Virus record (IMG/VR): IMGVR_UViG_3300012988_000016
Location: 244,896 to 308,895 of that record
Strand: one strand, 5' to 3'
Length of the DNA: 64,000 bases
In this document: in pieces, positions 1-64,000 of the stretch
How the letters are laid out: each line of letters begins with the position of its first letter
Position numbering within the stretch: the stretch's first letter is position 1
Position numbers and translations under genes: made by a program
Notes under the pieces: generated by a model
Seen by the model: the letters and a program-made list of their open reading frames with translations, nothing else
The model's database searches: none
Told to the model about the DNA's origin: nothing

Positions 1-156
1 GAATCATCAACTGATCTAATGACATGGAAACCCTTCATCGGCCCTGGACCAGACGAACAAGTTGAAGCTGCTTGGCAGGAGGTTCAGTTGTGGATCCAGC
101 AAGAGCAACCCTTCGGGTTCTTCCGCATGGTCGCCTTCATTCCACCGGAGGTGTAA
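1..156 (+). CDS. 3' end of hypothetical protein (partial)
   Basis: Frame 1 open from base 1 to TAA at 154-156 (...FGFFRMVAFIPPEV*). Confidence 0.5.
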   Translation, partial: ESSTDLMTWKPFIGPGPDEQVEAAWQEVQLWIQQEQPFGFFRMVAFIPPEV

Positions 157-186
157 ACTCGTCCGACAAAACACCTACTAGACAAG

Positions 187-591
187 GTGCGTCAAAGCAA
201 GTACGTTCCCCACATGAAAGATTTCTCATTCGACTACGAGAAACTTTACCGTCTAGGCACCTCACAAGCCCTAGACTACCTCTACGAAATGATGGAGGAA
301 TTCCTGTTTGCTGGCCGTTATGACCTAGCCGAGCAAATCATGGTCAACATCGACCTGGACCGAGGTCAGACTGCGTTGGCGTGTGGGATCCTGACCGTCA
401 CGCTAATTTGGGATGAGGTGTTGCCCAGTCGGCCTGCGTTCTACCAGCGGGCCTACGAGTACTACCGAACCCGAGATAAGGATGCCGACGCTATCTTGGA
501 CGGATTGGAAAGGTACGAACCGTTTCCGGGAGTTCCGAGTCTTCGGGACTTTCGTGTGACGAGGTGGCAGGGGGCTTCAAAAGCTCAGTGA
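187..591 (+). CDS. hypothetical helical protein, paralog of 12289-12651
   Basis: ALDYLYEMMEEFLFAGRYDLAEQIM...ILTVTLIW aligns with AVDHTYRTLDTHLLAGEFDQAEYIL...ALTITTPW. Confidence 0.7.
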   Translation: MRQSKYVPHMKDFSFDYEKLYRLGTSQALDYLYEMMEEFLFAGRYDLAEQIMVNIDLDRGQTALACGILTVTLIWDEVLPSRPAFYQRAYEYYRTRDKDADAILDGLERYEPFPGVPSLRDFRVTRWQGASKAQ

Positions 592-682
592 TCTTGGCTT
601 GAGCCCTAACATCTCGCCGGCTCAATCGGATGTGACGGTGTTCCCGAACATCCAGGTAACCATCGTAGTGATTGAATGACAT

Positions 683-949
683 TTAGTGTCCTTTCAAAAT
701 CCTAGTCACAAGCCTCAGCCGGCTTGCTCGTGATCGCTTTCGAAAGCGTCGCAAGATAGGGTAGATGTCTTCCGACACCCCGTCTAGCTCGGAAGTGATC
801 TTCAGCTTATTTCTTACCCCTTCCACGCTCAACAGATCTACCGTCACTTCGGGTGTGATGGTGTGGGTCAGCTGCTTGACTTGACACAAGTATTTGATCA
901 CCGCCCAAGTGAATAGGCGATAGAAATCCTGGTCTACTTTCGCCGACAT
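683..949 (-). CDS. hypothetical protein
   Basis: ATG at 949 coupled to the stop of the upstream gene; start shortened from ORF track. Confidence 0.55.
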   Translation of the reverse strand: MSAKVDQDFYRLFTWAVIKYLCQVKQLTHTITPEVTVDLLSVEGVRNKLKITSELDGVSEDIYPILRRFRKRSRASRLRLVTRILKGH

Positions 950-1380
950 CAGGGCAACCACCATGATTCCCGATCTTTGAACAACGGCTTGATCAAGTCG
1001 GCCTGGGCTTGACCATCTTTCCAACGTTGGATGAAGCGTTGGCGGTCTGCTTCGTCCTTGGCGTAACTGCCGCCACCCTCTTTCTGACCGTCCACCCGAC
1101 ACCAAGTCGCATCAGCTTGTTCGAAGGCGGCTTCCAAGCCGGCCCCTTTGCGGAGTGCTGATAGGAAGTCCAACGCACTGTAGACACATCCCCCAGAGCC
1201 AGGAATCAGCCTTGAGGCGACCGCTTTGGGGGTGTTGTCCCCATACGGTTTCTCGGTAGCTTGTTCGAAATTGTCGAACGCCTTGAGGATGCAGAAGGCG
1301 ATCGTCACTGGATGCCCTGGGTAGAGGGCGTGATCCGGAGTGATGCCGTATTCTTGAAATAGTTCCCGATCAATTGTCAT
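949..1380 (-). CDS. hypothetical protein (predicted leaderless)
   Basis: Class A motif places the start at ATG 1380 (MTIDREL). Confidence 0.7.
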   Translation of the reverse strand: MTIDRELFQEYGITPDHALYPGHPVTIAFCILKAFDNFEQATEKPYGDNTPKAVASRLIPGSGGCVYSALDFLSALRKGAGLEAAFEQADATWCRVDGQKEGGGSYAKDEADRQRFIQRWKDGQAQADLIKPLFKDRESWWLP

Positions 1381-1386
1381 ACCCAT

Positions 1387-1414
1387 CCTGACGGCCATCA
1401 GATGTGGAAGTTAA
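1387..1414 (-). promoter_or_regulatory. class A promoter-like motif
   Basis: TTAACTT-N12-GCCGTCAGG; ATG 34 nt from the first T. Confidence 0.65.
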
Positions 1415-1417
1415 GGG

Positions 1418-2362
1418 TCAAAAACGGGCTATACCAGCCTCATAGTAGATAGGCTGGAGCTCTGCCCCAAAGGCTCGACGGCCTAGCCGTTTGGCAGCCA
1501 GCGAGCCACTGAACAGGCCGCCAAAGGGTTCCCACACCACATCCCCTGGGTCAGATGAAGCTTCGATCAGGCGACTCATCAGGTCGAGGGGCTTCTGATT
1601 GGGATGCAGCATTTTGGTCCCCACCTTGACCCTCTCATGCCCATTGACTGGACCTCGGTTCCAACAATTGGTCACCCCATGAGGGCAGTTGAACTTAGCT
1701 CTCATCAGTTTCCACTCAGATGGGGTGACGGGATGCTGACCATCAAGTGAGAAATAGGGACGTCCCTCGGGTCTACCATGTTGATTGGCATGATTGACCA
1801 TCAGTTGCATCGCCTGCACTGGGGGAAAGTACCAGAGTCGTCCTTGATTGAGGTACTTTCGAGTAGCCGCATCCTTGACCCCACAAGCCTCGTTGGCTGA
1901 TTTGAGGGTCAGTCCAGTACGCCTCCATTCCCGCAGCAACCACTGTTTGAGCGTGGAACAGGCAACCTTTGGCTCAAACACGTACTGACAACATATCTCG
2001 GTCACGACAGGGAAGCGGCGTATTTTCTTCGTATCTACGTTGCCTGCAATGTGCTGAAGTCCCTTGTTCCACACATTGAGGTTTTGATACCGCCAGCCAT
2101 ATCGCTCCAACAATGGGTGAGCGGACGCCCACCCTATCTCGGTATTCCAGAACCAGAGGGTAGTTTGGGGCAAGGCTAGCTCCGACCAAAGCCTCACATG
2201 AGGCTCATACCAAGGCGGTATGCTGAGATGATCGGAGGTGTCTCCTTCGAAGCCCAATAGACCGTACGCCCCATCTGAGATGATGACGGTTGGCTTGGGC
2301 CAATCTCTGTAGAACTGCAGACTGTCCCCAAGATAAAGGGAGGCTTGCCCCTCAAGCATCAT
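1418..2362 (-). CDS. DNA N6-adenine/N4-cytosine methyltransferase, beta class
   Basis: N-terminal GDSL and VIISDGAYG (DPPY-like motif IV); C-terminal HPNQKP...DPGDVVWEPFGG (motif X/I). Confidence 0.85.
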   Translation of the reverse strand: MMLEGQASLYLGDSLQFYRDWPKPTVIISDGAYGLLGFEGDTSDHLSIPPWYEPHVRLWSELALPQTTLWFWNTEIGWASAHPLLERYGWRYQNLNVWNKGLQHIAGNVDTKKIRRFPVVTEICCQYVFEPKVACSTLKQWLLREWRRTGLTLKSANEACGVKDAATRKYLNQGRLWYFPPVQAMQLMVNHANQHGRPEGRPYFSLDGQHPVTPSEWKLMRAKFNCPHGVTNCWNRGPVNGHERVKVGTKMLHPNQKPLDLMSRLIEASSDPGDVVWEPFGGLFSGSLAAKRLGRRAFGAELQPIYYEAGIARF

Positions 2363-3258
2363 GGGGATGGTTGGTAGACCGTAAAATTGTTCACGAAGGA
2401 GCTCTTCTTAGGGTCCAACACATCATCCAACAACATGGTGAAATCCCCATTCTTGGTACGATTCCCATTGTTGATGAACCCACCTCTAATCCCAGAAGTG
2501 AACATCCATCGATGCTCGGCAGGGATCATTCGATCCAGCTTATCCCCTATACCGGCACCCAGTCTCAGTTGTTCGGCTCGCTTGGAACCAAAAATCAACG
2601 TATGGTCACGACGAACCAAATTATCCAATCGAGGCGGGCGTCCGTCATGAGCGTCGATCGCAGGAGCGAACAATGTGTTTTCAAAGCCGGCCCTAGGACG
2701 GTACCACCAGAATATCGGATCGGTGCTTTCACCCCGCATATCCTGCATATCAAAGCAACAAATGGCGATTGGCCATTCTGGATATAGACGCCCCAATTCG
2801 TCCAAGAAAGCCTCAGGGATATGGGGGCGTTTGTTGGACGGAACTTCTTTCAACGCTAGATTCAAACCAGCCGCTGAATTGGACAGCGCTACCGTATAGG
2901 CACCGGAGTCAATGATCTCGAAGGCTACTGCACCCAACACATCTTCGTCATCGTCTTCACTCAAAGAGAAGCTTCTGGAAAAGCTTTTCTGCTTGGGTTT
3001 AAGATGCTCGATCGCTTGATGGTATTCAGACAAGATGTCTTTGAAGCCGCTCGCATCCACCACATTAGCCGGACCCAATGAACCCAGGGCAGGGATGGGT
3101 AGGATCATGGCATTCGGGCCTCGCCTGTAGGCCGTCACACTATTTTGATAACCCAGGACGTGGACTGTCTCAACCCCATCTTCTGTGGGATGATCCACTT
3201 CAGCTGAATAGATGACGGTGTTGGAAAGCTCAGTACCAGATTCGATGACACAACACAT
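2359..3258 (-). CDS. conserved hypothetical protein (possibly DUF2330-like)
   Basis: 299 aa with HVLGYQN...GPNAMILPIP; class B motif 9 nt upstream. Confidence 0.7.
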   Translation of the reverse strand: MCCVIESGTELSNTVIYSAEVDHPTEDGVETVHVLGYQNSVTAYRRGPNAMILPIPALGSLGPANVVDASGFKDILSEYHQAIEHLKPKQKSFSRSFSLSEDDDEDVLGAVAFEIIDSGAYTVALSNSAAGLNLALKEVPSNKRPHIPEAFLDELGRLYPEWPIAICCFDMQDMRGESTDPIFWWYRPRAGFENTLFAPAIDAHDGRPPRLDNLVRRDHTLIFGSKRAEQLRLGAGIGDKLDRMIPAEHRWMFTSGIRGGFINNGNRTKNGDFTMLLDDVLDPKKSSFVNNFTVYQPSP

Positions 3259-3264
3259 GACAGG

Positions 3265-3753
3265 TCATACACCACCGAAAGGGACCTTGTGCGGGGGTTG
3301 CCAATAGTTTGGCCAGTTCTCGATCAGTCGGGTAAGACAGTAATCCATGTGCTCAATCACACTAAGAGGTACTTGATGCACATTCCTAGCATGGCTGACC
3401 TCTACCGGACATTCCAGCAACACCAACTCTGGAAAATGCCCAAAAGCCGACGCTATCTGAACGTAAGGCGCAAGATCGTACAACATCACATTGGTGTTAT
3501 CGACCACAACCGTCGATTCTCTAGACAATGGAGTGGTGGTCCGATAATAGTGCATGGGGGTGGACACCAGATTGACGAACTTGCGCAAACAAGCCCCATG
3601 AGCCAAACTCCGATCCTCTATTTCAAAGCTGTATCCACCTGGACCTTCATGCCAATGATCGGCACTGCAAATCGAAACGTCCCCCCAAGTGTTTCGCTTG
3701 ATCCAAGTAGATTTCCCAGCGCCTGGTAGCCCAATCAAAATCACCACTCTCAT
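3265..3753 (-). CDS. P-loop kinase (AAA_33/polynucleotide kinase-like)
   Basis: Walker A GLPGAGKS, SAD, VVVDNTN and RNVH lid motif. Confidence 0.85.
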   Translation of the reverse strand: MRVVILIGLPGAGKSTWIKRNTWGDVSICSADHWHEGPGGYSFEIEDRSLAHGACLRKFVNLVSTPMHYYRTTTPLSRESTVVVDNTNVMLYDLAPYVQIASAFGHFPELVLLECPVEVSHARNVHQVPLSVIEHMDYCLTRLIENWPNYWQPPHKVPFGGV

Positions 3754-3780
3754 GGTGAGGCATTACACCAAATCCTGGAC

Positions 3781-4080
3781 TCAAGGCTTCGGAAGTGGGT
3801 CTGCTTTGACGAACCAGCTGACACCCCAGCAAGAGTAGTGATCTCCCGAACAGGTGCAGTAGTAGGCCAGCGGGTCACCCGAACTATCTAGCGGCACAGG
3901 AGTGTTGTGGGCACCGAACGCACAGGTGTCAGCCGTCTGAGGGTCACACTTGAAAGTGCCGTAGTTGAAATCAGCCGCATCATGCAGATAGCAGGAGTCT
4001 GGGACGGCTGGCTTCTGGTCAGGATCCTGACCTGAACATGAGGTTAGTACTAGGAACGCTAAAATGATGGTTTTACACAT
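3781..4080 (-). CDS. Cys-rich lipoprotein
   Basis: Signal peptide with lipobox LTSC; several Cys in the mature part; class A motif at 34 nt. Confidence 0.7.
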   Translation of the reverse strand: MCKTIILAFLVLTSCSGQDPDQKPAVPDSCYLHDAADFNYGTFKCDPQTADTCAFGAHNTPVPLDSSGDPLAYYCTCSGDHYSCWGVSWFVKADPLPKP

Positions 4081-4086
4081 ACCATC

Positions 4087-4114
4087 TAGAACGGAGCAAG
4101 GAAATGAAAGTTAA
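4087..4114 (-). promoter_or_regulatory. class A promoter-like motif inside an inverted repeat
   Basis: TTAACTT-N12-TCCGTTCTA-N6-ATG(4080); 14/15 inverted repeat 4088-4102/4117-4131. Confidence 0.75.
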
Positions 4115-4136
4115 GGTCCCTGCTCCGTTCTCAACG

Positions 4137-4928
4137 TCAACTTTCCCAGGTGGGGGTCGACCAGGCTTCGGGCCACGAACGTGTGGCGGGGGATGCTTGG
4201 TTCTTATCCTTGGTCAAACCTTGATCCCGCATCTTCGCAGCAACCAGGCGGTCGGCCTCCACATCTGAGCCGTTGTAGCGTGAGACCTGCTCCTTATTGG
4301 GGTTCTTCTGACCTTCCTTGAGGGTCAAAAAGCCGCATTCGATCGCTCTCTCAAGAGCAGCGATCTTCATAGGAGATCCGTTCCGTAGGATGACCTGTTC
4401 CTTCCCATCATAGTAGATCTCAGAGTCTTTCAAAAAGGTCAGCTGAGAGTGGGCGGCGGTTCCAGTTACCCAGGAATGAACAAATTCTCTGGCTACCAGA
4501 TAAATGGTATAGACGGCACTCTGGGTTCCCTCTGACCTCTTAATCTGGGTCCAATCGACATCACGTGGGTACATGAACCCCGCTTGAGAGGTACGATCTT
4601 CGGACAACCATCTCCCCTGATATACCTCTCCGTACAGTTTTACCGTACCATGCAGCTTATAGTTTCCAGCATGAGTCCTGACCACCGTACCATCTGGCAG
4701 GGTTTCGGGGAGTTTGGTAGGTTGTTTACCGTAGAAGCCTGCACGACGGGCTCGGATGCGTCGACCCAAAGCCACTACGACTTCTGGATTCTCGGCCCTG
4801 GCTCCAGGCGCACATGCATACGAGATAGCGGCCAGATGTAGGTCTTGAACACCATAACTGGGGCAGTCGGCCCATCCAAGGATTTGACCATCAGCGTCTT
4901 GTTCACCACAACATTCGCATTTAGACAT
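4137..4928 (-). CDS. hypothetical protein
   Basis: Start MSKCECC 9 nt after GGTGTA. Confidence 0.65.
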   Translation of the reverse strand: MSKCECCGEQDADGQILGWADCPSYGVQDLHLAAISYACAPGARAENPEVVVALGRRIRARRAGFYGKQPTKLPETLPDGTVVRTHAGNYKLHGTVKLYGEVYQGRWLSEDRTSQAGFMYPRDVDWTQIKRSEGTQSAVYTIYLVAREFVHSWVTGTAAHSQLTFLKDSEIYYDGKEQVILRNGSPMKIAALERAIECGFLTLKEGQKNPNKEQVSRYNGSDVEADRLVAAKMRDQGLTKDKNQASPATRSWPEAWSTPTWES

Positions 4929-4945
4929 GATGACTCCTACACCAA

Positions 4946-5203
4946 TCAGTTGACCCAAGTACTGGCCAATATGGCGGTACAGCTCCTTGTTACAAATCTC
5001 GTCGACATATAGAAAGGATGTCCAAAGTCGAATCGACCTTTACACCCACAATGTGGACATGTGTGCTCCACTATTGTCTCGGTGACCCTAATTGGTTCAT
5101 GCTCGTCATCATTGAGGATCTCGCCACAGCGGCAAAGAAGCACACAACGGCGGTCCCTCATGACGGTACGATACTTGAACCAGTTGCGTATTTGACGAAT
5201 CAT
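4946..5203 (-). CDS. small zinc-ribbon protein
   Basis: CRCG...CPHCG. Confidence 0.6.
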   Translation of the reverse strand: MIRQIRNWFKYRTVMRDRRCVLLCRCGEILNDDEHEPIRVTETIVEHTCPHCGCKGRFDFGHPFYMSTRFVTRSCTAILASTWVN

Positions 5204-5421
5204 TCACTCACCCGTTCAAGCCAACGCCCGCAGTAGCCGTACTTGAGCCCACTTGGCTCCCACCTGACATCGAAGGCGGGGTCGGACTTATAACCGTCGT
5301 CACCGACGACCACGCCCACACAATGACCGAATTCCTCAACATGTTCTGCACAATCATTGATCAGCAGTCCTTTCTTGAGTTCTTCCGTCATACGGACGCG
5401 GTCGCCGACTTTCAGCCTCAT
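5200..5421 (-). CDS. small SH3/KOW-like hypothetical protein
   Basis: LKVGDRVRM...GVVV...VRW; coupled start. Confidence 0.6.
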   Translation of the reverse strand: MRLKVGDRVRMTEELKKGLLINDCAEHVEEFGHCVGVVVGDDGYKSDPAFDVRWEPSGLKYGYCGRWLERVSE

Positions 5422-5813
5422 TACTGGATTTCTTTCGAATCTAGCTGTTGCCAAGCAGTTAGACGCTCTGGTGTGGCTGTCTTGATGTTACCCAAGGACC
5501 AGCAGGTCCCCATATTGGCCTTCAGGACTACAAGGGAAAAGAAGCTGATTGAGTTCTCTTTCAAGATCTCCTCCAAGTCCTTATTTGCTTTGGAGATCGT
5601 ATGGGTGCTCTCTAAAGATTGTCCCGCTGGTTCCAGCCGAAAGGTCAAAAGAGCCCCTAGAATGTTCTCCTCAGTTGTCACATAATCGTAAAACTCTTTT
5701 GCATTGGAGCCAGGGATAGGGGACACCTTCCAACCTCGACCAATCAAACACGCGAAAATGGTGTCTGCAAAAGCAGGGGTTAGGATGGTGAGGATAACTG
5801 TGTGGGTGGCCAT
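5421..5813 (-). CDS. hypothetical protein with C-terminal RxTxWQxL motif
   Basis: Start at MATHTV; ends ERLTAWQQLDSKEIQ. Confidence 0.6.
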   Translation of the reverse strand: MATHTVILTILTPAFADTIFACLIGRGWKVSPIPGSNAKEFYDYVTTEENILGALLTFRLEPAGQSLESTHTISKANKDLEEILKENSISFFSLVVLKANMGTCWSLGNIKTATPERLTAWQQLDSKEIQ

Positions 5814-5820
5814 AGATTGA

Positions 5821-6081
5821 CTAGACGGGCTCGGGTATGGGCAGTTCGCTCTCGAAAGCCTCAAAGGCTTCCTTGAGGGTACGGAACGGTCCGACCGTCG
5901 GTTGCTGAAGCTTCTGGTTGGGCATCAACCCCACCAATGCCCAATCCTCATCAACCGAGGCCCAATAACCCTTGTCTCGCTGGATCAGCACCCCACGACC
6001 CTTGAGATGCCGGACCGACACTGCATCTCCTGCTCGTTCGGTCATCCAGCTCTTCAGCACATAATCACGCAATTTCGCCAT
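5821..6081 (-). CDS. hypothetical protein
   Basis: Class B motif 10 nt upstream. Confidence 0.65.
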   Translation of the reverse strand: MAKLRDYVLKSWMTERAGDAVSVRHLKGRGVLIQRDKGYWASVDEDWALVGLMPNQKLQQPTVGPFRTLKEAFEAFESELPIPEPV

Positions 6082-6101
6082 CTTGCCTCAATACACCGAA
6101 G

Positions 6102-6491
6102 TCAAAAGTTGTTCCCACCAAAGATCAGTTGATCGACTGATTGGGTCCAAACCGTTTCTTGTTGCAGACGCTCCAACTCAGCAGGGTCAGGCTGAAGCAC
6201 CTTCTCTTCACCAGACATCAAGGCCGAACCTGGCTCAGTCGCACACTCACGACACGATAGATAGGTGACCGCCGTCACTGGACGAACAACAGGGTACGAA
6301 TCCTCGGGGGTGGCGAAGTCATTGTCCTTCGGATCCTTCAAGGACCTAAGCCCTACCACGTAGGCCACTTGTTCCAGTCTGAATGAAAACAGGCTACCCT
6401 CAACGGTCAGGTCAGTTCCACAACGAGGACACACCTCTGGGAATTCGATTTCTCGAACGCGAACCACTAGATCCGCAAATTTGACCTTCAT
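6102..6491 (-). CDS. zinc-ribbon hypothetical protein
   Basis: CPRC...CREC; degenerate class A motif at 34 nt. Confidence 0.65.
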   Translation of the reverse strand: MKVKFADLVVRVREIEFPEVCPRCGTDLTVEGSLFSFRLEQVAYVVGLRSLKDPKDNDFATPEDSYPVVRPVTAVTYLSCRECATEPGSALMSGEEKVLQPDPAELERLQQETVWTQSVDQLIFGGNNF

Positions 6492-6528
6492 GGACGTCCA
6501 TACGGCTGTCTTGAAGGAGACCTAAGCT

Positions 6529-6948
6529 CTACTTGTGGTGTTCCATCCATTTGAACGATACGCTGATGGCTCCCCAATAGCCTTTTCGGGCCACCTTCCA
6601 GCCAGGCGAGTTGGAACCATCGTGGTCTGGGTATGTGGGCTGATCCTTAGGGTCCATCTGTCTGAAGAAGTTCTCCGCCATCTGGATCACCCCCAAAGCG
6701 TCGAGCGGGAAGGGCAGCTGTACCCACCCATCGGTAGCGATTTCATGATGACCAATTCCACCAGAGAAAATGATCTCACTTCCTTTGGCTCGAACATGTG
6801 AGACAGACCTGATTTGGGCCATCAACATCGCGATAGAGGCCTTCAAATGAATGGGGGATGACCCAGCCACTTCAAACGATGCCATACTATCGATGGGGTT
6901 GTGGGATCGATCGGAAAGAGCTCGCACTATCTCGTCAGCTAGACTCAT
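6529..6948 (-). CDS. hypothetical protein
   Basis: Class B motif 9 nt upstream. Confidence 0.65.
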   Translation of the reverse strand: MSLADEIVRALSDRSHNPIDSMASFEVAGSSPIHLKASIAMLMAQIRSVSHVRAKGSEIIFSGGIGHHEIATDGWVQLPFPLDALGVIQMAENFFRQMDPKDQPTYPDHDGSNSPGWKVARKGYWGAISVSFKWMEHHK

Positions 6949-6986
6949 GTTTGGCCTTACACCACTGGTGTAGGGGAAAGCATCGA

Positions 6987-7163
6987 ATGGAAACCCATTA
7001 CTACGTCTACAAGTACGTCAGAAAACCTGCCGATGGTGGAAAGCCGTACTATTGCTACGAACGGACATGTGGTACGGAGAGGAGGGCCCAGGAACGAGTC
7101 AAGCAGCTGGGTGAAGGTTCCGTCTACCTGATCAACCATCTCATCCGTGGAGCATTCTATTGA
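6987..7163 (+). CDS. hypothetical protein
   Basis: METHYYVY start, divergent from TACACC-act-GGTGTA. Confidence 0.55.
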   Translation: METHYYVYKYVRKPADGGKPYYCYERTCGTERRAQERVKQLGEGSVYLINHLIRGAFY

Positions 7164-7402
7164 GTCATCTTACCCGAGAAGCGGTCATGCTGGACCCGTT
7201 CTTCCACACCTGCTTGGCGGCTTGCCTGCAGGATAGGGACTTCATCGAGGGATTCGATCGTCTGACTGGTAGCTGTTTGGCACTTCACAAGCTACAGCCG
7301 ATCGAACAGATGGTAGATAGGGCAACGGGCAGGACGGAAGAAAGCGTCCAACGGTTCGTTGATTTTGTCTATCAGACCGTCTATCTGAGAGTATCTGGAT
7401 GA
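7160..7402 (+). CDS. hypothetical protein
   Basis: Coupled ORF, 80 aa. Confidence 0.6.
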   Translation: MSHLTREAVMLDPFFHTCLAACLQDRDFIEGFDRLTGSCLALHKLQPIEQMVDRATGRTEESVQRFVDFVYQTVYLRVSG

Positions 7403-7575
7403 GTCGATCCATCAAAGGGGCTAAGGGCCCTGGCTATGAATATTGGACCAACCGGCCTGGCAACCGATTGGGCGCCAACCGACCCACATCAGGCAAGTGG
7501 GGTAAGAAGCGGACTCACCGCTTGGAGCGTCTGATCAACAGATCGATCGTTAGAGAGGAAAAGAAGTCGGCCTAG
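7399..7575 (+). CDS. small basic protein (not in ORF track)
   Basis: ATGA overlap; MSRSIKGAKGPGYEYWTNRP...KKRTHRLER, 58 aa. Confidence 0.65.
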   Translation: MSRSIKGAKGPGYEYWTNRPGNRLGANRPTSGKWGKKRTHRLERLINRSIVREEKKSA

Positions 7576-7585
7576 CCGACCGACT

Positions 7586-8053
7586 TCACTTGTACGGGTT
7601 GTGGATAGAGGCGATGGGGTCATCTTCCAAGACGACCTTTGCTGGCGGCAACTTGGCTGAGGCGACAGGGGCGGGGGCAGCCGAGGCGACAACAGCGGGT
7701 TTTAGGACTGGATTCTGGTACACCACCACGGGAGCGACGGGCTTGGGGGCCGATTGCACCGTCGGCACGACAGGTTGGGCAGAGGGTTGAGCTGAAGCGA
7801 CGGGTTGCGGTTCCCCTGCATCTGCCAATTCGCCCACAGACACCACTGGGATGCGATCCTGCTCTATGGAAGCTTGCCAACGCTTGAGAAACTCCAGCGT
7901 CTCTGCATCCAGAACCACAGGTGTGACGACAGCTTTGGTCTGTTCCACAGGGGCTGGTAGTTTGGGCACCGTTACCGAGAGGCGGCCACCCATGAAGAGC
8001 GCAACGGCTGAAACGAATATTGAGGCAATTGCGAAACGGTCTATGTTGTCCAT
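7586..8053 (-). CDS. membrane-anchored Pro/Ala-rich protein
   Basis: N-terminal hydrophobic helix, VASAxP low-complexity tail; class A motif at 34 nt. Confidence 0.65.
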   Translation of the reverse strand: MDNIDRFAIASIFVSAVALFMGGRLSVTVPKLPAPVEQTKAVVTPVVLDAETLEFLKRWQASIEQDRIPVVSVGELADAGEPQPVASAQPSAQPVVPTVQSAPKPVAPVVVYQNPVLKPAVVASAAPAPVASAKLPPAKVVLEDDPIASIHNPYK

Positions 8054-8059
8054 ATCCGG

Positions 8060-8087
8060 TAGAACGGATAGGACGTTTCGAAATTAA
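8060..8087 (-). promoter_or_regulatory. class A promoter-like motif
   Basis: TTAATTT-N12-TCCGTTCTA-N6-ATG(8053). Confidence 0.75.
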
Positions 8088-8088
8088 C

Positions 8089-8340
8089 CTATTTCGAATC
8101 TTTTTCGGATTCCAGTACCAATGAAAGAAGCAGTCGCTGGGGGAAGGCGGTCGACAACACCAAGAGCCTTCGATCTGGCGTATCGAGATCAAAAGCTTTG
8201 AGCCAATCGGTCACCCAAAGGGGGATCGGATGAGGCACCTTGCCATCCAACACGATCGATCGGGCCACCTCAATCATCTCTTTCCGTTCTACAGGTAAGA
8301 TATCCGTGTAGAGCATCGTCTTTTGGTCGATTTGCATCAT
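8089..8340 (-). CDS. hypothetical protein
   Basis: Coupled ORF in a minus-strand run. Confidence 0.6.
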   Translation of the reverse strand: MMQIDQKTMLYTDILPVERKEMIEVARSIVLDGKVPHPIPLWVTDWLKAFDLDTPDRRLLVLSTAFPQRLLLSLVLESEKDSK

Positions 8341-8519
8341 TTTCTCTTCGGTTTTTGGCTAGATTTCAGCAGCATCCACAGCAACAAGTTCTGAAAAACT
8401 GCAGCAGCTGTGAAAATTTTGCCTATCAGAGGGTTTGCCGTCCAAGTATACGCAATGATCGCTATCGCCATGCTGGCAGGCACCAAAGCCCACCAGCGGC
8501 TTCTAGGGAACCAATTCAC
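8337..8519 (-). CDS. small membrane protein
   Basis: Two hydrophobic segments; coupled. Confidence 0.55.
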   Translation of the reverse strand: MNWFPRSRWWALVPASMAIAIIAYTWTANPLIGKIFTAAAVFQNLLLWMLLKSSQKPKRK

Positions 8520-8731
8520 GCCTTGGACTCATTTCGAGTCTGCAAGTCGACTTTGGCTTGGAGGAAGTCGGCAGCATCGTACAACCCAGCCCTATTGGCA
8601 AGAGGAATCAATGCCTTGAGTTGATCGATAAGAGAGGCTTGGCTCTGGGTGGCCGTGGTCTCCTTATTGCACTTGCGGCAGGATCCGTCGTAAGCGACAT
8701 TGGGGGCAGCACATTGACAAATGTCAGCCAT
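8516..8731 (-). CDS. hypothetical protein
   Basis: CQC...CRKC; coupled. Confidence 0.55.
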   Translation of the reverse strand: MADICQCAAPNVAYDGSCRKCNKETTATQSQASLIDQLKALIPLANRAGLYDAADFLQAKVDLQTRNESKA

Positions 8732-9000
8732 CAGAATTCCCCCTTCTCCAAGGAATCTGCACAGATATCACACTGGTAACCGCGCTGGACATCGATTGGG
8801 GTCAACATATCGGCACGTCCACAGGTCGGACACGGACAGTTGCGGGGATTGCGCTTGGTGGCAGCTCGAAGGGCAGAACGGCCGCCAGGATCGGCGAAAC
8901 CCACACCATCGATGGGAGCGAAATCTTCATCTTCGCCATCTAGGTCAAAATCTTCGCGATCGTCCTCAAAGCCGTCGTATCCGTCAAAGTCCTGATCCAT
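8731..9000 (-). CDS. acidic protein with zinc finger
   Basis: Asp-rich N-terminus, CPTC...CDIC; class A motif gives ATG 9000. Confidence 0.7.
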   Translation of the reverse strand: MDQDFDGYDGFEDDREDFDLDGEDEDFAPIDGVGFADPGGRSALRAATKRNPRNCPCPTCGRADMLTPIDVQRGYQCDICADSLEKGEF

Positions 9001-9006
9001 GACCCC

Positions 9007-9034
9007 TATAACGGATCCCACCGGGAGGAGTTAA
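9007..9034 (-). promoter_or_regulatory. class A promoter-like motif
   Basis: TTAACTC-N12-TCCGTTATA-N6-ATG(9000); its TAA is the stop of the upstream gene. Confidence 0.75.
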
Positions 9035-9486
9035 GACCTTTTCGATCCAATCAGACCGTGATCGGCCTGCCACTGGGTCATTTCCTCGTATTCGGCCATC
9101 ATCTTAGGCTCATACTGAGGATCTCTGAGCCATCCCAGATGTTCAGGATCTCGCACCGTCACCCAAGCGACGTAAGCCTCAGCATAGAAGCGGAGGAAGG
9201 CCTCACCTTCCTCCATGGTGCGAAACAGACCCCCACCATGCCCCACACCGTTGTCCAACCATACGAGATTATAGGCAATCAAACTTTCAGGTTCGGTCGA
9301 CTGTTTTGGCGTTCGAACCGGTTTGACCTTCTTCTCAATCTTTCGAGCTTCATCAACCAGTTGGCGGGCCAACAAGTCTAGACGAAACCATTCTGACAAG
9401 ACGCTACCCTCGGCAAGCTTAAGTTGTCGACGAGCCAACCTAGCCGCATAGCGAAGCGTCTTAGGGTCTCGTTTAGGTCGAGTCAC
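9031..9486 (-). CDS. hypothetical protein
   Basis: 151-aa coupled ORF. Confidence 0.6.
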   Translation of the reverse strand: MTRPKRDPKTLRYAARLARRQLKLAEGSVLSEWFRLDLLARQLVDEARKIEKKVKPVRTPKQSTEPESLIAYNLVWLDNGVGHGGGLFRTMEEGEAFLRFYAEAYVAWVTVRDPEHLGWLRDPQYEPKMMAEYEEMTQWQADHGLIGSKRS

Positions 9487-9734
9487 GGTTGCGGCTGTTG
9501 CTGAAGCTTGATACAGCCTTTGCAGACCCAGATCTTGGGATCCCCCAGCTGGGCACCCTTGGCCTTCTGGGTTCCCCAGCCACGCTTGCGAGCTTGTTCG
9601 GCCGCATCTCCAGGGTCACTGCCAGTATGAGTGCAAAGAGTGTGACAGAGGTCACACTTGGCCACCTGAGAGGCCAGGTAGTAGCTCTTGCCTGGGACGC
9701 TATATTTTGATGTTGGATGTTCGATAATTGCCAT
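9483..9734 (-). CDS. small zinc-finger protein
   Basis: CDLC...GW...CKGC. Confidence 0.65.
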   Translation of the reverse strand: MAIIEHPTSKYSVPGKSYYLASQVAKCDLCHTLCTHTGSDPGDAAEQARKRGWGTQKAKGAQLGDPKIWVCKGCIKLQQQPQP

Positions 9735-9767
9735 TAGGTTCGTGTTACGACTGTTGTGAGGGTTGAT

Positions 9768-9983
9768 TTAAGGGGCCAGCCGGCCGCCTCTTAGGGGACG
9801 ATTCCTCGTCGGTACTTCGCCAGGAGCGATTCGTTGCCATCCATGTCGGGCACTTTGGCGCTCCCAGACCCCATCCTCTGGGCTGATCTTAAAAGGATTA
9901 GCCATCACTTTGACGACCCGATGGGTTTTCTGACAGGCGTGAAGGCTCTGCACCACTGCATCTATTTCTGGTTCCATCACCAC
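9768..9983 (-). CDS. hypothetical protein
   Basis: Tiles with its neighbours. Confidence 0.5.
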   Translation of the reverse strand: MVMEPEIDAVVQSLHACQKTHRVVKVMANPFKISPEDGVWERQSARHGWQRIAPGEVPTRNRPLRGGRLAP

Positions 9984-10234
9984 GGCTCCGTACGATAAAG
10001 GGTTTCGATCTCCAGTTTGGCAGCGGCTTTTGATTCCCAGCCTGTGCCAGAATAAAGACTAGCATGCTTGGATTCTTTGGGTAAAGTGGCATGCCAACGG
10101 TCAGGACGGTCGACAAATCCTCCTAGAGGCCAGACGACTGCCTTGGTACGACCCCCAACCAGAAACACCCAAGAGTCGCCAGACAACTCCCATTGGTTGA
10201 CTGGAGGAGAGTCAACCTCAACAGGTTGACTCAT
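9977..10234 (-). CDS. hypothetical protein
   Basis: Coupled ORF. Confidence 0.6.
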   Translation of the reverse strand: MSQPVEVDSPPVNQWELSGDSWVFLVGGRTKAVVWPLGGFVDRPDRWHATLPKESKHASLYSGTGWESKAAAKLEIETLYRTEPW

Positions 10235-10569
10235 GTAAGGGGACCTACAAGCTCGAAGAACGTCACGTCCCCCAACCCTAGCTCAAATTCTCGTGCGGGA
10301 TCTCGATGGAACTCATGTACCCACACCGAGAGTTTTTCCTTCAGATCTCCGTGCTTCTCAATCAATTTTTTGGTATCTGCGATCTTCGGATCTAACTGAG
10401 ACATGTTGGAGTCCAACATGTAGGCAGCCATCTGCTCTCTGGCCTTCCGCTCCAATTCAGAGTGTCGTTTAAATAGATACTCTGCTGTCGGGAGAAGTTC
10501 ATCACCTCTGTATTGGAAGGTCCAGACGGTACGAGTTGCATTTACGTTGTCGTTAAAAAGTCCCATCAA
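10231..10569 (-). CDS. hypothetical coiled-coil protein
   Basis: Coupled ORF. Confidence 0.65.
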   Translation of the reverse strand: MMGLFNDNVNATRTVWTFQYRGDELLPTAEYLFKRHSELERKAREQMAAYMLDSNMSQLDPKIADTKKLIEKHGDLKEKLSVWVHEFHRDPAREFELGLGDVTFFELVGPLT

Positions 10570-10949
10570 TCTTCTCCGTGAATGTAACCCCAGATCTCGG
10601 TCGACAAGCTACCGTCTTGACTCTCAAAGCGAAGACGGTCACACACATCAGGAAATTGTTGCTTTAGCCCCAAAAAAGCCTTGCGGAGGAAAGCAGATGA
10701 GAACCCCATCGTATTGTCAAGGTCGATCACCAGCTTACCTGGATCATTCAACTGATCCACCAACAGAGCTCGAAACGATTCAGGCGAGTTATCGCCCCAA
10801 CCTGGGAAGCGTGAGAAATGGTCCGCCACGCTAAAACGTCTGGTCTGAACCCGCTCTTGGCGATATCGCACAGAGTCCCTGATCAGGATGTAGATCAAAG
10901 GGACGATGATCGCCAACACGAGAAACAAAGGATTGGGTGAGCGTCCCAT
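10566..10949 (-). CDS. membrane-anchored STAS-like (DUF4325-type) protein
   Basis: TM helix then FSRFPG...SPESFR...LVIDLDNTMGFSSAFLRKAFLGL. Confidence 0.65.
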   Translation of the reverse strand: MGRSPNPLFLVLAIIVPLIYILIRDSVRYRQERVQTRRFSVADHFSRFPGWGDNSPESFRALLVDQLNDPGKLVIDLDNTMGFSSAFLRKAFLGLKQQFPDVCDRLRFESQDGSLSTEIWGYIHGED

Positions 10950-11188
10950 CAGTTCCAATATTTGGCGTTTGGAGGAGTGGTCGGAGGGGTGGCGGGCGCT
11001 TCTGTATTGTAGATCATCTCCCGCATGTAGGCTTGACTGTTCAGAATCAATTGGGGCCATTTTGCCGCCAATTTTAGCCGTTTCTTAGAGGGGATTCCGA
11101 ATCGCCGTAGTTCACGGTGGACCGCCACAGCCACTCCACCATAAACCAACGCACCTAACAACACGGTCGTTCCAATGATTGAGGACAT
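10949..11188 (-). CDS. small membrane protein
   Basis: N-terminal TM; class B motif 11 nt upstream. Confidence 0.55.
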   Translation of the reverse strand: MSSIIGTTVLLGALVYGGVAVAVHRELRRFGIPSKKRLKLAAKWPQLILNSQAYMREMIYNTEAPATPPTTPPNAKYWN

Positions 11189-11422
11189 CAAGCGTCTTCT
11201 ACACCGATTGGACGGGTGCTGGCGACCCCCAGACAGTCAGGACAGGTCTCCAGCTCAGATCGGAAGCTATAGAGCCCACCATCACAACGATAGACCCCTT
11301 CAGGTAGCGGTACGGGTTCAAACATACCCCCACCCAACATAGTGACTCAGACCAGTACATCGAAAGGTGACGTAGGGTTGTGAGGCATAGTCACACCCAT
11401 GGATCGGGTCTAGCTCGGCCAT
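11188..11422 (-). pseudogene. apparently frameshifted small Cys/His protein
   Basis: 235 nt = 78 codons + 1; deleting one G of the G5 run (11327-11331) joins two reading frames. Confidence 0.45.
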
Positions 11423-11685
11423 CAATTCAGCCCCGATGTCTGTAGGATCTCTACTACAGGACTGGTTAGCGTCCCTGGCAAGGCGCCCGCCTCCTTAGGC
11501 TCTTCATTGGCCCAATGAATCAGCACAGGATGGCCCACCGCCACATCAGATAGGCTGACATATGGCTTCCAAGCCCCATCCTGGCCAGTTCGGGCCGTCG
11601 GTTCGAGAGCCCCGTACAGGCGACGGATCTGTAGCTTGGTGGCATCTACCTCATAGGCTGAACCTGAAAGTGTTTTGAAGATCAT
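11422..11685 (-). CDS. hypothetical protein
   Basis: MIFKTLSGSAYEVD...TSPVVEI; coupled. Confidence 0.65.
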   Translation of the reverse strand: MIFKTLSGSAYEVDATKLQIRRLYGALEPTARTGQDGAWKPYVSLSDVAVGHPVLIHWANEEPKEAGALPGTLTSPVVEILQTSGLN

Positions 11686-12014
11686 GGTCGTATTTTTTGC
11701 CTCTTGAGGTAACGGCGTCTGGACTTTCTCAGGAAAGGAGCAATTTCCGAACTATGGACGGTAAACACCAAATCTGCGTTCCGACAGGCTCTTGCCCTAG
11801 TCTGCCCAACTCTTGCGATATGCCAAAACTCTCCCAGCCTAGAAGAGGGTTCGCAGTCAGTAATGGTTAGCCCGCATCGCCTGCAGACGCCTTTTCGATT
11901 TCCCTGCTGGTCTATGCGTGGGAAGTCACGGTTATCGAGATTGGTTTCCTTTTTTGCATGCTCACGCCCCTTTTGGGGGGTGTCTCGTTTTGGAGCAGTC
12001 GCCCTGCTACTCAT
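11682..12014 (-). CDS. basic Cys-containing hypothetical protein
   Basis: Class B motif 10 nt upstream. Confidence 0.65.
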   Translation of the reverse strand: MSSRATAPKRDTPQKGREHAKKETNLDNRDFPRIDQQGNRKGVCRRCGLTITDCEPSSRLGEFWHIARVGQTRARACRNADLVFTVHSSEIAPFLRKSRRRYLKRQKIRP

Positions 12015-12033
12015 GTGACACCTTTACACCAGC

Positions 12034-12061
12034 TTAAGAAGCTGTCCCGATGGCCGTTATA
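12034..12061 (+). promoter_or_regulatory. class A promoter-like motif, back-to-back with a class B motif
   Basis: TTAAGAA-N12-GCCGTTATA-N6-ATG(12068). Confidence 0.65.
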
Positions 12062-12067
12062 CCCAGC

Positions 12068-12346
12068 ATGAACAAGGGTGACCGAATCCGAGCTAGCTGG
12101 TTTGAGGCCAAGACTTCTGGGTTCTCCCTAGCGGGAGCACAGACCAAGTTTCCAGCAGTTCGTCACGAACTAACGGGAATCGTCCGACACATCCGTGGGG
12201 ACCACCCCATCAGCCCGACCAGCATCAGAGTCTACGTTGATCCTGATGGCGATTGGAAAGGCTCGACCATCAATCTCATTGGGTGTAAATGTGGACACCC
12301 TCATGTGGAGCTCAAGCCGGAATGGATCCTAGGAATCGTGGCCTGA
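12068..12346 (+). CDS. hypothetical protein
   Basis: Start reassigned by the class A motif. Confidence 0.65.
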   Translation: MNKGDRIRASWFEAKTSGFSLAGAQTKFPAVRHELTGIVRHIRGDHPISPTSIRVYVDPDGDWKGSTINLIGCKCGHPHVELKPEWILGIVA

Positions 12347-12651
12347 CAGTAGTGGCAGAGATTCAAGCCCTGATGGATGGAGAAGCTGTCTCTAGGGCGG
12401 TGGACCACACCTACCGTACTCTGGACACCCATCTGCTGGCAGGGGAATTCGATCAAGCAGAGTACATCCTGAGGGCCATGCAGACAAGCGGGCTGCCATT
12501 GGCGGTTCGCTTGTCTGCCCTGACGATCACCACCCCATGGAGGCAGCGATTTCGGCTAGCCCATGAGGCGTTGCGAGCCAGCATCAAGGCTCAGGCTTTT
12601 GCTATAGGAGGTCAGCAGAAGGTGGACGCCGTGTTCCGAGGGATCCGATAG
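12289..12651 (+). CDS. hypothetical protein, paralog of 187-591 (true start probably near 12343-12373)
   Basis: Sequence similarity as noted for 187-591. Confidence 0.6.
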   Translation: MWTPSCGAQAGMDPRNRGLTVVAEIQALMDGEAVSRAVDHTYRTLDTHLLAGEFDQAEYILRAMQTSGLPLAVRLSALTITTPWRQRFRLAHEALRASIKAQAFAIGGQQKVDAVFRGIR

Positions 12652-12652
12652 T

Positions 12653-12883
12653 TCAGTGAACCCCACGGTAGCAGGCCCCTCGATCATCATAGGATCCGCC
12701 GGCATTGACGCAATCGGCCTTCATCTGGACCATTTGTTGCTGTAGTTTTACAGCATTCTGCTCATTTAGCTTCTTGACTTCGTTGTCAGATACGGTGCAG
12801 CCACGAGCTTGAACAGATGCGTAGCAGAGGAAGATACAGAGGAGGGTACAGAGAAAGGCGGTCAGACGGTGTTCACTTGACAT
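12653..12883 (-). CDS. small exported/membrane protein
   Basis: Hydrophobic N-terminus; class B motif 10 nt upstream of ATG 12883. Confidence 0.6.
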   Translation of the reverse strand: MSSEHRLTAFLCTLLCIFLCYASVQARGCTVSDNEVKKLNEQNAVKLQQQMVQMKADCVNAGGSYDDRGACYRGVH

Positions 12884-12903
12884 TAGGCAAACATACACCG
12901 GAA

Positions 12904-13368
12904 CTAAATGAAAGAGTCCAACAACCGCTCGGAGAAGCTGGGGCGATTGGTGACCTCCAACAGCTTCTCTGACACCACCATCTTGAACGCCCACCCTTCG
13001 GGCGTAGGAAAACTAACGTACCAGTCCTCTGGATTGATGTGGGGGACCTCCAAGGTGGCTTCCAAACGGGTTCCAGCGGCGTATTGAGGGATCGTTATGG
13101 GCAATGTGAAGAACACCTTCTGGCCCATCATGAACGGACTGGAATCCACCCAATCTTTGGTACCATCGTCCAACAGGGTCAAACTGTCGTTCGTGTAAGG
13201 CCATTCTGCATGACAAGGGTTTCGGCTAGCATCAGTAGCAATGACAGGGAGACCATTCTGAGTGTAGCTCAGCACACGAGACTTCCAATGTTGCTCAGGT
13301 CTGCTGCAATCATGCCAATTACCTGAACTTTGGTGAACCAATACCCGCTGTCCGATCGAGAATGACAT
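12904..13368 (-). CDS. tandem SH3-like hypothetical protein
   Basis: FSIGQRV and FMMGQKV repeats; GGAG RBS; ends RPSFSERLLDSFI. Confidence 0.6.
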   Translation of the reverse strand: MSFSIGQRVLVHQSSGNWHDCSRPEQHWKSRVLSYTQNGLPVIATDASRNPCHAEWPYTNDSLTLLDDGTKDWVDSSPFMMGQKVFFTLPITIPQYAAGTRLEATLEVPHINPEDWYVSFPTPEGWAFKMVVSEKLLEVTNRPSFSERLLDSFI

Positions 13369-13376
13369 CAGCTCTC

Positions 13377-13787
13377 CTAGAACTGTGAAGGTTGCAGCAC
13401 TATTTCGACACCCTTGCTAGATCGGGTCGGCATCTGTTTGGCGGCCGCCAACAACCCTGCCGTCGGTTGGCCCAGCACTTTGACCAGCAAGTAGTAGTGG
13501 CCAGCCGGATTCTTGTCGATCAAGATCGGCCCATACTCCTTGTCCCACATCTTTTCCACCTCTTTCTTGGCCTCGTAGGCTTGCTGCCATGAGGTGGGGC
13601 TTCCCTTGAGCATGAACTTCTCATATCGTTCAATGTCAAAGAAGAACTTGGGCCACTTGAGGATGTGGAGAAACGACACCCCACCCCTTTGAAAGAGCAG
13701 CACCAACACTCCTAACAGGTATAGGAAGATCGCCATGTAGAGAGCGTGGTGCCACAGACTAGTTAGGAGAGCCGAGTGTGTTTTCAT
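13377..13787 (-). CDS. membrane protein
   Basis: N-terminal TM; coupled to the AAA gene. Confidence 0.6.
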   Translation of the reverse strand: MKTHSALLTSLWHHALYMAIFLYLLGVLVLLFQRGGVSFLHILKWPKFFFDIERYEKFMLKGSPTSWQQAYEAKKEVEKMWDKEYGPILIDKNPAGHYYLLVKVLGQPTAGLLAAAKQMPTRSSKGVEIVLQPSQF

Positions 13788-14833
13788 TCAGCCGCCTGCA
13801 CTTCCTCCAACTTACCCACATCATCATACACTTGGGCAATGGTGGTGGCTTGCTTGTAGGAGCCTTCTTTGCCACCAGAGATTCGGTGGTACGCCGCATT
13901 AGCCTGTGCGGGGTCCAACGCACCTACCTCGATGTGCGCAATCAAACGACCCTTGCGGAGGATGGCAGGGTCAATCTCCACCGTGCGGACGTTGGTTGTT
14001 ACCAGCAGCCGGACGTCCAGAGCGTCCCCCATCAGGCCGTCGCCGAAATTGAGGATGGCTTGGATGGCCGAGAGATTGTTGGCCGAACGAGGTGCGATGG
14101 CCGAGTCCGCGTCTTCCAGAAGCAACACTACTTTTCGCCGTGCATACCCACTTTCGGGACGAGTAGCCAACATCTGCATGAATCTGTGCAAATTCTGGCT
14201 CACCTGAAGACATTGCTCAATGTTGATGAGCACAAAATCGACATCCTCAACATACTCGTTGAGGATGGCTCGCAACAGATAGGTTTTCCCAGTGCCTGGG
14301 TAACCAGACAATACCCCGATCCTCCCCCTAGGCCGATCAGCTACCAACTGCTTGGTCAGATGTTTGAACTTTTGCAGAACCTGGGGAGAATAGTTGCCGG
14401 TCTGCAGGGGTTCTGCAGGGGCTGACAGGTTGGTCAGCTTATATCCGGTATTGCTGCTCACCAATAGCTTCAAGTTGTTGGTTGGAATAGAGGCTTGACC
14501 GTATTTCTTTTTCAGCGTGTCATACAGAGCTGCCACATCCGCCTTGTCTCGGCCCCCGACATAGATAGCGCTGTAGGCATTTGGGTTAGAAACGACCAGT
14601 TGCTTGACATCGTTCAAGTAAACCCGATGCTCTTGGAAATCCATGATGAGGCGAAAGCCGTCATCTGCCAAGGCTTCCCACACATCAGCCTGAGGCTTGG
14701 TCTCAAAAGTCTTGACCACCAAGGGCTTGGCGCCAGGTTCAAGACTGTCCAGCAACCACAACCCATAGAGAAGGTCATCCGCATCAAAAGATGGGTTGGG
14801 GGAGTTGAGAATAAAGTTCGAAAAGGTCCGCAT
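13784..14833 (-). CDS. AAA+ ATPase
   Basis: Walker A GYPGTGKT, Walker B LLLEDAD, sensor-1 TTN, DPAILRKGR arginine finger. Confidence 0.9.
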   Translation of the reverse strand: MRTFSNFILNSPNPSFDADDLLYGLWLLDSLEPGAKPLVVKTFETKPQADVWEALADDGFRLIMDFQEHRVYLNDVKQLVVSNPNAYSAIYVGGRDKADVAALYDTLKKKYGQASIPTNNLKLLVSSNTGYKLTNLSAPAEPLQTGNYSPQVLQKFKHLTKQLVADRPRGRIGVLSGYPGTGKTYLLRAILNEYVEDVDFVLINIEQCLQVSQNLHRFMQMLATRPESGYARRKVVLLLEDADSAIAPRSANNLSAIQAILNFGDGLMGDALDVRLLVTTNVRTVEIDPAILRKGRLIAHIEVGALDPAQANAAYHRISGGKEGSYKQATTIAQVYDDVGKLEEVQAAE

Positions 14834-14880
14834 GATAGACCTCTACACCGATGGAATGTTTGGTGTAGAGGTCTATCATG
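14831..14880. promoter_or_regulatory. perfect 19-bp inverted repeat holding two divergent class B motifs and both start codons
   Basis: CATGATAGACCTCTACACC-N12-GGTGTAGAGGTCTATCATG. Confidence 0.85.
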
Positions 14881-15219
14881 ACGATAGATTTGTCAAAATT
14901 GACCTCCGACCTTCGAACTTTACAGGTTGAGGCCGCGAGCAAAGTTCATCTGATGAAGGATGGTGGCTCGGCCAATCGAGATGCCGTCTGCCTGAACTTC
15001 AAGCGAAAGCCGCTGCCCAAGACCTACCAGAAGATCCTCACTGCCATCGATGAGGCAGGTATGTCGGGCCATTGGTGTCGTAGTTGGGGCTACCGAGGGT
15101 TCCTCATATCTCCCTGTGTACCCTTCCAAGGTGGGCCCAACACGATCGCGGCCGAGCACATCCACAACGGGCTGAAGAATCTAGGGTGGGACGTTAGTAT
15201 GTACTACCAGTTGGACTGA
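14878..15219 (+). CDS. hypothetical protein
   Basis: Class B motif 10 nt upstream. Confidence 0.7.
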   Translation: MTIDLSKLTSDLRTLQVEAASKVHLMKDGGSANRDAVCLNFKRKPLPKTYQKILTAIDEAGMSGHWCRSWGYRGFLISPCVPFQGGPNTIAAEHIHNGLKNLGWDVSMYYQLD

Positions 15220-15557
15220 ACCAGCTCAGTTTCGATCCAAACAATCCCCTCGTTGATCTTGCCCAAGATCTCTTGATGAGTCCTACCTAGCTGCTCATTG
15301 AAACGGATGGCTGCTCCGCAATGACAACCAGGGAACATCGCTTCCAAGATGTTGTCCCAACGCTGGGACGAGTCCTGTCCATTAGAGACCTTGTACATCG
15401 CTCCAGACAGGCAAAAACAACAGGCAGAGCTGTCTTCCTCGGACACCTGATGTCCGGCAATGTCTCTAGCGTAGGCTCCTTGAGTCCATCGCTCTGGCTT
15501 TGAGAGCAGCTCCTTCAAAGCCTTGAGGTCGGCCAGCGTTTGAGCGGCGTTGATCAC
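15204..15557 (-). CDS. DUF6197-like protein
   Basis: DLKALKELL...WTQGAYARD...CFCLSGA; GTG start coupled to the upstream stop. Confidence 0.65.
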   Translation of the reverse strand: MINAAQTLADLKALKELLSKPERWTQGAYARDIAGHQVSEEDSSACCFCLSGAMYKVSNGQDSSQRWDNILEAMFPGCHCGAAIRFNEQLGRTHQEILGKINEGIVWIETELVQSNW

Positions 15558-15835
15558 AGGAACAGATGCCAGAGGAAGCCAGAGGCCAAGCAATAGGCGA
15601 GTCCGTACGCAAATGCCGCGTAGAGACTGAACGCATCCTTGTTCCTACATATAATCGCCACCACCACACCCACCAATTCTAGGCTAATCGTCATATCGAT
15701 GCCAATCGCCTGCCGGTAGGTAATGGGGTGCCCAAAGACAGGGACGACGTACCAGCCCCAATACAGATAGAAGACCCATGAACCCAACAGGGTGAACAAT
15801 ATACCGAACAGAATTGTAAACAGAAATTCTCGCAT
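15554..15835 (-). CDS. membrane protein
   Basis: About three TM segments; class A-like motif at 35 nt. Confidence 0.65.
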   Translation of the reverse strand: MREFLFTILFGILFTLLGSWVFYLYWGWYVVPVFGHPITYRQAIGIDMTISLELVGVVVAIICRNKDAFSLYAAFAYGLAYCLASGFLWHLFL

Positions 15836-15866
15836 GTTCTGATAGACGTCCAGGGAGAGCGATAGG

Positions 15867-16064
15867 TTAAGCCCCCAGGTCTTCTGGTTTCAACAGTCGG
15901 ATCACCTCGATCTCACTCTCGCTAGGCCAGATGGTCTGCAACCCGTCCGTGAACGTGATGACGGTCGCCTTACCTGAAATGTAGGCATCCTTGATGCAAC
16001 AGATCTGTCCCCAAATATTGAGATACCGGTCTCTGCGTCGCACCAGTTTGGCTTTGACCAACAT
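15867..16064 (-). CDS. small beta-barrel protein, similar to 57758-58024
   Basis: ITFTDG...W...IEVIRL vs FTFEDG...W...IEVVRL. Confidence 0.6.
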   Translation of the reverse strand: MLVKAKLVRRRDRYLNIWGQICCIKDAYISGKATVITFTDGLQTIWPSESEIEVIRLLKPEDLGA

Positions 16065-16070
16065 GAAGCC

Positions 16071-16592
16071 TCAGGGGCAGAGGTGCTTCAGACCTTCAAG
16101 GGCAGCTTCCGATGTAGGATAGCTGGCCATCGACACATCAGGGCGCCAATCGATATTGCCTTTGACGTAGTAGGTGTCGTGAGAAAATCCATTTCCCCCT
16201 TGAACCTCTACGTAACAGGATGTGACCTTCCCGTCTGCCGAGATAGCCCGCCAACAAACCCAGAACAGTCCGCCCGTTGCAGTGAACAGGACGAAGAAAA
16301 GCAAAACGGTAAATAGGCGTTCCATATCTAGAATCCAATCGAGGAAAGAAGAGGTGGTGCGGGACAGATCCACATACCAACTGACTTGATTACGACGAGT
16401 CAGAACCGGAGGTCTTCTAGTTAACCCCATGTCGATCAGTCTTGGTGACCCTAAAGGGATTGGGGGTGGTGGAGGCAACAGTTTTGCCTCCGGTTCCAAA
16501 GGAACCTCTACCACAGTTGGTGCGGGTTCTTCCGACCCATTGGGTTGCAGAGCCTCCCAAGCAGCCTGCAATTCGTCCTTGTCGCTCTTCAT
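16071..16592 (-). CDS. membrane protein with Pro-rich N-terminus
   Basis: Single TM segment. Confidence 0.6.
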   Translation of the reverse strand: MKSDKDELQAAWEALQPNGSEEPAPTVVEVPLEPEAKLLPPPPPIPLGSPRLIDMGLTRRPPVLTRRNQVSWYVDLSRTTSSFLDWILDMERLFTVLLFFVLFTATGGLFWVCWRAISADGKVTSCYVEVQGGNGFSHDTYYVKGNIDWRPDVSMASYPTSEAALEGLKHLCP

Positions 16593-16596
16593 AGGT

Positions 16597-16845
16597 CTAG
16601 AACCGTATCGTACACCCTTTGGTCATAAGGCCGCAACAGACGGCCCCTTCCACTATCATACCCCGAGGGTTCTTGGCTTGGAATCCAGTGTGGTAGTGAT
16701 CGTTGTCGCTACAATACCAGAAGGCATAACCAGTGGTTTTTATTTCACTGTAACCAGCATCCGTCAAAGTTCTGACGGTGGCGTCCTCGTTCGTACAGGA
16801 AAGAAGTGGCAGAACGCAGATCAAGGTGAGCAGTAGTTTCTTCAT
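16597..16845 (-). CDS. small phage lipoprotein
   Basis: MKKLLLTLICVLPLLSC lipobox; GY...C...TGF...GAVCCG...KGCTIRF. Confidence 0.75.
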   Translation of the reverse strand: MKKLLLTLICVLPLLSCTNEDATVRTLTDAGYSEIKTTGYAFWYCSDNDHYHTGFQAKNPRGMIVEGAVCCGLMTKGCTIRF

Positions 16846-17096
16846 AATTGTCTCCAAGTGGCTTGAGGTACGAGCTGTTCGTGTGTGAGCCCTTCGTCTT
16901 TCAGGGCTTGATTGTAGAACATTTGAAGTACCAAGACCATGGTGTCGGAGGCCAACGCTCCATGGATGCAGCGATCCAACAATTCCAGCAGCTGGATGGC
17001 GGAAGGTTTGCCTTCCCAAGTGCATATGAGAGGCATGACGCACCGATCAAGCCAGCTGTCAGGAGCTTCAAGCAGCAGTTTGGTTATTTCGTGCAT
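16842..17096 (-). CDS. hypothetical protein
   Basis: Class B motif 9 nt upstream. Confidence 0.65.
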   Translation of the reverse strand: MHEITKLLLEAPDSWLDRCVMPLICTWEGKPSAIQLLELLDRCIHGALASDTMVLVLQMFYNQALKDEGLTHEQLVPQATWRQL

Positions 17097-17102
17097 TGAT
17101 GT

Positions 17103-17489
17103 TCATACACCGTCAATGCTCAATTTTTTCAACCCTAGGGTGTTGATGTAACCGCCAGTAACCCAGCACTCTCGGTCGTCCCCACCACGATGCAAGACAA
17201 CCATCAACTTTTGACCCTTAGTCAACAGGACCGGCGCCCCTCGATCATCGAACTCGACTCTACATACAAAATATCCGTCCCACAGGCTAGGGCAAGCCAC
17301 CTCCATCCCTTTCAAAAGATCCTGCGTGGCTGGAATCGTATGTTCGACGTCTGGCACACCTTCAACCATCAGGTGGATAGGAGATCCCATATACTCCTTT
17401 ACACACCAACCAATGGTCGGAGCGGCTGTGGGATCTGCACTCAAAACAATAATCGGGGTGCTGACAGGCAGTTTTTCACTGGAGGTCAT
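17103..17489 (-). CDS. hypothetical protein
   Basis: 128-aa ORF. Confidence 0.55.
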   Translation of the reverse strand: MTSSEKLPVSTPIIVLSADPTAAPTIGWCVKEYMGSPIHLMVEGVPDVEHTIPATQDLLKGMEVACPSLWDGYFVCRVEFDDRGAPVLLTKGQKLMVVLHRGGDDRECWVTGGYINTLGLKKLSIDGV

Positions 17490-17610
17490 CTGCCATCTCG
17501 ATGTCGACGTTCGTTTTCATGCAGCTTGGCCGCCTCTTGACAGGTATCGTGGCACCCGCCCACCAATCGTTTGAACAATCCTAAGATACGGTTTAACACC
17601 TTCTTGAACA

Positions 17611-17994
17611 TCAGGTTTCTTTCTGATATTGGGCTCTACGAACTCGCCTCAGACGTTCTCGCAAGTGTTTAGCTCGATTGTCCAGCACTTCTCGCAGTTC
17701 AACCACTCTATCAAGAGGGAATCCTTCCAGAGCAGGGGTAACCTCAATGGCTTTTTCCAATAAGGTTTGGTCGGACAGGAGCTTCAGCTCTTGGAGTTTA
17801 GTCAAGTCCGCTTCCAACCGCTCGGTCAACTGATGACGGTGCACTTCATGAAGCAGCCAACCCTTCTCGGCCTTTTGGTTCAGATAGGAGTAATGCTTCA
17901 TGGCTTGGGGTTTTCGGAATAGAGGAGTGGAGCTCGCCATGGGGTCTGCGAAGTTCATCGTCTTGGCATGTCGGCGTATTTCGGGATCTGGCAT
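17611..17994 (-). CDS. hypothetical coiled-coil protein
   Basis: Coupled ORF. Confidence 0.6.
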   Translation of the reverse strand: MPDPEIRRHAKTMNFADPMASSTPLFRKPQAMKHYSYLNQKAEKGWLLHEVHRHQLTERLEADLTKLQELKLLSDQTLLEKAIEVTPALEGFPLDRVVELREVLDNRAKHLRERLRRVRRAQYQKET

Positions 17995-18338
17995 CAGAGC
18001 TCATCCAAACGTTGCCAAATGGACTTGCGGTTGGGATATACCGCTACAGGATCGAAGTCCAAGTCTTCCGTCAAGCTAGTGAAGAGGTAGAAACGTTGTA
18101 GTTCTTCCACATTTTGCGTTAACAACCAGTCGGGAAGGGGATCGGGCAGCACCAATCCAAAACGTGCCCCAGCAGGACTGACGACGGCTCGTCCTCTGAC
18201 CTGCCTCAAAACGGCTTTTCCCCAGTTGGGGGTGTTGGGGATCCCATCTACCAAAGGCTCCAAACTAGAAGCGTAGGCTCGAATCTCTCCGATGAGCCAC
18301 GCCTTCTGTTGCTCGGTCAGGAGGTCCAGCCCAGTCAT
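17994..18338 (-). CDS. hypothetical protein with C-terminal RKSIWQRL motif
   Basis: Coupled ORF. Confidence 0.6.
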   Translation of the reverse strand: MTGLDLLTEQQKAWLIGEIRAYASSLEPLVDGIPNTPNWGKAVLRQVRGRAVVSPAGARFGLVLPDPLPDWLLTQNVEELQRFYLFTSLTEDLDFDPVAVYPNRKSIWQRLDEL

Positions 18339-18706
18339 GTGAGTTGGAAATGTGAGATCTTATCACCTTCGTAGACGGCCGAGACGTAACCCCATTGATT
18401 GCGTGGTTGCACTCCTATCAAGCCGTTGAGGATCCCCAACAAACCTACGGCCGGAGAGCTATCTCTCAAGGCTCCGATCTGTGTGGTGGGATGATTGACC
18501 AATTCAGGATTGGCGAACACCCGCTGTTCGCAGAGATTGGTGATCGCCTCGGGGTCAAGAGCCAACACCTCATTCAGATAGGTGATGACCTCGGTCGCCA
18601 GTTTGACTTTCTCTTCTTCGGTCCGATCCAGATGAGGCTGCATAGCCTTCAATACACCGAAGTATTGAGCAATTGACGGACCTTTGGCGGCACCAAAGCG
18701 TTCCAC
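18335..18706 (-). CDS. conserved phage hypothetical protein
   Basis: LNEVLALDPEAI...HPT...VGLLGILNGL. Confidence 0.65.
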   Translation of the reverse strand: MERFGAAKGPSIAQYFGVLKAMQPHLDRTEEEKVKLATEVITYLNEVLALDPEAITNLCEQRVFANPELVNHPTTQIGALRDSSPAVGLLGILNGLIGVQPRNQWGYVSAVYEGDKISHFQLT

Positions 18707-18984
18707 ATCTGGATCTCAGGATAGGAGGCGTCTCGCCTCATGATACGCCTGAACTCATCCTTCTCCACCAACGTCTCTCTGTTGATGAGGAAGTTAAAGC
18801 CGTAGGTGGCCTCAATAAGGATCAACCAACCTGTCAGAACATCCTCAATAGCTTCGAAGTTGCTCATATCTTCGATTGAGACAGTGGCCGGCCCCCATTT
18901 GCCGTTCTGCTTCAGCAAAGGCTTTAGGTCGAGTTCCTCGGCTAACAAGAGCGTTCGACCGTCCTGATGTTCGGCTACGATCAT
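18649..18984 (-). CDS. hypothetical protein
   Basis: 111-aa ORF. Confidence 0.5.
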   Translation of the reverse strand: MIVAEHQDGRTLLLAEELDLKPLLKQNGKWGPATVSIEDMSNFEAIEDVLTGWLILIEATYGFNFLINRETLVEKDEFRRIMRRDASYPEIQMWNALVPPKVRQLLNTSVY

Positions 18985-18985
18985 G

Positions 18986-19411
18986 TCATACCTTTGCTAT
19001 GTCGGTACCACATTTGGAACACCAGATCAGGTCGTTCCCACCTACAGGGTGGTGCACACAAGCAGCGATCTCAGCTGCCACCAATCGATCAACCAACCAC
19101 TTCTCCCGCGCCTTCATCTCAGCCATCTCGGCACGATAATCAAGGAAGCCGAACCCACAGTCGAGGCATACGGTCGCTAATGTCTCATAGGAGAAAGGTT
19201 GGCTGGCAAAGACAGCAGTCTCCCTACTGACCAGCTTCTCTTCCAATTTGGCGCCGTTACATTCAAGGCATTGGAGCGGAATATTGTCCAACGCCCTCTG
19301 GAGCGTAATATTCTGTGCGTGCAGGTGACGAATTTGATCCGCGGGTGACTTGGACGGATCTGCCCCGGACTCTACCAAGGCCTTTTGGATGTCATCAACA
19401 TCTAAAATCAT
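18986..19411 (-). CDS. zinc-ribbon protein
   Basis: CLEC, CLDC, CSKC; GAGGA RBS. Confidence 0.6.
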   Translation of the reverse strand: MILDVDDIQKALVESGADPSKSPADQIRHLHAQNITLQRALDNIPLQCLECNGAKLEEKLVSRETAVFASQPFSYETLATVCLDCGFGFLDYRAEMAEMKAREKWLVDRLVAAEIAACVHHPVGGNDLIWCSKCGTDIAKV

Positions 19412-19510
19412 CGTGTTCCTCTAATCTTTAGCAGGCGACATCCAAGTACACCCACTACCAACACGATGCAAAATACCACTGTGGCTGAGCTGAAGATGAT
19501 GGGGTACATG

Positions 19511-19768
19511 TTAGCGAGGCAACTTAGGGTAACCAGAAGGAGCCTTGCCAGGGGCGGTCAAGACCAACTCACGGAAAGGCCTACACCCTACACCAAACAG
19601 GTTCCATTTTGAGATCCTCGCCTCAATCAGGCCGGCCTTGTGGAGTCGTTCCACCATCCGGAAGGTCGATTCCCCGCGCACCCAAACCCATCCTTTGGAG
19701 AAGACCCGTCGGACCAATCTCATGTGGCGTCGCTTGGAATGGCCAGATAGCCTATGGAAGGGGACCAT
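19511..19768 (-). CDS. basic hypothetical protein
   Basis: 85-aa ORF. Confidence 0.5.
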   Translation of the reverse strand: MVPFHRLSGHSKRRHMRLVRRVFSKGWVWVRGESTFRMVERLHKAGLIEARISKWNLFGVGCRPFRELVLTAPGKAPSGYPKLPR

Positions 19769-19778
19769 TCACTCAAGC

Positions 19779-19970
19779 CTAGGATTCGAAGAGCCAGGAC
19801 TTCACAATAGCCAGGACGAGGAAAAACAGAACCACTGCGGCGCTCACAATAACGAGGCTAGGGTAAGCGCACACCAACAGGACCCACAAATAGCCTACCA
19901 GAAACATCAAGGATGTGAAGATCAACGCCTTGAACCAAGGGGACGAGACCCTAGCAGGGAAAACTTTCAT
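19779..19970 (-). CDS. small membrane protein
   Basis: Two TM segments; class B motif 10 nt upstream. Confidence 0.6.
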   Translation of the reverse strand: MKVFPARVSSPWFKALIFTSLMFLVGYLWVLLVCAYPSLVIVSAAVVLFFLVLAIVKSWLFES

Positions 19971-20031
19971 TCGGTCAGCTTACACCAAGTTGTGTTACAG
20001 TGTGGTTGTGATCATTCCAGGGGCGGAATGT

Positions 20032-20062
20032 GTGTAAGTATATGTATTACATACACTTACAC
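20032..20062. repeat. AT-rich quasi-palindrome upstream of the structural cassette
   Basis: GTGTAAGTATATGTA-T-TACATACACTTACAC, 14/15 arms. Confidence 0.7.
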
Positions 20063-20173
20063 CAAAGATCCTAGGGGTCGTGGTCCGCTATAGTCAAGCA
20101 GTAAGGTTCTTATAGACCCGTTATGTCGTGAATGTAGCCACCCAAGGAGTGGGCGTTCCGATCGGGTCTATCT

Positions 20174-21349
20174 ATGCCAGCTACCGCCCTACTTAAATTT
20201 GCACAAGCTACGGTTGGAACTGGTTTGGCTGGACAGGCCTTTGCAGGGGTGCTGGGCCAACTAGTAACGGTCACCAATAGTGACAACACAGGGGTGGCGA
20301 GTTGGCAGATTGATCTGCTGTACGCCGCTCCTGGCAGTACCACTCCTGCCACCACCGCCTTGGCTTTCAGTGACAATGGTGCGACCCCTACCGTCACCTT
20401 CACGCCCAATGTGAGGCGTAGTTACCGTTTTCAACTCAAGGTGTGGAACGTCCCTAATAGGGTGGGGATTCCTGACATCGATATTCGTGTCTTCAGTGTT
20501 CGGGAATTGAACAACCTGTTCGTCCCTCCAGTCCAGATCTACCCACTACCTCTACCAGATCCTCAATCTAGTCTCGCAGGTGCCAAGCCAAATGAGATGA
20601 ACTTTGGAGGGCAATCAGGAGGTTGGGCAGGCGGTATTGATGCGGACGGTCTGCTGAATGACTTGATTGCCAGACATTTGAATGTAGCAGGCACTCCAGC
20701 TATCGGTAAGTTCATCGGGTACAACGGCACCACCCCCATATGGTCGATCCCTGGAGGGTTGGTGATCACTGGGTTCAACGTATCGGTGGGTTTGCTGGAA
20801 ACAGGTCAGATCATCAACAATCCGTCGTTCTCGGCCAGCTACAATACTGCTCCCGATAGTGTGACGTTGATCAACAACGCAGATGCTGAATCGAAAGATG
20901 TCAGCGGTACTCCCAACAGCTTTTCAAGCAGCCACAGTTTCCAAAAGAACGTCCCCAATCAATCGGTCACCTTCACCATCACTGCCACATTGTCGGGGTC
21001 AGCCAACGCTACCGCCAATGCGTCGATTACATGGGGTCAGAAGAACTTTTGGGGAGTCAGCAGTACGCCGGCCAACACTGAGGCTTTCATTGAAGGTTTG
21101 GCTAGCAATTCGTTGAGTACTTCTCGAAATGCTTCTTTCTCAGTCAACGCAACTGCTGGCACAAAGATCTACTACGCATGTCCCACTCGTTATGGAACTC
21201 CCAGTTTCTCAGTAGGTGGGTTCACAGGTGGATTCATCCAACGAGCTACAGGCATTAGTGTGACAAACGCCCAAGGATTCATCGAGAACTACGATCTCTA
21301 TGAGAGCGTATCAGTAGGTCTCGGACCAACAACTGTGAATGTATCATGA
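20174..21349 (+). CDS. putative virion structural (tail/fibre-associated) protein
   Basis: 391 aa, Thr/Ser/Gly/Asn-rich beta-strand pattern; ATGA-coupled to the giant fibre gene. Confidence 0.65.
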
Positions 21350-24300
21350 GTATCAATCAACCTGGTGACGTAACAGTTATTGCCCCAATCTCTGTACCTG
21401 GGGACGCTAATGCGGCAGTTCGTGCCGCATCTGTATTGGGCGGATTCGTAGCAGTAGTCGATACTACTGAACGAGATTTGATTCCCTCTAGTTCTCGAAA
21501 ACAAGGTATGTTGGTACATACCAATGATGGGACGTTCTATGTATTGGGGGCGGGTCTCACAAATGCCGATTGGGCGATCACCTCAATAGGTGGTGATTCC
21601 AGCTTCATGATCGTGGCTGACAACACAGCTCGCAACGCCATCCCTTCAGGGGCTAGGCGAGAGGGTATGTTGGTCTACAGCAAACTGACCAAAGTCTACT
21701 ACTCCCTAAACAGCGACCTGACGACCTGGACATTCTTTAGTGCCAGTCACTCCCTCGCACTGCAGACCGACTGGTACATCAACGCCTCAACTGGCAATGA
21801 CAACAATGATGGTAAGGTCGGCAACCCATTAGCTACAGTTGAAGAGCTGACTGCACGCCTAAATCCGAATGGGGCGAAGCTCGTTCTGTCACAGAATACC
21901 ACAATCCACATTGCGGCCGGTACCTACAATTTCTTCGACATCAATCTAGATATACCGATTGGTTCAAACTACATCTTCAAGGTCCTGTGTGATTACACGT
22001 CGTCTGCCCCCATCACCCTGAGTGGCGTCACCAACACGGTCGGTAGTGCTACTCCGACTCGTGGAAGTATACAGACAGCTGCTGGAACCTTTGTCGATAA
22101 GGCAAGAATCAGAAGCACCTCGGGTGCGGCGGCTGGAGCAATCACCTACGTGACTGGCCTGACCAGCTCAACCAACGCTTTCGTCAAAACCTGGTTTCAG
22201 GAGACGACCCCCAGCAGCTTCGGGGTCGTCAATGTGGCGAGCGGCACCACAGTGGTGATCGACACCCTACAGGTGACGATCAATCGACTGCGAATCCGAA
22301 CCACCAACAATCCGCTTAGCGGCGTTGTGAGTGTTTGGGACGCTATCCTGCCGGCCGGCGCCGAGTTCGTGAACGTTGCTGCCGGCAGCGCCGCCGTCTA
22401 CCTGTCGCAATGCCAGATCGGCGGTGGGACGTCGACGAACACCAAGCTCGTCGGCAATATGCAGGCCCGGAACAGCCGTCTTGTCGGGGCGAGCATCTCA
22501 CCGTTCGCGGTCTCCTTTCACGGCAACTCATCCCCCGTCTTGCAGGGGTGCGTCATCGAGTGCCCCATAACCTTCCTGACCGCGCTCGTCATCCCCGTCG
22601 GGAGCTGCTTCAACGGAGGGACTGTCACCGGAGGCGACCCGGCCGGCGTGTTTGGTGCCGGGAGCCTAAGCCTCTCTGACACCGAGTGGGTGAACGGCTC
22701 CGGAACCGCCGTGACCCTGAACTACGGGTGCCAGATGTATATCTTGGGCCAGCAGTTCGGCTTCGGGACCCCGTACGCCGTCGGATTCGCCCTGACCGCG
22801 CAGACCTCCGTGGCTGTGGCCTCGTCCACCTACCTAGGGATCCTCGCGACCCAGCAGATCACGATGGTCGGGCACAAGCACACGTACGCCCAGGTTCCGA
22901 TCTCGTACCCGAACTCAGAGTGCATATTCGCCCTCGCCTCCGACCCGCTAGGCATCCCCTACGGGTTCCCGGCACAGACGGCCACGGACTGGTACGTCAA
23001 CGCCTCTACCGGCAACGACTCCAACGATGGTCTGACCGCCGGCACTGCCCTCCGAACAACGGAGAGGTTGGCAGCGATCCTATGTCCTGGCGGCACCACC
23101 CTCACAGTTAGACAGAATACAATCGTTCACTTGGCGGCTGGTACCTATGATGCCTTGGAACTAAGTCTGACGATCCCCGTTGGTTCAAACTACACGTTCG
23201 AGGTGGTGTGTGCCTACACCTCATCGGCCCCCATCACCCTCTCAGGTGTGACCAACACGGTTGGAACTGTAACTCCTGTCCGAGGTAGCATCCAGACCGC
23301 TTCAGGCACGTTCGTCGACAAGGCTCGTATCCGTTCAACTTCAGGTGCCTCCGTTGGAGCCATCACCTACTGTACAGGTCTAACGAGCAGTACTAATGCC
23401 TTCGTCAAGAGCTGGTACCTAGAATCCTCTACATCTCAAGTCAACATTGTGAACGGCACGACCGTAACGGTTGACACCCTACAGGTGACGATCAATCGGG
23501 TCCAGATCCGCACTGTAGGGAATCCACTCAGCGGGGCGATCACCGTTAGAGATGCGATCCTACCGAACGGTATGGAATGCTTATTCTTGGGAGGCAGTTC
23601 TCAATTTGTCTTCTCTCAATGCCAGATCGGCGGGACACTCCCCAATGCCTGCCGAGTATCAGGCAACATACAGATGGCGAATTGCCGTTTCACCGGCACT
23701 CAAGTCTTGGGATTCGCTCAAGGAAGTTCTCCCGTTTTTGCAGGGTGTGTGCTTGAGATCAAAGCACTGATCTATAACAACGTCTCGGAATTTCAAGCCA
23801 ACTGCTTCAATGGAGGTAGTGTTGAATTGGGAGATCCGACTGCCGCTCTTCAAGCGAGTCTCATACTTACCGACAACGAATGGGTGAATGGCTCTGGAAC
23901 GGCTATCGCGGTATTCCCTGGTAGTTATCTGAGAATCACAGGTCAACAGTTCGGCTTCGGCACCAATTACGCGGTCGGCTACAACGTGACGGCAGGTGGT
24001 CATGTCGTCACCAATTCGACCGCTATACTGAGCATACCTGCTACTCAGCAGATCACGATGGCTGGGAAGAATCTCAACTACGTGGATGTGCCCAGGTCTT
24101 ATCCGAATGCGGATTGTGTTTTTGCTCTAACGAATGACCCTAATCCGATTCCTTTCGGAAACACTACCGCTTCTTCGCAAGCTGCCTGGTACATCAACGC
24201 TAGTACGGGCAATGATGCGAATGACGGCAAGACAAGCGGTACCGCTCTCGCTAGCCTCGACGAGCTCCGAAACCGTCTCAACCCCAATGGAGCCTGGTAT

Positions 24301-27300
24301 ATCCCCGCTCAAAGCACGACCGTGTTCATTGCGGCCGGTACCTACAATGCTCTTGAGCTCAGCGTCAGCATCCCCGTTGGCTCAAACTACGTCTTCGATG
24401 TGAAGGGGGACTTTACCTCCAGTAGTCCGATCACCCTGTCTAGTGTGACCAACACGGTTGGATCTGCCACTCCCACCCGAGGTGCCATTCAAACTGCCTC
24501 CGGTACTTTTATCGACAAAGCTCGTGTTAGAAGCACCTCGGGAGGCTCCACAGGAGCAATCAGCTATATCACTGGCCTGACAAGCTCAACTAACGCTTTC
24601 GTCAAGAAGTGGTTCAACGCTACCTCGTTCAGCGAAACGACGGTTGGTCTCAGTTCAACAGTGGTGATGGACACCTTACAGGTGACGATCAATCGTGTCC
24701 AGATCCGAACCAGCGGTCATCCACTTGGTGGGCAGATTCACGTATACGACACCATTTTGCCTTTCGGGGCAGAGATCGTCAATCAGGTAGGGGGCAGTGC
24801 CTCATTGGCACTAGTCGGATGCAAGATTGGCAATTCTGGCTCAGTAACGGCCCGTGTTTCTGGTAACGTTCAGCTGCAAAACTGCCAGATTACAGGCACT
24901 CAACCCGTGTCGATGTTCAGCGGCGTGGTGCCCGTATTTGCTGGATGTGTGATCGAGAATCAAGTGTTGATTTACTCGACAACACAGATCTATGTCGCCA
25001 ACTGTATGAACGGCGGTTCGATCTACGCCTCTGGTACTACAGCTGTTGTGCCGGCCAATCTATCGATCGCTGATTGTGAGTGGGTTAACGGAAATGGATC
25101 CACAACAGCCATCACGGTCGGACCTAGATGTGGGATTCAAATATTTGGTCAGCAATATGGGTTTGGGACCAACTATGCGGTTGGCTTCGCTCTGACGAGT
25201 GGGGCAACCGTCGTCACAGACTCTGTTACAAGTTTGGGTATTCTGGCCACTCAACAGATCACCATGACGGGCCACAATTTGAACTATTCAAATGTGCCTC
25301 GAAGCTACCCTAATGCCGATTGTGCTTTCGTATTGCTGAACGATCCTGCCGCAGTTGCGTTCACCTCAGCTCGTTTTGGCGCCACTTTCTACGTAGATCC
25401 GGCCTACACTGGATTCTCGAACGGCACTCAAGCCAACCCATATCCAAGCATCACCACCGCCATAGCGGCCGCTCCTTCGACTGGTGCGCTGATCTTTATG
25501 GCGCCGTATTCGACCACAGTTGAGAACGTCACGTTCCCAACAACTGGTGTTTGGGAGGTCCGGTCTGAGGCCGAGGTGGGGACTACCATCAACGGCAACA
25601 TCGTGTGTACGGGTGGTGCTGGTGCGGCCGTTACCCTGACGACTCTGATCGTTACTGGTACGGTGAGCGGTGATTTCACGTCGCCAACTGGTGGACGTTC
25701 TCTGATCCTGAACAACACAGATATCAATGGGGCTGTGAGCCTGACGTCCACTGCCGGCAACCGCTGGACCCTTATCCTAAACGGACTAGGCGGTTCACTG
25801 GCGGGTCTTAATGGTGCGTTGAAGTCAACGGCATCGGTCGTTGGCGCCATCCAGGCGTCCAACTACTACATGGTTGGCGCCGTGTCGTTCTCAGCAGCTT
25901 CGCAGCTAAATAACTGCCACCTGACTTCTGGCAGCATTGGTGTGGGTGCGAATGTTTTGATTGAGAACACTGTGTTCGACTCAGCTGTGACGTTCACGGG
26001 AGCAGGGGTTGTGACGATTGATGGTGAGAGCCACGCTTCCGCAAAGGCAGTTGGTGCCATCACACTAGCGGGTGGTGCGACACTTGTGATTCGAAACAGC
26101 GTCTCTCTTGTGGGTATCCAACAAGACGGGGCTCTTGATACGCAAGTACTTGCCTGGAACAACTCGCTCTCTAGATGGAACCCTTCCTCTGTTGTGGGAC
26201 CTGCTGGACCCACAGGACCCGTTGGTCCGACCGGACCTACAGGTCCCACTGGTGCGACTGGCGCCACTGGAGCAGGCACCACAGGTGCAACTGGCCCGAC
26301 GGGACCTGCTGGACCAACTGGACCTGCAGGTGCCACGGGTGCCACAGGAGCTACTGGGGCGACCGGCGCAACGGGGCCAATAGGTCCAACGGGGCCGACA
26401 GGGGCTACAGGTCCCATCGGACCCACAGGTGCAACGGGCCCCATAGGTGCCACAGGGGCAACGGGAGCTACAGGATCGACTGGTGCCACAGGGGCTACTG
26501 GTGCTACTGGACCAACGGGTGCCAGCGGAACTTCAACCGTAGCGGCTACGTCTCCTATCACGGTCAGTACAGTAGGGTCTACCTCAACCATCGGAATCAT
26601 TCATCTTTGGGAGTTCACGATCGGTAACGGCACAACTACATTCGGCGATTTCAATGGTGCGTCTGCCGTTCGAGATGCCGTCACCTATGCCAACACTGTG
26701 GTGGGCCCTCTTGGAACTCCGTGGCAGCTCAGCCTCTTGATGAAAGTCGCTAGCTGCGACATCAACAACGGGGCCGGCAGCACTCTCATCATACCTGCAG
26801 ACTGCACTCTGAAGATCCGAGGATCTGGCTACAACCTAACCAGCAACAATTCGAAGCTGAACATCAATGGTAATGGTGGCTTCGAAGTAATTGGATCACT
26901 GTTCTTGGAGAATGTGTTGCTCCAAGGATCTGGCAGCACCCCATTGGGGTTTGCTATCATGAATTCTACGGCCGCTGTTCTTGGGATGCGAGACTGCTAT
27001 GTGCAGAACAGCTACCTTGATTGGCGTCAATCCAAAGGTCTAAAGACCGTCATTGAACGGACTTCTTTCGAAGCTCAAAGTAGTGACGCTAACCCCCTGA
27101 TCAGCATCAGTGGTGGGAGTGGCGGATATTTGGGGCATCTCGTGTTCTCGGAATGCACTTTCCAAGGAGTTGTTGATCGTACGTTAACTGCTTTCGGCCC
27201 AAGCAGCAACTCCTCATGGGTTGATCTGACTTTCGTACGATGCACTCTACGTTGCGCGGGCAATAGTGTGGCGGTCTCCAACAGCGTAACCAACGCCAAT

Positions 27301-28686
27301 AGCGGAGTGCTGAATGTATTCCCAGGTGGTGGTTCGGTCCCCAGTCGAATCAACGTCAAGTATTTGGATTGCAACGTATGGTCTGACGCTATCGTGGGGG
27401 GTGGTGGAGCTGGTGGGGCGATCCTCATGTATCTGACTAGTTCTGGTACTGGAGGAGCCGCCACCACCATTGATCTGGAAATCAATGGTGGGCAATGGTT
27501 GGCAAGTCCCAGCATCTACAGCGGTATCAACACCCCTTTCTACATTGGACCCAGGACTTGGGCAACTTCCGTAGATAATAACGGCATACGTAGTGTGTTG
27601 ATCAATAACGTTAGGATGGGTTGGGCAGACATCACTGGAGTGTTCAACGGAACACTCCATTATGGGCTTCCTGCATCCGAGATCAGTTACGGTGGGGACT
27701 CTAGGGCGTGGGCTGCCTTCACGGTGTACGCCCATAACACTAGAGTATCAAGGATCACCCTAGGAGGTATGGTCCAAGACTCTGATAGGGCGGACTTCGC
27801 ATTCATCGGTATTGACCGTTGCGAAGTAGAGGATGTACAGGCAGAGGGCGATTGGCAAGCTACCGGCTTGGGTACGTATCCAAAAGGGCGGTTCATCCTA
27901 TACCCAACTGTCAACTACAAGACCAAAAATGTGGCCCGCTATTCAAAGATCGCATACGGTAACTTTGAGGCGGCAGCACAAGCCAGCACCAACGATGGTG
28001 GGGTTTTCTGCGAATGCACCTTTCCGGACTCTGGTGCCCACCCGCAAGGTTGGGTGTTGTCAGATTCTACCGCTATCCTTTCATCCAACTGCCCGATCGG
28101 TAACGGAGTGTTCGTTGGCAGCGACAACAACGTTGTCTGGAGAACAATCGAGCGTTGTACTCTGATAGGTAATCTGAATCTAGCGACAGATGGTGACGGG
28201 GTAGCCTGCTATTCGCTCACCACCACCATAAATTTGGTTGTGAGAGATTGCACCATCAGTTCTTGGATAGCATGCGGCGTTCTTGTATCGACCAACACTA
28301 CGTTCGGTGGTACTTGCGAAATCTCTAACAATCGCATCGACAACTGCAGTCTTCCAGGGATCTACGTTCTGGCAAGTGCTTGGAGCTACATCGGCCCCCG
28401 CATCCTAGGTAACAATGTCGAGCATTGTGACGAAGGGGACTATCCGCACCTACACAGCCAAATTCGTGTCGGGCACCCCTCTGTCGACAATACAGTTGCC
28501 ACTATCGTTGGCAACTCTTGCGACCTCGGTGGTGGGATTGAAGTCCTTTCCTTAGGCTACATGTACGTCGCTGGTATGGATATGTTCAACTACGACACCA
28601 ATGTACCAATCTTAATCTCAACAACACCCTTGAGCGGTACGAGGCTCCGTCAGAACTATGCCGTGTGGAGAAGCGGGCTACACTGA
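21346..28686 (+). CDS. giant tail fibre/adhesin-like protein with three tandem beta-helix-like modules, a collagen tract and a C-terminal beta-helix
   Basis: 2446 aa; WY(I/V)NASTGNDxNDG three times; YVDP...[11 protein letters not shown]; (Gxx)n; C-terminal ISNNRI/ILGNNV/IVGNS repeats. Confidence 0.8.
21763..25360 (+). repeat. three ~1.2-kb intragenic tandem repeats
   Basis: Units start near 21763, 22975 and 24178; shared SSxPITLSxVTNTVG...GTFxDKARxRSTSG...DTLQVTINR. Confidence 0.85.
26197..26532 (+). repeat. collagen-like GPT/GAT triplet repeat
   Basis: About 110 aa of Gly-X-Y with one short interruption. Confidence 0.9.
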
Positions 28687-29448
28687 TCAATAGCCGTAGC
28701 AATGGATAGTGTCTGACACATTGACCCAAGCAGACCCAGTGCCTGGAGGCTGAACGTCACAGGCACTGGACCATCCAACTCGACATTGCCAAACGAAACG
28801 CTCGGCATACGGGTCGTTGGAATCACGGTAGTCGACGTAATCTCCGTCTCGGTAGAAGCCTCCACAGGTGCCGTGAGAGGTCCACTGAGGCAGCGTACAG
28901 AGACCAAGCCACTGCCCAATCTTGCCGTCGGGAGGCAGGCCTTGCCACCTAACGGGTTCCCAATAACGTCTCGTCTCAGGGAAACCTTCGTCAGTCGGGG
29001 CCTGGACGGCGTAATCGCAAAATGGCTGATGGTCACAACGCCAATTGTTGTACTTGCTGAATTTGACGATCGTCCCATAAGGGACGGAACCCGTGGTGCT
29101 GACCGTATCTTCTACGGCCGGTCTACCTAGACCTATCTCCAGCTGATGGGCTTGTTCCAGATACTCAGGAAGCTGACAGTCTTCTTCAGACAAGCCTCCC
29201 GCCCCTGCCAGCTCAACACCCGCCGAGCCGCCCTCATGGCTGCCAGCCTGGCCTGCTTGGCCACCATCAGCAGAGCCACCCTCACCTGCTTGTCCGGCCT
29301 CTAGGAGCTTGATGGTGGGCCAGATCAACTGATTGACCCCACCTTGACCCCAATAGGTTGGCCGAATCGGTTCGGCGTCATTCGAACAAGCGATGGTTAG
29401 AGCCCATGTCAGGGCCGAGACAATTGAGATGGTTCGCCAAGCAGTCAT
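28687..29448 (-). CDS. lipoprotein with Gly/Ala linker and C-terminal CBM5/12-like domain
   Basis: Lipobox TIAC; AGQAGEGGSADGGQAG linker; YRDGDYV...VWQC...W...PG...W. Confidence 0.7.
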   Translation of the reverse strand: MTAWRTISIVSALTWALTIACSNDAEPIRPTYWGQGGVNQLIWPTIKLLEAGQAGEGGSADGGQAGQAGSHEGGSAGVELAGAGGLSEEDCQLPEYLEQAHQLEIGLGRPAVEDTVSTTGSVPYGTIVKFSKYNNWRCDHQPFCDYAVQAPTDEGFPETRRYWEPVRWQGLPPDGKIGQWLGLCTLPQWTSHGTCGGFYRDGDYVDYRDSNDPYAERFVWQCRVGWSSACDVQPPGTGSAWVNVSDTIHCYGY

Positions 29449-29783
29449 TTGGATTCCTCCACTTTGATCGCCCTAACGATCAAAGTCAGCACTTCCTCAT
29501 AGGTAGACTCATCATTGAACAGCCCCAAGACGTATGTCCATTTGCTATTGGCCGGAAACCCTCTCCGAAGACCGCTCTTCAGAGCCTCGACCCTCTTGGA
29601 ATCATCCCCGACCACCTTGTGACAGCCGCCTAATAGGCAAAAACACACAGCTTTTTCAGAGCTGAAGGAGCAAGGGTTCCCCTCAGCATCCTTTGCCAGT
29701 GAACGTTGAGCCCATTTGCTAGGGTCGGAGAAAAGAGCCAGTAGTGCTTTTAGGTCTTTCAGCAGAGGGGTCGTCAGGGGCAT
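29445..29783 (-). CDS. DUF6197-like protein
   Basis: DLKALLALF...WAQRSLAKD...CFCLLG; class A motif (29790-29818) gives ATG 29783. Confidence 0.65.
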   Translation of the reverse strand: MPLTTPLLKDLKALLALFSDPSKWAQRSLAKDAEGNPCSFSSEKAVCFCLLGGCHKVVGDDSKRVEALKSGLRRGFPANSKWTYVLGLFNDESTYEEVLTLIVRAIKVEESK

Positions 29784-29821
29784 GTTGGCTCTAACGACCT
29801 CTGCTAGACTGAACTTAAGGG

Positions 29822-29965
29822 TCACCCTGGAAAGTAAGGGCAGCTAACCTTCACCATCTGAGGGGTCGGTGGTTGCTTTTTGGACCACAACCCCCTCTGG
29901 ACCACCACGCCTACCACCAACAACGGAACCAGCAACAATAGAGCCCAACGACGATTCGGTTTCAT
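29822..29965 (-). CDS. small membrane peptide (not in ORF track)
   Basis: AAGGAG RBS; MKPNRRWALLLLVPLLVVGVVV..., 47 aa. Confidence 0.55.
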   Translation of the reverse strand: MKPNRRWALLLLVPLLVVGVVVQRGLWSKKQPPTPQMVKVSCPYFPG

Positions 29966-29991
29966 GACACTTCTCCTTATCGGGGAAACAC

Positions 29992-30186
29992 TTACACCAG
30001 GCAGATCAGCTGTTTGAGGCGATTACGAACCGTCCGCAACTTGGCTCCAGGCTGACCATTGATCCACATATAGGTGCTGTTATGGTCTCCGTCAGTCACG
30101 ATACCGTTCCGCTTGGCTAGCTCCAACACAGCTTCCGCCTCAGGCGTGACGATCCCGTGAAATTCGTAGCCCACCAAACGAGCCAT
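29992..30186 (-). CDS. hypothetical protein
   Basis: Tiles with its neighbours. Confidence 0.55.
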   Translation of the reverse strand: MARLVGYEFHGIVTPEAEAVLELAKRNGIVTDGDHNSTYMWINGQPGAKLRTVRNRLKQLICLV

Positions 30187-30429
30187 TCAGCTTCCGTACA
30201 TGCCGATGAAGTAGCACTGAGGAGTAGTCAGATCCTGACCACACCGAAAGTGCACTGGAGTGCCCTTCTTGGTCACGCCAAAACATACCAAATACCCGCC
30301 ATCCGCATCGCACACCACACTGTCAGGAGTGATCTGTACACGGTCTTGGAATTTGGTCTTCAGATCCTGCAATTCTGAAGGAGAGGGGTTGCAGGCGACC
30401 AGCAGTAAAGCAACAAGAATAGGTCTCAT
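30187..30429 (-). CDS. Cys-rich lipoprotein
   Basis: MRPILVALLLVAC lipobox. Confidence 0.7.
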   Translation of the reverse strand: MRPILVALLLVACNPSPSELQDLKTKFQDRVQITPDSVVCDADGGYLVCFGVTKKGTPVHFRCGQDLTTPQCYFIGMYGS

Positions 30430-31442
30430 TCGGCAGCCTGCAACTCTTCCTCTAGGCCGACATTGTGATACACTTCCGCCAATGTGGTGGGGGTGTGGTA
30501 CTGCCTCGGCTTGCCCGTGCCCGCCAGATTGATGTGGGCGATCTCCGCCTGCTCCTTGGAAAGCTGTCCTACCTCGATCTTCTCGATCAAGCGACCGAAC
30601 CTGGTGATCGCTTGATCGATTTCAATAGCCTTCGCATTCGTGGTAAGGATGAGGCGGATATTCAACGCTTCTCCAATCAGGCCGTCCCCCATATTCAACA
30701 AAGCTTGGATAGCCTTCATGTTCTCGGCTTGACGCTCAACCAACAGGTCGTCTGCGTCCTCTAAGATGAAGATGGTCTTCAGATCAGAGTCCATGTTGTC
30801 CAGTAGATTCAGGTATTTGTCCAGGTTATTGCTCAGGTCCAGCAACTGCTTGCTGTTGAGCAACACATACGCCACTCCTGGGCTGTATCGGTCCAGCAAA
30901 GCCCTGATGAGGAACGATTTGCCCGTTCCAGGTTGGCCCAAGATCAGCCCAACGCGGCCTTTCGGAACCTCCGCTTCCAACCCTTGTTGCAAACGGCGAA
31001 ATTGCTGTATCACGTGAGGATTGTAGTTCGACTCAATCAAAGGTTTGCCAGGTTGACCCATGCTTCGGAGGGAGTAGCTGCGCATACCTTCAATCAAAAG
31101 ATAGACCGGATTCTTGGCCGGGATCTCTACTGATTTGGTTTGATGAAGAGTGAAGACCCGCTCCAACTCTTGGAACACCTCTACTTCTCGGCTATACAGC
31201 AGTGCGTAGCTTGGAGTGATCTCCACATAAGTATCGAGGGAAGCAAAGGTTTTGTTCTCACCTTGGTCAATCACCAATGGCAACTGCTGTGTTTCACAAG
31301 CTTTGATGAAGGGCTCCTTATCAGACAACGGGTAGGTCCGCATCTGAACCTTATCCCCATCATTCAGATGAGCTCTTAGGATCCATCTTTTGACGATCAG
31401 TGGGTAGTGAGAATCGTCATTCAAGGAGTAGTGGGTGTCCAT
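30426..31442 (-). CDS. AAA+ ATPase, paralog of 13784-14833
   Basis: GQPGTGKS, FILEDAD, LLNMGDGL, TTN, DQAITRFGR; both paralogs end in QAAE. Confidence 0.9.
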   Translation of the reverse strand: MDTHYSLNDDSHYPLIVKRWILRAHLNDGDKVQMRTYPLSDKEPFIKACETQQLPLVIDQGENKTFASLDTYVEITPSYALLYSREVEVFQELERVFTLHQTKSVEIPAKNPVYLLIEGMRSYSLRSMGQPGKPLIESNYNPHVIQQFRRLQQGLEAEVPKGRVGLILGQPGTGKSFLIRALLDRYSPGVAYVLLNSKQLLDLSNNLDKYLNLLDNMDSDLKTIFILEDADDLLVERQAENMKAIQALLNMGDGLIGEALNIRLILTTNAKAIEIDQAITRFGRLIEKIEVGQLSKEQAEIAHINLAGTGKPRQYHTPTTLAEVYHNVGLEEELQAAE

Positions 31443-31451
31443 TGTGCCCCT

Positions 31452-31670
31452 CTACACCGCTCCGATCTCAGCCGTGGTCAGATCTTCCACTGCTTCTGAG
31501 CAGGCGAACCATCGTTGCTGCTCCAATGGGGACAGTTCCTCCCAGGGTGGGGACAACGGTCTGACGGGAGCTAACCCCACCCGTTCTTCTACCGTCTGAT
31601 AGGTGCGGTACGCCTCATAGGCTGTTTGAGCATAGCGAAGCGCATGCTGGTATACCGTCTCAGAATCCAT
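31452..31670 (-). CDS. hypothetical protein
   Basis: AYEAY...PPWEELSP. Confidence 0.6.
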   Translation of the reverse strand: MDSETVYQHALRYAQTAYEAYRTYQTVEERVGLAPVRPLSPPWEELSPLEQQRWFACSEAVEDLTTAEIGAV

Positions 31671-32190
31671 CCGAAATGCTCGTTACTGCGTCTATACAGC
31701 CTCGACATGTCACATCTTGGATTCGATCAAAGGATCTGGTGTTACCTATTGGGGTACCACACAGATATCGACCATCTTTTATCGAGTGATGCGTTCCACA
31801 GTAACTCCAGTAATGGATGGCAGTCATCTTACGTCGCCTCAAGTTCAGGGCAGTGCCGTTATTGGGACGTTTGCCTGGCCTGACCCACGCAATGTCGTGA
31901 TGCGAGGCGGCCGTCATCGCCGCATCCCTAGCATGATCGGTCAGGAAGCCGCCCACCCGTTCATAACGGTCTACCGTATGGCGTGGGGCATCGAACATGT
32001 GGAAGACGGTCACCTCGGCGATAGTGTTGGACAACCACAGCTGAGCCATCGCATCCGCCCCCTTAGCGTCTCCCAAGACGAAGCTGCACCCGTCTTGAAC
32101 CGCCTGGGCCAACTGAGGGACGTAGTGTTGCTCAAACTCTTCAGGGGTTAGGTCGAGATGACCAGAAACAAAGCAGATCATTCGGACCAC
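31660..32190 (-). CDS. SLOG-superfamily-like protein with C-terminal Cys module
   Basis: FVSGH...GDAKGAD...RDAAM...GTALNL. Confidence 0.65.
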   Translation of the reverse strand: MVRMICFVSGHLDLTPEEFEQHYVPQLAQAVQDGCSFVLGDAKGADAMAQLWLSNTIAEVTVFHMFDAPRHTVDRYERVGGFLTDHARDAAMTAASHHDIAWVRPGKRPNNGTALNLRRRKMTAIHYWSYCGTHHSIKDGRYLCGTPIGNTRSFDRIQDVTCRGCIDAVTSISDGF

Positions 32191-32414
32191 AATTCTTCCG
32201 CGATAGCTTGTAGTTGGGATGGCGTGAGAGGTTCTTTTGAGAAGATGTAGCTGTGTTGGTCGGTATCCTGCATACCAGGATCTTCGTAGACCAATACTCC
32301 CAACAGATTAAGAGCTCGGTTGAGAGTTTCGAGAGAAGGTCTGGATTTCCAACCGAAAATCAAATGACCATATGAAGTAGAGGCTGTTCCTGGTGTATCA
32401 CAATCAGCTATCAT
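32178..32414 (-). CDS. hypothetical protein
   Basis: 78-aa ORF. Confidence 0.55.
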   Translation of the reverse strand: MIADCDTPGTASTSYGHLIFGWKSRPSLETLNRALNLLGVLVYEDPGMQDTDQHSYIFSKEPLTPSQLQAIAEELWSE

Positions 32415-32449
32415 GTTGTTACCCTTGGGTCCTATCTGGCTTCACATTC

Positions 32450-32812
32450 TCAAACTACGTCAACAGATACCTCAGTCTCCAACACGGTCGGGACGTCAAT
32501 CTGGGATGACCCAACAGGCGGCTGTCGAGGCGGTATGGCGGAGTGTATGGTACAACCACCTCTAATCACACACCCAGCCAGAGTAGCGTGTGTACCTGCC
32601 TCAAATATCAGGAAGCCCTCAATATCCTGATTGGTTATTTGTATTTGGCCCATCTCACGTTTGAACCGGTAAACACCATCTAGACGGAACACCACCCTCT
32701 CAACCCCGTCAGCCGTCATCCGGAGTGGAGCTTCCCCCACTCCGGATGCAATCAGGATGTAGCACGAGAGGATTTGACGCTTAGTGGCGATGCTGGCAGG
32801 TTCGGCCATCAA
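32450..32812 (-). CDS. hypothetical protein
   Basis: Coupled ORF. Confidence 0.55.
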   Translation of the reverse strand: MMAEPASIATKRQILSCYILIASGVGEAPLRMTADGVERVVFRLDGVYRFKREMGQIQITNQDIEGFLIFEAGTHATLAGCVIRGGCTIHSAIPPRQPPVGSSQIDVPTVLETEVSVDVV

Positions 32813-33036
32813 CCCCTAGGCAGCGCTTTGACAGTCTGATCAATCCCTTGCTGGGACACCAGCTTGACCAGCGCTACTGCACCCGCCATGTTGCCACTGT
32901 GGACCTCCATGTGGATGCGAGTGGCGATACGTTCGCTAGCATCTTGCTCGCTCTTGGGCTTGGTTCCGCTGAGAGATTCGACAAATGCTCGGGCGGCCGC
33001 CCCTTTGAGGGTGATGGATTTGCTTCTAGAAGACAT
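32809..33036 (-). CDS. hypothetical protein
   Basis: 75-aa ORF. Confidence 0.55.
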   Translation of the reverse strand: MSSRSKSITLKGAAARAFVESLSGTKPKSEQDASERIATRIHMEVHSGNMAGAVALVKLVSQQGIDQTVKALPRG

Positions 33037-33038
33037 CT

Positions 33039-33563
33039 TCAGTCTTTCTTTTGAGGAAAGGTCACATCCCTAAACACGCGGTCAGACAATCGTTGATATT
33101 GATTCTTCAAGCTGTTGAAGATCAGGTTAAAGATACGGCGAATCGGATCATTCAGCAGGGTGCCGACGAGGCTGAATGGCCAGAAGATCATCCAAGCAGT
33201 GATCCGCTTCTTGTTCTCGGATGCGAGCGGCTTCTTGTCCAGAGGGAGGCCCCTATATTCAACAGGGAAATTGAAGTCCCCTCTTTCCTTCATCACCTCA
33301 CGGACACGCACCAAGAAGCTGAACCACTTGATGAACGACCACACCACGCCTACCACGATGAAGCCGACCAGATAGCCCACGCTAGTTAGTGTATGGGCCT
33401 TGATGAAGGCCAACAGATGCAGATCGGCCAAGTAGTGGGCTGCCACCAATGAGGCGATGATCGATAGGGTGGCCCAAACATACCGCTCTGTTTCGGTCAG
33501 CAGGGCCACCAACCCAAACACAACGAAGAATCCAATAATTCCAAACAATGAGGTGAATAGCAT
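33039..33563 (-). CDS. multi-pass membrane protein
   Basis: Three to four TM segments, NKKRITAWMIFWPFS; class B motif. Confidence 0.75.
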   Translation of the reverse strand: MLFTSLFGIIGFFVVFGLVALLTETERYVWATLSIIASLVAAHYLADLHLLAFIKAHTLTSVGYLVGFIVVGVVWSFIKWFSFLVRVREVMKERGDFNFPVEYRGLPLDKKPLASENKKRITAWMIFWPFSLVGTLLNDPIRRIFNLIFNSLKNQYQRLSDRVFRDVTFPQKKD

Positions 33564-33579
33564 GCTGGGCTATACACCA

Positions 33580-34434
33580 TCAGAGCATGAATGCTCGCGC
33601 GGGAGACATCTTCTGACGGCAAATAGAGGACGCCACTTCGGTGATCTCCTCAACGGTAGCCCTCCAATGATCTCGGTTGTTGCCTCGTTCTAGGCGTTGA
33701 CCCACCGCATGAACTCGAATCAAGAAGGCATCCACCGCATCTTCGATCTTGCCTTCAGGGCCAATGGCTGGAGGGCCCCCATTGGTTGAAATGGTTCGAA
33801 GAACGTTCACCAACACCACCTCTTTACCGTACATCAATGCGGCCATCAAGTCATGTTGAAGGGCTTGCGCCCTCCCATTAGCGGCAATCAGGATGTCGGT
33901 CGACCTGGCGAAAGCGTCCGCATAAGCGGCTTGAGAGTTAGCCACGTAGACCGGCAGGAAGTCATCTTCTACATAGAACATGAATCGCGGACAGCTAAAC
34001 CCTAGATTGGGGCGATTCAATCTTCGAGACGCCTGCATGATCGCCGCGTCTACCCCCATATTGCTTGCCCCGTGAAGATACCGGACATCCACACCCTTGA
34101 ACAAGTCCTGCATCCGACTAGTCACCACTTCAAGCAAAGAGGCGACGGCTTGCTCATAAGCGCCCGGCTTGACACCCCAAACCATGCAATGCTCTGCCGT
34201 CAAATTGCTGTAGCCATTTGCGGCCAACCGAAGGACATCATGGCCTTCTAGGTTCTCAACAATCGCTCGGTCAAGCTCATGTGGGAGGTAGATCCGTTTC
34301 TTGCTAAATACCTTACTATTGACGAGCCCATCCTCTGACGTCTCGACGCCAGGCAAAGAGGCGACGTACTTGTCGAAGGGTGCCTCAACAATGAAGCTCT
34401 CGTCTTTTTTACGAATTTGGCCTTCGGAATCCAT
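33580..34434 (-). CDS. SLOG/LOG-like Rossmannoid protein
   Basis: ANGYS...HGASNMGVDAA...GFS...STDILIAANG; class B motif gives ATG 34434. Confidence 0.6.
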   Translation of the reverse strand: MDSEGQIRKKDESFIVEAPFDKYVASLPGVETSEDGLVNSKVFSKKRIYLPHELDRAIVENLEGHDVLRLAANGYSNLTAEHCMVWGVKPGAYEQAVASLLEVVTSRMQDLFKGVDVRYLHGASNMGVDAAIMQASRRLNRPNLGFSCPRFMFYVEDDFLPVYVANSQAAYADAFARSTDILIAANGRAQALQHDLMAALMYGKEVVLVNVLRTISTNGGPPAIGPEGKIEDAVDAFLIRVHAVGQRLERGNNRDHWRATVEEITEVASSICRQKMSPARAFML

Positions 34435-34485
34435 AGCAGCTATACACCGAACCAAAGAAACGGTGTATAGCGCAGGAAAGTGTCC

Positions 34486-35457
34486 TCAAGGGACTGATTG
34501 AGGCTGATTTCTGGGATCCAGACGCTCCAAGATGTTGGCAGGAGTCTGGATGAGGAGCGACCCATGCAAGGGTTCTCGGTAACGTTCCTCTGAAGTATCG
34601 GTCCATCGAACAAAACGATCATACGTATCTCGCTGTTCTATAGGGGTGGTGGCACTCAACATCACAGGGTCAATCCAAATCGATTGGACGGTGAGATGTT
34701 GCACGTGTGAGTTTCTATTGACCACCACCACATCCCCAACTTGCAACAGATAGGCGGGGATTCGACAGGTTTTTGATCGTAGCAGTACAGCACGAATCCT
34801 ATCAGGCTGAGCTGTAGCCTTAGTAGAAGGAGGATCGGTCAGTTGTCCGTTGATCTTGAACTTAGGGGTAGCCAGATGCCCCCCAACAGGGTCAACACCT
34901 TCATTCCACATATGCGGGGGTATTTCGAGCGAAATACCACTAGGATGCCCCAAGTCAGCCTGTATCTCATGGTCCCAGTATTGGTCGACCGATACCCCTA
35001 GATCGGTGGCTTGTTGAAGCCAGAACTCTTTTTCATCCTCATCCGCCAGACCCATGGTATTAATTTCGCCCAACACTTCGGCGAAATCCTTGTCCAAAGA
35101 AAGCTGGCGATAGGCAGGGAACTGCTTAAAATCATGAGGGTATGGGTCTTTGAGGACCTTATCAGTCTTCTTCAGCAGACCTAGTTCTCGACATTGGTCA
35201 AAGAACCCCTTGCCTGGTACGCCAGTCCGGCTATTGACCACCACCGCCACAGAGAGCGGCCGCTTCTGGGCCGCATCATCAGCCGTGATCAGAGACAGCG
35301 ATTGGGCCAACTCTCCGCCACCTGGCAGAGTTTTGAGTATTTGGGCCAACTCTTGATAGGTGATGGTCTTCCGGCTGAATATTCGGTCCAACAGGATGCC
35401 ACGAACACAGCACGCTCGCATGACGAGACGTGCATCTCTTTCGAAATGCTCAAACAT
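34486..35457 (-). CDS. hypothetical protein with putative N-terminal DNA-binding helical domain
   Basis: TITYQELA...RPLSVAVVV...GVPGKGFF; C-terminal SH3-like segment. Confidence 0.65.
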   Translation of the reverse strand: MFEHFERDARLVMRACCVRGILLDRIFSRKTITYQELAQILKTLPGGGELAQSLSLITADDAAQKRPLSVAVVVNSRTGVPGKGFFDQCRELGLLKKTDKVLKDPYPHDFKQFPAYRQLSLDKDFAEVLGEINTMGLADEDEKEFWLQQATDLGVSVDQYWDHEIQADLGHPSGISLEIPPHMWNEGVDPVGGHLATPKFKINGQLTDPPSTKATAQPDRIRAVLLRSKTCRIPAYLLQVGDVVVVNRNSHVQHLTVQSIWIDPVMLSATTPIEQRDTYDRFVRWTDTSEERYREPLHGSLLIQTPANILERLDPRNQPQSVP

Positions 35458-35565
35458 AGCTAGATTTTCCAGTCTGCCCGGGTGTTATGCGGGCGATACG
35501 CTCAGAACTATGCCGAGCGTTGCTGGTAACCTACACGGGTTCGAACATTATGTCAACATCAAAAT

Positions 35566-35736
35566 CTACTTTTGAGAGACCCTCTGACTCTCTTTGGAGA
35601 AGTACTCGTCTCGGTGAGCACTACAGACATGTAGTTCTCCGCCATGGATCGAGATAAGGATGCACTCTTTCCCACACCCTTCCTCGAAATTGCACTTCAG
35701 GTCGCACTCTTGATCGTGATACCAGCCAGAGTTCAT
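35566..35736 (-). CDS. small Cys/His protein (not in ORF track)
   Basis: ATG 10 nt after GGTGTA; MNSGWYHDQECDLKC...CSAH, 56 aa. Confidence 0.55.
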   Translation of the reverse strand: MNSGWYHDQECDLKCNFEEGCGKECILISIHGGELHVCSAHRDEYFSKESQRVSQK

Positions 35737-35771
35737 CCAGGTCATTTACACCCGTTGGTGTATGGTCAAGA

Positions 35772-36065
35772 ATGGAATTGACAACCAATCATGTGGTCAA
35801 AGCCTTCGCGGTTCTCGAAGGGTTGCCAGACCTGGAACACGGCTTTCTTCAGCACGTGTTGTTGGTAGCGTTGCAGACACCCCACTGTATCGACATCCAC
35901 CTAGCCGAGGCGTTGTTGCTGGTACCTAGCCTGGTCAAAGGGGAGGTGGTGGAAGGGGAGCCGCCAGTCCTCGACATGGCCAAAAAGCTGGCCGATCTAG
36001 CCCGACAGGACCCCCGCTTCCTTCAGAACTACCTGGACGGAAATCCGATGCAATCGTTTATGTGA
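35772..36065 (+). CDS. hypothetical protein
   Basis: Class B motif 9 nt upstream; divergent pair. Confidence 0.65.
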   Translation: MELTTNHVVKAFAVLEGLPDLEHGFLQHVLLVALQTPHCIDIHLAEALLLVPSLVKGEVVEGEPPVLDMAKKLADLARQDPRFLQNYLDGNPMQSFM

Positions 36066-36291
36066 GAGCCGTTTTCTTCTCTAGGACAAGACGGTAAAAC
36101 GGTTTGGGTAGGATAGTGACACTGATCCAGTTAACCTGATTGCAGGTAGGACAATCCCAAGAGATTGCGTCTCCGTCTCTCTTGTCTGAGATGAACGTTG
36201 TGTCGGTCGGCAACAAGGCGACTTTAGTTCCACAGTCGCCACAAGTGCTCTTATACTCTGGGTTCGGTTTAGGTACGCTGATGATCCGCAT
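36058..36291 (-). CDS. zinc-ribbon protein
   Basis: CGDC...CPTC. Confidence 0.65.
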   Translation of the reverse strand: MRIISVPKPNPEYKSTCGDCGTKVALLPTDTTFISDKRDGDAISWDCPTCNQVNWISVTILPKPFYRLVLEKKTALT

Positions 36292-36509
36292 CAGTATCCC
36301 AGACGAACGGGCGGCTTGATTTCCAAAAGCTCCATCGAAGGTGTATTCTGGAGCTTTTCGATCTGACTGGAACGAGCCAAATCAGCAACGAAGCGTAGCA
36401 ACGTTTCGGCTGGAAGCACCATGTCACGGTTATGGTGGCGGATCACCACCTCACCGCGAAGATCAGCATTGAAGCAAAATATCGTCTCGCCAACTTGATA
36501 GGTCTGCAT
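36291..36509 (-). CDS. hypothetical protein
   Basis: Class B motif 9 nt upstream. Confidence 0.65.
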   Translation of the reverse strand: MQTYQVGETIFCFNADLRGEVVIRHHNRDMVLPAETLLRFVADLARSSQIEKLQNTPSMELLEIKPPVRLGY

Positions 36510-36515
36510 CGCAGA

Positions 36516-36986
36516 CTATACACCGCTGATTCGGAAAGTCAGCCGCTTGGCCAGCTCAAAACCCTTCTGGGTCATCCTGGCTTCACTGACGTCTTGTCCG
36601 TTAGCCTCATTGGTATCTTGGCGATGTTCAATCAGTTCCAACTCGACCAATTTCTTGGCCTGACGAGACTCCCCAGGGAGGACCTCTACCCAACAGGTTC
36701 TGGAATCAGGATGACAGCCGTCGGCTTCTTCGAACAAGCTGATCAACAGCTTCTTCTGAGGCTTAGTGAGCTTGACTAGAGGCGAAGGGGTGGCGTCCAG
36801 TTGAGCCTCGTTTAGCTTCTCGGCGATGAATTGGGCTAGTTTGGGGCCCTCTACGTAGCAAAGGAAGCGTGCTGGACGAGACTTGCTGGTAGCGAACACT
36901 GCATCCCATAAGACGGTAGTCCTGGGCATCAACTGTTGGCCAGCTTCCGCCGTCTCATCCGAGAAAAGAAAATTGGGTTGAGTCAT
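36516..36986 (-). CDS. hypothetical protein, possible C-terminal winged helix
   Basis: LTKPQKKLL...KLVELELIE...RMTQKG; class A motif 36993-37020. Confidence 0.65.
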   Translation of the reverse strand: MTQPNFLFSDETAEAGQQLMPRTTVLWDAVFATSKSRPARFLCYVEGPKLAQFIAEKLNEAQLDATPSPLVKLTKPQKKLLISLFEEADGCHPDSRTCWVEVLPGESRQAKKLVELELIEHRQDTNEANGQDVSEARMTQKGFELAKRLTFRISGV

Positions 36987-37016
36987 ACTAGGTTGAACGG
37001 ATCTTAGGGCCAAACA

Positions 37017-37307
37017 TTAAGGATTGGCGTTCCAATAGGCCTCCCAAGCAGGGGCAGCCAATTCTTTCGAGGCATGACCACCACCCATCCCGAAGATGTT
37101 CCGACTCTTAGGGTCGGGCGGCATGTGGGTGCAGGCTTCGCACAATGGAACGCCGCAAACGAATCCGCCCGTATGCTGGCATTGACGAGTCGCCTTGGCC
37201 GAACAATTGACGCAAACCAAATCCTGATGCTCTTCACAGAACTCTTGTGCGGTCGGCTTCTGGCAGCGACCCACCCAGGCATTTTGGTAACAACAACTGT
37301 TCATCAC
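37017..37307 (-). CDS. Cys-rich zinc-finger protein
   Basis: Multiple CxxC/CxxH motifs. Confidence 0.65.
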   Translation of the reverse strand: MMNSCCYQNAWVGRCQKPTAQEFCEEHQDLVCVNCSAKATRQCQHTGGFVCGVPLCEACTHMPPDPKSRNIFGMGGGHASKELAAPAWEAYWNANP

Positions 37308-37555
37308 CGAAGTTTATCTGGCAGCGGGAACGAACGCAACATGGGGTTAGACAATCGGCCTCTGGACGGAAGCGGAGGGGGTGTGGAAGGTCGGTGGGGT
37401 GTTTTCAACCCTTCTTCAATCACCAGATCAAAGTCAGCATCATCAAGCTGAAGCGCTTGCTTGACCATCTGATCCAGCGTCAAGGTGGTGGTTCGGGTAG
37501 ACCCAACCACATGTTCGTAGTTGGGGGGTGGAGGGGTGGTGTCTTGATTAGCCAT
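37304..37555 (-). CDS. Pro-rich hypothetical protein
   Basis: Class A motif 37562-37590 gives ATG 37555. Confidence 0.55.
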   Translation of the reverse strand: MANQDTTPPPPNYEHVVGSTRTTTLTLDQMVKQALQLDDADFDLVIEEGLKTPHRPSTPPPLPSRGRLSNPMLRSFPLPDKLR

Positions 37556-37607
37556 ATTGGATTGAACGGTACAAGGCTGGCCAGAATTAACCCCTGCTGC
37601 AAAATTG

Positions 37608-38117
37608 CTAGTTGAGTTCAGACGGGATCCACCTGCCTGCCGGTACCTCAAAGGTAAGCAGTTTCCCACCCCGCTCTATCAAGCAAACCATCGAATGTTG
37701 GCGATTCTGCACAGCTGCGATGTAGTCCTCCAACCCATTTATGTCCTGGCCATCCACTCGAAGCACCACATCCCCCACCTGGATGCCCGCATGCACGGCA
37801 GGACTATGGGGCAACAGATGTAGGACATTCAACCCTTTGGTCGGGGTTTTGGGGCGATATTTGGGGCAAGGACACTCCAGGTCAATATCCAACGCCATCA
37901 AACAAAAGCCGTGTTGAGGGCTGTGGTGCTGTTTGATGTGCCCACATTCACACACCAGGTATTGAAGATGGTCTGGCGATGGTTCAACTGACGTCAAACT
38001 ACCGGTCACGTTATCTCGGGCACAGATCTGGGCAAATCGAATCCTAGCTTCAGACTCACTCCAACAATCGGCCTCGTAAAACGTCCCGTCCGTGCAATCG
38101 AAATGGTAGCGGTTCAT
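37608..38117 (-). CDS. PDZ-domain protein with N-terminal Cys/His module
   Basis: GLNVLHLLPHSPAVHAGIQVGDVVLRVDG. Confidence 0.8.
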   Translation of the reverse strand: MNRYHFDCTDGTFYEADCWSESEARIRFAQICARDNVTGSLTSVEPSPDHLQYLVCECGHIKQHHSPQHGFCLMALDIDLECPCPKYRPKTPTKGLNVLHLLPHSPAVHAGIQVGDVVLRVDGQDINGLEDYIAAVQNRQHSMVCLIERGGKLLTFEVPAGRWIPSELN

Positions 38118-38368
38118 TTGGCCTTCTTGGCCCGAAGCAAATCGTCGATGTATTGAATTCGACGTTCGTGATCCTCGTAGCGATCCCGCCCCGACACCCC
38201 ACCTCCAGCAATCAACGTACCCAATTGATCCATTTGCCGTATAGAGAAGCTCCTAGCTTCCTTCAGCTCATCTAGCGTCATTCGATCAAAATGAGCCTTC
38301 TGAGCCTGTCCCAAAGATGCGGACGGCTTGGTGGGTATTGGAGGCTTGGGGGATTTGCGTTTTGACAT
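38114..38368 (-). CDS. hypothetical protein
   Basis: Coupled ORF. Confidence 0.55.
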   Translation of the reverse strand: MSKRKSPKPPIPTKPSASLGQAQKAHFDRMTLDELKEARSFSIRQMDQLGTLIAGGGVSGRDRYEDHERRIQYIDDLLRAKKAK

Positions 38369-38715
38369 CAGGGTTCTGAATGGGCACGAGACCAGATGAC
38401 CGTGCCCTCGGGATTCATGATGTGGATTACATCGTCACATTGTTCATTGACACGAAAAATCGCATCTTTGTCCGAATAGGCCTCGACGAACCACCCTTCT
38501 CCCTGACCAGGACGTGCATACCGATACTTCCGGAGGAAAGCCTTGGACCTTTCCTCCTCGACATGTTGTTCCATGAACGCTTTGGCCCAACGGTATGACC
38601 GTTCAGCGTACAGATCTGCCTGCTCGTGTCTATTGGTCAGATCAGAAATCAAGGTGACCGACACACGGACGAAAATGTCTCGGGCCAGTTGGTGAATTTG
38701 TTCTTCTCGATTCAT
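38368..38715 (-). CDS. hypothetical protein
   Basis: Class A-like motif; C-terminus resembles the N-terminus of 47194-47532. Confidence 0.6.
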   Translation of the reverse strand: MNREEQIHQLARDIFVRVSVTLISDLTNRHEQADLYAERSYRWAKAFMEQHVEEERSKAFLRKYRYARPGQGEGWFVEAYSDKDAIFRVNEQCDDVIHIMNPEGTVIWSRAHSEP

Positions 38716-38761
38716 TGCAACAATAGACGGCCGGAAGGGACCTCTCGTTAACCCATACACC

Positions 38762-38789
38762 AAAGAAAAAGGCGCCCTTTCGAGCGCCT
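38762..38789 (-). terminator. rho-independent terminator
   Basis: Minus strand AGGCGCTC-GAAA-GGGCGCCT followed by TTTTCTTT. Confidence 0.8.
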
Positions 38790-38819
38790 CTTGGTCACGG
38801 TCGTAACTTCAGAACGTCG

Positions 38820-39431
38820 TCAGTACCACCAGTCCATTCGAAAGTCATCGAATTGGACTGACGCAGATGTGGCGGTCTTGACCAACGCAAGGCGAACCAC
38901 CACATCTTGCCTACAATTCAACACCTCTGGAGTCCAGATCCTAGTCCAAGCGGTGGATTTCGGCAGATCAATCTCTTTCTGCGACATGATGAAGTAATCT
39001 GGATCCAGCAAGACGATCGCTACGTGTGCACCTTGAGAGGTACGGACCGACACCTCCGCACTGCAGAACTTGGCATTGCTGGATTGCTGTGAAAACGGAC
39101 CTGAGGAGGTCCTGCCTCGGCAAGCATCGTAACGAGAGTTAGCGTCTCCTGCTAGCGTGAAATACCTGTCAAGCGCCATAAAGTTGCCATTCGACTCTCT
39201 ATCGGCAAACGACATCAACACTGCCCCAGGCGGGCTCTTGTTGCTTCCAGTGGTGCCAACCTTGGTGACACCCGATACCGAGACATTCCAAAGACCCCAA
39301 TTACCCCAGCCGTTGAAGCTGTCGTAGGACGTATAGTCGTAGCACCAGCTGGGAAGCGCCTGCGCCTGTGTGGTGCTGCTGAGAACCAGCAACGCAAGCA
39401 ACATACCGAACAATCTCACCATATTTTTCAT
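38820..39431 (-). CDS. secreted beta-sandwich (CBM-like) protein
   Basis: Signal peptide ending AQA; C-terminal VQFDDF; AAGGAG RBS. Confidence 0.65.
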   Translation of the reverse strand: MKNMVRLFGMLLALLVLSSTTQAQALPSWCYDYTSYDSFNGWGNWGLWNVSVSGVTKVGTTGSNKSPPGAVLMSFADRESNGNFMALDRYFTLAGDANSRYDACRGRTSSGPFSQQSSNAKFCSAEVSVRTSQGAHVAIVLLDPDYFIMSQKEIDLPKSTAWTRIWTPEVLNCRQDVVVRLALVKTATSASVQFDDFRMDWWY

Positions 39432-39491
39432 CCGTTGTCTCCTTTAGGGACGGTTGGCCCACCCTACACCAATCGGTGTACTGAAAGCCAG

Positions 39492-40169
39492 ATGATCTAC
39501 TGGGAACGGGTCAACCCCGTGCTACGAATTGACGTTTTGCCGTTCATGGCAGAAGAATTGTTCGGCGATCAGTGGATTGATGGACGCTCGGCCCTCACAT
39601 GGTCGATGGGGATGACCCCCAAGGAGGCGGCAGATCGGATCCGTGCTGCTATGGAGGAGGGCTACGATTATCTGATCCTGTACGGCCATTTGGGCAAAAA
39701 CGTTCACACCTGCTGTTTGCGAGCCGAACAGATCCCAAACGAGTTTGGCCAGCAGCCTCCCGAGTGGTGGGTCAAAGAAGGTACGCTCGAAGCTTTGCTG
39801 CATGAAGTCAAGCAGCAAAGAGAACTGGCGATGGCGATGAACCTAAAACGGCAATCTATCGTCAAGCCCAACGTGCCGCCGATGCCAGGCTATTGCAAGT
39901 GTGGATTGCCTGATAGGGTGCATGTTGAGCACAGTCCGCCATTTAGAGGTATTGACGACGACGAATACAAGGCCTGGGTACAAGAGTTCAATCGAACCTA
40001 TGGTTCGGCATTGCAGCGCATGACGACGGTGGAGTTGCTCTGTATGCCGATCCTTCACATGGGGCATGTCAGAAGACTGTGTTTGATTCAGTTGGAGATC
40101 GAGCTACGTCTCAAACTGACCCCCACCATCCAGCGAACATCCAGCTGGCAACTCCTACTGGAGAGCTAA
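39492..40169 (+). CDS. hypothetical protein with C-terminal RTSSWQLL motif
   Basis: Class B motif 11 nt upstream. Confidence 0.65.
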   Translation: MIYWERVNPVLRIDVLPFMAEELFGDQWIDGRSALTWSMGMTPKEAADRIRAAMEEGYDYLILYGHLGKNVHTCCLRAEQIPNEFGQQPPEWWVKEGTLEALLHEVKQQRELAMAMNLKRQSIVKPNVPPMPGYCKCGLPDRVHVEHSPPFRGIDDDEYKAWVQEFNRTYGSALQRMTTVELLCMPILHMGHVRRLCLIQLEIELRLKLTPTIQRTSSWQLLLES

Positions 40170-40573
40170 GACTTGAACGGATCCTGCAACAGATGTTCTA
40201 CGAACTCTGGACGTTGGACAGGTTCTACTACAGGTTTAGGGATCCTGAGGTCCTCCCATTCAGCCATGCTGGCCTTCAACAGCCTATATAGGTCTCCCGC
40301 TGATGGGTCCCATTCTGCCGGCCCCATCAGCGTAAAAACCCTCATCCAAGTACTGCAGAAACGAGCCCTACATCCCAAACAATTGGGGAATCCAGTAGTC
40401 AGATTGTCGTTGCGAGCACCGACCAACGAATCAATCAATTTTTTACGCCCTTCAACCGTGTAAAGATACGCTAGAACCATTTGCTCATAGATTGTGTCCA
40501 CAATCACTGCTTCGCATTCGGAATCATGCGGGAATTGCGGATACTGTGGAGGCTCTTCAGCTTCGGGCGGCAT
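40166..40573 (-). CDS. hypothetical protein
   Basis: GAGGA RBS; 135 aa. Confidence 0.6.
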   Translation of the reverse strand: MPPEAEEPPQYPQFPHDSECEAVIVDTIYEQMVLAYLYTVEGRKKLIDSLVGARNDNLTTGFPNCLGCRARFCSTWMRVFTLMGPAEWDPSAGDLYRLLKASMAEWEDLRIPKPVVEPVQRPEFVEHLLQDPFKS

Positions 40574-40583
40574 CTTAATCCTC

Positions 40584-40964
40584 TCAGCGATCTCCCATCA
40601 GCCGGATACCAGGCCGCACTTTCGGCCTGGGCTTGGAGAAGCGACGTTTCTCCACCATCTGTCGTCCAAGTAGCTTCTGAGGGTCTTGTCCCAAGCTCCG
40701 CAACACGGTGCTGATCACCATCCTGTCTCGGTTGGTCGGCACCTGACCGGTCGGTTCACTGCGGCAAACTGGGATCCGCTCACTATCGATGCTGATCCAG
40801 ATGGTGGCCAGTTGGGGAGTGGGGCCGCCGATCCAGAGATCGATCACACCCGATTCAAGATGAGTCTGCAGATGAACCCCCACAGTGGGGTCCCACATGG
40901 TCAGTTGAGGGTCAGCAGAATGTTGAATGTTGGTCGAGGGTTTGATTTTCCAGGGCATTTTCAC
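40584..40964 (-). CDS. hypothetical protein
   Basis: 126-aa ORF. Confidence 0.55.
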   Translation of the reverse strand: MKMPWKIKPSTNIQHSADPQLTMWDPTVGVHLQTHLESGVIDLWIGGPTPQLATIWISIDSERIPVCRSEPTGQVPTNRDRMVISTVLRSLGQDPQKLLGRQMVEKRRFSKPRPKVRPGIRLMGDR

Positions 40965-41107
40965 AATTTCAACGAATCAAGTAGTAGACATAGGGAGCAC
41001 ATTTGTGGTTCAGACAATGATAACCTGACCCACAGGATGACTGACAGACGAGAGGATGGGTCGACCGTGCGGGCCTCAGATGGGTGCTACAACCGAGCAG
41101 ACAGAAG

Positions 41108-41767
41108 CTAAGGACGGCGAATAGGAACTGCCGTTCTGGAGACGAGGAAACCACCTTCCACCTCCTCGATCTTCGGTTCGAGTTCAATCCCAACAATGTT
41201 GGGGTCAGACCATTCATCTCCACTGAGCTGAAAATAGGATTTTTGACCATCATTCCCAAAATCGATCGTCTGGCCGGTAGTCTGGAACGGTTCCACCACA
41301 TGGTCCGGCTGATCGGTTTCAATGCACTGAAGCTGAACCGTCTGGTCATGAAGGCGATACAGCTTGCGAGGATCCAGCCAAAAGTGTTGTCGACCATCTG
41401 ACGGATGAAGCCCGATAGAGGTTCCAATCGGGTTACAATCAAGAGTCAATATCCCGACTCCCAGCTGAATCATCTCATGGCGATTCGCTCTGATGGGGCG
41501 GAGCCCCAGATTCAGGTCTCCCATGTGTCCGGAGGTGCGTTCCTCCAACACGATGCACCAGAGGCGAACTCGCTTCCCCTGAAGCTGTCCCAGCCCTTCT
41601 TGATTGAGCCAAAACTCCGCTTTTGCATCCTCATTGAAATTCGAATCACTCAGATTGATGGAACCATATCGCTTGGAGCGTCGTTCACTTGGGTGCCAAG
41701 AGAGGATACCTTCGCCCAATATGGTGTGTAGTAATGATGGCATCAAATCTCTAGTCTTGAAGTCCAC
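41108..41767 (-). CDS. hypothetical protein
   Basis: 219-aa ORF, FWLDPRKLYRLHDQTV. Confidence 0.65.
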   Translation of the reverse strand: MDFKTRDLMPSLLHTILGEGILSWHPSERRSKRYGSINLSDSNFNEDAKAEFWLNQEGLGQLQGKRVRLWCIVLEERTSGHMGDLNLGLRPIRANRHEMIQLGVGILTLDCNPIGTSIGLHPSDGRQHFWLDPRKLYRLHDQTVQLQCIETDQPDHVVEPFQTTGQTIDFGNDGQKSYFQLSGDEWSDPNIVGIELEPKIEEVEGGFLVSRTAVPIRRP

Positions 41768-41946
41768 TGTCCCAACATTCCTAGAAAGAAAAGCAGTAGG
41801 TGGAGTATGGTTTGATCGTAGGTGTGGTGGATTGCCGCCACCGTGGTGAGCAATAGATTTACCCCCATCAACAGTTCGAACAGATAAGGGAGCAGAAACT
41901 GCAATCTGGGCATCTCATCAACCTAACGGCCCATCAGACCAGAAGA

Positions 41947-42189
41947 TTAGAGCTGCTTGGCCTCTTTGGCTTCAATCCTGGCGATCTGTTGGGTCAGATC
42001 ATCGGCCGCTCGTTCATAGGTACGGGCCGTTCGCTCCAACACAGCCGCTTCTTCCAACCAGATGATCCGCTTCATCCGCAGTCTAGTCAATAGATCTGTA
42101 CCTTTGGACATCGCCACTTCAGTCAATCTGGCGTTCAAACTGGAATGTAATCCCGTCGTCAGTGGGCGTTTTTGAGGTTTATCGGTCAT
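41947..42189 (-). CDS. hypothetical coiled-coil protein
   Basis: 80-aa ORF. Confidence 0.55.
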   Translation of the reverse strand: MTDKPQKRPLTTGLHSSLNARLTEVAMSKGTDLLTRLRMKRIIWLEEAAVLERTARTYERAADDLTQQIARIEAKEAKQL

Positions 42190-42453
42190 CCCAATTCCCT
42201 ACGGCTCAACGGCTGGGATGTTTAGGCTTATGAGGCGTATCGCCACAATGCTGGCCAAACAAGGCTCGATCCGCCTGCTCGATAATGTTGAGGGCTCGCC
42301 GGAGATGCCAAGCTGGCGACTGATTGGTCTCCTGTTCGATCTGTCGGCCCAACACCCGACGCAAACTCTCGGTCACTTGCTGGAGCGAATATGCCTTGAG
42401 CATACCTGCTATCCGCCTATCAAGCAACTGTTCGGATCGGTCCCTGGCTTGCA

Positions 42454-43245
42454 TCAATCCTGCCTGGCTGGAGGTGTGGGGGTCGGGTCGACCACCCTTG
42501 GCATCCAATGCGTCACATCGGTCAGGTAATAGTCATCAGTCCAGAAGTTACCGTCACGCCACCATCCCGCATAGGTGACCTCAAGGTTGATGAACCAAAC
42601 CGCCTGACCTGCTTGAGGCATCTCTTTCTGACAGGCTCGCCAAGTTCTAGCCTGAGATCTGAAGACGCCACTATTTAGAGGACTTTCGGCAAAATAGCTG
42701 CCATCCACCCGTTGATAACAATCGCCCAGCACATGCAAGCCATCTTCAATCGAAGTAGGCTGAATGATCGGCCTGCTGTTCCGATAACTGGTTCGCAAGC
42801 TATCCAGGTCAGGCAATATCTTTTCCCAACCTATCTCTAGGCTGGATCGGTAGAGACTAAGCACGTCTTGCAAGGCAGCCTCATATCCCACCATCCGTTC
42901 ATCAGGAGGGAGATCGGCGGGTTGCCCAGCCTTGAGACGCTCCAACCGTTGCTCGGTAACCTTGACGGCTCTCCCAACCAGCGAAATAGAGCGAGCTAGA
43001 CGGACCTGTTCGGCTTTGAGGTGCCGAAGCTGTTGTTCGGTTGCCGAAATGTCTGACGTGGGTTCTATCATTCTAGGCATCCAATGGGTAACTGCAGGGA
43101 TGGGCTGTTTGGATTCCGCATCAGCATAGAAGGCTCCTTGACGCCAGCAACCTGCTTGGCTGATGCCGTAGAAGGTGAGCCAAACCGCCTGGCCTTCTTT
43201 AGGCCGCTGGACCGAGCAAGCGATCCATTGACGATCCTCAGACAT
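42454..43245 (-). CDS. double DUF551-like protein
   Basis: WIAC...P..GQAVW...VTHWMPR occurs at both ends. Confidence 0.75.
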   Translation of the reverse strand: MSEDRQWIACSVQRPKEGQAVWLTFYGISQAGCWRQGAFYADAESKQPIPAVTHWMPRMIEPTSDISATEQQLRHLKAEQVRLARSISLVGRAVKVTEQRLERLKAGQPADLPPDERMVGYEAALQDVLSLYRSSLEIGWEKILPDLDSLRTSYRNSRPIIQPTSIEDGLHVLGDCYQRVDGSYFAESPLNSGVFRSQARTWRACQKEMPQAGQAVWFINLEVTYAGWWRDGNFWTDDYYLTDVTHWMPRVVDPTPTPPARQD

Positions 43246-43526
43246 CAAACCTCTGACATCAAGTCGTCGAACCGGCAATCGGTCCAACGGGTTTGACCTA
43301 ACTCCAACTTGAGAGCCTCATCGATGGTCTCTTTGAACAGGGCTCGCTGCTCAGCAGCTGAATCGGTCGCCTCAAAGGTGGCACGGCTGTAACGATCCCC
43401 ACCACAGAAGCAAGTCATTCCCATGTACTGAGTGATGGTCAGATAGTAGGTACCAACGTCATAACTACATCTGTACAGCCCACCCTTGGGACCAAGCTGC
43501 AAACACGAGACCTCTAGGAGCCGCAT
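43245..43526 (-). CDS. hypothetical protein
   Basis: Class B motif 9 nt upstream. Confidence 0.6.
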   Translation of the reverse strand: MRLLEVSCLQLGPKGGLYRCSYDVGTYYLTITQYMGMTCFCGGDRYSRATFEATDSAAEQRALFKETIDEALKLELGQTRWTDCRFDDLMSEV

Positions 43527-43532
43527 CGCCAG

Positions 43533-43787
43533 CTATACACCAGCTGATTTGCAGCAGTGGTTAGCTGGAACGTGGCTCTGAACCGACACCGTTGCCCGAC
43601 ATGGCTGCAATATCTCAAGCAGAGGCCGTGTCGGGTGGACCTGGTCCCAAATCTGCAGACATTCGGTACAATACTGATGAGGGTAGAAGACGGGCTGATT
43701 GGGCCAAATCACCCTATCGTGAATCCACACATCTTCACACCAAGAACCATCTTTAGTGCCGTCGGTTCGAAGATGATAGGTTGTCAT
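43533..43787 (-). CDS. small Cys/His protein
   Basis: Coupled start MTTYHL. Confidence 0.5.
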   Translation of the reverse strand: MTTYHLRTDGTKDGSWCEDVWIHDRVIWPNQPVFYPHQYCTECLQIWDQVHPTRPLLEILQPCRATVSVQSHVPANHCCKSAGV

Positions 43788-44470
43788 TTCTTCAGTTCCT
43801 CTGCACACCACTCGGCCGCAAACCTCAAAGCAGTCAGGCGATCAGAGCTATTGAAGCCACAAATGACCCTATCTCCCTTGAAGGCACACAAGGTAGGGAT
43901 CCACTCGTCTCCCTCATCCGACCGTTCGACCGAGAAACGCATGGTTCGATAGGTGGTATCGAGATTGTTCCCACCCTGCTGACACCATCGGGTGATCACG
44001 TCCCAACAGTCTGTCTCATCCAGCTCCTGAGCGGATGGCTCAAAATTGTCATCAGAGGGGCCGATGAGTCGAAATTGCTCGACAAGTGTCACCTCCAAGA
44101 CAGTGGTCAGTTGGATTTTAGCTTGTTGAAGGAAGCTGGCGTCTGACGGCCCATACCCTAAACTACAGATCATCCGTATGGGGTTCAACGAGGCCGGTTC
44201 CACCAACAACACTGAAGGGGCAGGTTTGGGGTCATTGGACCAAATCCCTTGAGGAGGCTGGATTTTAAAATGGGCAACCCGCACCCGCCCTGAGGCCGGT
44301 TCGGCTGGCCAACAATTTCCTTTGATGCCCAACCAAGGTAGCCAAAGATTACCTTGATCGTCTTCCCACAGTGTGAACGAACTTCCGTTAGTCGATGACA
44401 ATGCACTGTGCTGTGAGGGCCGGATTTTCATAGATCCAAACTGCTGGCCCAACAGGGGGATGGTTTTCAC
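43784..44470 (-). CDS. hypothetical protein
   Basis: GTG start 9 nt after GGTGTA. Confidence 0.65.
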   Translation of the reverse strand: MKTIPLLGQQFGSMKIRPSQHSALSSTNGSSFTLWEDDQGNLWLPWLGIKGNCWPAEPASGRVRVAHFKIQPPQGIWSNDPKPAPSVLLVEPASLNPIRMICSLGYGPSDASFLQQAKIQLTTVLEVTLVEQFRLIGPSDDNFEPSAQELDETDCWDVITRWCQQGGNNLDTTYRTMRFSVERSDEGDEWIPTLCAFKGDRVICGFNSSDRLTALRFAAEWCAEELKK

Positions 44471-44492
44471 CCTGTTCTTTACACCACCCTGG

Positions 44493-44930
44493 CTAGGGAA
44501 GCCAGCAGGCGATCAACAGATCCAAGTCTTCTCGGCTGAGCATCCTCAACACCTCCGCCTCATAGTCAGGCGTGCGAGGTTCATCACCAACTTCACGATA
44601 GGGGAGGGCTTCAGGTGTGTCGGAATGCTGAGGCCACAGACGACGGCCATATTGCTCATGATGATCGGTCAACAGGTCGCCCGCCAGAGGCCCTGTAGAG
44701 GGTTCGGCTTCCCAGCGGCCTGTCCTCAAAAAGTGTTGTGTGCAGCCGCAAATCCAGCAACAGTAGAGGATTTGATCCCTAGGATCGGGCCAACTCATCC
44801 CCCATTCCTCTAACGCCAAATCGACTAGCTCCAGAAGGGGTAGGTTGTAGTCAACCCTGGCCCATGGACCTTTTTCCAAACACACCATCGTTCGAGTCGG
44901 ATGGTGAAAGACGTAATTGATCACACCCAT
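44493..44930 (-). CDS. hypothetical protein
   Basis: 145-aa ORF. Confidence 0.55.
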   Translation of the reverse strand: MGVINYVFHHPTRTMVCLEKGPWARVDYNLPLLELVDLALEEWGMSWPDPRDQILYCCWICGCTQHFLRTGRWEAEPSTGPLAGDLLTDHHEQYGRRLWPQHSDTPEALPYREVGDEPRTPDYEAEVLRMLSREDLDLLIACWLP

Positions 44931-44939
44931 GAAGACACT

Positions 44940-45239
44940 CTAGCAAGGAATAGGCAGACCAGCTCGGCGGAAGTAATCACGGATCGTGCTCTTGAGGAGC
45001 CTCGATTTGGCCCGATAGCCGTATTGGTCGGCCGCCTTCAGTTGAGCCTCCAACTCGACATAGCATTGAGCCGCCACCTTGACGTCTGGGATATCCAACA
45101 CCACCAGCTCAACATCGTGATCCAACTGCCCCTCGGGGGTGAGACGGATGCAAGACAGATGCGGCATCCCATCACAGAAGGAGAGCGAAAGGCTAGCTTG
45201 GTTGATTTCCACGTGCTCGATGACGGTCATTTGGTTCAT
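44940..45239 (-). CDS. hypothetical protein
   Basis: Class A motif at 34 nt. Confidence 0.7.
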   Translation of the reverse strand: MNQMTVIEHVEINQASLSLSFCDGMPHLSCIRLTPEGQLDHDVELVVLDIPDVKVAAQCYVELEAQLKAADQYGYRAKSRLLKSTIRDYFRRAGLPIPC

Positions 45240-45245
45240 GTAGGC

Positions 45246-45273
45246 TAGAACGGATGCGGGGTTGAGAAGTTAA
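45246..45273 (-). promoter_or_regulatory. class A promoter-like motif
   Basis: TTAACTT-N12-TCCGTTCTA-N6-ATG(45239). Confidence 0.8.
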
Positions 45274-45277
45274 CCCT

Positions 45278-45781
45278 TCATTTGACCATCTGGGCAAAAC
45301 GTTCCAAATGGTCAAATATCCCCTCCAGACCCTCCTTATGGCCGTTCTCCCAGGCCATCCGGTAGGCCAGATTGGCTTTGGGATGATCGGTCAGTCCCAC
45401 CGCCTCAAAAGCATCTCGCTTGAACAGATCGGTCAGACGACTGTCCTCAATCTGATAGGCTATCTTTTGACGTCGCCATTCATCCTTGACCTCTTGAGAG
45501 TCGCTAGGTAGAGGGTGTGGAGGATAGGCCAGTTGAATCTTGTAGCGACCTTGTTTGATGGCTCGTAGGATATCGAGGGGTGGCCTATCGGCCCCCCACT
45601 TGGCACGATCGATCCAAGCGTCGATCGCACAACAGACGTCAAAGAAGGCACCCTGGAAGGGGTAAGCTTGCTCAAGCGGGTCCGGCCCCTCTTCTACCTG
45701 CCTGGCAGTTTCCCATGCGGCACAAAGGTTGTGTGAAGCGGTTCGGAAAGCGATGAGGGCGTCTAACAGGTGAGGGGTCAT
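45278..45781 (-). CDS. hypothetical protein; C-terminal domain paralogous to 49219-49500
   Basis: FKRD...GL..HPK...MAW..GH.EG shared. Confidence 0.65.
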   Translation of the reverse strand: MTPHLLDALIAFRTASHNLCAAWETARQVEEGPDPLEQAYPFQGAFFDVCCAIDAWIDRAKWGADRPPLDILRAIKQGRYKIQLAYPPHPLPSDSQEVKDEWRRQKIAYQIEDSRLTDLFKRDAFEAVGLTDHPKANLAYRMAWENGHKEGLEGIFDHLERFAQMVK

Positions 45782-45945
45782 GATTGTGGGATTTGGTAAG
45801 AGGTTTCGCCGTCCAGGTATGGAAATTGTGCCTCACAGGCGGCTTCCTGCTGGCGAGCCTCGTAGGGGGTCAGTTCACCCCGTTCGAGCGCTTGATCGAT
45901 ACGGGCCAGCTCTTGATTGCGTAGTTCAGTATTGCGGTTTGCCAT
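45778..45945 (-). CDS. small protein (not in ORF track)
   Basis: MANRNTELRNQELARID..., 55 aa; class A motif at 33 nt; ATGA coupling. Confidence 0.65.
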   Translation of the reverse strand: MANRNTELRNQELARIDQALERGELTPYEARQQEAACEAQFPYLDGETSYQIPQS

Positions 45946-46028
45946 GCTGATATAACGGACAAGCTGGCCGATTGTTAAGCCTGACCAACCGTCAGTTCCA
46001 TCAATACCTCACCCTTCTTGGACCGTTT

Positions 46029-46211
46029 TCACGCTTCGTTACACTCTTCAACGGTAAATTCGGCCTCTAGGGGAGCCAAACTGGTCGTGACCCTCCTCTT
46101 GAGCTCCTCCAAGTCGGGATGACTCATGTAAAGAGGTGTGTTGTCCTGATCGCGGTAGAGGGCCATGTATGGATATGCCGGCCCACGTCTGAAAATTTCG
46201 ATCTTCATCAT
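46029..46211 (-). CDS. hypothetical protein
   Basis: 60-aa ORF. Confidence 0.5.
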   Translation of the reverse strand: MMKIEIFRRGPAYPYMALYRDQDNTPLYMSHPDLEELKRRVTTSLAPLEAEFTVEECNEA

Positions 46212-46366
46212 TCCTCTTTGATCCGCAATCTAGCGACTCGACGGATCATCCGCCGGCCCACCACCTTGAGCTTCTTTGGGTTGATCCATCCGCCCCATCG
46301 GCCCAGCAGCTTCAACAAGGGTACGCCATCTTGGGGACGACCTTTGGGCCATCGATAGTGTGTCAT

Positions 46367-46618
46367 TCAGGTACGCTCAAGCTGGCAAGGCTTAGTAGGG
46401 TCTTGATGTGGAGATCCACATGGACACAGGCTATCGAGCGGCATCCCTTCACTATCGACGATCCGACGGGTGACAGCATTAAGCAACACCCAGAGCTGCC
46501 CATGAAGTGGGTCTTTGATGGCCCGATGCTGTTGCTGCTTAGACAAGGACAGCACGTTCGCTTGCTGGATGGCCAGCCGTCGTTGTGCATACCAGGTGCG
46601 AGACTCAGATTTGGTCAT
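46367..46618 (-). CDS. hypothetical protein
   Basis: Class A motif (46624-46652) at 34 nt. Confidence 0.65.
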   Translation of the reverse strand: MTKSESRTWYAQRRLAIQQANVLSLSKQQQHRAIKDPLHGQLWVLLNAVTRRIVDSEGMPLDSLCPCGSPHQDPTKPCQLERT

Positions 46619-46819
46619 GCAGGTAGAACGGATCCTCAGACCTATAAATTAAGCCTCAATCCTTAGAGGGGTCTCGTCTTCCGCCAATCGGCTGGGACGA
46701 GCGCAATATTCTTCCAACATCGCTGGATCGAACGATTTGCCGAACCAATCGAGCGGGCGGTTTGGGGCCCTTCAGCTTGATGGTCGGGCGAACCTTTACC
46801 CCATCACTCTTCTTCATCG

Positions 46820-47197
46820 TCATACGTCCTCATTGGACGTCTCAACCGGCCCAGGAGCGTAATGCCTACATACCGCCTCGGTGACGGCCATCCCCAGGCT
46901 GGTGTGACGATTTCCAGCAAAGATGCGATCCGCATTAGTGTAGATCTCGTCCAACAACGCCTGCCTGACCGCCAGCCTGTCAGCCTCAATCAGCTGACAA
47001 CATAACTCAACACACTGATCTTCATCAGATTTGCCCGCCTGTGGCTTGAGATCAGTAGTGTTGCGGTATCGAACCAATAGGGTGTAGACCAATTCTCGGG
47101 CGGTAGTCATTTGCTTTCTAGCTCGTTGAACGGTGTCAATCAGGTCCTCCCCAGGACGGGTTAGGATCGCTTTAGAGAAGTCAAATCTAGGCATCAA
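46820..47197 (-). CDS. hypothetical protein
   Basis: Coupled ORF. Confidence 0.6.
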   Translation of the reverse strand: MMPRFDFSKAILTRPGEDLIDTVQRARKQMTTARELVYTLLVRYRNTTDLKPQAGKSDEDQCVELCCQLIEADRLAVRQALLDEIYTNADRIFAGNRHTSLGMAVTEAVCRHYAPGPVETSNEDV

Positions 47198-47532
47198 CCT
47201 TTACCAATTCGATGTGACATCACCAGATCAGCGACGATCTGCTGCACCACATATTCGACCTCACGGGAACGGTGGGTGGCGAGCCAACGCTCCAACAAGG
47301 GTTTAAGCTGCTCCACCGTTTCACGGGTCAACTGATTGGCCTCATACGTGTAACGTTCATTTGCGTCAAAAAGCGATTTGAGGACGGGCCAAATAACCCT
47401 GCCTTCGGTCAGAATCGTCTCTGTATCAGGAGCTTCAAGCAAGATTTGCTGGATGGCTATTCGATCCGAATCCGCTTGGAGGATCCAACCCCCAACATGA
47501 CCAGGACGTGTAAAGGTATAGGTGGGCATCAC
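47194..47532 (-). CDS. hypothetical protein
   Basis: Coupled ORF. Confidence 0.6.
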   Translation of the reverse strand: MMPTYTFTRPGHVGGWILQADSDRIAIQQILLEAPDTETILTEGRVIWPVLKSLFDANERYTYEANQLTRETVEQLKPLLERWLATHRSREVEYVVQQIVADLVMSHRIGKG

Positions 47533-47738
47533 GACTCCGTTCCCTGAAGCTCTTTGACGATCTGGTCCGCCCTCTCTTTGGTCATCTCTCCGTCCGTATG
47601 GACGAAACGATGGGGGCCTATCTGAATCTCAACCTGATGGCATGTGGCGCCAGAGTAAGGTCTCACATACTCAACAGCCTGGATGACGGGGGATTCGGGG
47701 GTGGTCATGGCTAGTATGACGGCCATAGGTTGGATCAT
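47529..47738 (-). CDS. hypothetical protein
   Basis: Coupled ORF. Confidence 0.55.
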   Translation of the reverse strand: MIQPMAVILAMTTPESPVIQAVEYVRPYSGATCHQVEIQIGPHRFVHTDGEMTKERADQIVKELQGTES

Positions 47739-48236
47739 TTAAGACTTTGGTGGATATTCAATCCACTGGGTTCCGTCCCACCTGTAATAGTGCGCCTTCG
47801 GTTGTTCGGTCATCCTGAAGAAATGTCCCGTTCGGGAAACCTCTTCAACCAAAGCCCACGCTGCTAGGACCGCCTGCTCGGGAGTAGGGCCCCAACCGAG
47901 CTGCATAGGAAGCAATGCCTCTCCATCAAAGATCCGCCCAGGAAGATGACAATACCATTCACCTGGGCGCAGCATGCCGAGGAGATCCGTATCGCCCAAA
48001 TAGGGGATTTGTTGCATTTCATATAACCGCTGCTCCCACCCAATCTCAGGATTGGGCCCGGCTTCTTTAGCGTACTGCTGATTCAACTCAGCAATCGCAG
48101 CCAACAAGCCAGGCCATTCTTTGGGCTGATGAAGTGCAAACCGCTCAGGTGAAAGGGCCAGCTCAGGCGCATACCAGATACAAAGCTCGGACAGCAGGTC
48201 TCGTCGGATCTGATTATCGTGAGAGGTGCTCATCAA
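47739..48236 (-). CDS. hypothetical protein
   Basis: 165-aa ORF, GWGPTPEQAV. Confidence 0.6.
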   Translation of the reverse strand: MMSTSHDNQIRRDLLSELCIWYAPELALSPERFALHQPKEWPGLLAAIAELNQQYAKEAGPNPEIGWEQRLYEMQQIPYLGDTDLLGMLRPGEWYCHLPGRIFDGEALLPMQLGWGPTPEQAVLAAWALVEEVSRTGHFFRMTEQPKAHYYRWDGTQWIEYPPKS

Positions 48237-48676
48237 GTCTCCTTTTGGGTCTCGGGAGCGAGCCGGTCAGCCAACTCGATCAAACTGTTGAGCTCCGCAG
48301 CGGTTCGGTGATGGATCGAGTTTTGGCCAAAGACCCTCAACAACCGCTCCACAGCCACACGTCCCTGTCCAATCAGCTGCTGATGCTGCTCACGATCAGC
48401 TTGTTGATACAGCTCTGCTTCAATCTGCTTCTGATCTAGGATCAGCCGCACCTCAGGTGTGTGGTAGTCTACTTTGCCGTACTCGATCATCGTCGCTTTG
48501 ACGAACCGACGCTCCTGCGTGGCAGGATCCCCGTCCACAACAACGAAGATATGCTGCTTGGTCACTCTGGTGACGGTAGCAAGCTTGTGGTCATAGCCAC
48601 GAAACGGTCCGAAACCGTGACGCTTGGCTTGCTGGATGAGTGCTTGTTGGCCTGCCTGAAAGTCTAGTTGGGTCAT
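48233..48676 (-). CDS. hypothetical protein
   Basis: Class A motif at 34 nt. Confidence 0.7.
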   Translation of the reverse strand: MTQLDFQAGQQALIQQAKRHGFGPFRGYDHKLATVTRVTKQHIFVVVDGDPATQERRFVKATMIEYGKVDYHTPEVRLILDQKQIEAELYQQADREQHQQLIGQGRVAVERLLRVFGQNSIHHRTAAELNSLIELADRLAPETQKET

Positions 48677-48682
48677 GCTGGC

Positions 48683-48710
48683 TAGAACGGATCGCCAGCT
48701 GGGAAGTTAA
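48683..48710 (-). promoter_or_regulatory. class A promoter-like motif
   Basis: TTAACTT-N12-TCCGTTCTA-N6-ATG(48676). Confidence 0.8.
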
Positions 48711-48985
48711 GGGCGCCTAATCAAACCCAGCTCAGCTGCGGCGGCCTGGTAGGACTCGACCCTTGAACGGACCTTTTCAGCTAAGCTTTTCTCCAGTTCT
48801 TCGAGGGTAGACTCATGCATGAAAGCGTGCATAGCCCCGTAATCGACACTCCCAGAGAAAGATCCTGGGTAGGGCTGAACATGGATATGAGGCTGATACC
48901 CTTTGGGAGTCTGATAGTACCCCTTCTCGTGAAGGTGTAGGGTGCGGCCGAACATGGTGATGGTCTTGGGTTGTTGAGGGTCCAT
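48707..48985 (-). CDS. hypothetical protein, TIxxxGRxL family
   Basis: TITMFGRTL; class B motif. Confidence 0.65.
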   Translation of the reverse strand: MDPQQPKTITMFGRTLHLHEKGYYQTPKGYQPHIHVQPYPGSFSGSVDYGAMHAFMHESTLEELEKSLAEKVRSRVESYQAAAAELGLIRRP

Positions 48986-49020
48986 CCAACAATCTACACC
49001 ATCAGACCAAACAAGATACT

Positions 49021-49209
49021 TTAGGTGCCGTCCGATTGGTCCAACTCCTCATACGAGGCCCCACAATCGACCTCAGGATGGTGCGGCCCATCAGCCAGAG
49101 GCTTCCTACAAACCTTGCAGGTAGGGGCCTGCTCAGGTGCGCAACCGCAGTACCGGGACAACCGATGGCAAGCTGGACAGTTGGTCAAGATTGGTACCAA
49201 AGGAATCAT
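49021..49209 (-). CDS. small Cys-rich protein
   Basis: CPAC, CGC, CKVC. Confidence 0.5.
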   Translation of the reverse strand: MIPLVPILTNCPACHRLSRYCGCAPEQAPTCKVCRKPLADGPHHPEVDCGASYEELDQSDGT

Positions 49210-49218
49210 CTACGCATC

Positions 49219-49500
49219 CTATGCCCACAACAGATCGGCCAAATACCTGAGCTCTCGAAATACCGCCTCATGCCCCTCCTGATGGCAACGCCCCCATGCC
49301 ATATTGAAAGCCTGCTGCCCTCTAGGATGTTGTCTGATCCCCAGCTGTTCCAAACAGTCCCGCTGAAACTGGCCAAACAAGCGGGCTTCATCCTCATCAT
49401 GAGCCAATCGGGCCCCTATCGACTGAGGAGATGAATCGTCAGGGTAGGGCATTTGGCTACAATAATGCTGTAGATGTATCTTTCGCAAGATATCTTGCAT
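49219..49500 (-). CDS. hypothetical protein
   Basis: Paralog of the C-terminus of 45278-45781. Confidence 0.65.
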   Translation of the reverse strand: MQDILRKIHLQHYCSQMPYPDDSSPQSIGARLAHDEDEARLFGQFQRDCLEQLGIRQHPRGQQAFNMAWGRCHQEGHEAVFRELRYLADLLWA

Positions 49501-49501
49501 A

Positions 49502-50179
49502 CTATCGGGATCCCCCACGGGTCTGATGTGCTGAGCAATAGTGGGTAGGTAGCACCAAATGACCGACCGGCCCACTCAAGTCAGGTTTGGCATGATTCCA
49601 TGGGTCGTCAGGCCGGTCAGGGTCCGGTCCCACCATCACGACAGGAAGGAACGGACTACCAGATCGGGGCCGGCCACACCAACCATACAGCCTCCCCTCA
49701 TGGCCTACCGTCCCCCCATCAGTCCCCATACTGAAATGACGGCACCCACTGCAAAGCTGCGCCTCATCTCTGGCCGGCAACCCCTCCTGGATGCGATCCA
49801 ACCCCCGTTCGATCAGCCCTATGACTTGATACCGCTCAGCTGTCTGACTAAACCGATGTAGGTCCGGCCCCCAATTGGGCAAACCTTCGACCAAATGACC
49901 ATACAACGCCACATACCGGTCATCTAGTTCCGTCCTAGCAGCCGTCACCGCCAACATGCCGCCAATCAGGTTCCACGCCACCGCCTCATGGGAGCGAGGA
50001 TCTATCGCCTTCCCCTCACGGTCGATCGCTCGATTGATACCACTACGCTGTGGATTAGGCATCAAGGTCCAACCACCAATGTTAAATAGCCTCAGCAAAG
50101 CCTTGAGGTCATGGATCAACAACAACCTAACCCCCTCTTGAGGGTCCGGTCTATCAGGATACGACTTAGAAGTCGCCAA
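49502..50179 (-). CDS. DUF6197-like domain fused to a Cys module
   Basis: DLKALLRLF..GW...AVAWNLIGG; CSGCRHF...C...YCSAH. Confidence 0.6.
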   Translation of the reverse strand: MATSKSYPDRPDPQEGVRLLLIHDLKALLRLFNIGGWTLMPNPQRSGINRAIDREGKAIDPRSHEAVAWNLIGGMLAVTAARTELDDRYVALYGHLVEGLPNWGPDLHRFSQTAERYQVIGLIERGLDRIQEGLPARDEAQLCSGCRHFSMGTDGGTVGHEGRLYGWCGRPRSGSPFLPVVMVGPDPDRPDDPWNHAKPDLSGPVGHLVLPTHYCSAHQTRGGSR

Positions 50180-50489
50180 GCCCCATCTCCAACCCCATCA
50201 CCCTTCCAGCCTCCATCCATACAGCCCACCGACGCTTCAACGCCAGCTCGGCCATCCCTATATCCTCCCCCCACCCCTCAAACGTCAGATGGCGGTTACC
50301 CGATTGTACCCACATCTGGAGCTCAACCCTCACCTGGCTGGTCCCAGAATAGTGCCAATTAGGGTAATGGGAGACCATCAGTTTAATAGACCCTTGCCGA
50401 GCCTCATATGTCAACACCTCACGAGCCTGGTTGGGATTCTCCACAGATACCAACGGGAGCTGACGTCCCAAAAATTCAATGGTCTGCAT
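50166..50489 (-). CDS. hypothetical protein, TIxxxGRxL family
   Basis: MQTIEFLGRQL; class B motif. Confidence 0.6.
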   Translation of the reverse strand: MQTIEFLGRQLPLVSVENPNQAREVLTYEARQGSIKLMVSHYPNWHYSGTSQVRVELQMWVQSGNRHLTFEGWGEDIGMAELALKRRWAVWMEAGRVMGLEMGLGDF

Positions 50490-50508
50490 GCGGGTCCTCT
50501 ACACCACC

Positions 50509-50889
50509 CTACTGGAACAACACCCAATAGTAGACCGGCAACAGGTCAGGACCATCATCATGCCGTCGACTCACACACGTCTGTAGGTCATCCCCACACA
50601 TCAGACCGCCACTACACCAATGAACCCCATCCCGACACCAAGATAACCGGTCCACACATGTCAGGTCAGGTGCACACACCCGCCCACCCGTGCACCAATG
50701 CTGCCCGTCAGCACACCATTGGACCGATGTGACGCATTGCTGGCTATCAGGCGTACATACCTTCCCATGCGGACATAGATGCTGACCATCAGCACATGTG
50801 ACGTCCATCACCGGAGGAGGAGGAGGAGTGGGGTCGGCCTGACAAGACAGCAATACCAAACAGATGGCGAAAAGACAACGTTTACTCAT
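50509..50889 (-). CDS. lipoprotein with three Cys-rich repeats
   Basis: LLSC lipobox; CxDGxHxCxxGxxCxxDxxxCV three times. Confidence 0.75.
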   Translation of the reverse strand: MSKRCLFAICLVLLSCQADPTPPPPPVMDVTCADGQHLCPHGKVCTPDSQQCVTSVQWCADGQHWCTGGRVCAPDLTCVDRLSWCRDGVHWCSGGLMCGDDLQTCVSRRHDDGPDLLPVYYWVLFQ

Positions 50890-50959
50890 CTGGATACTCA
50901 AAATCAAACTCCCAAACCGACCAACCTGGCAGGCGAAGCAGGCCCTGTTGGGTGTTCTT

Positions 50960-51230
50960 GATGGTCATTTGCCAAACCCGAAATCGACAAGAAATCCGAA
51001 AATCTCGAAAGACCAATAATAACCAGCATTTAACTCAACAGATGGAAATTAGTCCATATTGCTTGACTATATTGATTCGCAAGAACCGTGCCGAGAGGAG
51101 GATGGTCAAGCAGCCTTGACCATCCTCCTACCAATCGAACCCCCTACCTACGATTTGCCAAAATGATTGCTCGGAAGTGCGGAAATAGAGTGACGCCCAC
51201 ATGACGGTGTGCATCGCTCTATCATGTCTC
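50960..51230. other. AT-rich intergenic region at a GC-skew switch (candidate origin or genome junction)
   Basis: C-rich + strand to the left, G-rich to the right, genes minus-strand on both sides; perfect 15-bp inverted repeat 51096-51110/51115-51129. Confidence 0.5.
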
Positions 51231-51268
51231 TGCCCATGGCTTCGGATCGTCTGGTTGGAGGTGATGGC

Positions 51269-51511
51269 TCAAGATTCGGCCGAATCTACGGTGGTGCCAC
51301 CTTCTTCTTGAGTATATGGTTGAGCATGATCGGGGCAGAACAGTTTCCAATCGAATGCTTGTACCCAACCTTCGGGCAATTCATTGTAGCGTGGGGATAG
51401 GAATGGTTGTTGGAAGAACGGGAAGGTGGGAGCGAGTTCAAGTTTTAGTTGTTCGGTCCTTGGGCAGCCGGGGTGTTGGCACATGGCGGTAGCTAGGATG
51501 TAGAGTTGCAT
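51269..51511 (-). CDS. zinc-finger microprotein (tandem copy 3)
   Basis: CQHPGC...LPEGW...CPDH. Confidence 0.7.
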   Translation of the reverse strand: MQLYILATAMCQHPGCPRTEQLKLELAPTFPFFQQPFLSPRYNELPEGWVQAFDWKLFCPDHAQPYTQEEGGTTVDSAES

Positions 51512-51729
51512 CAGAACTCGCTTCCGTGATCGTATGAGCAATCGGGGCAGGCGATTCGGTGTCCGCCTCGGTAGTCAGGTTGGAGGGTCCAGCCTTGGGG
51601 CAGTTGGGTGGGAGGAAAGCTGAGCAACACTTGGTTGTCCACCAGGGGCTGGCGTTGGAGTTCTACCAGGTGGGCTTGTTGGCGACTGCAACCGACTTCA
51701 CAAGTGATGGTGGTTTGGAGGGTGATCAT
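51511..51729 (-). CDS. zinc-finger microprotein (tandem copy 2)
   Basis: CEVGC...LPQGW...CPDC. Confidence 0.7.
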   Translation of the reverse strand: MITLQTTITCEVGCSRQQAHLVELQRQPLVDNQVLLSFPPTQLPQGWTLQPDYRGGHRIACPDCSYDHGSEF

Positions 51730-51932
51730 GGGAATTCGATCGAATGAGCGGGACACACCACGGTCGAGTGGGCGGCCCAGAGGTTTAGGATCCGTCTCCA
51801 GCCAGGCGGTAGTTTCTTGCCCATGACGGGGCCACTCATCCCCACCACAGGTTCTAGGCCTAGGAGGAAGGGTTCTTCCTTGTTGCAGCCCTGGACTTCA
51901 CAGCAGGCCAAAGCTTGGACGAAGACCGGCAT
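51726..51932 (-). CDS. zinc-finger microprotein (tandem copy 1)
   Basis: CEVQGC...LPPGW...CPAH; class B motif. Confidence 0.7.
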   Translation of the reverse strand: MPVFVQALACCEVQGCNKEEPFLLGLEPVVGMSGPVMGKKLPPGWRRILNLWAAHSTVVCPAHSIEFP

Positions 51933-52003
51933 AGGGTGGTTCTACACCGAGGGATGGTGATGGGCAGGCTTAAGCGGTTGGCAGTTGGGCCGTATGGTCT
52001 GGC

Positions 52004-52303
52004 ATGCCGAACACCAAGCTGGATGAAGCCGAGCAAGCCATGATGGCCCAGATTTTCCAAACCCGTAAGGAAGTGGGTCAGGATGTCGATAAGGCGCTGG
52101 AGCGGTTACGTCCCCAAAACAAGCTGGACTATTTGGTTACCCAAAAGGTCTTGGCGGGCTATACGGCCTATCCGGATAAGGATGGGAACGATACGCTGTG
52201 CCTCCAGTTCCTCAATGGCGACAGTGTGGTGATCCAGGCTACTCCGATCCAAAACGGTTATTCGGCCGGTCTGTTGGTGGACGGTGAAGAGGTGGTGCCT
52301 TAA
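52004..52303 (+). CDS. hypothetical protein
   Basis: Class A variant TTAAGCG-N12-GCCGTATGG at 34 nt. Confidence 0.7.
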   Translation: MPNTKLDEAEQAMMAQIFQTRKEVGQDVDKALERLRPQNKLDYLVTQKVLAGYTAYPDKDGNDTLCLQFLNGDSVVIQATPIQNGYSAGLLVDGEEVVP

Positions 52304-52332
52304 TCTTTCGAGGCTGGGGCCGTTCTATCAGC

Positions 52333-52566
52333 ATGTTCCTCTTGTTGCTGAAGACTGAAAAGAACGCTGGCATCAACCTGAACTTCGTTGGCATGTATCC
52401 CTCCAAGGAGCGGGCCGAGCGACGGGTGGGGCCGGAGTACAAGGAGTTCCAGGAGGCTGGCTTCGGCCGATACCGCATGCTGGGTGGGATGGCCGACATT
52501 GATGCCAAAGCGGTTTGGGAGACCAGCAGCTGGCAAGGAGCCACCTACTTGTTAGCTTGGTACTGA
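52333..52566 (+). CDS. hypothetical protein
   Basis: Class A TTAATCT-N12-GCCGTTCTA at 33 nt. Confidence 0.7.
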   Translation: MFLLLLKTEKNAGINLNFVGMYPSKERAERRVGPEYKEFQEAGFGRYRMLGGMADIDAKAVWETSSWQGATYLLAWY

Positions 52567-52605
52567 TAGGCCCTTAACTCTTCAGAAGGACAGCCGTTTA
52601 TATCA

Positions 52606-52757
52606 ATGAAGCGGCTGGTTCGGTTCCCCCACGGGGCTAGCCCAGACGGAGAAGGGACGGCTTCGGGGAGATCCGGTCTGGGGACCTTTTGGAGGATGGA
52701 TTCCCCCGTCCCCGTGGGTCAGAAGGGCGGGCTTGCCGTGACGGCTGAGCGCCCTGT
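52606..52757 (-). ncRNA. candidate structured ncRNA between convergent class A motifs
   Basis: Minus motif 52764-52791 has no ATG at +1; four stems; G-U wobble favours the minus strand. Confidence 0.55.
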
Positions 52758-52952
52758 TGATGATAGAACGGCCATGGTGGGGAGAAGTTAAGGCTCACCA
52801 CAGCTTCGGTAATTTTCGAATCCCCCGGTCGATCGCCAACGCTAGGCAGATCACCACATTGTTGACCAGCTCTTCCATCCTAGCATCGAGGCGGGCCAGG
52901 ATCCCTTTGGGCTTTTGAGGCATCGGTCCTCAGCTTAGCCCAAAGGGGCCTA

Positions 52953-53189
52953 TCAAGCAATTGGTTTGGGTTTGGATGACCGCTTACGGTCTTGTCGCAA
53001 GATCTCTCGTTCGATGATTCTGGCCAGAAGGTTTCGTTCCGAACCATTGAGGTTGTGGCACGTACTGGCAGCCAGTACGGCGTATTCGGTCACTGTGATG
53101 GGGGTCGACTTGTTCATGGTAGGATGCTGGGGACAGGGGCTATTGAGTACCAGGATACTCAATAGCCCGCATTTGGGGCAACGATTCAT
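52953..53189 (-). CDS. hypothetical protein
   Basis: CPKC; coupled. Confidence 0.55.
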   Translation of the reverse strand: MNRCPKCGLLSILVLNSPCPQHPTMNKSTPITVTEYAVLAASTCHNLNGSERNLLARIIEREILRQDRKRSSKPKPIA

Positions 53190-53443
53190 GCGGTGATGTA
53201 AGCGTTGGCTGGCAGCCGGCGATCCAATAGTTGGCGGGCCAGGCTGTATTGAGTGCCCTCAGGGGTGAGGGTCCCAAGGCTGCCGTACTGATGGTCTTCA
53301 TTGCCATGTCGGGCTGTGAACTCGCCCGTGCGGCTACAACAGTAGAGGTCCTTGCCATCCAGGCGGCCGAGGAAGCGGCATTCATCGCAGTCGTGCTGGT
53401 ATAGGGGGCGGACCATTCGAGCAACCAACTTGGCGGTCTTCAT
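53186..53443 (-). CDS. conserved phage Cys/His protein
   Basis: HDCDECRFLG...DLYCC...ARHG; class A motif 53453-53480. Confidence 0.7.
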   Translation of the reverse strand: MKTAKLVARMVRPLYQHDCDECRFLGRLDGKDLYCCSRTGEFTARHGNEDHQYGSLGTLTPEGTQYSLARQLLDRRLPANAYITA

Positions 53444-53488
53444 GATGCATGATAGAACGGAAGTCGGTTTTGGAACTTAAGGGACAGG

Positions 53489-53680
53489 ATGACGGTTGAT
53501 CAGATCCTAGCAGGGTGGCGGAACGGGACGCTAAATAGGGCGGAGCTTATTAGCGGTTTGGCTCAGCTGGAGGTGCCCTTGGAAGAGCTCTACTTGCCGG
53601 AAGGCATGGCGGCCGATGTGGAGCGGTTGAGGGCCGCTATCGGGCGGGGAGAGGCCTTCACGGTAGAGGCCAAGGCTTAG
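53489..53680 (+). CDS. hypothetical protein
   Basis: 63-aa ORF filling the gap. Confidence 0.5.
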   Translation: MTVDQILAGWRNGTLNRAELISGLAQLEVPLEELYLPEGMAADVERLRAAIGRGEAFTVEAKA

Positions 53681-53871
53681 TCGTTATTGACGGTCAGCGC
53701 CGAATTGGTGACCCACACTGCTGTTCCGAAATGGGTCACCTTATCGTAATCCGACAGGTCTCGGCCCAACCCTTCCTTGAAGTACTCTTCGAGCATCTGA
53801 GGTTCCAGCTCAGGAGTGGTGACCAACACTTCAGTACCGTCAGAGTAGCTGATCAGGGTGAGGGTTGGCAT
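53677..53871 (-). CDS. hypothetical protein
   Basis: Class B motif 9 nt upstream. Confidence 0.65.
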   Translation of the reverse strand: MPTLTLISYSDGTEVLVTTPELEPQMLEEYFKEGLGRDLSDYDKVTHFGTAVWVTNSALTVNND

Positions 53872-53874
53872 CCC

Positions 53875-54315
53875 TCACTTTACACCGATGACGGTCCCAC
53901 ACCACATGAATTCCTGCATGTTGGGGACCTTTTTGGCCAAGGCTTGGATCAAGCTGACCACACGGCCGTAGGTCATTGCATCTTGTAGATGACGGACACC
54001 GACCGGCTGTTGCTTGATCGTGTAGTAGAGGTCATCGTAGAACACTACTTCGACGACCCTGGTTTGGCCGCTGTAGCACCATACTTGTGCGATCTGGCGG
54101 GGTTCTTGATCGGTTGGCCCGTGGACCCAATCATCCTGATTGAGGATCCCTTCAGCCGTCTCTTGGATCAGTTTGAGTGAGTAGCGTGTGGCTTTTAGCG
54201 GCTCTCTGCTGCCAGGGCAACCGAAACCATCAGCTCCGATGTGGTTGCAGATCTTACCCCCATAGATGTGTTGATCAGTCTTGCAGACGGGACAGGTGAC
54301 TAGGTGGCGTTCCAT
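53875..54315 (-). CDS. hypothetical protein with N-terminal zinc finger
   Basis: CPVC...H...CPGS; start MERHLV. Confidence 0.6.
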   Translation of the reverse strand: MERHLVTCPVCKTDQHIYGGKICNHIGADGFGCPGSREPLKATRYSLKLIQETAEGILNQDDWVHGPTDQEPRQIAQVWCYSGQTRVVEVVFYDDLYYTIKQQPVGVRHLQDAMTYGRVVSLIQALAKKVPNMQEFMWCGTVIGVK

Positions 54316-54317
54316 GT

Positions 54318-54614
54318 TCAGACTCCGTAGACCTTGCAATTGAGGTCTTTCCAGTCTTGACCCACCTGACCGTCCAGCCATTCGTTGTACTGCCGGCGGG
54401 CCACTTGGGCGCACTCCTGGTACAGCTCTGTGGTCATGCCGACGGGGTTGCTCAACAGGTGGATACGGGTCTCACCATCAATGAAGTCGGCCGCGTAGCG
54501 GAGCAGTTGGCGGCCCAGCATCACCTCAACCACACAAGGAGCTCCAGAGCCGTCTGGATAGGGCTTGCCTGAGTTGGTGGAGCATTTGAGGCTGTTAGGG
54601 GTGGGCTGGTTCAT
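54318..54614 (-). CDS. hypothetical protein
   Basis: Class A motif (54621-54648) at 34 nt. Confidence 0.7.
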   Translation of the reverse strand: MNQPTPNSLKCSTNSGKPYPDGSGAPCVVEVMLGRQLLRYAADFIDGETRIHLLSNPVGMTTELYQECAQVARRQYNEWLDGQVGQDWKDLNCKVYGV

Positions 54615-54661
54615 GTCTGATGGAACGGAAGCCAGGTGGGGAAGTTAAGGCTTCCCCACCC

Positions 54662-54895
54662 TCAGGGTTCGTTCTTGCCCAAACAAATCATCAAGCGAGT
54701 TCGGGTCTCGACGGAAGGTTCGGGAAAGGGTCTGGATTCCGATCGAGTGACGATCAGCTCTGGGCAGGCACCTTGCTGGTTACCCTGTACCGGCATTTGG
54801 GCCAACTGTCCGACCAGTAGGGCGATCAAGTCGGTCGCCTCTTGTCGGGTCAGGACCAGGACATCAAAGTTGGTTTGGGGGATTTGTCTGGCCAT
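54662..54895 (-). CDS. hypothetical protein
   Basis: Probable start MARQIP. Confidence 0.5.
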   Translation of the reverse strand: MARQIPQTNFDVLVLTRQEATDLIALLVGQLAQMPVQGNQQGACPELIVTRSESRPFPEPSVETRTRLMICLGKNEP

Positions 54896-55041
54896 GATCA
54901 GGCTTCTCGGGCGCTTCCTTTGGACCATCAGGGAGATCGATGAACCAATTCTTTTCGCAGAGGATTGAGCAGTAGCCGCCAATAGCATCAATGAGGCGGC
55001 CGCAGCCTTGGCAATTCGTTGGTGTGGAATACATGGTGTTC

Positions 55042-55320
55042 CTAGGTACTGTGGAGGAAATCGGTGCAGTCTCTGGCTGTTTGGAGGATTTTTTCTTTGA
55101 GAGCGGCCTCAGCCTTGGTCAACGTACCGGCGCAGAGGGTGAGGAAGGTCTTGTTGATCGTCACTGAGATCTGCCAGAAGTCTCCGCCGTCGGGTGGGGT
55201 CTGGTGTTGCACTTGGATGTGAGGCTTGCCCTGCTGTTCAGCGTTACTGTAGTGTTCCTTGTAGCCAGGCACAGCGTGTAGGGTTTGGCCTAAGACTTGA
55301 ATGGTGGAGGGGGTATCCAT
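55042..55320 (-). CDS. hypothetical protein, TIxxxGRxL family
   Basis: TIQVLGQTL...PHIQV. Confidence 0.65.
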   Translation of the reverse strand: MDTPSTIQVLGQTLHAVPGYKEHYSNAEQQGKPHIQVQHQTPPDGGDFWQISVTINKTFLTLCAGTLTKAEAALKEKILQTARDCTDFLHST

Positions 55321-55322
55321 GG

Positions 55323-55523
55323 TCAGATCTTGGTAGCCTGTTGGCGGCTCCAGTAGCAGACCCTACACCCACAGGGACGGCGAGCCATGAAGGCAGCTTT
55401 GAACTGTTCCTGTACGGCTGGAATGTCGACCACCAGCAGCTTGGCGACCCGCTTGGAGTGACGGGCTAGGATCTGGGCATTCATGCGGAGGGCTTCCGCC
55501 TCGTGAACCTGTAGGGTGATCAT
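55323..55523 (-). CDS. hypothetical protein
   Basis: Class A motif (55530-55557) at 34 nt. Confidence 0.7.
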   Translation of the reverse strand: MITLQVHEAEALRMNAQILARHSKRVAKLLVVDIPAVQEQFKAAFMARRPCGCRVCYWSRQQATKI

Positions 55524-55553
55524 GATTGATGGAACGGAACCTAGGACGGGAAG

Positions 55554-55793
55554 TTAAGCTCCAACCACGCAATAGAGCGTGCCTGGATTGAGGCGTTCGA
55601 GCTCTAGGCGACGAGCATTCGCCTCAGCGGTTTGCTCAGCCGTGAAGGCGTTTAGGCGGTATTCTGCTGAGGTGAATCGGGCTCGACTAACCGATCCATC
55701 CTTGTTGAGGCGTTTGACCAACAGGGTCTTGGTTGAGACCATATCGGTCCAATGTTTGGCCTGTAAGGCTCGGAAGGCGGCGGTGGGTTTCAT
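55554..55793 (-). CDS. hypothetical protein
   Basis: 79-aa ORF behind a structured leader. Confidence 0.65.
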   Translation of the reverse strand: MKPTAAFRALQAKHWTDMVSTKTLLVKRLNKDGSVSRARFTSAEYRLNAFTAEQTAEANARRLELERLNPGTLYCVVGA

Positions 55794-55813
55794 GAGCTTT
55801 GGTTGGAAAAGGG

Positions 55814-55875
55814 ACGCTGACCGTGCCGGCCCAGTCCCTAGGGCCTATCGGGCGTCGGACTCACCGGTCAGCGTT
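55814..55875 (-). ncRNA. structured leader or small RNA
   Basis: Class A motif 55882-55909 predicts +1 at 55875; 10-bp stem ACGCTGACCG/CGGTCAGCGT enclosing a GGCCC/GGGCC hairpin. Confidence 0.5.
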
Positions 55876-55985
55876 ACCTACTAGAACGGATGGGGGAGCG
55901 AGAAGTTAACCCTCTTGATACACCCCTATGTTGGGTTAACGATGGCCCTTGTTACTCAATCGGATAAGTAAACTGCGAGCAAAAA

Positions 55986-56011
55986 TGACCGAAAACGCCT
56001 ATTCTAGGACA
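55986..56011. promoter_or_regulatory. Xer-type-site-like imperfect palindrome
   Basis: TGACCGAAAA-cgccta-TTCTAGGACA (7/10 arms, 6-bp spacer), 43 nt upstream of the recombinase-like gene. Confidence 0.4.
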
Positions 56012-56054
56012 CAGTTTCGATGTATGTAGAATCTACTTGTAAGGCGAGCCATGT

Positions 56055-57059
56055 ATGCATCACGAGAAATTGCTCGAAGCGTGGTTGGCTGGATACGGGG
56101 GAGCCACCCTCATAGCGTACAGACCGGTCGCCCAATCGTTCCTAACTCAGGTCCCTCTTGAGATGCCGGCCATCCAGGCATGGGCCGAATCGCTCACAGG
56201 AAGTCCCTCAACAAGAGCGAGGAAGGTCTCGACCATTGTCAGCCTATTGACCTTCGCCCACAAGCACAGATACGTTGAAGAGAACTTGGGACTGTCTTTG
56301 AACCGTCCCAAGCAGACACCCAAGAAAGTCGTCCCTGTCGACACAAGCCTGATCCAGGATCTGGTTGGCGCTGCCAACGGGGAGCGGGACCGCCTCTTGA
56401 TTCGAGTGCTCTATGAGACCGGCAAATCCCCAGAGGCCGTCACCAAGCTTCGGTTCAAGGACTTGGATCAGGTCTCTGACGGATTGAAAGCTAGCCTGCT
56501 TGAGTTCCAAAAGGACGCCAGCCCTGAGCGGCTTGTGTTCCTATCATTTCGAAACCAAAAGCTTTCTGCCAGAGATGCCAGACGTATGGTACAGCGTGCT
56601 GCAACGGAAGCCGGCTTGGATGAGTTGGGGACGGCCTGGCTTCGCAAGGCCCATCACTGGAAAGACCCGAAACCAGTCCGAGCTTGGAATATTCGACAGG
56701 CTGCCTCGGGGCCGTTCGGAATCATCTACGGTCTGAGGGACCCAAGAACCAACGATCTCTGCTACGTCGGTATGACCCGTCTAAAGCTCCAAGAGCGGCT
56801 GAGGTGTCATCTGTCGAAGGCCAACCTAAAGACCCGTAATCGGGCTTCTGGATGGCTTCGGGGCCTCCTTGCAGACGGGGTTCGCCCTGTGGCTGAAGTG
56901 TTGGCAGTCGCCAAGGATCGGGACGAGCTGCTCTACCTGGAACGCTATCACATCAGCCAAGCCCGCTCGGAGGGACATCCGCTGGTCAACAGTACGCACG
57001 TCTGGAGCCTGAGGAAGATTCAAAAGAGGCTCAGAGGCGACATGAGTCGCTGGGCTTGA
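56055..57059 (+). CDS. degenerate tyrosine recombinase fused to a GIY-YIG-like endonuclease domain
   Basis: Core-binding domain; RDRLLIRVLYETGKS; WLRKAH; then IIYGLRDP...YVGMT...R...H...E. Confidence 0.75.
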   Translation: MHHEKLLEAWLAGYGGATLIAYRPVAQSFLTQVPLEMPAIQAWAESLTGSPSTRARKVSTIVSLLTFAHKHRYVEENLGLSLNRPKQTPKKVVPVDTSLIQDLVGAANGERDRLLIRVLYETGKSPEAVTKLRFKDLDQVSDGLKASLLEFQKDASPERLVFLSFRNQKLSARDARRMVQRAATEAGLDELGTAWLRKAHHWKDPKPVRAWNIRQAASGPFGIIYGLRDPRTNDLCYVGMTRLKLQERLRCHLSKANLKTRNRASGWLRGLLADGVRPVAEVLAVAKDRDELLYLERYHISQARSEGHPLVNSTHVWSLRKIQKRLRGDMSRWA

Positions 57060-57307
57060 CTGGTGGTACCTATCGGCCAGCCGACCAAGACGTTACTTGG
57101 TGTAAGGCCTGCATGGTGAAAATCTTTCTAAGGGTGTTGGGCGAAGACCATTACGCCGAACACATGGTCTCCCGAGTTCCCGGTCTTAACGAGCTGGTGG
57201 CTAGGGATGACGGTTCCTATCTGGTCAAAACCGTCTGTCATCACGTAGACCCTGTGGAGGGTGAAGTGGTGGCGACGGTCCTAATTGAGAGGCCCCAGCG
57301 AACATGA
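57056..57307 (+). CDS. hypothetical protein
   Basis: Coupled ORF. Confidence 0.5.
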   Translation: MTGGTYRPADQDVTWCKACMVKIFLRVLGEDHYAEHMVSRVPGLNELVARDDGSYLVKTVCHHVDPVEGEVVATVLIERPQRT

Positions 57308-57507
57308 CCGTAGGCGAACTCAAGCTCTTCCTCGCCAACTCTGAACTCCCCGATTCGGCAGAGGTGGTGATCCCTGGCCGACACTCCCTCCACGTCTGTC
57401 AGGCGGCTGAGACCACCATCGGGGACATCAACCACTACGGGCAGACCAGCTGGAAGCCCAACGGTGGCGACCCCGCACTGATCCTTCAGGATTGTTCCAC
57501 GGGTTGA
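57304..57507 (+). CDS. small phage protein (MTVxEL type)
   Basis: MTVGELKLFL...LPDSAEVV. Confidence 0.65.
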   Translation: MTVGELKLFLANSELPDSAEVVIPGRHSLHVCQAAETTIGDINHYGQTSWKPNGGDPALILQDCSTG

Positions 57508-57509
57508 GC

Positions 57510-57755
57510 ATGAACTTCTTCGATGAAGCACAGCAAGAAGTAGCGGAAGCCGAGGAACGCCGCTCCAAAGAACGTACGAGGCAGGACATGACCAAGCAAG
57601 AACTGATCAAGCTCTTGAAGGAGCAGCTCAGGATCGAGGTACGGTCGGAGGATCGAAACAACTACCTCAGCGGGCGATGTCAGCGGGTCAGGGTCATGCT
57701 CTTCTTGGGGGATGAGCTGATAGCCGAAGATTCGGCCGATTTGGGGACGGGCTGA
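57510..57755 (+). CDS. hypothetical protein
   Basis: Start MNFFDE. Confidence 0.6.
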   Translation: MNFFDEAQQEVAEAEERRSKERTRQDMTKQELIKLLKEQLRIEVRSEDRNNYLSGRCQRVRVMLFLGDELIAEDSADLGTG

Positions 57756-57757
57756 CG

Positions 57758-58024
57758 ATGAACCGTGAAACCAGAGAAGAGGTGATTCGCCTGTTGTCCG
57801 AGATGACAGGGGAATCGGACTCGATCCAGATTCAGACGATGCGGATCCCCGCCTGTATGGTGCGACCAGGCGATCGGTGGCCCTGCTATCAGAAGCCCAC
57901 ACTTGTCGTAAAGACGGTGCTTAATTCAAACGAAACGATGAGGTTCACGTTCGAGGACGGCCGCACAAGCACCACCTGGGCTAGCGGGACATCGATTGAG
58001 GTGGTGCGGCTGACGGCTATCTAG
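57758..58024 (+). CDS. small beta-barrel protein
   Basis: Similar to 15867-16064. Confidence 0.6.
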   Translation: MNRETREEVIRLLSEMTGESDSIQIQTMRIPACMVRPGDRWPCYQKPTLVVKTVLNSNETMRFTFEDGRTSTTWASGTSIEVVRLTAI

Positions 58025-58097
58025 CTGCTTTCACAGCTCGTTTTGACCCGAACGAGCTGTAGGGCTGGTGTAAGTGAGGGGATGAAAGGAGGTTCTC

Positions 58098-58313
58098 ATG
58101 CAAGAAGGAGACCTCGTTACGTTGAAGACAGCGGACAGCCCCATCATGGTAATCGAAAGTTTCCAGACGGGTGAACGTATTGCAAAGTGTGTATGGTGGA
58201 ATCCTTGGAGTAAGGAGATCCGTCATGAACAAATATACATTGGGGGTCTAAAGGAGTATGTACCTCCAAAACCAGACAATGGTAGGACCCTAAAAGTTGG
58301 AGTAAAGCGTTAA
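58098..58313 (+). CDS. YodC/DUF2158-like protein
   Basis: GDLVTLK...PIMVI...CVWW; AAGGAGG RBS. Confidence 0.75.
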   Translation: MQEGDLVTLKTADSPIMVIESFQTGERIAKCVWWNPWSKEIRHEQIYIGGLKEYVPPKPDNGRTLKVGVKR

Positions 58314-58337
58314 CTCCCGCCCACCCCGGCCGTACTA
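58310..58337 (+). promoter_or_regulatory. class A motif driving the tRNA-like pair
   Basis: TTAACTC-N12-GCCGTACTA; no ATG at +1. Confidence 0.7.
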
Positions 58338-58373
58338 TCAATCAAGGGCAACGGAGTCATGACCCACAGCCCC

Positions 58374-58465
58374 CAGTCGAATAGTTGGCCGGTTGCCAGC
58401 ATCTGATCCAATAACTCAGAATCGGGCGAGACGTCGCCCCAGGGGTTCAACTCCCCCTCGACGGT
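58374..58465 (+). tRNA. atypical tRNA-like gene (8/4 fold, long variable arm, 9-nt anticodon loop; identity undetermined)
   Basis: D-stem GTTGGC/GCCAGC, anticodon stem TCTGA/TCAGA, V-arm GGGCGA/TCGCCC, T-arm GGGG-TTCAACT-CCCC, acceptor 6/8 paired. Confidence 0.6.
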
Positions 58466-58538
58466 TTGCGGCTAGTTCAACAGGAAGAGCGACCCTTGTT
58501 AAAAGGGAGAGAAGTGGGTTCGAGGCCCACGCCGTGAG
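58466..58538 (+). tRNA. atypical tRNA-like gene (anticodon loop GTTAA, Asn-like)
   Basis: Acceptor TTGCGGC/GCCGTGA, TA, D GTTC/GAGC, CCCTT-GTTAA-AAGGG, T GTGGG-TTCGAGG-CCCAC. Confidence 0.7.
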
Positions 58539-58541
58539 CAA

Positions 58542-58745
58542 ATGGCACAACTGACCGAAGAACGGCGAGCCTACTACGAGAAAGCGATCCTCGACTACGA
58601 ACAGTTCCTGGCCCGTCCCCATCCAGAGCACTTCTACAGCAAACCGATCAAGTTCCCCGCCAACTTCGACCCTAAGCGGACCAACCATACCCACATCCTC
58701 GCCCTGATCCAAGACGCCAAAGAACAGCTTGAACCAAATGGCTAA
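58542..58745 (+). CDS. hypothetical protein
   Basis: 67-aa ORF right after the tRNA-like pair. Confidence 0.55.
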   Translation: MAQLTEERRAYYEKAILDYEQFLARPHPEHFYSKPIKFPANFDPKRTNHTHILALIQDAKEQLEPNG

Positions 58746-58950
58746 GTGCCGCTTCTGCCATGCCCCATCTGGCCAGCCTCACGATCGGACCATCCCACAC
58801 GGCGATCCATTCAACCGGAACTTCGTTGGCGATGTGGCCCAATGCGGTTGCAGGTGGGAGCGACAACCAGGCTATGGAGACGTGCTGATCTTATGCCCGA
58901 TCCACAGTGAGATCAATCGAATTGAGTATCTCAATACTCAATCTAGCTAG
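58738..58950 (+). CDS. small Cys/His protein
   Basis: CRFC...CGC...CPIH. Confidence 0.55.
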   Translation: MAKCRFCHAPSGQPHDRTIPHGDPFNRNFVGDVAQCGCRWERQPGYGDVLILCPIHSEINRIEYLNTQSS

Positions 58951-58970
58951 TTTGGTGTAAGATTTGGATC

Positions 58971-59345
58971 ATGAAACGTAGCCCCGCCATCCTCCACATA
59001 GCTCAAGATCTACAGTGGACCCCTGAGGATGTCCTCACGCCCATCGAATCCGCCTACCAACGCCTCAAACTGGCGGGCCTCCACGTTCACCTATGTGACG
59101 ATCGACTGATCGGAGGCTCTCACTACGATGACTCGGATCATCGTATCCGTATGGTGCTGAACGGCTTCATGATCGCTCCCGAGGGAACGGGCTATCGGCT
59201 CAAGAGGGCATCCGACGGTCAGACGGACGGCATAGGGTGCCTGACGCTCGATCAAGCCATCAGGTTGGTGATCGATACGATCCAGCCTCAGCCGAATATT
59301 GAGGCCCCACCCAGACCCCCTCAAAAAGGCCCACAGCTCTATTAA
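58971..59345 (+). CDS. hypothetical protein
   Basis: Class B motif 11 nt upstream. Confidence 0.6.
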   Translation: MKRSPAILHIAQDLQWTPEDVLTPIESAYQRLKLAGLHVHLCDDRLIGGSHYDDSDHRIRMVLNGFMIAPEGTGYRLKRASDGQTDGIGCLTLDQAIRLVIDTIQPQPNIEAPPRPPQKGPQLY

Positions 59346-59369
59346 CTTTCCCCCACCTGATCCGTTATA
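59342..59369 (+). promoter_or_regulatory. class A motif driving a tRNA-like gene
   Basis: TTAACTT-N12-TCCGTTATA; no ATG at +1; CCTAGCTG/CAGCTAGG hairpin follows. Confidence 0.7.
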
Positions 59370-59437
59370 TAGATCAGAATGCATGGAGCGCCTAGCTGGC
59401 CCAAGAGGCAGCTAGGACCGAGTCAAGTCTTGGCAGC

Positions 59438-59509
59438 GATACTTTGGTGTACTGGTGCACACACCCGATAAGGGTGGAGAGTTGGGTTCGAATCCCAGCA
59501 AGTATCCCA
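59438..59509 (+). tRNA. atypical tRNA-like gene (anticodon loop GATAA, Ile-like)
   Basis: Acceptor GATACTT/AAGTATC then CCA; D GTGT/GCAC; CACCC-GATAA-GGGTG; T GTTGGG-TTCGAAT-CCCAGC. Confidence 0.75.
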
Positions 59510-59510
59510 C

Positions 59511-59714
59511 ATGAAAGAACAACTAGCCGACATCCGAGATGCCTGGCTGCTACTCATCATGATAGTGTGGTGGGTGGTGACGCTGGAGTTCCAACGCTGG
59601 GAGATTCGACGTCAGTACGCTGGTCTGACCAGGCAGCTTGAGCAGAGTCAACTGAGGCTTCAACAACTCAAGCGAGGGGTCGGGACAGTAGCGGTACGTT
59701 ACCGTGTAGGCTGA
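59511..59714 (+). CDS. small membrane protein
   Basis: TM segment plus coiled coil. Confidence 0.55.
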   Translation: MKEQLADIRDAWLLLIMIVWWVVTLEFQRWEIRRQYAGLTRQLEQSQLRLQQLKRGVGTVAVRYRVG

Positions 59715-59937
59715 ACAACTATCGGCGGCCGACTGGCCTGGCTCCCCATAGCGAAGCTACGGGCCGGCCCACCAGCCGCCGCTAAATGACCGTCTGGCCG
59801 AACCGATCGATAATCCGTTCGGGCTGTACAGATCTCCCAAAATGGCGTATCCAGTATGCGCCCCGCTCAAAACGGCAAATAGGTCAAATCCCCCTATCTA
59901 TCCAAATTTTTATCGACCGGCCATTTTTGGCTCGATC

Positions 59938-59975
59938 AAAAAATCCGCATGGCTTCGCCGGGCGGCGGATTTTTT
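59938..59975. terminator. bidirectional terminator-like hairpin
   Basis: AAAAAATCCGC...GCGGATTTTTT. Confidence 0.55.
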
Positions 59976-59992
59976 CTGGGCCCGCATTTTCC

Positions 59993-60157
59993 ATGAAACC
60001 TGATCCCAAACAGCTGATTGCTAAGGTTGAGGCCGATCTAGAGAGGGAACGGATGCGGTTCGCCCTATTGACCAAACAGCATCTGGCCAAGGTAGCGAGG
60101 CTGAAGAAGCGGATGGTTCGACTGCAAGAGCAATCTGGTCAAGAGTGGTGGCGTTGA
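59993..60157 (+). CDS. small coiled-coil protein
   Basis: Probable start MKPDPK. Confidence 0.5.
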   Translation: MKPDPKQLIAKVEADLERERMRFALLTKQHLAKVARLKKRMVRLQEQSGQEWWR

Positions 60158-60169
60158 CGCTCGATACTG

Positions 60170-60554
60170 TCAGCCAAATGCTGGGTCGAGCCGTCGCAAC
60201 AGTCCCAACATCCAGTCGATGAAGGACTGTTGCGATAGCCCTTTGAGGGCGATCCGTTCCCCGAATCTGGTACATTCGAGCCATCGGTTATCGTCAGAGA
60301 GGGTCAGGTTCAGCTGCAGGTCTCCCTCGGGGATGGGGATCGGCACATACGTTAGCTCGATCGCTCGTGGGTAGCTGCCTAGGATTTGGAGCCGCACTCC
60401 TTTGGCTGATAGGACCTAACGACTCAGCGATCTGCAGGACGGCCGGCCCCACTAGGTCGAACAGCATTCCTTCTGCCTGTGCTTGTTGATCGGAGCGAGC
60501 CTTCAGATACGCTTCACGCCCTTGGAGGAATTGGGCAACGGCTTTAAGGGACAT
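60170..60554 (-). pseudogene. possibly frameshifted gene (ORFs 60294-60554 and 60170-60397)
   Basis: Start at the palindromic class B site; a one-base shift near 60415 would join ...LQIAES to VLSAKGVRLQILG... Confidence 0.4.
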
Positions 60555-60593
60555 ACGGCCAATACACCAATTCTGGTGTATTGGCCGTATGTC
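60550..60593. promoter_or_regulatory. perfect 20-bp inverted repeat holding two divergent class B motifs and both start codons
   Basis: GACATACGGCCAATACACCA-attc-TGGTGTATTGGCCGTATGTC. Confidence 0.85.
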
Positions 60594-60810
60594 TACCAAA
60601 TACCTGTTGAGCCTCATACTGCTGCTTCAGGCATGTGGTGGCCGTGTTGACGGTGGGCCCGACCAGCCTTTCCAAACCCCTGGACCTACATCTATCTGTC
60701 GCGAAGGTGAGTTGCCCATCACATTGGAGCGTCTGACGCCTCAGCTCCGTGAAGAGTTGGAGGGGTGTAGGATGTTGGACCCGACCAAGTGGTGTTGTCC
60801 AACGGTGTAG
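60589..60810 (+). CDS. small Cys-rich lipoprotein
   Basis: LQAC lipobox followed by GG; ends WCCP. Confidence 0.7.
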   Translation: MSTKYLLSLILLLQACGGRVDGGPDQPFQTPGPTSICREGELPITLERLTPQLREELEGCRMLDPTKWCCPTV

Positions 60811-60818
60811 ACCCATCC

Positions 60819-61142
60819 ATGAAACCCACCACTACAGTTGCGATCGGTCTAGCCACCCTACTGGATGCGTTCCATTGTCTCGACACACGGGTGGAGGCGG
60901 TCTGGATCCATCCTGCCCACATGCCAGAGCTCAGAACTGACCCTGAGTACGACCCGATCGCCCAGATGTCGGTCATCCAACAAGTCAGTCAAGCTGGTGG
61001 AGGCAGGTTTGAAGGCTTGCTGTGGGGAGTCCGGATCCTAAGTTCCGAGTTGGTGCCTATGGGGCGAGCCTGTGTCTTGCTGGCAGGCTTTGAGGCCAGG
61101 TTGGTGTCGGGTGAGGGGTCGGTGCCTTTCATGATCCAATGA
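60819..61142 (+). CDS. stand-alone protein resembling a major-capsid-protein subdomain
   Basis: DAF...RVEAVWIHP...LR...GLLWGVRILSSELVPMGRACV; class B motif. Confidence 0.5.
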   Translation: MKPTTTVAIGLATLLDAFHCLDTRVEAVWIHPAHMPELRTDPEYDPIAQMSVIQQVSQAGGGRFEGLLWGVRILSSELVPMGRACVLLAGFEARLVSGEGSVPFMIQ

Positions 61143-61476
61143 ACTGGCGTAGCCTGATAGCTGCCAGTCGTCTTGACATCCAGGGTTCATTCACGAAACT
61201 GTATCGGCCGTCCATCAGTGTTATGGAGGCGATCATTTTAGATGTCCCATTGGGGTTCAGTTGCAGGATCTCAAACACGAACTGCCCATGCCAGCTACGG
61301 CTCGTTAGTAGACATCTCACGTTACGTAGTCCCGCCAGCTTGACCAAGCCGTCAATTTGCTGGATGGCTGTTGCCAACCATTCGTCTAGGAAACGTTCTT
61401 GGAATTGCTCGAACGTAAGCTCCCCAGAACGTATCTGATCATAGACCCTCCTAGCGTTCTTCGACTTGCGGGGCAT
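61129..61476 (-). CDS. hypothetical protein
   Basis: AAGGA RBS; 115 aa. Confidence 0.55.
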   Translation of the reverse strand: MPRKSKNARRVYDQIRSGELTFEQFQERFLDEWLATAIQQIDGLVKLAGLRNVRCLLTSRSWHGQFVFEILQLNPNGTSKMIASITLMDGRYSFVNEPWMSRRLAAIRLRQFIGS

Positions 61477-61960
61477 GGGGGTCCTTTACGCTGCTGAGGG
61501 GGCGTTCCCTGCAATACTGTTGCAACGCCCGTCTAGCTAGCTCATATGCCTGGAGGGCTGGGACCAGCCTAGGTTGCTTCACCCGACAGTAAGGCAGGTA
61601 GCTGTTTAGCTGCATGTCTCCAAATCGATCGGCCCAACTCAACACAGCTCCTTCGCTGCAATGGTTCCAAAGTTTGGTCTGTTCGACCAAACCTAGTCGT
61701 TTGAGCTGTTGGGCCAACGCCACGGTGGTCAGCTGGACCCTACAGACTACCTGCCTGGCTGGGGGTTCCAATGTGGCGAAGCGCTCCATGTAATCGACCA
61801 TGTTTTGGTGATTATCGAGCAGGTACTGCATGCTGGAGAGGAACTCAGGTTCGCCTAGTGGCGGGGTCCTGGGGTCTTTCGAGCCAGCCCAGGTGGGTAA
61901 GGCAATCGAGAGTACCGACAAACAGGTGAGGGCTTGGAGCATGGAGCGGCGGTTCATCAT
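61451..61960 (-). CDS. exported protein with Tat-like signal
   Basis: MNRRSML...AWA-type signal; class B motif. Confidence 0.6.
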   Translation of the reverse strand: MMNRRSMLQALTCLSVLSIALPTWAGSKDPRTPPLGEPEFLSSMQYLLDNHQNMVDYMERFATLEPPARQVVCRVQLTTVALAQQLKRLGLVEQTKLWNHCSEGAVLSWADRFGDMQLNSYLPYCRVKQPRLVPALQAYELARRALQQYCRERPLSSVKDPHAPQVEER

Positions 61961-62010
61961 TTGGGCTTTACACCGGTTATCTTTTATCCGGAAGGGCCGT
62001 TGGTGTCTAT

Positions 62011-62307
62011 ATGTCGATGAATCCCACCATCCAAATTTTCGGCCGAACCCTCGACCTGATCCGCCTGGAGTCTAAGTACGATGACCAGATCCAGTTGGGG
62101 GTCTACCGGACCCCTGCCGGTCAGTACCCTAGGATTGAGGTTAATTGGTTCACCCATGTGGGTCAACCTGACTATTTGAATCTTTCGGTCCGACTAGCCA
62201 AGGATCTTGGAGTGGGATCGTATGGGGAATCGATCAAAGAGTTGGAGCAACGGCTCAAGAAAGAATTCAGTCTCTACCGAACCATCGAAGCCGAGTTGTT
62301 GGGCTGA
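62011..62307 (+). CDS. hypothetical protein, TIxxxGRxL family
   Basis: TIQIFGRTL; class A variant at 34 nt. Confidence 0.65.
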   Translation: MSMNPTIQIFGRTLDLIRLESKYDDQIQLGVYRTPAGQYPRIEVNWFTHVGQPDYLNLSVRLAKDLGVGSYGESIKELEQRLKKEFSLYRTIEAELLG

Positions 62308-62309
62308 CC

Positions 62310-62337
62310 TTAACTTCTCCACCTGGCATCCGTTCTA
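62310..62337 (+). promoter_or_regulatory. class A promoter-like motif
   Basis: TTAACTT-N12-TCCGTTCTA-N6-ATG(62344). Confidence 0.8.
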
Positions 62338-62343
62338 CCAGGT

Positions 62344-62484
62344 ATGAAACAAACAATCTCGCTACTGGGTGATGTGCTCGCTCTCTCGTGTTTGGTGGCT
62401 GCTGTCCCTTTCATGTTGGGCATGAAGGCTTACCGGAAACTGACTGGTAAGAAGCCCGCTCGCCCGATCAACATTTTCTTCTGA
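62344..62484 (+). CDS. 46-aa membrane peptide (not in ORF track)
   Basis: MKQTISLLGDVLALSCLVAAVPFMLGMKAYRK... Confidence 0.65.
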   Translation: MKQTISLLGDVLALSCLVAAVPFMLGMKAYRKLTGKKPARPINIFF

Positions 62485-62495
62485 AGGAGATCCAG

Positions 62496-62696
62496 ATGCG
62501 AAACCATTTCCGAAGTTCTCGTCTGACCTTGGTCGAAATCCTAATCGGCCTCGCCATCTGTTTGACCGTAGCTGGTGCGATCTATAGCCTGACCTACATG
62601 GCCGTCAATGACTGTCATGACGGGCTATGGGTCCGTGACGCGATGGGGATGCCTCGTTGTATTCATACTCAAAACGTCAACCTACTGGTCCACTGA
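62496..62696 (+). CDS. prepilin-like mini protein
   Basis: AAGGAG RBS; basic leader then LTLVEILIGLAI; two C-terminal Cys. Confidence 0.6.
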   Translation: MRNHFRSSRLTLVEILIGLAICLTVAGAIYSLTYMAVNDCHDGLWVRDAMGMPRCIHTQNVNLLVH

Positions 62697-62986
62697 TGAC
62701 TCAACATACCTTGCGTGTCCATACCCGAAATGGGATCAAGACCTACACGGTCGACGGGGATAATACGGTAGATGCCATCTTTTTAGGTGAGCGACTCGCC
62801 ACCAGCGGGCCTGGTATCATGGTGGTGTGGTACAGAGATGGTGTGGCGTATCATCGTTGGATTGGGCAATCAGTTGGGGTGTGTTGGGTTGAAGTCAACG
62901 TGGGGCCGCAAGAACCCAACCGAGCTGAATCCTGGACTTTTTCTGGAGAGGTTAGGCCTTCTAAGCTTCCGTCTGACCCCACATGA
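62696..62986 (+). CDS. hypothetical protein
   Basis: Coupled start MTQHTL. Confidence 0.55.
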   Translation: MTQHTLRVHTRNGIKTYTVDGDNTVDAIFLGERLATSGPGIMVVWYRDGVAYHRWIGQSVGVCWVEVNVGPQEPNRAESWTFSGEVRPSKLPSDPT

Positions 62987-63315
62987 CCAAAATGGACCAG
63001 TTCATCAAAATACCTCATCCAACCAATCGGGTCTGGCCTGGCACTCCGTATCATGTATTGATGACGGTTGAGCAGGCCTATGAGGATGGCCGTCAGACGG
63101 GCCTCAACTGGGCGGCAGCTGACCAATACGTCCCTGGCGGACCGTCGGTCGGACCAGGGCAACACATCGGATTCTCGGCGTTGGAGGACCAGGAGCGGCG
63201 GGTCCACCGTGAATGGATGCGGGGTTGGCATGCTGGCTTTCGGCAGCAATACCCCAAGGCGGCCTTACGGCCGCAATGGTACCGAAGATTCGATTTTGAT
63301 CTATCCGACGTCTGA
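62983..63315 (+). CDS. hypothetical protein
   Basis: AYEDG...G...W.RGW..G. Confidence 0.6.
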   Translation: MTKMDQFIKIPHPTNRVWPGTPYHVLMTVEQAYEDGRQTGLNWAAADQYVPGGPSVGPGQHIGFSALEDQERRVHREWMRGWHAGFRQQYPKAALRPQWYRRFDFDLSDV

Positions 63316-63332
63316 TCGGTGTATAGACCCTA

Positions 63333-63412
63333 GTCAGCCGTTTTGGATGGTCCAGAGCTGCTGATCCAAACCCCTCCTAGAGACCGTGCGGCTCATACTA
63401 GGAGGGGTTTGG
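63333..63412 (+). ncRNA. candidate two-hairpin small RNA
   Basis: Orphan GGTGTA at 63318; hairpin GTCAGC...GCTGAT then a perfect 15-bp inverted repeat 63366-63380/63398-63412. Confidence 0.4.
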
Positions 63413-63425
63413 TGTATGTTGGCTG

Positions 63426-63827
63426 ATGAGTCAACATCAGAAATTCAAGTTCTTCAGTTTTCACCAAACCTACGACGTAGACCAGCAGATCTCCAAGCAG
63501 GTGAACGAGTGGGTCCAGACCAACCAGGTGCAGGCTTGCTCGATTGGGGTTGAGTACGTGGAACGCCTCAATTGTTTGCTGGTCAGTCTGGGTTACCTGC
63601 CTGGCATCAGATTGACCACTCCAGGCGGGGGACAGGTCGGAAGCACCAGTTTTCCGGTGGAGCTTCATACGGTCAAATTGGGCCGACTATCGTTGGGCAA
63701 GTTGGATACCCTGGAGAGTCTACTCGAAGCTGAGGCTCAAAAGTTTGACGGGGTGATTTGCCACGAATTCTATGTCAACCAACTGAATGACGTGGTGGCG
63801 GTATTTTTGGTTCAGAGTAAGGCTTAA
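63426..63827 (+). CDS. conserved hypothetical protein
   Basis: Class B motif 9 nt upstream; SIGVEY...SLGY...ICHEFY. Confidence 0.7.
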   Translation: MSQHQKFKFFSFHQTYDVDQQISKQVNEWVQTNQVQACSIGVEYVERLNCLLVSLGYLPGIRLTTPGGGQVGSTSFPVELHTVKLGRLSLGKLDTLESLLEAEAQKFDGVICHEFYVNQLNDVVAVFLVQSKA

Positions 63828-63857
63828 CTTCTAGGCGGGCTCTTCCGTTCTAGCAGC

Positions 63858-64000
63858 ATGACCAAACGCAACCAACTATTCTCAGGCCCGTTCGACATGG
63901 AATGTACTTTCACTGATGCTGGCATGCAGCCACTTCGGCAGACCGTCACTTCGTTCGATCAGATCTTCACCCTACTGGTTCGATTGAACCAAACCTACAC
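63858..64000 (+). CDS. 5' end of hypothetical protein (partial)
   Basis: Class A motif 63824-63852, ATG at 34 nt; frame open to the window end. Confidence 0.6.
   Translation, partial: MTKRNQLFSGPFDMECTFTDAGMQPLRQTVTSFDQIFTLLVRLNQTY

What the first reader, a model, noticed from the sequence alone, without database searches (positions are those of the whole stretch)
52574..63412. Promoters without an ATG predict a cluster of non-coding RNAs
Seen: all four class A copies lacking a start codon at +1 (52791-, 55909-, 58310+, 59342+) and one orphan class B copy (63318+) are followed by stable stem-loops or cloverleaves. In several cases the first stem begins within 1-3 nt of the predicted +1. This cross-validates both the promoter model and the RNAs. 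All lie within about 12 kb to the right of the skew switch. Inference: leaderless mRNAs plus non-canonical tRNA-like and small RNAs may form one translation-takeover or anti-defence programme. Leaderless mRNAs do not need the anti-SD.
Basis: partly seen in the sequence, partly recalled or inferred. Interest (0 to 1): 0.75.

Follow-up and report, generated by a model that had tools for sequence, protein, structure and literature searches.

The report
Phage promoters driving odd tRNA-like genes

Summary
The window is the right end of a 308,895-bp virus contig; 97-99% identical relatives reach 475,623 bp. The class A motif (TTAACTT-N13-CCGTTCTA-N6-ATG) is real: 29 copies against 0 in a shuffle, 25 of them with ATG at the predicted start.

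- **58310+** is followed after 29 nt by two abutting cloverleaves (58374-58465, 58466-58538).
- **59342+** is followed by two hairpins and a third cloverleaf (59438-59509).
- All three keep a tRNA T-loop and D-loop GG but are irregular. Their anticodon loops fold as 9, 7 (with G33) and 5 or 7 nt. Their acceptor features (long variable arm with U73; G3·U70; G-1:C73) disagree with their anticodons.
- Each locus is followed within 1-3 nt by the ATG of a 67-codon ORF with no promoter or SD of its own.
- **55909-** and **52791-** start with 5'-terminal hairpins. The first looks like a structured leader of ORF 55793-55554. The second is one of two convergent promoters across a GC-rich spacer with no convincing ORF.
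- The class B "orphan" at 63318 cannot be told from 71 other ATG-less YGGTGTA sites; its hairpins are real.

No transcript data and no divergent homologues were obtainable, so expression, processing and covariation are untested.

The parts
58310..58343 (+). Class A promoter without ATG: TTAACTC 58310-58316, CCGTACTA 58330-58337, predicted +1 = A58344. Its TTAAC holds the TAA stop of ORF 58098-58313.
   Evidence: PWM 31.1 bits; sequence
58374..58465 (+). tRNA-like gene #1. It has a 7-bp acceptor stem with an A2·G71 mismatch and a 6-bp D stem. The anticodon stem is 5 bp plus a U·C pair, with loop CCAAUAA (9 nt if the U·C is open). The variable arm is long (6 bp plus a tetraloop). The T stem has 4 G-C pairs with loop UUCAACU. 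The discriminator is U73 and no CCA is encoded. Its 3' end abuts #2.
   Evidence: MFE is a cloverleaf, z -3.07. ARAGORN calls it only at a relaxed threshold, as Ile(AAT). Rfam tRNA-Sec model 26.5 bits, below the cut-off of 47 and not specific.
58466..58538 (+). tRNA gene #2, class I shape. The acceptor stem is U1-A72, U2·G71, G3·U70 (58468/58535). The anticodon loop is UGUUAAA, giving anticodon UUA with G33. ARAGORN's default register reads UAA (Leu), but there is no long arm. The discriminator is G73 and no CCA is encoded.
   Evidence: Rfam RF00005 29.3 bits against a cut-off of 29; ARAGORN Leu(TAA), or Stop(TTA) at a relaxed setting; MFE is a cloverleaf, z -2.71
58542..58745 (+). ORF of 67 codons. 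Its ATG lies 3 nt after the discriminator of #2, with no class A or B promoter and no SD upstream. ORF 58738-58950 (70 aa, Cys/His-rich) follows and overlaps it by 8 nt.
   Evidence: Coding score 0.32 per codon; sequence
59342..59375 (+). Class A promoter without a usable ATG: TTAACTT 59342-59348, CCGTTATA 59362-59369, predicted +1 = A59376. Its TTAAC holds the TAA stop of ORF 58971-59345.
   Evidence: PWM 32.1 bits
59391..59433 (+). Two leader hairpins (59391-59416 and 59418-59433) between +1 and tRNA-like #3.
   Evidence: Folds (z -2.8 for the first)
59438..59509 (+). tRNA-like gene #3. G-1 (59438) pairs with C73 (59506). The acceptor stem is A1-U72 to U6-A67 plus a U7·C66 mismatch. CCA is encoded at 59507-59509 in this strain and reads CTA in relatives. 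The anticodon arm is CACCC/GGGUG with a 5-nt loop GAUAA in the MFE fold. Alternative registers give CGAUAAG (anticodon AUA) or CCGAUAA (anticodon GAU). The T loop is UUCGAAU.
   Evidence: ARAGORN Tyr(ATA), or Ile(GAT) at a relaxed setting; RF00005 19.2 bits, below the cut-off; MFE is a cloverleaf, z -2.67
59511..59714 (+). ORF of 67 codons with a hydrophobic segment. Its ATG lies 1 nt after the encoded CCA of #3, with no promoter or SD of its own.
   Evidence: The spacer before the ATG varies between strains (CAC to TAG) while the ATG and the tRNA body do not.
59940..59978 (+). Canonical intrinsic terminator that ends the rightward unit holding both tRNA loci.
   Evidence: sequence
55876..55909 (-). 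Class A promoter without ATG: TTAACTT 55909-55903, CCGTTCTA 55889-55882, predicted +1 = A55875.
   Evidence: PWM 38.0 bits
55794..55875 (-). Leader of 82 nt. A 62-nt irregular hairpin starts at +2 (55814-55875). It is followed by CCCUUUUCC and about 20 nt without an SD, up to the ATG of ORF 55793-55554 (79 aa).
   Evidence: Hairpin z -2.63; whole leader z -1.5; ORF coding score 0.22 per codon
52758..52791 (-). Class A promoter without ATG, predicted +1 = A52757. No ATG occurs on this strand for more than 215 nt.
   Evidence: PWM 38.1 bits; sequence
52574..52757 (.). GC-rich (66-68%) spacer bracketed by convergent class A promoters, 52574+ and 52791-. On the minus strand a 5' hairpin lies at 52724-52755. 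The plus-strand ORF 52606-52791 (61 aa) has almost no coding signal.
   Evidence: 5' hairpin z -2.75; the rest z -0.2 to -0.8; ORF score 0.06 per codon; 52574+ PWM 20.6 bits
63318..63412 (+). A YGGTGTA site without ATG (63317-63323), then hairpins at 63333-63365 and 63366-63412. The 3' arm of the second hairpin overlaps the next class B promoter (63410-63420), which serves the ATG at 63426.
   Evidence: Hairpin z -4.71 and -6.85. The promoter status of 63318 is not supported.

Best explanation
The element is a set of phage transcription units in which the usual rule, that the promoter +1 is the A of the ATG, is broken because the first product is an RNA.

Shown: a fixed-geometry promoter, TTAAC(T/C)T-N13-CCGT(T/A)CTA-N6-A(+1). 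Its AAC...N16...CGT layout resembles promoters of ECF-type sigma factors. That resemblance is my own reading and the factor is not identified.

Shown: at 58310+ this promoter is followed by a 29-nt leader and two abutting tRNA-shaped genes. At 59342+ it is followed by a 62-nt hairpin leader and one tRNA-shaped gene. All three keep the D-loop GG and T-loop UUCRANY needed for the tRNA elbow. They are nonetheless irregular, and their acceptor-end identity marks disagree with their anticodons:
- #1 has a long variable arm and U73, with an AAU-type loop.
- #2 has G3·U70, the AlaRS mark, with UUA.
- #3 has G-1:C73, the HisRS mark, with GAU or AUA.

Inferred: the primary transcripts are cut by RNase P at each tRNA 5' end. 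For #1 this cut also makes its 3' end. The 3' ends are trimmed and CCA is added; the phage has its own CCA-adding-type enzyme. The same cuts leave the downstream 67-codon ORFs with only 1-3 nt before their AUG. Those ORFs have no promoter or SD of their own, so the cuts would bring them into the phage's leaderless translation regime. This is tRNA punctuation.

What the released RNAs do is open. I think it most likely that they are processed, probably chargeable tRNA-like RNAs of the allo-tRNA or irregular-tRNA kind, not ordinary decoders.

55909- gives a leader with a 5'-terminal stabilising or attenuating hairpin for ORF 55793-55554. 52791- and 52574+ give overlapping convergent transcripts over a spacer with no convincing ORF. 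The 63318 site is probably not a promoter, and its hairpins probably end or insulate the upstream unit.
For: - **Promoter reality and geometry:**. The same promoter with leaderless ATGs occurs in related giant-phage contigs G001, G002 and L048.
- **Less folding where translation starts at +1:** ATG-bearing copies have unstructured starts and ATG-less ones structured starts (exact rank p about 1.7e-4).
- **Location of the tRNA-shaped elements:** ARAGORN finds two tRNA genes in the 309 kb at default settings, and Rfam adds the third element abutting one of them. These make two loci, each directly after an ATG-less class A promoter.
- **Cloverleaf folds and tRNA marks:**
- **Not assembly errors:** the loci are identical in six other assemblies from other samples.
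- **ORF adjacency:** an ATG-ORF lies within 1-3 nt of the tRNA 3' end at both loci. Among 43 canonical tRNAs of the related phage G001, only one spurious case does so. That gives about p 0.003 by my count.
- **Spacer variation:** the spacer before the ATG varies between strains while the tRNA body and the ATG do not.
- **SD use elsewhere:** other internal genes of this phage do carry AGGAG-type SDs, for example ahead of the ATGs at 58098 and 62497. Their absence here therefore calls for an explanation.
- **Phage-encoded CCA-adding-type nucleotidyltransferase:** G000:141345-141809.
- **Published parallels:** irregular tRNAs with Ala (G3:U70) or His (G-1) identity and unrelated anticodons, including UUA, and polycistrons of such tRNAs in soil data (PMC5389517).
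Against: - No transcript, 5'-end or processing data exist. No RNA run was listed.
- No covariation is available. All available relatives are identical in these RNAs, and no divergent homologue of the loci was found.
- The relatives' variation is mosaic, so the invariance of the RNAs is weak evidence of constraint.
- Rfam scores are marginal or below the cut-off: 29.3, 19.2, and none for #1 with the tRNA model.
- G33, the 5-nt and 9-nt loop options and the stem mismatches are what decaying pseudogenes would also show.
- The sigma factor or RNA polymerase that reads class A is unidentified.
- An encoded CCA in #3 would block RNase Z in this strain, so the exact 3' cut is uncertain.
- The 55909- and 52791- RNAs have only modest structural support.
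Confidence: 0.6

Rival explanations
1. The three RNAs are working adaptor tRNAs that the phage uses to reprogramme decoding. #2 would insert Ala at UAA stops as an ochre suppressor. #3 (His identity) and #1 (class II identity) would misread Ile codons. The result would poison or remodel host translation early in infection.
For: - G3·U70, G-1:C73 and a long variable arm are dominant identity marks that act whatever the anticodon is. This rests on established knowledge and on PMC5389517.
- In that study, natural allo-tRNAs with such mismatches, once given an amber anticodon, read amber codons in E. coli. Missense allo-tRNAs stopped growth or killed the cells.
- The related phage G001 carries a high-scoring amber-suppressor tRNA(CUA) and a paralogue with an 8-nt loop.
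- The phage encodes a CCA-adding-type enzyme.
Against: - G33 in #2, C32-C33 in #1 and #3, and loops that fold as 5 or 9 nt are poor for ribosomal decoding.
- The phage itself ends genes with TAA: 19 of 106 leaderless genes and 55 of 353 long ORFs. TAA is built into its own promoter -35 element.
- There is no excess of coding extensions behind TAA.
- Ile codons are common in phage genes (ATC 35 per 1000), so misreading would hurt the phage too.
- In PMC5389517 the G-1 irregular tRNAs were charged but not used in translation.
Confidence: 0.15
2. The RNAs are decoys or nuclease-resistant stand-ins aimed at host defences that cut tRNA anticodon loops. They would keep the tRNA body that such enzymes bind but carry altered loops.
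For: - Phage tRNAs with changed anticodon loops, and phage tRNAs that neutralise tRNA-cutting defences, are described (PMC10264068, PMC11555353).
- tRNA-like genes with the same CCC-GAUAA-GGG arm recur in unrelated viral and metagenomic contigs (L056, L073, L118, L092/L172/L173, L100/L182, L174/L203). tRNA-Ile(GAU) genes with C33 recur in other giant-phage arrays (L063, L071, L084, L168, L171).
- The loci sit among small orphan genes that each have their own promoter, as early counter-defence regions do.
Against: - The recurrence was found with a pattern that forced the loop sequence, so it is not an unbiased count.
- No defence system or host is known.
- No neighbouring gene has an anti-defence annotation.
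- Nothing links the particular loops to a known nuclease.
Confidence: 0.15
3. The cloverleaves are decaying tRNA pseudogenes with no function of their own. The ATG-less promoters simply serve the downstream ORFs through leaders that happen to contain tRNA relics. 55909- and 52791- are ordinary leadered or antisense transcripts.
For: - Rfam scores are low, with stem mismatches (A2·G71, A·C, A27·A43, U7·C66) and odd loops.
- The related phage has 42 high-scoring tRNAs in a separate array, so decoding needs are probably met elsewhere.
- No conservation beyond 97-99% identical strains could be shown.
Against: - The elbow-forming D-loop GG and the T-loop are intact in all three, and the folds are cloverleaves by energy alone.
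- The downstream ORFs lack an SD and would be buried behind a stable structure unless the RNA is cut.
- The identity marks G3·U70 and G-1:C73(+CCA) are unlikely leftovers of random decay.
Confidence: 0.1

Closest known systems
Allo-tRNAs and irregular polycistronic tRNAs of soil bacteria, probably Acidobacteria (Mukai et al. 2017, Nucleic Acids Res; PMC5389517)
   Same: - They come from soil.
- They are tRNA-shaped RNAs whose identity marks (long variable arm, G3:U70, G-1) do not match their anticodons, which include UUA (reading UAA), Ile and Leu types.
- They have a long D stem and a long anticodon stem.
- Two or three irregular tRNAs occur in one transcript.
- Some are charged but not used in translation, and a regulatory role has been proposed.
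   Different: - The defining 8/4 or 9/3 acceptor/T split is not seen here: #1 reads as 7 plus 4-5 with mismatches, and #3 as 7/5 plus G-1.
- These genes lie in a roughly 475-kb phage genome, behind a phage promoter, and are fused to leaderless-type ORFs.
- There is no toxin-antitoxin neighbourhood.
- No sequence comparison was possible because the paper's supplements are not held.
Phage T4 tRNA cluster, with dimeric precursors cut by RNase P and stable tRNA-like species 1 and 2 RNAs (own knowledge)
   Same: Abutting phage tRNA genes made as one precursor. The RNase P cut at the downstream tRNA makes the 3' end of the upstream one. tRNA-like RNAs of unknown role lie beside true tRNAs.
   Different: T4 tRNAs are canonical decoders transcribed by the host polymerase from ordinary promoters. 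They are not followed at 1-3 nt by ORFs.
Mitochondrial tRNA punctuation giving leaderless mRNAs (own knowledge; leaderless mitochondrial mRNAs in PMC9881170)
   Same: A tRNA directly abuts the start codon of the next ORF, so excising the tRNA would create an mRNA with almost no leader in a system that translates leaderless mRNAs.
   Different: It is a bacterial virus. Only two such junctions are seen, and most genes get their leaderless 5' end from a promoter. Processing is not shown.
Phage tRNAs with altered anticodon loops that escape tRNA-cutting defences (PMC10264068; PMC11555353)
   Same: Phage-encoded tRNAs whose anticodon loops depart from the host-type consensus.
   Different: Those are otherwise canonical, decoding tRNAs with substitutions. 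Here loop length, position 33 and identity are all aberrant, and no defence link is shown.
ECF-type sigma factor promoters (AAC in the -35 element, CGT in the -10 element, about 16-nt gap; own knowledge)
   Same: Class A has AAC and CGT 16 nt apart and starts about 6 nt after the -10-like block.
   Different: No sigma region 2 was found in the phage contigs. The only region-4-like protein, in relative G001, has two r4 repeats and no r2. Recognition is untested.

Membership tests
Canonical bacterial/phage tRNA (Rfam RF00005) | Score at or above the Rfam gathering cut-off (29 bits) | tested here: inconclusive
   #2 scores 29.3 bits, just over the cut-off. #3 scores 19.2, below it. #1 is not reported with this model. 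True tRNAs of relative G001 score 30-75 bits.
Canonical bacterial/phage tRNA (Rfam RF00005) | 7-nt anticodon loop with U33 and a purine at position 37 | tested here: not met
   #2 has UGUUAAA, so G33. #1 has CCAAUAA closed by U·C, so C33, or a 9-nt loop. #3 has a 5-nt GAUAA loop in the MFE fold, or CGAUAAG (G33), or CCGAUAA (C33).
Canonical bacterial/phage tRNA (Rfam RF00005) | Elbow elements: GG in the D loop and T-loop UUCRANY on a G-C-rich T stem | tested here: met
   All three have them: D loops CGGUU, AACAGGAA and CUGG; T loops UUCAACU, UUCGAGG and UUCGAAU.
Canonical bacterial/phage tRNA (Rfam RF00005) | Agreement of identity elements with the anticodon | tested here: not met
   #2 has G3·U70 with UUA or UAA and no long arm, which rules out a bacterial tRNA-Leu shape. 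#3 has G-1:C73 with GAU or AUA. #1 has a long arm and U73 with AAU (sequence). Rules from established knowledge and PMC5389517.
Allo-tRNA (Mukai 2017) | 12-bp acceptor branch split 8/4 or 9/3 | tested here: not met
   #1 has a 7-bp acceptor stem (with A2·G71) plus 4 G-C T pairs and an A·C pair. An 8-bp reading needs two mismatches and leaves no discriminator.
Allo-tRNA (Mukai 2017) | Long variable arm, long D stem with a small loop, and a lengthened anticodon stem | tested here: met
   #1 only: variable arm of 6 bp plus a tetraloop, D stem of 6 bp with a 5-nt loop, anticodon stem of 5 bp plus a U·C layer.
tRNA-Sec (Rfam RF01852) | Gathering score of 47 bits, UCA anticodon, 8/5 branch | tested here: not met
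   #1 scores 26.5 bits and #3 scores 24.4 bits. There is no UCA anticodon. The model gives similar or higher scores to ordinary tRNAs of G001.
tRNA-punctuated leaderless mRNA | The ORF start abuts the tRNA 3' end and has no promoter or SD of its own | tested here: met
   ATG 58542 lies 3 nt after G73 of #2. ATG 59511 lies 1 nt after the CCA of #3. There is no class A or B motif and no AGGAG upstream. This is not seen after canonical tRNAs of G001.
tRNA-punctuated leaderless mRNA | Endonucleolytic release shown by processed 5' and 3' ends | not testable with these tools
   No RNA run was listed; only DNA contigs could be laid.
ECF-sigma-type promoter | AAC (-35) and CGT (-10) about 16 nt apart | tested here: met
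   PWM consensus cTTAACTTc-N12-TCCGTTCTA.
ECF-sigma-type promoter | A cognate sigma factor with regions 2 and 4 | tested here: not met
   No Sigma70_r2, r4 or r4_2 was found in G000, but the contig is only 65% complete. G001 has a 218-aa protein with r4-type repeats and no r2.
Class B leaderless promoter (this phage clade) | YGGTGTAnnG with ATG 8-11 nt downstream | tested here: not met
   The 63318 site has the motif but no ATG or GTG/TTG at 8-11 nt. 71 such ATG-less sites exist in the contig.
Intrinsic terminator | G-C-rich hairpin followed by a U run | tested here: inconclusive
   The 63366-63412 hairpin (15 bp) is followed by UGUAUGUU, and the 55814-55875 hairpin by CCCUUUUCC. Neither passes the scan, which finds only the 59954 site.

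The most novel reading that the evidence does not exclude
A giant soil phage carries hybrid-identity tRNAs: an Ala-type adaptor aimed at UAA, a His-type adaptor aimed at Ile codons and a class II adaptor aimed at Ile codons. They are expressed from phage-specific promoters. In this reading they are real, charged molecules that the phage uses to disturb or redirect host decoding, or to disarm tRNA-directed immunity. Their excision would also act as tRNA punctuation that creates leaderless phage mRNAs. That would be a bacterial-virus counterpart of the mitochondrial scheme.
Probability: 0.15. Interest if true: 0.85.

Novelty: new variant of a known kind. Interest (0 to 1): 0.55.

Why it matters
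If the processing model holds, this phage clade would show a second route to leaderless mRNAs besides starting transcription at the ATG, namely cutting a tRNA off the front of the message. That route is so far known mainly from mitochondria.

If the RNAs are charged, they would place the puzzling irregular tRNAs seen in soil metatranscriptomes inside a virus. They would also give them a testable role, either in mistranslation or in defence evasion.

The work also defines two promoter classes that together mark about 106 leaderless genes in 309 kb. Class B recurs in other giant-phage contigs. These motifs give a practical way to call gene starts and non-coding transcripts in this uncultivated group.

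Tried and rejected
- **Known RNA families.** An Rfam scan of the window at gathering score, and of 52-64 kb at E up to 10, gave only the three tRNA-type hits. Nothing was found for the 52791-, 55909- or 63318 regions.
- **tRNA-Sec reading of #1 and #3.** Rejected, because the model scores ordinary tRNAs equally well.
- **Alternative genetic code.** Rejected. The standard code already gives 95% ORF coverage, all three stops end long ORFs, and there is no extension signal after TAA.
- **Covariation.** Six close relatives and four DNA runs show no change inside the RNAs.
- **Search for divergent homologues.** Neighbouring proteins gave either nothing or unrelated gene contexts without tRNAs. Loop-plus-T-loop DNA patterns gave only chance hits for #1. 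For #3 they gave unrelated tRNA-likes or variable arms.
- **Paralogues.** There are none of any candidate RNA in the contig.
- **RNA-seq.** No run was listed.
- **Phage RNA polymerase or sigma factor.** None was found.
- **Neighbour functions.** No Pfam or PHROG function was found for the neighbouring ORFs apart from the integrase/GIY-YIG fusion.
- **Short ORF at 59379 and ORF 52606-52791.** Both were tested as coding explanations for the ATG-less promoters. Their coding scores are -7.0 and +3.7, so neither is convincing.
- **GC-skew switch as a replication origin.** There is a local minimum near 51 kb, but it is not the contig-wide extreme. An origin-priming transcript for 52791- was considered but has no support.

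Full report
**What the window is.** The window is the last 64 kb of a 308,895-bp linear virus contig from soil, estimated 65% complete. Relatives 97-99% identical in DNA occur in six other assemblies. One of them is a 475,623-bp contig. This is therefore an uncultivated giant phage. The standard code fits. ORFs of at least 100 codons cover 95% of the contig, and TGA, TAG and TAA all end long ORFs.

**The promoter classes.** Class A is a 28-bp block with a fixed start: TTAAC(T/C)T, 13 nt, CCGT(T/A)CTA, then 6 nt and ATG. Strict matches number 11 in the window against 0.05 expected. A PWM built from 16 seed copies finds 29 sites in the contig and none in a shuffle. Of these, 25 have ATG at the predicted start.
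- The stop codon TAA of the preceding gene is often part of the TTAAC element.
- The same promoter with leaderless ATGs occurs in the related giant-phage contigs G001 and G002 and in a distant 1.5-kb relative.
- The AAC...16 nt...CGT layout recalls ECF-sigma promoters. That is my own reading. No sigma region 2 and no phage RNA polymerase was found in these partial genomes.

Class B is YGGTGTAnnG with ATG 8-11 nt downstream. It has 84 copies here and many more in other large phage contigs. Together the two classes mark 106 leaderless genes of at least 40 codons in the contig.

**Check of the observation.** The four strong class A copies without ATG are exactly the ones named, and each has A at the predicted +1. 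I folded the first 60 nt after +1 for every copy.
- The 25 ATG-bearing copies average -9.7 kcal/mol. That is less folded than random genome windows (-13.6), as leaderless starts should be.
- The four ATG-less copies give -22.6, -27.3, -17.1 and -22.0.
- They hold ranks 1, 2, 3 and 6 of 29, an exact probability of 4/23751.

The link between a missing ATG and a structured RNA is therefore real. The details are uneven. The first stem starts at +2 (55909-) and +3 (52791-), a weak one starts at +3 (58310+), and the first stem comes only at +16 for 59342+. The last copy also has an ATG at +4, which opens only 30 poor codons.

**The two tRNA loci.** At default settings ARAGORN finds only two tRNA genes in the whole 309 kb, and both lie here. 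Rfam adds a third tRNA-type element that abuts the first. All three fold into cloverleaves by energy alone, with z from -2.7 to -3.1.

Behind 58310+ there is a 29-nt leader and then two genes.
- **#1 (58374-58465)** has a long variable arm, a 6-bp D stem, and an anticodon stem of 5 bp plus a U·C layer around CCAAUAA. Its discriminator is U73.
- **#2 (58466-58538)** starts at the very next base. It is a class I cloverleaf whose acceptor stem holds G3·U70. Its best-paired anticodon loop is UGUUAAA, which gives anticodon UUA with G33. ARAGORN's default Leu(UAA) call needs a weaker stem, and the RNA lacks the long arm of bacterial tRNA-Leu.

Behind 59342+ come two hairpins and then the third gene.
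- **#3 (59438-59509)** has G59438 pairing with C59506. That is a G-1:C73 pair on top of a 7-bp acceptor stem.
- It is followed by an encoded CCA, which reads CTA in the relatives.
- Its anticodon arm CACCC/GGGUG is the arm seen in a tRNA-Ile-like gene (L169), and in E. coli tRNA-Ile as I recall it.
- The loop, however, is GAUAA (5 nt) in the best fold, or CGAUAAG or CCGAUAA in other registers.

All three keep the D-loop GG and a standard T loop, so an L-shaped fold is plausible. Their Rfam tRNA scores are 29.3, 19.2 and none. True tRNAs in the related phage score 30-75. The tRNA-Sec hits are not specific.

**Junctions with the next genes.** The ATG of a 67-codon ORF follows #2 after 3 nt. Another follows #3 after 1 nt. 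Neither ORF has a class A or B motif or an SD, although other internal genes of this phage do have AGGAG-type SDs. In the related phage's array of 42 canonical tRNAs plus two separate ones, no real ORF starts this close.

Between strains the short spacer before the second ATG changes from CAC to TAG, while the tRNA body and the ATG stay fixed. The rightward unit ends at a canonical terminator at 59940-59978. The phage encodes a CCA-adding-type nucleotidyltransferase elsewhere.

From these facts I infer that precursor cutting by RNase P and 3' enzymes has two effects. It releases the small RNAs, and it leaves the ORFs with almost no leader. Nothing here shows this directly.

**The other sites.**
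- **55909-** gives an 82-nt leader. A 62-nt hairpin starts at +2 (z -2.6). It is followed by CCCUUUUCC and 20 nt without an SD before ORF 55793-55554. It is most simply a structured leader, possibly an attenuator.
- **52791-** faces a weaker class A copy at 52574+ across a 215-bp segment of 66-68% G+C. The minus strand has no ATG at all there, and the plus-strand 61-codon ORF has almost no coding signal. Only the 5' hairpin stands out (z -2.75); the rest folds like shuffles. Overlapping convergent transcripts are the plain reading, and their role is unknown.
- **63318** has the class B core, but so do 71 other sites without an ATG. The two strong hairpins behind it (z -4.7 and -6.9) lie between two operons, and the second overlaps the next promoter. 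I read them as a terminator or insulator. This is unproven.

**Comparison with what is known.** The closest match is the set of allo-tRNAs and irregular polycistronic tRNAs found in soil data and attributed to Acidobacteria (PMC5389517).
- These RNAs carry Ser, Ala (G3:U70) or His (G-1) identity with unrelated anticodons, including UUA.
- Some are toxic missense adaptors in E. coli, and some are charged but unused.
- The defining 8/4 or 9/3 acceptor branch is not met here, so I do not file these genes as allo-tRNAs.
- The T4 dimeric tRNA precursors and the mitochondrial punctuation scheme are working analogies taken from my own knowledge.
- Phage tRNAs with changed anticodon loops that escape tRNA-cutting defences are a further lead (PMC10264068, PMC11555353).
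- Pattern scans showed tRNA-likes with the same CCC-GAUAA-GGG arm in unrelated viral and metagenomic contigs, and C33 tRNA-Ile genes in other giant-phage arrays. The pattern forced that loop, so this is a lead and not a frequency.

**What could not be done.** No RNA run holds this sequence. All relatives are identical in the RNAs, and their variation is mosaic, so neither covariation nor constraint can be measured. Searches for divergent homologues through five neighbouring proteins and three DNA patterns gave no syntenic locus. G002 is collinear with G000 at 60-70% protein identity. G001, which holds the tRNA array, matches nothing in G000. A canonical tRNA set therefore probably lies in the missing third of this genome. 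That is an inference.

**Verdict.** The small-RNA status of the other three sites and the idea of a single programme are not. I rate this a new variant of a known kind, with interest 0.55.

Noticed in passing
window 56009-57757 (ORF 56055-57059 and neighbours): A 334-aa ORF that combines an integrase-like region with a GIY-YIG nuclease domain, plus three small ORFs, is replaced by a different short segment in relatives L045-L047 and in DNA run X4. This is an insertion/replacement polymorphism right beside the divergent promoter region. Several assemblies also break here.
   Followed up: partly
L042:14148-14400 and L042:15376-15795 (just beyond the window's right end, in the 97% identical relative): Two more class-A-like promoters without a usable ATG are followed by about 220 nt and about 385 nt of non-coding sequence. 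The second is A-rich with many GAAA-type loops. Fold z scores are -2.75 and -1.77, and there is no Rfam hit. Five further class A promoters with ATG follow.
   Followed up: partly
window 60536-60611: A perfect palindrome holds two back-to-back class B promoters, each with an ATG 8 nt downstream on its own strand (60589+ and 60554-).
   Followed up: no
L028:1501-1594 and L028:1744-1818 (G001:131463-131780): The related giant phage carries a high-scoring class II amber-suppressor tRNA(CUA). About 150 nt further on is a paralogue whose anticodon loop has 8 nt (UUCUUAAA). Both are on the strand opposite to its 42-tRNA array with tmRNA.
   Followed up: partly
G000:C1:141345-141809 (outside the window): The phage encodes a PolyA_pol/CCA-adding-type nucleotidyltransferase (65.7 bits, 399-aa frame). 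Relative G002 has the homologue.
   Followed up: no
window 58311-58313, 59343-59345, 55554-55556, 63825-63827: The TAA stop of the upstream gene is embedded in the TTAAC element of the next class A promoter, so genes and promoters are packed without spacers.
   Followed up: no
L063, L071, L084, L168, L169, L171 (other viral and metagenome contigs): tRNA-Ile(GAU) genes with C instead of the near-universal U at position 33 (loop CCGAUAA or UCGAUAA) recur in tRNA arrays of other large phages.
   Followed up: no
L217, L218, L219, L155: Class B leaderless promoters (YGGTGTA, ATG 8-11 nt on) are dense in other large phage contigs of 51-63% G+C, with up to 10 in 10 kb. They are therefore a feature of the clade or of its host, not of this phage alone.
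   Followed up: partly
window 21346-28686: A 2446-aa ORF with collagen triple-helix repeats (Pfam E 2e-13). It is probably a structural or fibre protein.
   Followed up: no
window about 50500-51500: The cumulative GC skew has a local minimum near 51 kb. This is 5 kb left of the point where transcription diverges (55.9 kb), so the skew switch is not explained by gene direction alone. It is not the extreme of the contig.
   Followed up: partly
window 59446-59452: A YGGTGTA class B core lies inside the D arm of tRNA-like #3. It is probably chance, since no ATG follows.
   Followed up: no

Follow-up and report, generated by a model that had tools for sequence, protein, structure and literature searches.

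A soil jumbo phage encodes a 334-aa protein (P0001) that joins an inactivated, truncated tyrosine recombinase to a GIY-YIG nuclease domain in a single plus-strand ORF. On balance, we favour reading its gene as a free-standing homing-type endonuclease cassette in which the recombinase-derived clamp would provide the targeting. The architecture is conserved in diverged relatives, and the gene is present or absent, with exact breakpoints, among closely related phages. Positions (Table 1) refer to the window, that is, the whole 64,000-nt stretch of DNA that was analysed.

Table 1. Features of the fusion gene and its surroundings, with positions in the window
Feature	Position	Strand	Remarks
Variant of phage-wide promoter-like motif TTAAC..TCCGTTCTA	55881..55913	-	Leftward copy, divergent intergenic region
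Conserved element CCGAAAACGCCTATTCTAGG	55989..56008	+	20 nt; upstream of diverged homologues; kept in gene-less allele; ends at left breakpoint
Present/absent cassette	56009..57057	+	1049 nt, proximal promoter (putative) and ORF; Logan contig (X4), JGI contig L019
Promoter-like hexamers TTTCGA and TGTAAG	56015-56020, 56038-56043	+	17 nt apart; position conserved in L015, L010 and L013; by eye
Fusion ORF, P0001	56055..57059	+	334 aa plus stop; identical protein in JGI, ENA and Logan assemblies, at least 9 contigs
Core-binding (SAM-like) domain, residues 1-95	56055..56339	+	AF2 pLDDT >90; 3nrw_A Z 11.9, rmsd 1.9; lambda Int CB 2oxo Z 8.6
Inactivated catalytic domain, N-terminal two thirds, residues 90-207	56322..56675	+	Alignment with intact relatives; fold
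Flexible linker, residues 205-220	56667..56714	+	pLDDT <50 at residues 205-217; distant homologues vary most here
GIY-YIG nuclease domain, residues 221-316	56715..57002	+	Pfam above cut-off; invariant catalytic columns; fold
C-terminal helix, residues 317-334	57003..57056	+	Low confidence; P0004 and P0008 differ, longer there
Diverged/replaced tract right of cassette	57058..57757	+	In gene-less alleles, identity of 81% and 68%, or tract missing

From its N terminus, P0001 comprises a core-binding domain, a truncated and dead catalytic domain, a linker and the GIY-YIG domain, and its predicted fold (AF2) has a pLDDT of 89.5. The initial annotation had read the first ~200 aa as XerC/D-like and as a dead, truncated tyrosine recombinase running in frame into a GIY-YIG pattern. 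This reading holds: residues 1-207 are recombinase-like by PHROGs integrase families, by fold and by tblastn, in which residues 4-200 match phage integrases; the in-frame junction is borne out by Pfam, alignment and fold; and the AF2 model with its fold matches, a check which that annotation had proposed, displays both a recombinase part and a GIY-YIG part. A Pfam profile search of P0001 gave no NUMOD or HTH match, phmmer against PDB sequences gave no significant match, and blastn of positions 55000-58000 against GenBank phages gave no match.

The recombinase-like part has the core-binding and catalytic-domain fold of tyrosine recombinases in truncated form. Its catalytic-domain part matches residues 177-319 of lambda Int (Z 11.6, rmsd 2.3), the only stretch of that protein with which the model aligns, and the C-terminal domain of XerD (Z 10.3). 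Further fold matches are XerA (Z 13.9), MrpR/YopR, SroF and Ndc10; E values from Foldseek for the recombinase fold were 5e-6 to 1e-5. The Pfam match to Phage_integrase (PF00589) covers residues 153-198 and profile positions 88-134 only, scoring 25.1 bits, under the 27.1 cut-off. Alignment with intact relatives shows that Arg-I is replaced by Ser125 (TGKS at the Arg-I motif) and His-II by Ala194 (AWLRK in place of HxxRH), that the beta-hairpin with the catalytic Lys is deleted, and that the His/Trp-III and Tyr segment is absent; the altered TGKS and AWLRK motifs and the missing final His/Trp and Tyr had all been correctly noted before. Arg-II (R197) is the sole survivor of the R-K-H-R-H/W-Y catalytic set, and by its residues this part cannot carry out recombination chemistry. 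An intact paralogous recombinase (P0154, 279 aa) with the full catalytic residue set is encoded ~57 kb upstream of the fusion, just upstream of the window, and is 38% identical to the recombinase-like part of P0001.

In the nuclease half, Pfam GIY-YIG (PF01541) matches residues 222-305 with 26.8 bits against a cut-off of 22.6. Y225, Y237, R248, H252, E296 and N312 are invariant in all eight family members; by motif spacing, we take them to be the counterparts of I-TevI Y6, Y17, R27, H31, E75 and N90. With every catalytic residue intact, the GIY-YIG assignment stands, and the invariance of these residues across the family suggests that the nuclease domain is probably active. The fold matches the I-TevI catalytic domain (1ln0; Z 9.3, rmsd 2.6, 87/92 residues), T4 EndoII (Z 7.3) and the UvrC N terminus (Z 6.1). 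The nearest GIY-YIG relatives (P0013, P0016, P0020 and P0041) are proteins of 200-290 aa with an N-terminal GIY-YIG domain followed by NUMOD3 and HTH, which is the I-TevI/I-BmoI layout. Other members of the subfamily (P0011, P0144 and P0108) carry a small N-terminal region, by eye possibly RHH/HTH, before a C-terminal GIY-YIG domain; given these varied partners, DNA-binding modules appear to be shuffled within the subfamily.

A search for the fusion elsewhere, also suggested by the initial annotation, found the same architecture in six clusters (50% identity) of metagenomic relatives among 1.8 billion representatives, down to 36-41% identity. Seven diverged homologues of P0001 likewise encode the fusion as one ORF, instead of the two separate intact genes that would have spoken against a genuine fusion. 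The recombinase-like parts of the fusion members form one clade (SH-aLRT 100, taken from a quick tree). Synonymous sites are saturated, and we give pN against pS in place of a dN/dS estimate: 0.26 against 0.74 for the recombinase-like part and 0.15 against 0.67 for the GIY-YIG part, the more conserved half of the protein. Judged by these values and by the clade, both domains are under purifying selection and the fusion is old and of single origin. A word-indexed search with the N-terminal region alone as query retrieved the three closest members only, a scan of IMG/VR confirmed no fusion-family relatives, and the ESM Atlas returned ordinary integrase clusters only, with the fused architecture not found there.

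In sister soil samples there are near-identical phage contigs from which precisely the cassette is missing, with ~22 unrelated nt where it would stand. Two gene-less contigs share the junction 56008/56009 and have flanks 98.5-100% identical to the window: X4 (record 14) is identical to the window over 55505-56008 and then skips the gene, and L019 repeats this junction against a background with 1.5% divergence. Presence and absence between close genomes with defined boundaries, a pattern expected of free-standing homing endonuclease genes, is what these contigs display. The left breakpoint adjoins the conserved 20-nt element. Right of the cassette the gene-less alleles are diverged, and their near-identity to the window is back at 57758; such a one-sided tract of ~700 nt fits the expectation that co-conversion or exchange leaves diverged DNA beside a nuclease gene (Barth et al., PMC10055350). 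The alleles observed are of two kinds only; the gene-less form may therefore have arisen by deletion instead of being an empty homing site, and whether the cassette was gained or lost is our inference. Where a 475,623-bp contig stops left of the cassette, a hairpin telomere or other genome terminus was considered and rejected, since the distance to the indel breakpoint, 140 nt, is exactly k-1 of this k141 assembly.

With the fusion gene, coding passes to the plus strand after a long minus-strand run, at the flip of dominant orientation from minus to plus that had been described earlier. The five relatives for which flanking sequence exists all have the gene at the same minus-to-plus strand switch. 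Flanking-gene synteny among the relatives is essentially nil, the flanks consisting of small, fast-evolving ORFs. Either a fixed target or vertical descent would account for this shared location.

In four diverged loci the core of the conserved element, CCGAAAAC, precedes the start codon by 66-69 nt, and only one of its five copies in the 309-kb record is in this gene-upstream context. It keeps this position also in phages without the promoter motif of this phage, which argues that the element travels with the gene. The 20-nt element is a candidate target half-site or operator, or it could be no more than a piece of the promoter or operator. The hexamer pair that follows it may form a sigma70-like promoter, with the start codon 11 nt beyond TGTAAG and no Shine-Dalgarno sequence; a consensus promoter scan did not call the pair, and no RNA run was found that contains the stretch. 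An imperfect Xer-like 10-6-10 palindrome had been proposed at 55986-56011. Only 7/10 of its positions pair at spacer 6, and the 313 such sites in the window correspond to 1.3 expected per 261 nt, placing the palindrome at chance level and not in line with a Xer/dif-type site, which has two inverted ~11-bp arms and a 6-8 bp spacer. The bases of the palindrome overlap the conserved 20-nt element. Folding of the intergenic region was no better than that of shuffles (z = -0.9), with no stable DNA structure.

In the homing-type reading, an I-TevI-type GIY-YIG domain would be tethered by a flexible linker of ~16 residues to a dead-recombinase DNA-binding module descended from the lineage of the phage's own small Xer/Cre-like recombinase. 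The C-shaped clamp would recognise a specific duplex sequence, and the nuclease domain, in place of the former Tyr-bearing helices, would hydrolyse DNA nearby, with irreversible cutting replacing reversible transesterification. The mobile unit would be the gene with its own proximal promoter, 1.05 kb long and located at the strand switch, between divergent genes. During mixed infection the enzyme would cut a cassette-less allele beside the conserved CCGAAAAC element, and repair from the cassette-bearing genome would copy in the cassette plus adjacent DNA. The initial annotation had proposed that the recombinase clamp now targets a nuclease, for homing, for cutting host dif-like sites or for concatemer processing. 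The general idea fits; of the three uses, homing is favoured because the nearest nuclease relatives are I-TevI-type enzymes with interchangeable modules and because a sharp-edged gene-less allele exists. It is conceivable, though we consider it quite improbable, that the clamp still recognises the recombination site of the paralogue or a Holliday-junction-like substrate, and that the GIY-YIG domain, occupying the place of the former tyrosine, makes the protein a "hydrolytic recombinase" turning a recombination site into a programmed break. If true, jumbo phages would contain a hitherto undefined class of site-specific mobile cassette, or else a recombinase/nuclease system of two enzymes.

T4 EndoII, also a GIY-YIG enzyme, degrades the host chromosome, and P0001 could similarly be a resident early phage nuclease directed against non-self DNA, for host-chromosome degradation or competitor exclusion, with its clamp aimed at a dif- or lox-like site and the gene-less contigs being deletion variants. 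The structural match to EndoII is in keeping with this, as are the predicted sigma70-like promoter, the long retention of the fusion under purifying selection, and the place of the gene as first of a rightward unit at a strand switch conserved in five loci, a position that fits vertical inheritance with a phage function. However, the closest nuclease relatives are homing-type rather than EndoII-type, the cassette is dispensable in near-identical phages, and the clamp of P0001 is closer to phage recombinases than to host XerC/D, so we hold this alternative to be unlikely. A role of P0001 as accessory to the intact tyrosine recombinase is harder still to sustain. It would then bind the site of that enzyme or one nearby and either supply a hydrolytic strand cut, giving a hybrid recombinase/nuclease reaction akin to the action of the transposition-boosting GIY-YIG nuclease of Tsy, or block or steer recombination. 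The same phage does encode an intact paralogue, and one relative (L010) has its intact recombinase gene next to the fusion gene, divergently oriented, with a gap of 125 bp that contains the conserved element; Tsy elements, too, join tyrosine recombinases with a GIY-YIG nuclease (PMC10293859). In this phage, however, the two genes lie far apart, CCGAAAAC is absent near the intact gene in the 309-kb record scanned, and the fusion gene stands alone in an optional cassette. Tyrosine recombinases assemble only on DNA, and their C-terminal helices mediate recombinase-recombinase contacts; the fusion is without these helices.

I-TevI binds an operator at its own promoter and thereby represses itself. 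This parallel, the conserved element within the promoter region of the gene, and the fold matches to MrpR/YopR and SroF would suit a protein that is chiefly a DNA-binding regulator, an autorepressor or switch at divergent promoters in the manner of MrpR/YopR, with the nuclease secondary or inactive. We consider this very unlikely: the six invariant GIY-YIG positions and the greater conservation of the nuclease half argue for a working nuclease, and regulation could coexist with homing without replacing it. There remains the suspicion of an artefact, whether through faulty assembly, a frameshift error or readthrough from a decaying recombinase pseudogene into a nuclease gene next to it, to which the short, sub-threshold Pfam integrase match might lend colour. 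An identical ORF in at least nine independently assembled contigs, the same single ORF in seven diverged homologues and the confident model already refute it, together with the homologue clusters and the single origin and purifying selection of the recombinase-like part. The recent chance fusion that had been offered as an alternative fails as well, the fusion being old and of one origin and both domains being under purifying selection, and we give readings of this kind almost no weight.

Homing endonucleases swap DNA-binding modules, and a tyrosine-recombinase clamp in this role was not found described in the literature searched. The architecture is also rare in sequence space, as its six clusters attest. 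If the enzyme is active, it would represent a natural route from a conservative recombinase scaffold to a hydrolytic site-specific nuclease, and would add a large sequence-reading module of ~200 residues, each monomer potentially reading 11-13 bp, to the partners of I-TevI-type nucleases, which may interest builders of chimeric nucleases. It would also offer a testable case of a nuclease gene at a genetic-exchange boundary in uncultured soil jumbo phages. Even if P0001 were only a resident early nuclease, it would still be a clean case of a dead enzyme fold reused for targeting.

Compared with the free-standing GIY-YIG homing endonucleases I-TevI, I-BmoI and T4 Seg, P0001 has a similar catalytic domain with the full Y-Y-R-H-E-N set and the same tethering of the nuclease by a flexible linker to a separate DNA-binding module. 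Its gene is likewise small, intergenic in a phage, present or absent, flanked by diverged DNA and, as we infer here, equipped with its own promoter. In contrast to the characterised enzymes, the nuclease of P0001 is C-terminal, so that the domain order is reversed and the I-TevI/I-BmoI succession of N-terminal nuclease and NUMOD3/HTH is not followed; the putative DNA-binding module is a truncated tyrosine recombinase of ~205 residues, whereas I-TevI-type enzymes use NUMOD, IENR1 or HTH. With small Xer/Cre-type recombinases, residues 1-207 share the fold, the ARK helix of the core-binding domain and Arg-II, but Arg-I, the Lys hairpin and His-II have been lost, and the nuclease replaces His/Trp, Tyr and the C-terminal contact helices.

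In P0001 the recombinase fold has outlived its active site, presumably to serve in DNA recognition, as it does in MrpR/YopR of SPbeta, a dead recombinase fold used as a DNA binder (PMC10516654), in TnsF of Tn6022-like transposons, where such a fold picks the target for a mobile element (PMC10293859), and in yeast Ndc10. These proteins recruit or repress and have no nuclease domain, whereas P0001 is truncated before the Tyr region and fused to a nuclease. Tsy transposons combine a tyrosine recombinase, a TnsF-like protein and a separate GIY-YIG nuclease that boosts transposition (PMC10293859). Tsy has a separate gene for each component, and its two recombinases are both active, whereas here a single fused protein has a dead recombinase part and no recombinase adjoins the cassette; recombinase-family proteins and a GIY-YIG nuclease nevertheless meet in one system in both, and the L010 relative likewise pairs a recombinase gene with the fusion.

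The plus-strand ORF at 56055-57059 encodes a protein of 334 aa, which a tblastn search against GenBank phages divides cleanly: residues 4-200 match annotated integrases, and residues 223-314 match very large phages, at ORFs listed as hypothetical or left without annotation. Pfam places GIY-YIG at residues 222-305, above the cut-off, and gives only a short sub-threshold Phage_integrase match at residues 153-198; PHROGs integrase families cover residues 40-193. The AlphaFold2 model, built from 60 sequences, has a mean pLDDT of 89.5 and is weak only in the linker (205-217) and the C-terminal helix. Exhaustive structural comparison of this model, with which Foldseek agrees, provided the domain assignments in the table.

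Alignment of the recombinase half with intact relatives and the phage's own paralogue confirmed the motifs read in the initial annotation (TGKS, AWLRK and an end before the Tyr). Arg-I is replaced by Ser, and across the family by Ser, Pro or Cys in all but one member. The β-hairpin carrying the catalytic Lys is deleted in the window protein and shortened in other members. The His of HxxR is Ala and Arg-II is retained. The protein lacks His/Trp-III and all that follows it in an intact enzyme, including the nucleophilic Tyr and the C-terminal contact helix, and the linker and nuclease occupy this place. The recombinase half is thus catalytically dead. The nuclease half looks alive, with GIY-YIG residues Y225, Y237, R248, H252, E296 and N312 invariant in 8/8 members.

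An intact 279-aa tyrosine recombinase, a paralogue of the N-terminal half, is encoded ~57 kb upstream on the minus strand (G000:C1:243464-244303, equivalent to L002:1129-1968), ~0.6-1.4 kb ahead of the window. Its Pfam match is full, its R..HxxR..H..Y residues are all in place, and it shares 38% identity with fusion residues 4-188. This recombinase of a ~475-kb phage is Xer/Cre-sized and lacks an arm-binding domain. At the related locus L010, the fusion gene and the gene of an intact 290-aa recombinase are adjacent and divergent, with 125 bp between them. The nuclease domain is most closely related to proteins of 200-290 aa in which GIY-YIG is N-terminal and NUMOD3 and HTH modules come after it, the same layout as in I-TevI and I-BmoI. 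Three close relatives (P0011, P0144 and P0108) instead carry small N-terminal regions, by eye possibly RHH or HTH, ahead of a C-terminal GIY-YIG. The subfamily thus appears to swap its DNA-binding modules, of which the recombinase clamp looks to be a further example.

When 1.84 billion representatives were searched exhaustively without a profile, six clusters (P0002, P0004 and P0006-P0009; 36-66% identity) gave full-length matches, below which came only ordinary intact recombinases (residues 4-200) and ordinary GIY-YIG proteins (residues 220-315). A quick maximum-likelihood tree groups the recombinase-like regions of the eight fusion proteins in a single clade (SH-aLRT 100), apart from 23 intact recombinases. 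Between the window and the relative L015, pS is saturated in both the recombinase-like part (0.74; non-synonymous 0.26) and GIY-YIG (0.67; non-synonymous 0.15), and both halves are under purifying selection. At least nine contigs from independent assemblies carry the identical ORF. The six clusters, single clade, purifying selection and repeated assembly argue that the fusion arose once, long ago, and that both halves are functional, and rule out the recent chance fusion that had been offered as an alternative.

The window forms the terminal 64 kb of a soil virus record in IMG/VR (308,895 bp; estimated completeness 65%). Since a 475,623-bp contig encodes the same fusion protein, the source is an uncultured jumbo phage from soil, with a genome of about 475 kb. 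Its genome is dense with small ORFs of unknown function, and few window ORFs have any Pfam match, a methylase and two AAA ATPases being among those that do. A 2,446-aa ORF (21346-28686, plus strand) with collagen triple-helix repeats at about residues 1671-1728 probably encodes a fibre or other structural protein. Nearly all copies of a phage-wide promoter-like motif stop 5-7 nt upstream of an ATG start codon, a spacing that implies leaderless or near-leaderless genes, possibly read by a phage-specific sigma factor or RNA polymerase. The motif occurs five times in 4 kb of L015 and is absent from the relatives L010 and L013.

Features of the fusion protein, its upstream region and the window
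Feature	Position	Strand	Evidence or remarks
Core-binding domain	residues 1-95		3nrw Z 11.9, rmsd 1.9
Recombinase catalytic domain, first part	residues 90-207		lambda Int 177-319 Z 11.6, rmsd 2.3; XerD C-domain Z 10.3
GIY-YIG nuclease domain	residues 221-315		I-TevI catalytic domain Z 9.3, 87/92 residues aligned; T4 EndoII Z 7.3; UvrC Z 6.1
Shared upstream blocks			CCGAAAAC(G); TTTCGA block; TATAAG-like block
Phage-wide promoter-like motif	whole record	both	(G/C)CTTAAC(T)T - ~13 nt - TCCGTTCTA; at least 22 copies
Promoter-like motif, window copies	4095, 9015, 37001, 45959, 46632, 48691, 52772, 54629, 55538	-	
Promoter-like motif, window copies	52319, 62329, 63844	+	
Promoter-like motif, variant copies	45245-45277 and 55881-55913		
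tRNA-Leu(TAA) (first listed) and 71-nt tRNA-Tyr	58466-58539 and 59439-59509		two genes called; tRNA-Tyr has unusual anticodon ATA
N6/N4 DNA methylase ORF	1418-2362	-	Pfam match
Two AAA ATPase ORFs	13784-14833 and 30426-31442	both -	Pfam AAA PF00004

At five loci (the window, L010, L013, L015 and the P0003 contig), a run of minus-strand genes ends and the fusion gene opens the plus-strand set, and comparison of the flanking small ORFs between loci revealed no homology. GC skew is clearly positive (+0.12) at 52001-56000, where ORFs are still on the minus strand, so that the skew change precedes the gene-orientation flip by ~4 kb; the cumulative minimum lies near 50-52 kb. Three loci carry mutually matching ORFs, each no more than a few kb from the fusion gene: L013:15672-16145 (minus), which has Pfam T5orf172/MUG113 matches, L010:10860-11534 (plus) and L012:45-515 (plus). 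The T5orf172/MUG113 domain is common in homing-type phage genes, and fusion-gene neighbourhoods may collect selfish nuclease genes.

A 10-6-10 palindrome at 55986-56011, proposed initially as a Xer-like site, is not one: 7/10 positions pair, and sites of this kind number 313 across the window (1.3 per 261 nt). A search of the intergenic DNA upstream of the gene for unusual structure found none. The bases of the palindrome do, though, overlap a conserved element. Alignment of the upstream regions of seven family members gave three common blocks, the rest being unalignable. Exact coding-strand copies of CCGAAAAC precede the start codon by 66 nt in the window, 67 nt in L015 and 69 nt in both L010 and L013; copies in L012, L014 and L011 have one mismatch or are on the reverse strand. 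In L010 and L013, where the rest of the intergenic sequence is unrelated, an exact 8-mer at a constant offset is far more than chance would give. Because these two loci keep it without the phage promoter-like motif, CCGAAAAC is tied to the gene or its target and not to general transcription signals; its candidate roles are those of a target half-site, an autoregulatory operator or just a promoter component. Extended to 20 nt, the element is found once in the window (0.04 expected), in a context that does not recur in the 309-kb record. By eye, TTTCGA-N17-TGTAAG looks like a sigma70-type promoter, at which a consensus promoter scan made no call; it ends 11 nt upstream of the start codon with no Shine-Dalgarno between. 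A ACTTGGTGTAAGGC box precedes the next gene's ATG by 6-8 nt, both at 57094-57115 and, in L019 (a JGI contig without the gene, read as its reverse complement), about 70-100 nt past the junction; it resembles a ACTTGTAAGGC box ahead of the fusion gene. These boxes may represent a second promoter class with near-leaderless starts, or an indel-linked short repeat.

Comparison of Logan contigs from four soil runs over 53500-59000 showed the gene in 3/4; the fourth run, X4, from a different study, has a 2,719-bp gene-less contig. This contig is identical to the window over 55505-56008, carries 31 other letters in place of 56009-57067, matches poorly at 57068-57108, has 218 other letters for 57109-57757, and is identical again over 57758-59000 except for one base. 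An exact-match scan of JGI metagenomes with the 21-mer ending at 56008 found one contig beyond the window's own record: L019, from a sister sample, with the same junction and flanks 0.6-1.5% different from the window. Close inspection of the junctions sets the difference between the alleles at 56009-57057 against ~22 unrelated nt, with homology restarting at an ACTGGT that includes part of the stop codon. The cassette therefore consists of the proximal promoter and ORF, and nothing more. Its left edge adjoins the conserved 20-nt element, retained in the gene-less allele; on the other side, ~700 nt are diverged or replaced before near-identity returns on the right. The gene-less allele is either an empty site or a deletion. 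The 475,623-bp contig (k141_787616) ends, at its position 1, at window 55868, 140 nt (k-1) left of 56008. A genome terminus there was discarded because of this k-1 distance from the breakpoint, and we infer a de Bruijn unitig stop with both alleles in that sample. The strains, otherwise near-identical, show a second mosaic spot at 53680-54242, with 84 other letters for 53681-53940 in runs X2, X3 and X4 and 229 letters for 54007-54241 in X2 and X3.

The most economical reading is a putative free-standing homing-type endonuclease cassette with a recombinase-derived clamp as its targeting module. This rests on the homing-type origin and intact active site of the nuclease domain, the modularity of its subfamily, an optional 1.05-kb cassette with its own promoter, and a sharp breakpoint beside a conserved element with a diverged tract on one side. 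Nuclease genes have been reported at boundaries of exchange between phages (PMC10055350). Structurally, replacement of the Tyr-bearing helices by a nuclease on a 16-residue tether would put a hydrolytic site near the former recombinase attack point. The conserved strand-switch position fits a fixed target and the vertical inheritance of a useful early nuclease resident in the phage equally well, and for that reason we retain the latter as an unlikely explanation. A functional link between the fusion and the intact paralogue is suggested only by the L010 neighbourhood, where an intact recombinase lies beside the fusion, and by the Tsy precedent.

The fused recombinase-nuclease architecture was not found in the papers searched. 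Dead recombinase folds are reused for DNA recognition in MrpR/YopR (PMC10516654), also a fold match of the window protein, and as a transposon target selector in TnsF (PMC10293859); Ndc10, another such precedent, was a fold match in the structural comparison. Unlike the window protein, none of the three carries a nuclease.

What the first reader, a model, noticed from the sequence alone, without database searches (positions are those of the whole stretch)
58374..58465. 8/4-fold tRNA-like RNA with 6-bp D-stem and long variable arm, abutting the next tRNA
Seen: 8-nt acceptor strands CAGTCGAA/CTCGACGG (two mismatches), TA linker, 6-bp D-stem, 9-nt anticodon loop TCCAATAAC, 6-bp V-arm, and 4-bp T-stem with TTCAACT loop. 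The next tRNA starts at the very next base, 58466. Known: 8/4 acceptor/T folds occur in allo-tRNAs and selC* tRNAs, and 6-bp D-stems in tRNA-Sec. There is no TCA anticodon, so identity is unknown. Standard scanners could miss it.
Basis: partly seen in the sequence, partly recalled or inferred. Interest (0 to 1): 0.65.

Follow-up and report, generated by a model that had tools for sequence, protein, structure and literature searches.

The report
Phage-borne allo-tRNA fused to a tRNA
The 92-base stretch is a real but degenerate member of the rare 'allo-tRNA' family (8/4 cloverleaf, long variable arm), carried by a soil jumbo phage and joined without a spacer to a second odd tRNA; it adds a member to a known class, not a new class.

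Summary
The next tRNA starts at 58466. One addition: the D loop is 5 nt (CGGUU). Default ARAGORN and Rfam gathering thresholds miss it. The Rfam tRNA-Sec model gives 26.5 bits, the second-best RNA hit in the 64-kb window.

Pattern scans found relatives in metagenomes and in one acidobacterial genome. They share the D arm, 6-nt anticodon-stem strands, a long variable arm, a 4-bp T stem and fully paired 8-bp acceptors that covary. These are 8/4 allo-tRNAs with anticodon UAU (loop CUUAUAA), the group described by Mukai et al. (2017).

By homology the candidate's '9-nt loop' is a U·C mismatch closing a 7-nt loop, CCAAUAA. That gives anticodon AAU with C33, not the usual U33.

One relative lies in a phage-like contig 2 nt upstream of a tRNA-Thr, so tight tandem packing recurs. 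The host record is a 309-kb soil phage that encodes a CCA-adding-type enzyme and an RNA ligase.

Expression, charging and decoding are untested. I rate it a new member of a known kind, probably a poor decoder.

The parts
58374..58381 (+). 5' acceptor strand CAGUCGAA (8 nt)
   Evidence: Pairs with 58457-58464. Six of 8 pairs form.
58382..58383 (+). UA linker (U8, A9 equivalents)
58384..58400 (+). D arm: 6-bp stem GUUGGC/GCCAGC with 5-nt loop CGGUU
   Evidence: The core GGCCGGUUGCC is shared with relatives L070, L143, L048 and L183.
58402..58420 (+). Anticodon arm: 5-bp stem UCUGA/UCAGA, a U58407 x C58415 mismatch at the sixth-pair position, and 7-nt loop CCAAUAA (58408-58414). Anticodon position AAU is 58410-58412 and C33 is 58409.
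   Evidence: The register is set by homology to the relatives' 6-bp stems and CUUAUAA loops.
58421..58441 (+). Long variable arm: 6-bp stem GGGCGA/UCGCCC (58424-29 / 58434-39) with loop GACG
58442..58456 (+). T arm: 4-bp stem GGGG/CCCC with loop UUCAACU (consensus T54 T55 C56 R57 A58)
58457..58465 (+). 3' acceptor strand CUCGACGG plus discriminator U58465. No CCA is encoded.
58466..58538 (+). Abutting irregular tRNA (tRNA2). It has G3.U70. The anticodon is UUA in the Infernal register or UAA in ARAGORN's register.
59438..59507 (+). Third irregular tRNA-like gene of the same region. It may form a 6-bp D stem with loop UGGU. It carries no strain differences although both flanks do.

Best explanation
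This is a diverged gene of the 8/4 allo-tRNA family (UAU group) carried by a soil jumbo phage.

Shown:
- the cloverleaf;
- its homology to bona fide 8/4 allo-tRNAs;
- its position, with no spacer, in front of a second tRNA;
- a CCA-adding-type enzyme gene elsewhere in the phage genome.

Inferred mechanism:
- The two genes are transcribed as one dimeric precursor.
- A single RNase P cut at 58465|58466 makes the 5' end of tRNA2 and leaves the allo-tRNA ending on its discriminator U.
- CCA is then added after transcription, because none is encoded.

Likely functional state:
- With a long variable arm and U73 it would be a SerRS substrate, if it is charged at all. It would then present AAU, which reads the Ile codon AUU.
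- It has two acceptor mismatches, a U x C closing pair and C33 in place of the near-universal U33. The allo-tRNA(UAU) variants tested in E. coli were inactive.
- I therefore think it is most likely a stable tRNA-shaped RNA that decodes poorly or not at all. It may persist as part of the dimer, or serve as a decoy or regulator, and is unlikely to be a routine elongator tRNA.
For: Fold and statistics:
- the sequence folds as the described cloverleaf (z -2.74).
- tRNA-Sec model 26.5 bits, second-best RNA hit in the 64-kb window, next to the tRNA hit.
- a model built only from relatives scores it 52.4 bits (E 4e-10), the only hit in 309 kb.

Relatives:
- L070 (= L084 = L105), L143, L048 and L158/L183 (named Ca. 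Sulfopaludibacter in its record) share the D arm, 6-nt anticodon-stem strands, a long variable arm and a 4-bp T stem.
- L070 and L143 were selected only on the D arm and T loop. The 21-nt anticodon region nevertheless matches L070 at 14 of 21 positions, counted by eye from the and 52 sequences. One pair changes C-G to U-A, a compensatory change.
- in the relatives all 8 acceptor pairs form, except one U x U in L143. By my count 18 of 24 stem positions change on both sides while staying paired, including the eighth acceptor pair (C-G versus G-C).
- the relatives score 32.6-41.1 bits on tRNA-Sec, the signature described in PMC5389517.

Tandem arrangement and phage context:
- L070 lies in a phage-like contig 2 nt upstream of a canonical tRNA-Thr and encodes A73 plus CCA.
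- the phage encodes a PolyA_pol/CCA-transferase-like protein next to an ATP RNA ligase.
- the sequence is identical in four soil metagenome runs from four studies and in three metagenome contigs, one of them the source contig, so it is not an assembly error.
Against: - No homolog of the candidate itself with informative divergence was found. The strain variants are identical over 57500-58614, and related megaphage fragments lack the locus. Covariation therefore supports the family fold, not this copy.
- The seeds for model R2 were chosen with a pattern taken from the candidate, which inflates its 52.4 bits. By my rough estimate about half the score comes from the forced positions.
- The candidate has mismatches that the relatives lack: A2xG71, A8xC65 and U x C. 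Default ARAGORN rejects it but calls the four UAU-type relatives. The cloverleaf is lost in the minimum-energy fold of a 221-nt context.
- No RNA run holds the locus, and no promoter or terminator signal was found. Transcription, RNase P processing, CCA addition and charging are all inferred.
Confidence: 0.55

Rival explanations
1. It is a fully active missense tRNA. SerRS charges it through the long variable arm and U73. It then reads the Ile codon AUU (or AUU/AUC/AUA if A34 is deaminated). The phage uses it, perhaps together with tRNA2 (G3.U70, anticodon UUA or UAA), to recode or corrupt translation during infection.
For: [quoted passage not shown]
- The candidate keeps a perfect T loop, a perfect 6-bp variable-arm stem and U73.
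- tRNA2 carries the AlaRS identity pair G3.U70.
- The phage encodes a CCA-adding-type enzyme.
Against: - C33, unmodified A34, two acceptor mismatches including 2-71, and a U x C closing pair.
- All six allo-tRNA(UAU) variants tested in E. coli were inactive (PMC5389517).
- The phage's own genes use ATT and ATC heavily, 14 and 34 per 1000 codons, so Ser insertion there would damage phage proteins too.
- There is no sign of recoding in the genome.
Confidence: 0.2
2. It is a dead relic: an allo-tRNA(UAU) gene acquired from a host or another phage that is now decaying. It survives only because it sits in the leader of tRNA2.
For: - It differs from the family at five functionally sensitive places: pairs 2-71 and 8-65, the closing pair, position 33 and position 34.
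- Default ARAGORN calls the four UAU-type relatives but not the candidate.
- PMC5389517 describes allo-tRNA(UAU) pseudogenes with disrupted stems.
Against: Twenty-seven of 30 stem pairs and every T-loop consensus base are intact, and the boundary with tRNA2 is exact. Random decay would not spare these. This rival cannot be told apart from the best explanation without RNA data.
Confidence: 0.2
3. It is a tRNA-Sec or a selC*-type tRNA-Cys.
For: Its best Rfam hit is tRNA-Sec (26.5 bits). It has a 6-bp D stem, a long variable arm and U73.
Against: - The score is far below the gathering score of 47.
- There is no UCA or GCA in the anticodon position.
- The acceptor branch has 12 layers (8/4), not 13.
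- The relatives carry UAU.
Confidence: 0.01
4. It is a chance cloverleaf in an intergenic spacer, or a partial tRNA copy marking an integration site for the integrase-like gene at 56055-57059.
For: - Relaxed ARAGORN makes 85 calls in 309 kb.
- An ORF with weak integrase and GIY-YIG matches lies 1.3 kb upstream.
Against: - The covariance-model statistics and the homologs argue against chance.
- It is a full-length tRNA shape, not a 3' fragment.
- No identical host tRNA was found in the genome scan.
Confidence: 0.04

Closest known systems
(8/4) allo-tRNA, UAU group (Mukai et al. 2017, PMC5389517). Examples found here: L070, L143, L048 and L183 (record named Ca. Sulfopaludibacter).
   Same: - 8-nt acceptor strands plus a 4-bp T stem.
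- Long D stem with a small loop (core GGC-CGGUU-GCC).
- 6-nt anticodon-stem strands and a long variable arm.
- Discriminator of the G/U type.
- Sub-threshold hit to the tRNA-Sec model.
- Stem-destabilising mismatches, as reported for this group.
- Soil origin.
   Different: - The anticodon loop is CCAAUAA, not CUUAUAA (C33, A34), so the anticodon position reads AAU, not UAU.
- The sixth anticodon-stem pair is U x C.
- Two acceptor mismatches.
- A 2-nt UA linker and a full 6-bp D stem; the GGAAGGUG-type relatives have a 1-nt linker.
- A longer variable arm with a perfect stem.
- It is carried by a jumbo phage.
Polycistrons of allo-tRNA-like and other irregular tRNAs in soil metatranscriptomes (PMC5389517, Fig. 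4)
   Same: An allo-tRNA-like gene directly joined to another irregular tRNA whose anticodon and identity elements suggest a missense or nonsense suppressor. Here that is G3.U70 with anticodon UUA or UAA.
   Different: - Their sequences are not held here, since the paper's supplement is unavailable, so identity with those groups was not tested.
- They were attributed to Acidobacteria and toxin-antitoxin loci. This copy is in a phage, and no toxin-antitoxin domain was detected nearby.
Phage (8/4) tRNA-Ser and tRNA-His in tRNA clusters (PMC5389517)
   Same: A phage-encoded 8/4 tRNA lying among other tRNA genes.
   Different: Those carry cognate Ser or His anticodons and regular stems. This one has a non-Ser anticodon and mismatches.
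Bacterial tRNA-Sec (Rfam RF01852)
   Same: 6-bp D stem with a small loop, an extended acceptor and a long variable arm.
   Different: - No UCA anticodon.
- An 8/4 (12-layer) branch, not 8/5 (13-layer).
- 26.5 bits against a gathering score of 47.
Dimeric tRNA precursors of phage T4 (recalled from the literature, not tested here)
   Same: Two tRNAs made as one transcript and separated by RNase P, with CCA added afterwards where it is not encoded.
   Different: The T4 partners are regular elongator tRNAs. Here there is no spacer and both partners are irregular.

Membership tests
allo-tRNA (8/4) | 12-layer acceptor branch split as an 8-bp acceptor plus a 4-bp T stem | tested here: inconclusive
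   The T stem has 4 of 4 pairs. The acceptor has 6 of 8; the eighth layer is A x C, so a 7/5 reading with A x C in the T stem fits the sequence equally well. By alignment to relatives in which the eighth pair is C-G or G-C, the 8/4 register is favoured.
allo-tRNA (8/4) | Long D stem with a tetraloop-like small loop, as in tRNA-Sec | tested here: met
   6-bp stem with 5-nt loop CGGUU. Four relatives have the same loop.
allo-tRNA (8/4) | Long variable arm | tested here: met
   21 nt with a 6-bp stem.
allo-tRNA (8/4) | Extended (6-bp) anticodon stem | tested here: inconclusive
   Five pairs plus U x C at the sixth position. The relatives have U-A or U.G there.
allo-tRNA (8/4) | Discriminator G73 or U73 | tested here: met
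   U at 58465. The criterion is taken from PMC5389517.
allo-tRNA (8/4) | Sequence and structure homology to accepted members | tested here: met
   Model R2, built from L070, L158 and L048 only, gives 52.4 bits and E 4e-10, the single hit in 309 kb. The score is inflated because the seeds were picked by a pattern taken from the candidate. The tRNA-Sec model gives a similar sub-threshold hit for the candidate and the relatives.
allo-tRNA (8/4) | Activity as a tRNA (processing, charging, decoding) | not testable with these tools
   No RNA run holds the locus.
tRNA-Sec (RF01852) | UCA anticodon, 13-bp acceptor branch, score at or above the gathering score of 47 bits | tested here: not met
   No UCA in the loop, 12 layers, 26.5 bits.
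selC* tRNA-Cys | U73 together with a GCA or UCA anticodon | tested here: not met
   U73 is present, but the loop CCAAUAA holds neither GCA nor UCA.
canonical tRNA (RF00005) | Score at or above the gathering score of 29 bits; U33; 7/5 branch | tested here: not met
   The candidate shows no RF00005 hit in the Rfam scans; within the tRNA clan only the tRNA-Sec model matches it. Position 33 is C.

The most novel reading that the evidence does not exclude
The phage carries a small set of deliberately irregular adaptors:
- an allo-tRNA with AAU;
- a G3.U70 tRNA with anticodon UUA or UAA;
- a third tRNA-like gene.

All three lack U33 in the canonical register. In this reading they are matured by the phage's own CCA-adding enzyme and RNA ligase. 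They would act either as missense or nonsense suppressors that reshape translation during infection, or as nuclease-insensitive substitutes or decoys against host anticodon nucleases.
Probability: 0.12. Interest if true: 0.8.

Novelty: new member of a known kind. Interest (0 to 1): 0.45.

Why it matters
Allo-tRNAs are rare, and their natural role is unknown. The abundant UAU group has not been shown to work in translation.

This locus gives a defined genetic setting for testing one:
- a jumbo-phage copy joined base-to-base to a second irregular tRNA that carries an Ala identity pair;
- a genome that also encodes a CCA-adding-type enzyme and an RNA ligase.

The open question is whether such RNAs are adaptors, suppressors, decoys or relics.

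For annotation, it shows that default tRNA finders miss this class. A sub-threshold tRNA-Sec hit next to a tRNA gene deserves a second look.

Tried and rejected
Searches that found nothing useful:
- BLAST of 4.5 kb around the locus against the phage records found no match.
- Exact and two-anchor DNA patterns in viral contigs found nothing, or only coding sequence and a canonical tRNA-Cys.
- Flanking small proteins: P0002 has no homolog at all. P0001 gave one weak, unrelated locus.
- Five related megaphage records, found through the putative capsid protein, hold no copy by BLAST; a covariance-model search of four of them (G001-G004) also found none. They are fragments, so this does not show absence.
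- A sample of 151 Acidobacteriota genomes gave mostly canonical tRNA-Leu and tRNA-Ser. Only G006 had this D-arm type, and G072 had an 8/4 tRNA-Ser.
- The Terriglobia and other genome pattern hits were a conserved coding sequence, not tRNAs.

Uninformative results:
- The strain variants have no differences over 57500-58614.
- No RNA run holds the locus.
- The promoter and terminator scan was empty.
- Neighbouring ORFs have no Pfam domains, including toxin-antitoxin ones.
- The MAFFT alignment of the six sequences (A5) was not in structural register. I therefore did not run the count of structure pairs on it and used the verified manual segment table instead.

Ideas rejected:
- Stop-codon recoding. 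Standard-code frames already cover 95% of the genome, and TAA is used as a stop.
- tRNA-Sec or selC* identity, a chance fold, and an attachment-site fragment.

Full report
**Setting**

The window is the last 64 kb of a 308,895-bp IMG/VR virus record. CheckV rates the record 65% complete.
- Large ORFs with phage-family hits (head protease, helicases, DnaB) mark it as a jumbo phage.
- The standard genetic code fits. Stop-to-stop frames of at least 100 aa cover 95% of the genome, and TAA, TAG and TGA all serve as stops.
- Soil metagenome runs from four studies hold the locus.

**The observation**

Folded alone, its minimum-energy structure is the proposed cloverleaf: -36.1 kcal/mol, z = -2.74.

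The parts are:
- Acceptor CAGUCGAA/CUCGACGG with A2xG71 and A8xC65 mismatched.
- UA linker.
- Anticodon stem UCUGA/UCAGA.
- Variable-arm stem GGGCGA/UCGCCC.
- T stem GGGG/CCCC with a consensus T loop, UUCAACU.
- Discriminator U58465.

The next base, 58466, is position 1 of a tRNA called by both ARAGORN and Rfam (29.3 bits against a threshold of 29).

**Is it more than chance?**
- Default ARAGORN and the Rfam gathering thresholds do not report it.
- With permissive thresholds, the Rfam tRNA-Sec model aligns end to end over 58373-58465 at 26.5 bits.
- In a scan of the whole 64-kb window against all 4227 families this is the second-best hit overall (E 0.55). That is about 1.3e-4 for the single family, by my division. 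It lies directly beside the best hit.
- Relaxed ARAGORN calls it tRNA-Ile(aat). A similar relaxation gives 85 calls in 309 kb, so I give that no weight.

**Relatives**
- Searches by similarity, by flanking proteins and in related megaphage fragments found nothing.
- A two-anchor pattern, D-arm core plus T loop, was run over metagenome contigs. A three-anchor pattern was run over one genome per species. Hits were filtered with a covariance model of the candidate.
- Besides three identical copies of the phage locus, one of them its own source contig, this recovered four distinct relatives: L070 (= L084 = L105), L143, L048, and L158/L183. The last comes from a genome whose record names Ca. Sulfopaludibacter (Acidobacteriota).
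- A model built from three of them found an 8/4 tRNA-Ser(UGA), L192, in another acidobacterial genome without any pattern constraint.
- Default ARAGORN calls the four relatives tRNA-Ile(tat).
- The relatives score 32.6-41.1 bits on tRNA-Sec. That is the signature by which Mukai et al. found allo-tRNAs among tRNA-Sec false positives (PMC5389517).

**Structural comparison** (segments checked against the stored sequences)
- In the 8/4 register every relative forms all eight acceptor pairs, apart from one U x U in L143.
- L070 then continues with A73 and an encoded CCA, which fixes its register.
- By my count of the table, 18 of 24 stem positions change on both sides while staying paired.
- The eighth acceptor pair is one of these: C-G in L070 and L143, G-C in L048, L183 and L192.
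- A 7/5 reading is impossible for L070 (G x G) and poor for L183 (A x C). The family fold is therefore 8/4.
- The candidate fits the same layout with three mismatches: 2-71, 8-65 and the sixth anticodon-stem pair.
- Its own eighth layer is A x C, so its 8/4 assignment rests on homology.

**The anticodon loop**
- The relatives have a sixth anticodon-stem pair (U-A or U.G) closing the 7-nt loop CUUAUAA, which gives anticodon UAU.
- The candidate has U x C closing CCAAUAA.
- The anticodon position reads AAU, and position 33 is C, not U.
- L070 was selected only on its D arm and T loop. Its 21-nt anticodon region still matches the candidate at 14 of 21 positions with no gap, including a C-G to U-A compensatory change. 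This supports common descent from the UAU group.
- The model built without the candidate scores it 52.4 bits (E 4e-10), the only hit in the phage genome. I estimate that roughly half of that score comes from positions forced by the search pattern.

**Context and mechanism**
- L070 lies in a contig whose ORFs hit phage protein families.
- Its allo-tRNA is followed after 2 nt by a canonical tRNA-Thr scoring 70 bits. Tight 5' placement in a tRNA tandem therefore recurs.
- In the window none of the three tRNA-like genes encodes CCA.
- Outside the window, the phage encodes a PolyA_pol/CCA-transferase-like protein at G000:140733-141884. Its NCBIfam hits are all far below their cut-offs.
- Next to it lies an ATP RNA ligase at G000:142152-143219 (TIGR02306, 176.5 bits, above its cut-off).
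- From this I infer a dimeric transcript. One RNase P cut at 58465|58466 would mature both neighbours, followed by CCA addition. None of these steps was observed.
- No RNA run holds the locus, and no promoter or terminator signal was found.

**Function**
- PMC5389517 states that a long variable arm with G73 or U73 suggests SerRS charging.
- The same paper reports that six allo-tRNA(UAU) variants were inactive in E. coli, and that the group carries stem-destabilising mutations.
- The candidate adds C33, A34 and a mismatch at pair 2-71.
- ATT and ATC are common codons in the phage's own genes. An efficient Ser-inserting reader of these codons would harm the phage itself.
- I therefore favour a matured but poorly decoding or non-decoding tRNA-shaped RNA.
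- Rivals: an active missense tRNA (0.2) and a dead relic (0.2).
- The anticodon-nuclease evasion idea for phage tRNAs (PMC10264068), together with the ligase and CCA-enzyme pair, makes a decoy or resistance role conceivable. It is untested.

**Limits**
- Covariation supports the family fold, not this copy.
- The strain variants are identical across 57500-58614.
- In a 221-nt context the candidate's acceptor and D stems are not in the minimum-energy fold, while tRNA2's cloverleaf is.
- The supplement of PMC5389517 is not held, so I could not compare with the published polycistron sequences.

**Verdict**

This is a new, degenerate, phage-borne member of the known allo-tRNA class.

Noticed in passing
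window 58466-58538: The abutting tRNA carries G3.U70 (58468.58535), the main AlaRS identity pair. Its anticodon is UUA (which reads the UAA stop) in the Infernal/canonical register, with G33. In ARAGORN's register it is UAA (Leu UUA). It may be an Ala-inserting nonsense or missense suppressor. The genome shows no TAA recoding.
   Followed up: partly
window 59438-59507: A third irregular tRNA-like gene. ARAGORN calls it Tyr(ata), and the tRNA-Sec model gives 24.4 bits. It may form a 6-bp D stem with loop UGGU, and it has an extra C between the T stem and the acceptor. Strain variants show no change inside it but differ at 59436, 59508 and 59510 and densely downstream. This hints at purifying selection.
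   Followed up: partly
window 58409, 58498, 59467: All three tRNA-like genes lack the near-universal U33 in the canonical loop register; they have C, G and G respectively.
   Followed up: no
outside the window: G000:C1:140733-141884 and 142152-143219 (L221/L222): Adjacent genes for a PolyA_pol/CCA-adding-type nucleotidyltransferase and an ATP-dependent RNA ligase (TIGR02306, 176.5 bits). Together they look like a tRNA maturation or repair module. No clear polynucleotide kinase lies beside them.
   Followed up: partly
window 56055-57059: A 334-aa ORF with a GIY-YIG domain and a weak, below-cut-off phage-integrase match, 1.3 kb upstream of the tRNA pair.
   Followed up: no
L192 (acidobacterial genome G072): An array of at least 10 tRNA genes headed by an 8/4 tRNA-Ser(UGA). 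The array also holds a 92-nt long-variable-arm tRNA with anticodon UAU. L203 (G023) has a 7/5 long-arm tRNA(UAU) in three copies.
   Followed up: no
L152, L168, L176, L180 (Planctomycetaceae genomes): Clusters of irregular tRNAs with a compact D arm (GGGCC-GGUU-GCCC), 7-bp anticodon stems and a GAU anticodon, several per locus.
   Followed up: no
window 57500-59936: Strain differences are very uneven: none over 57500-58614, then 33 over 58615-59936. This suggests a mosaic or recombinant history for the region.
   Followed up: no
window 21346-28686: A single 2446-aa ORF, which I did not examine.
   Followed up: no
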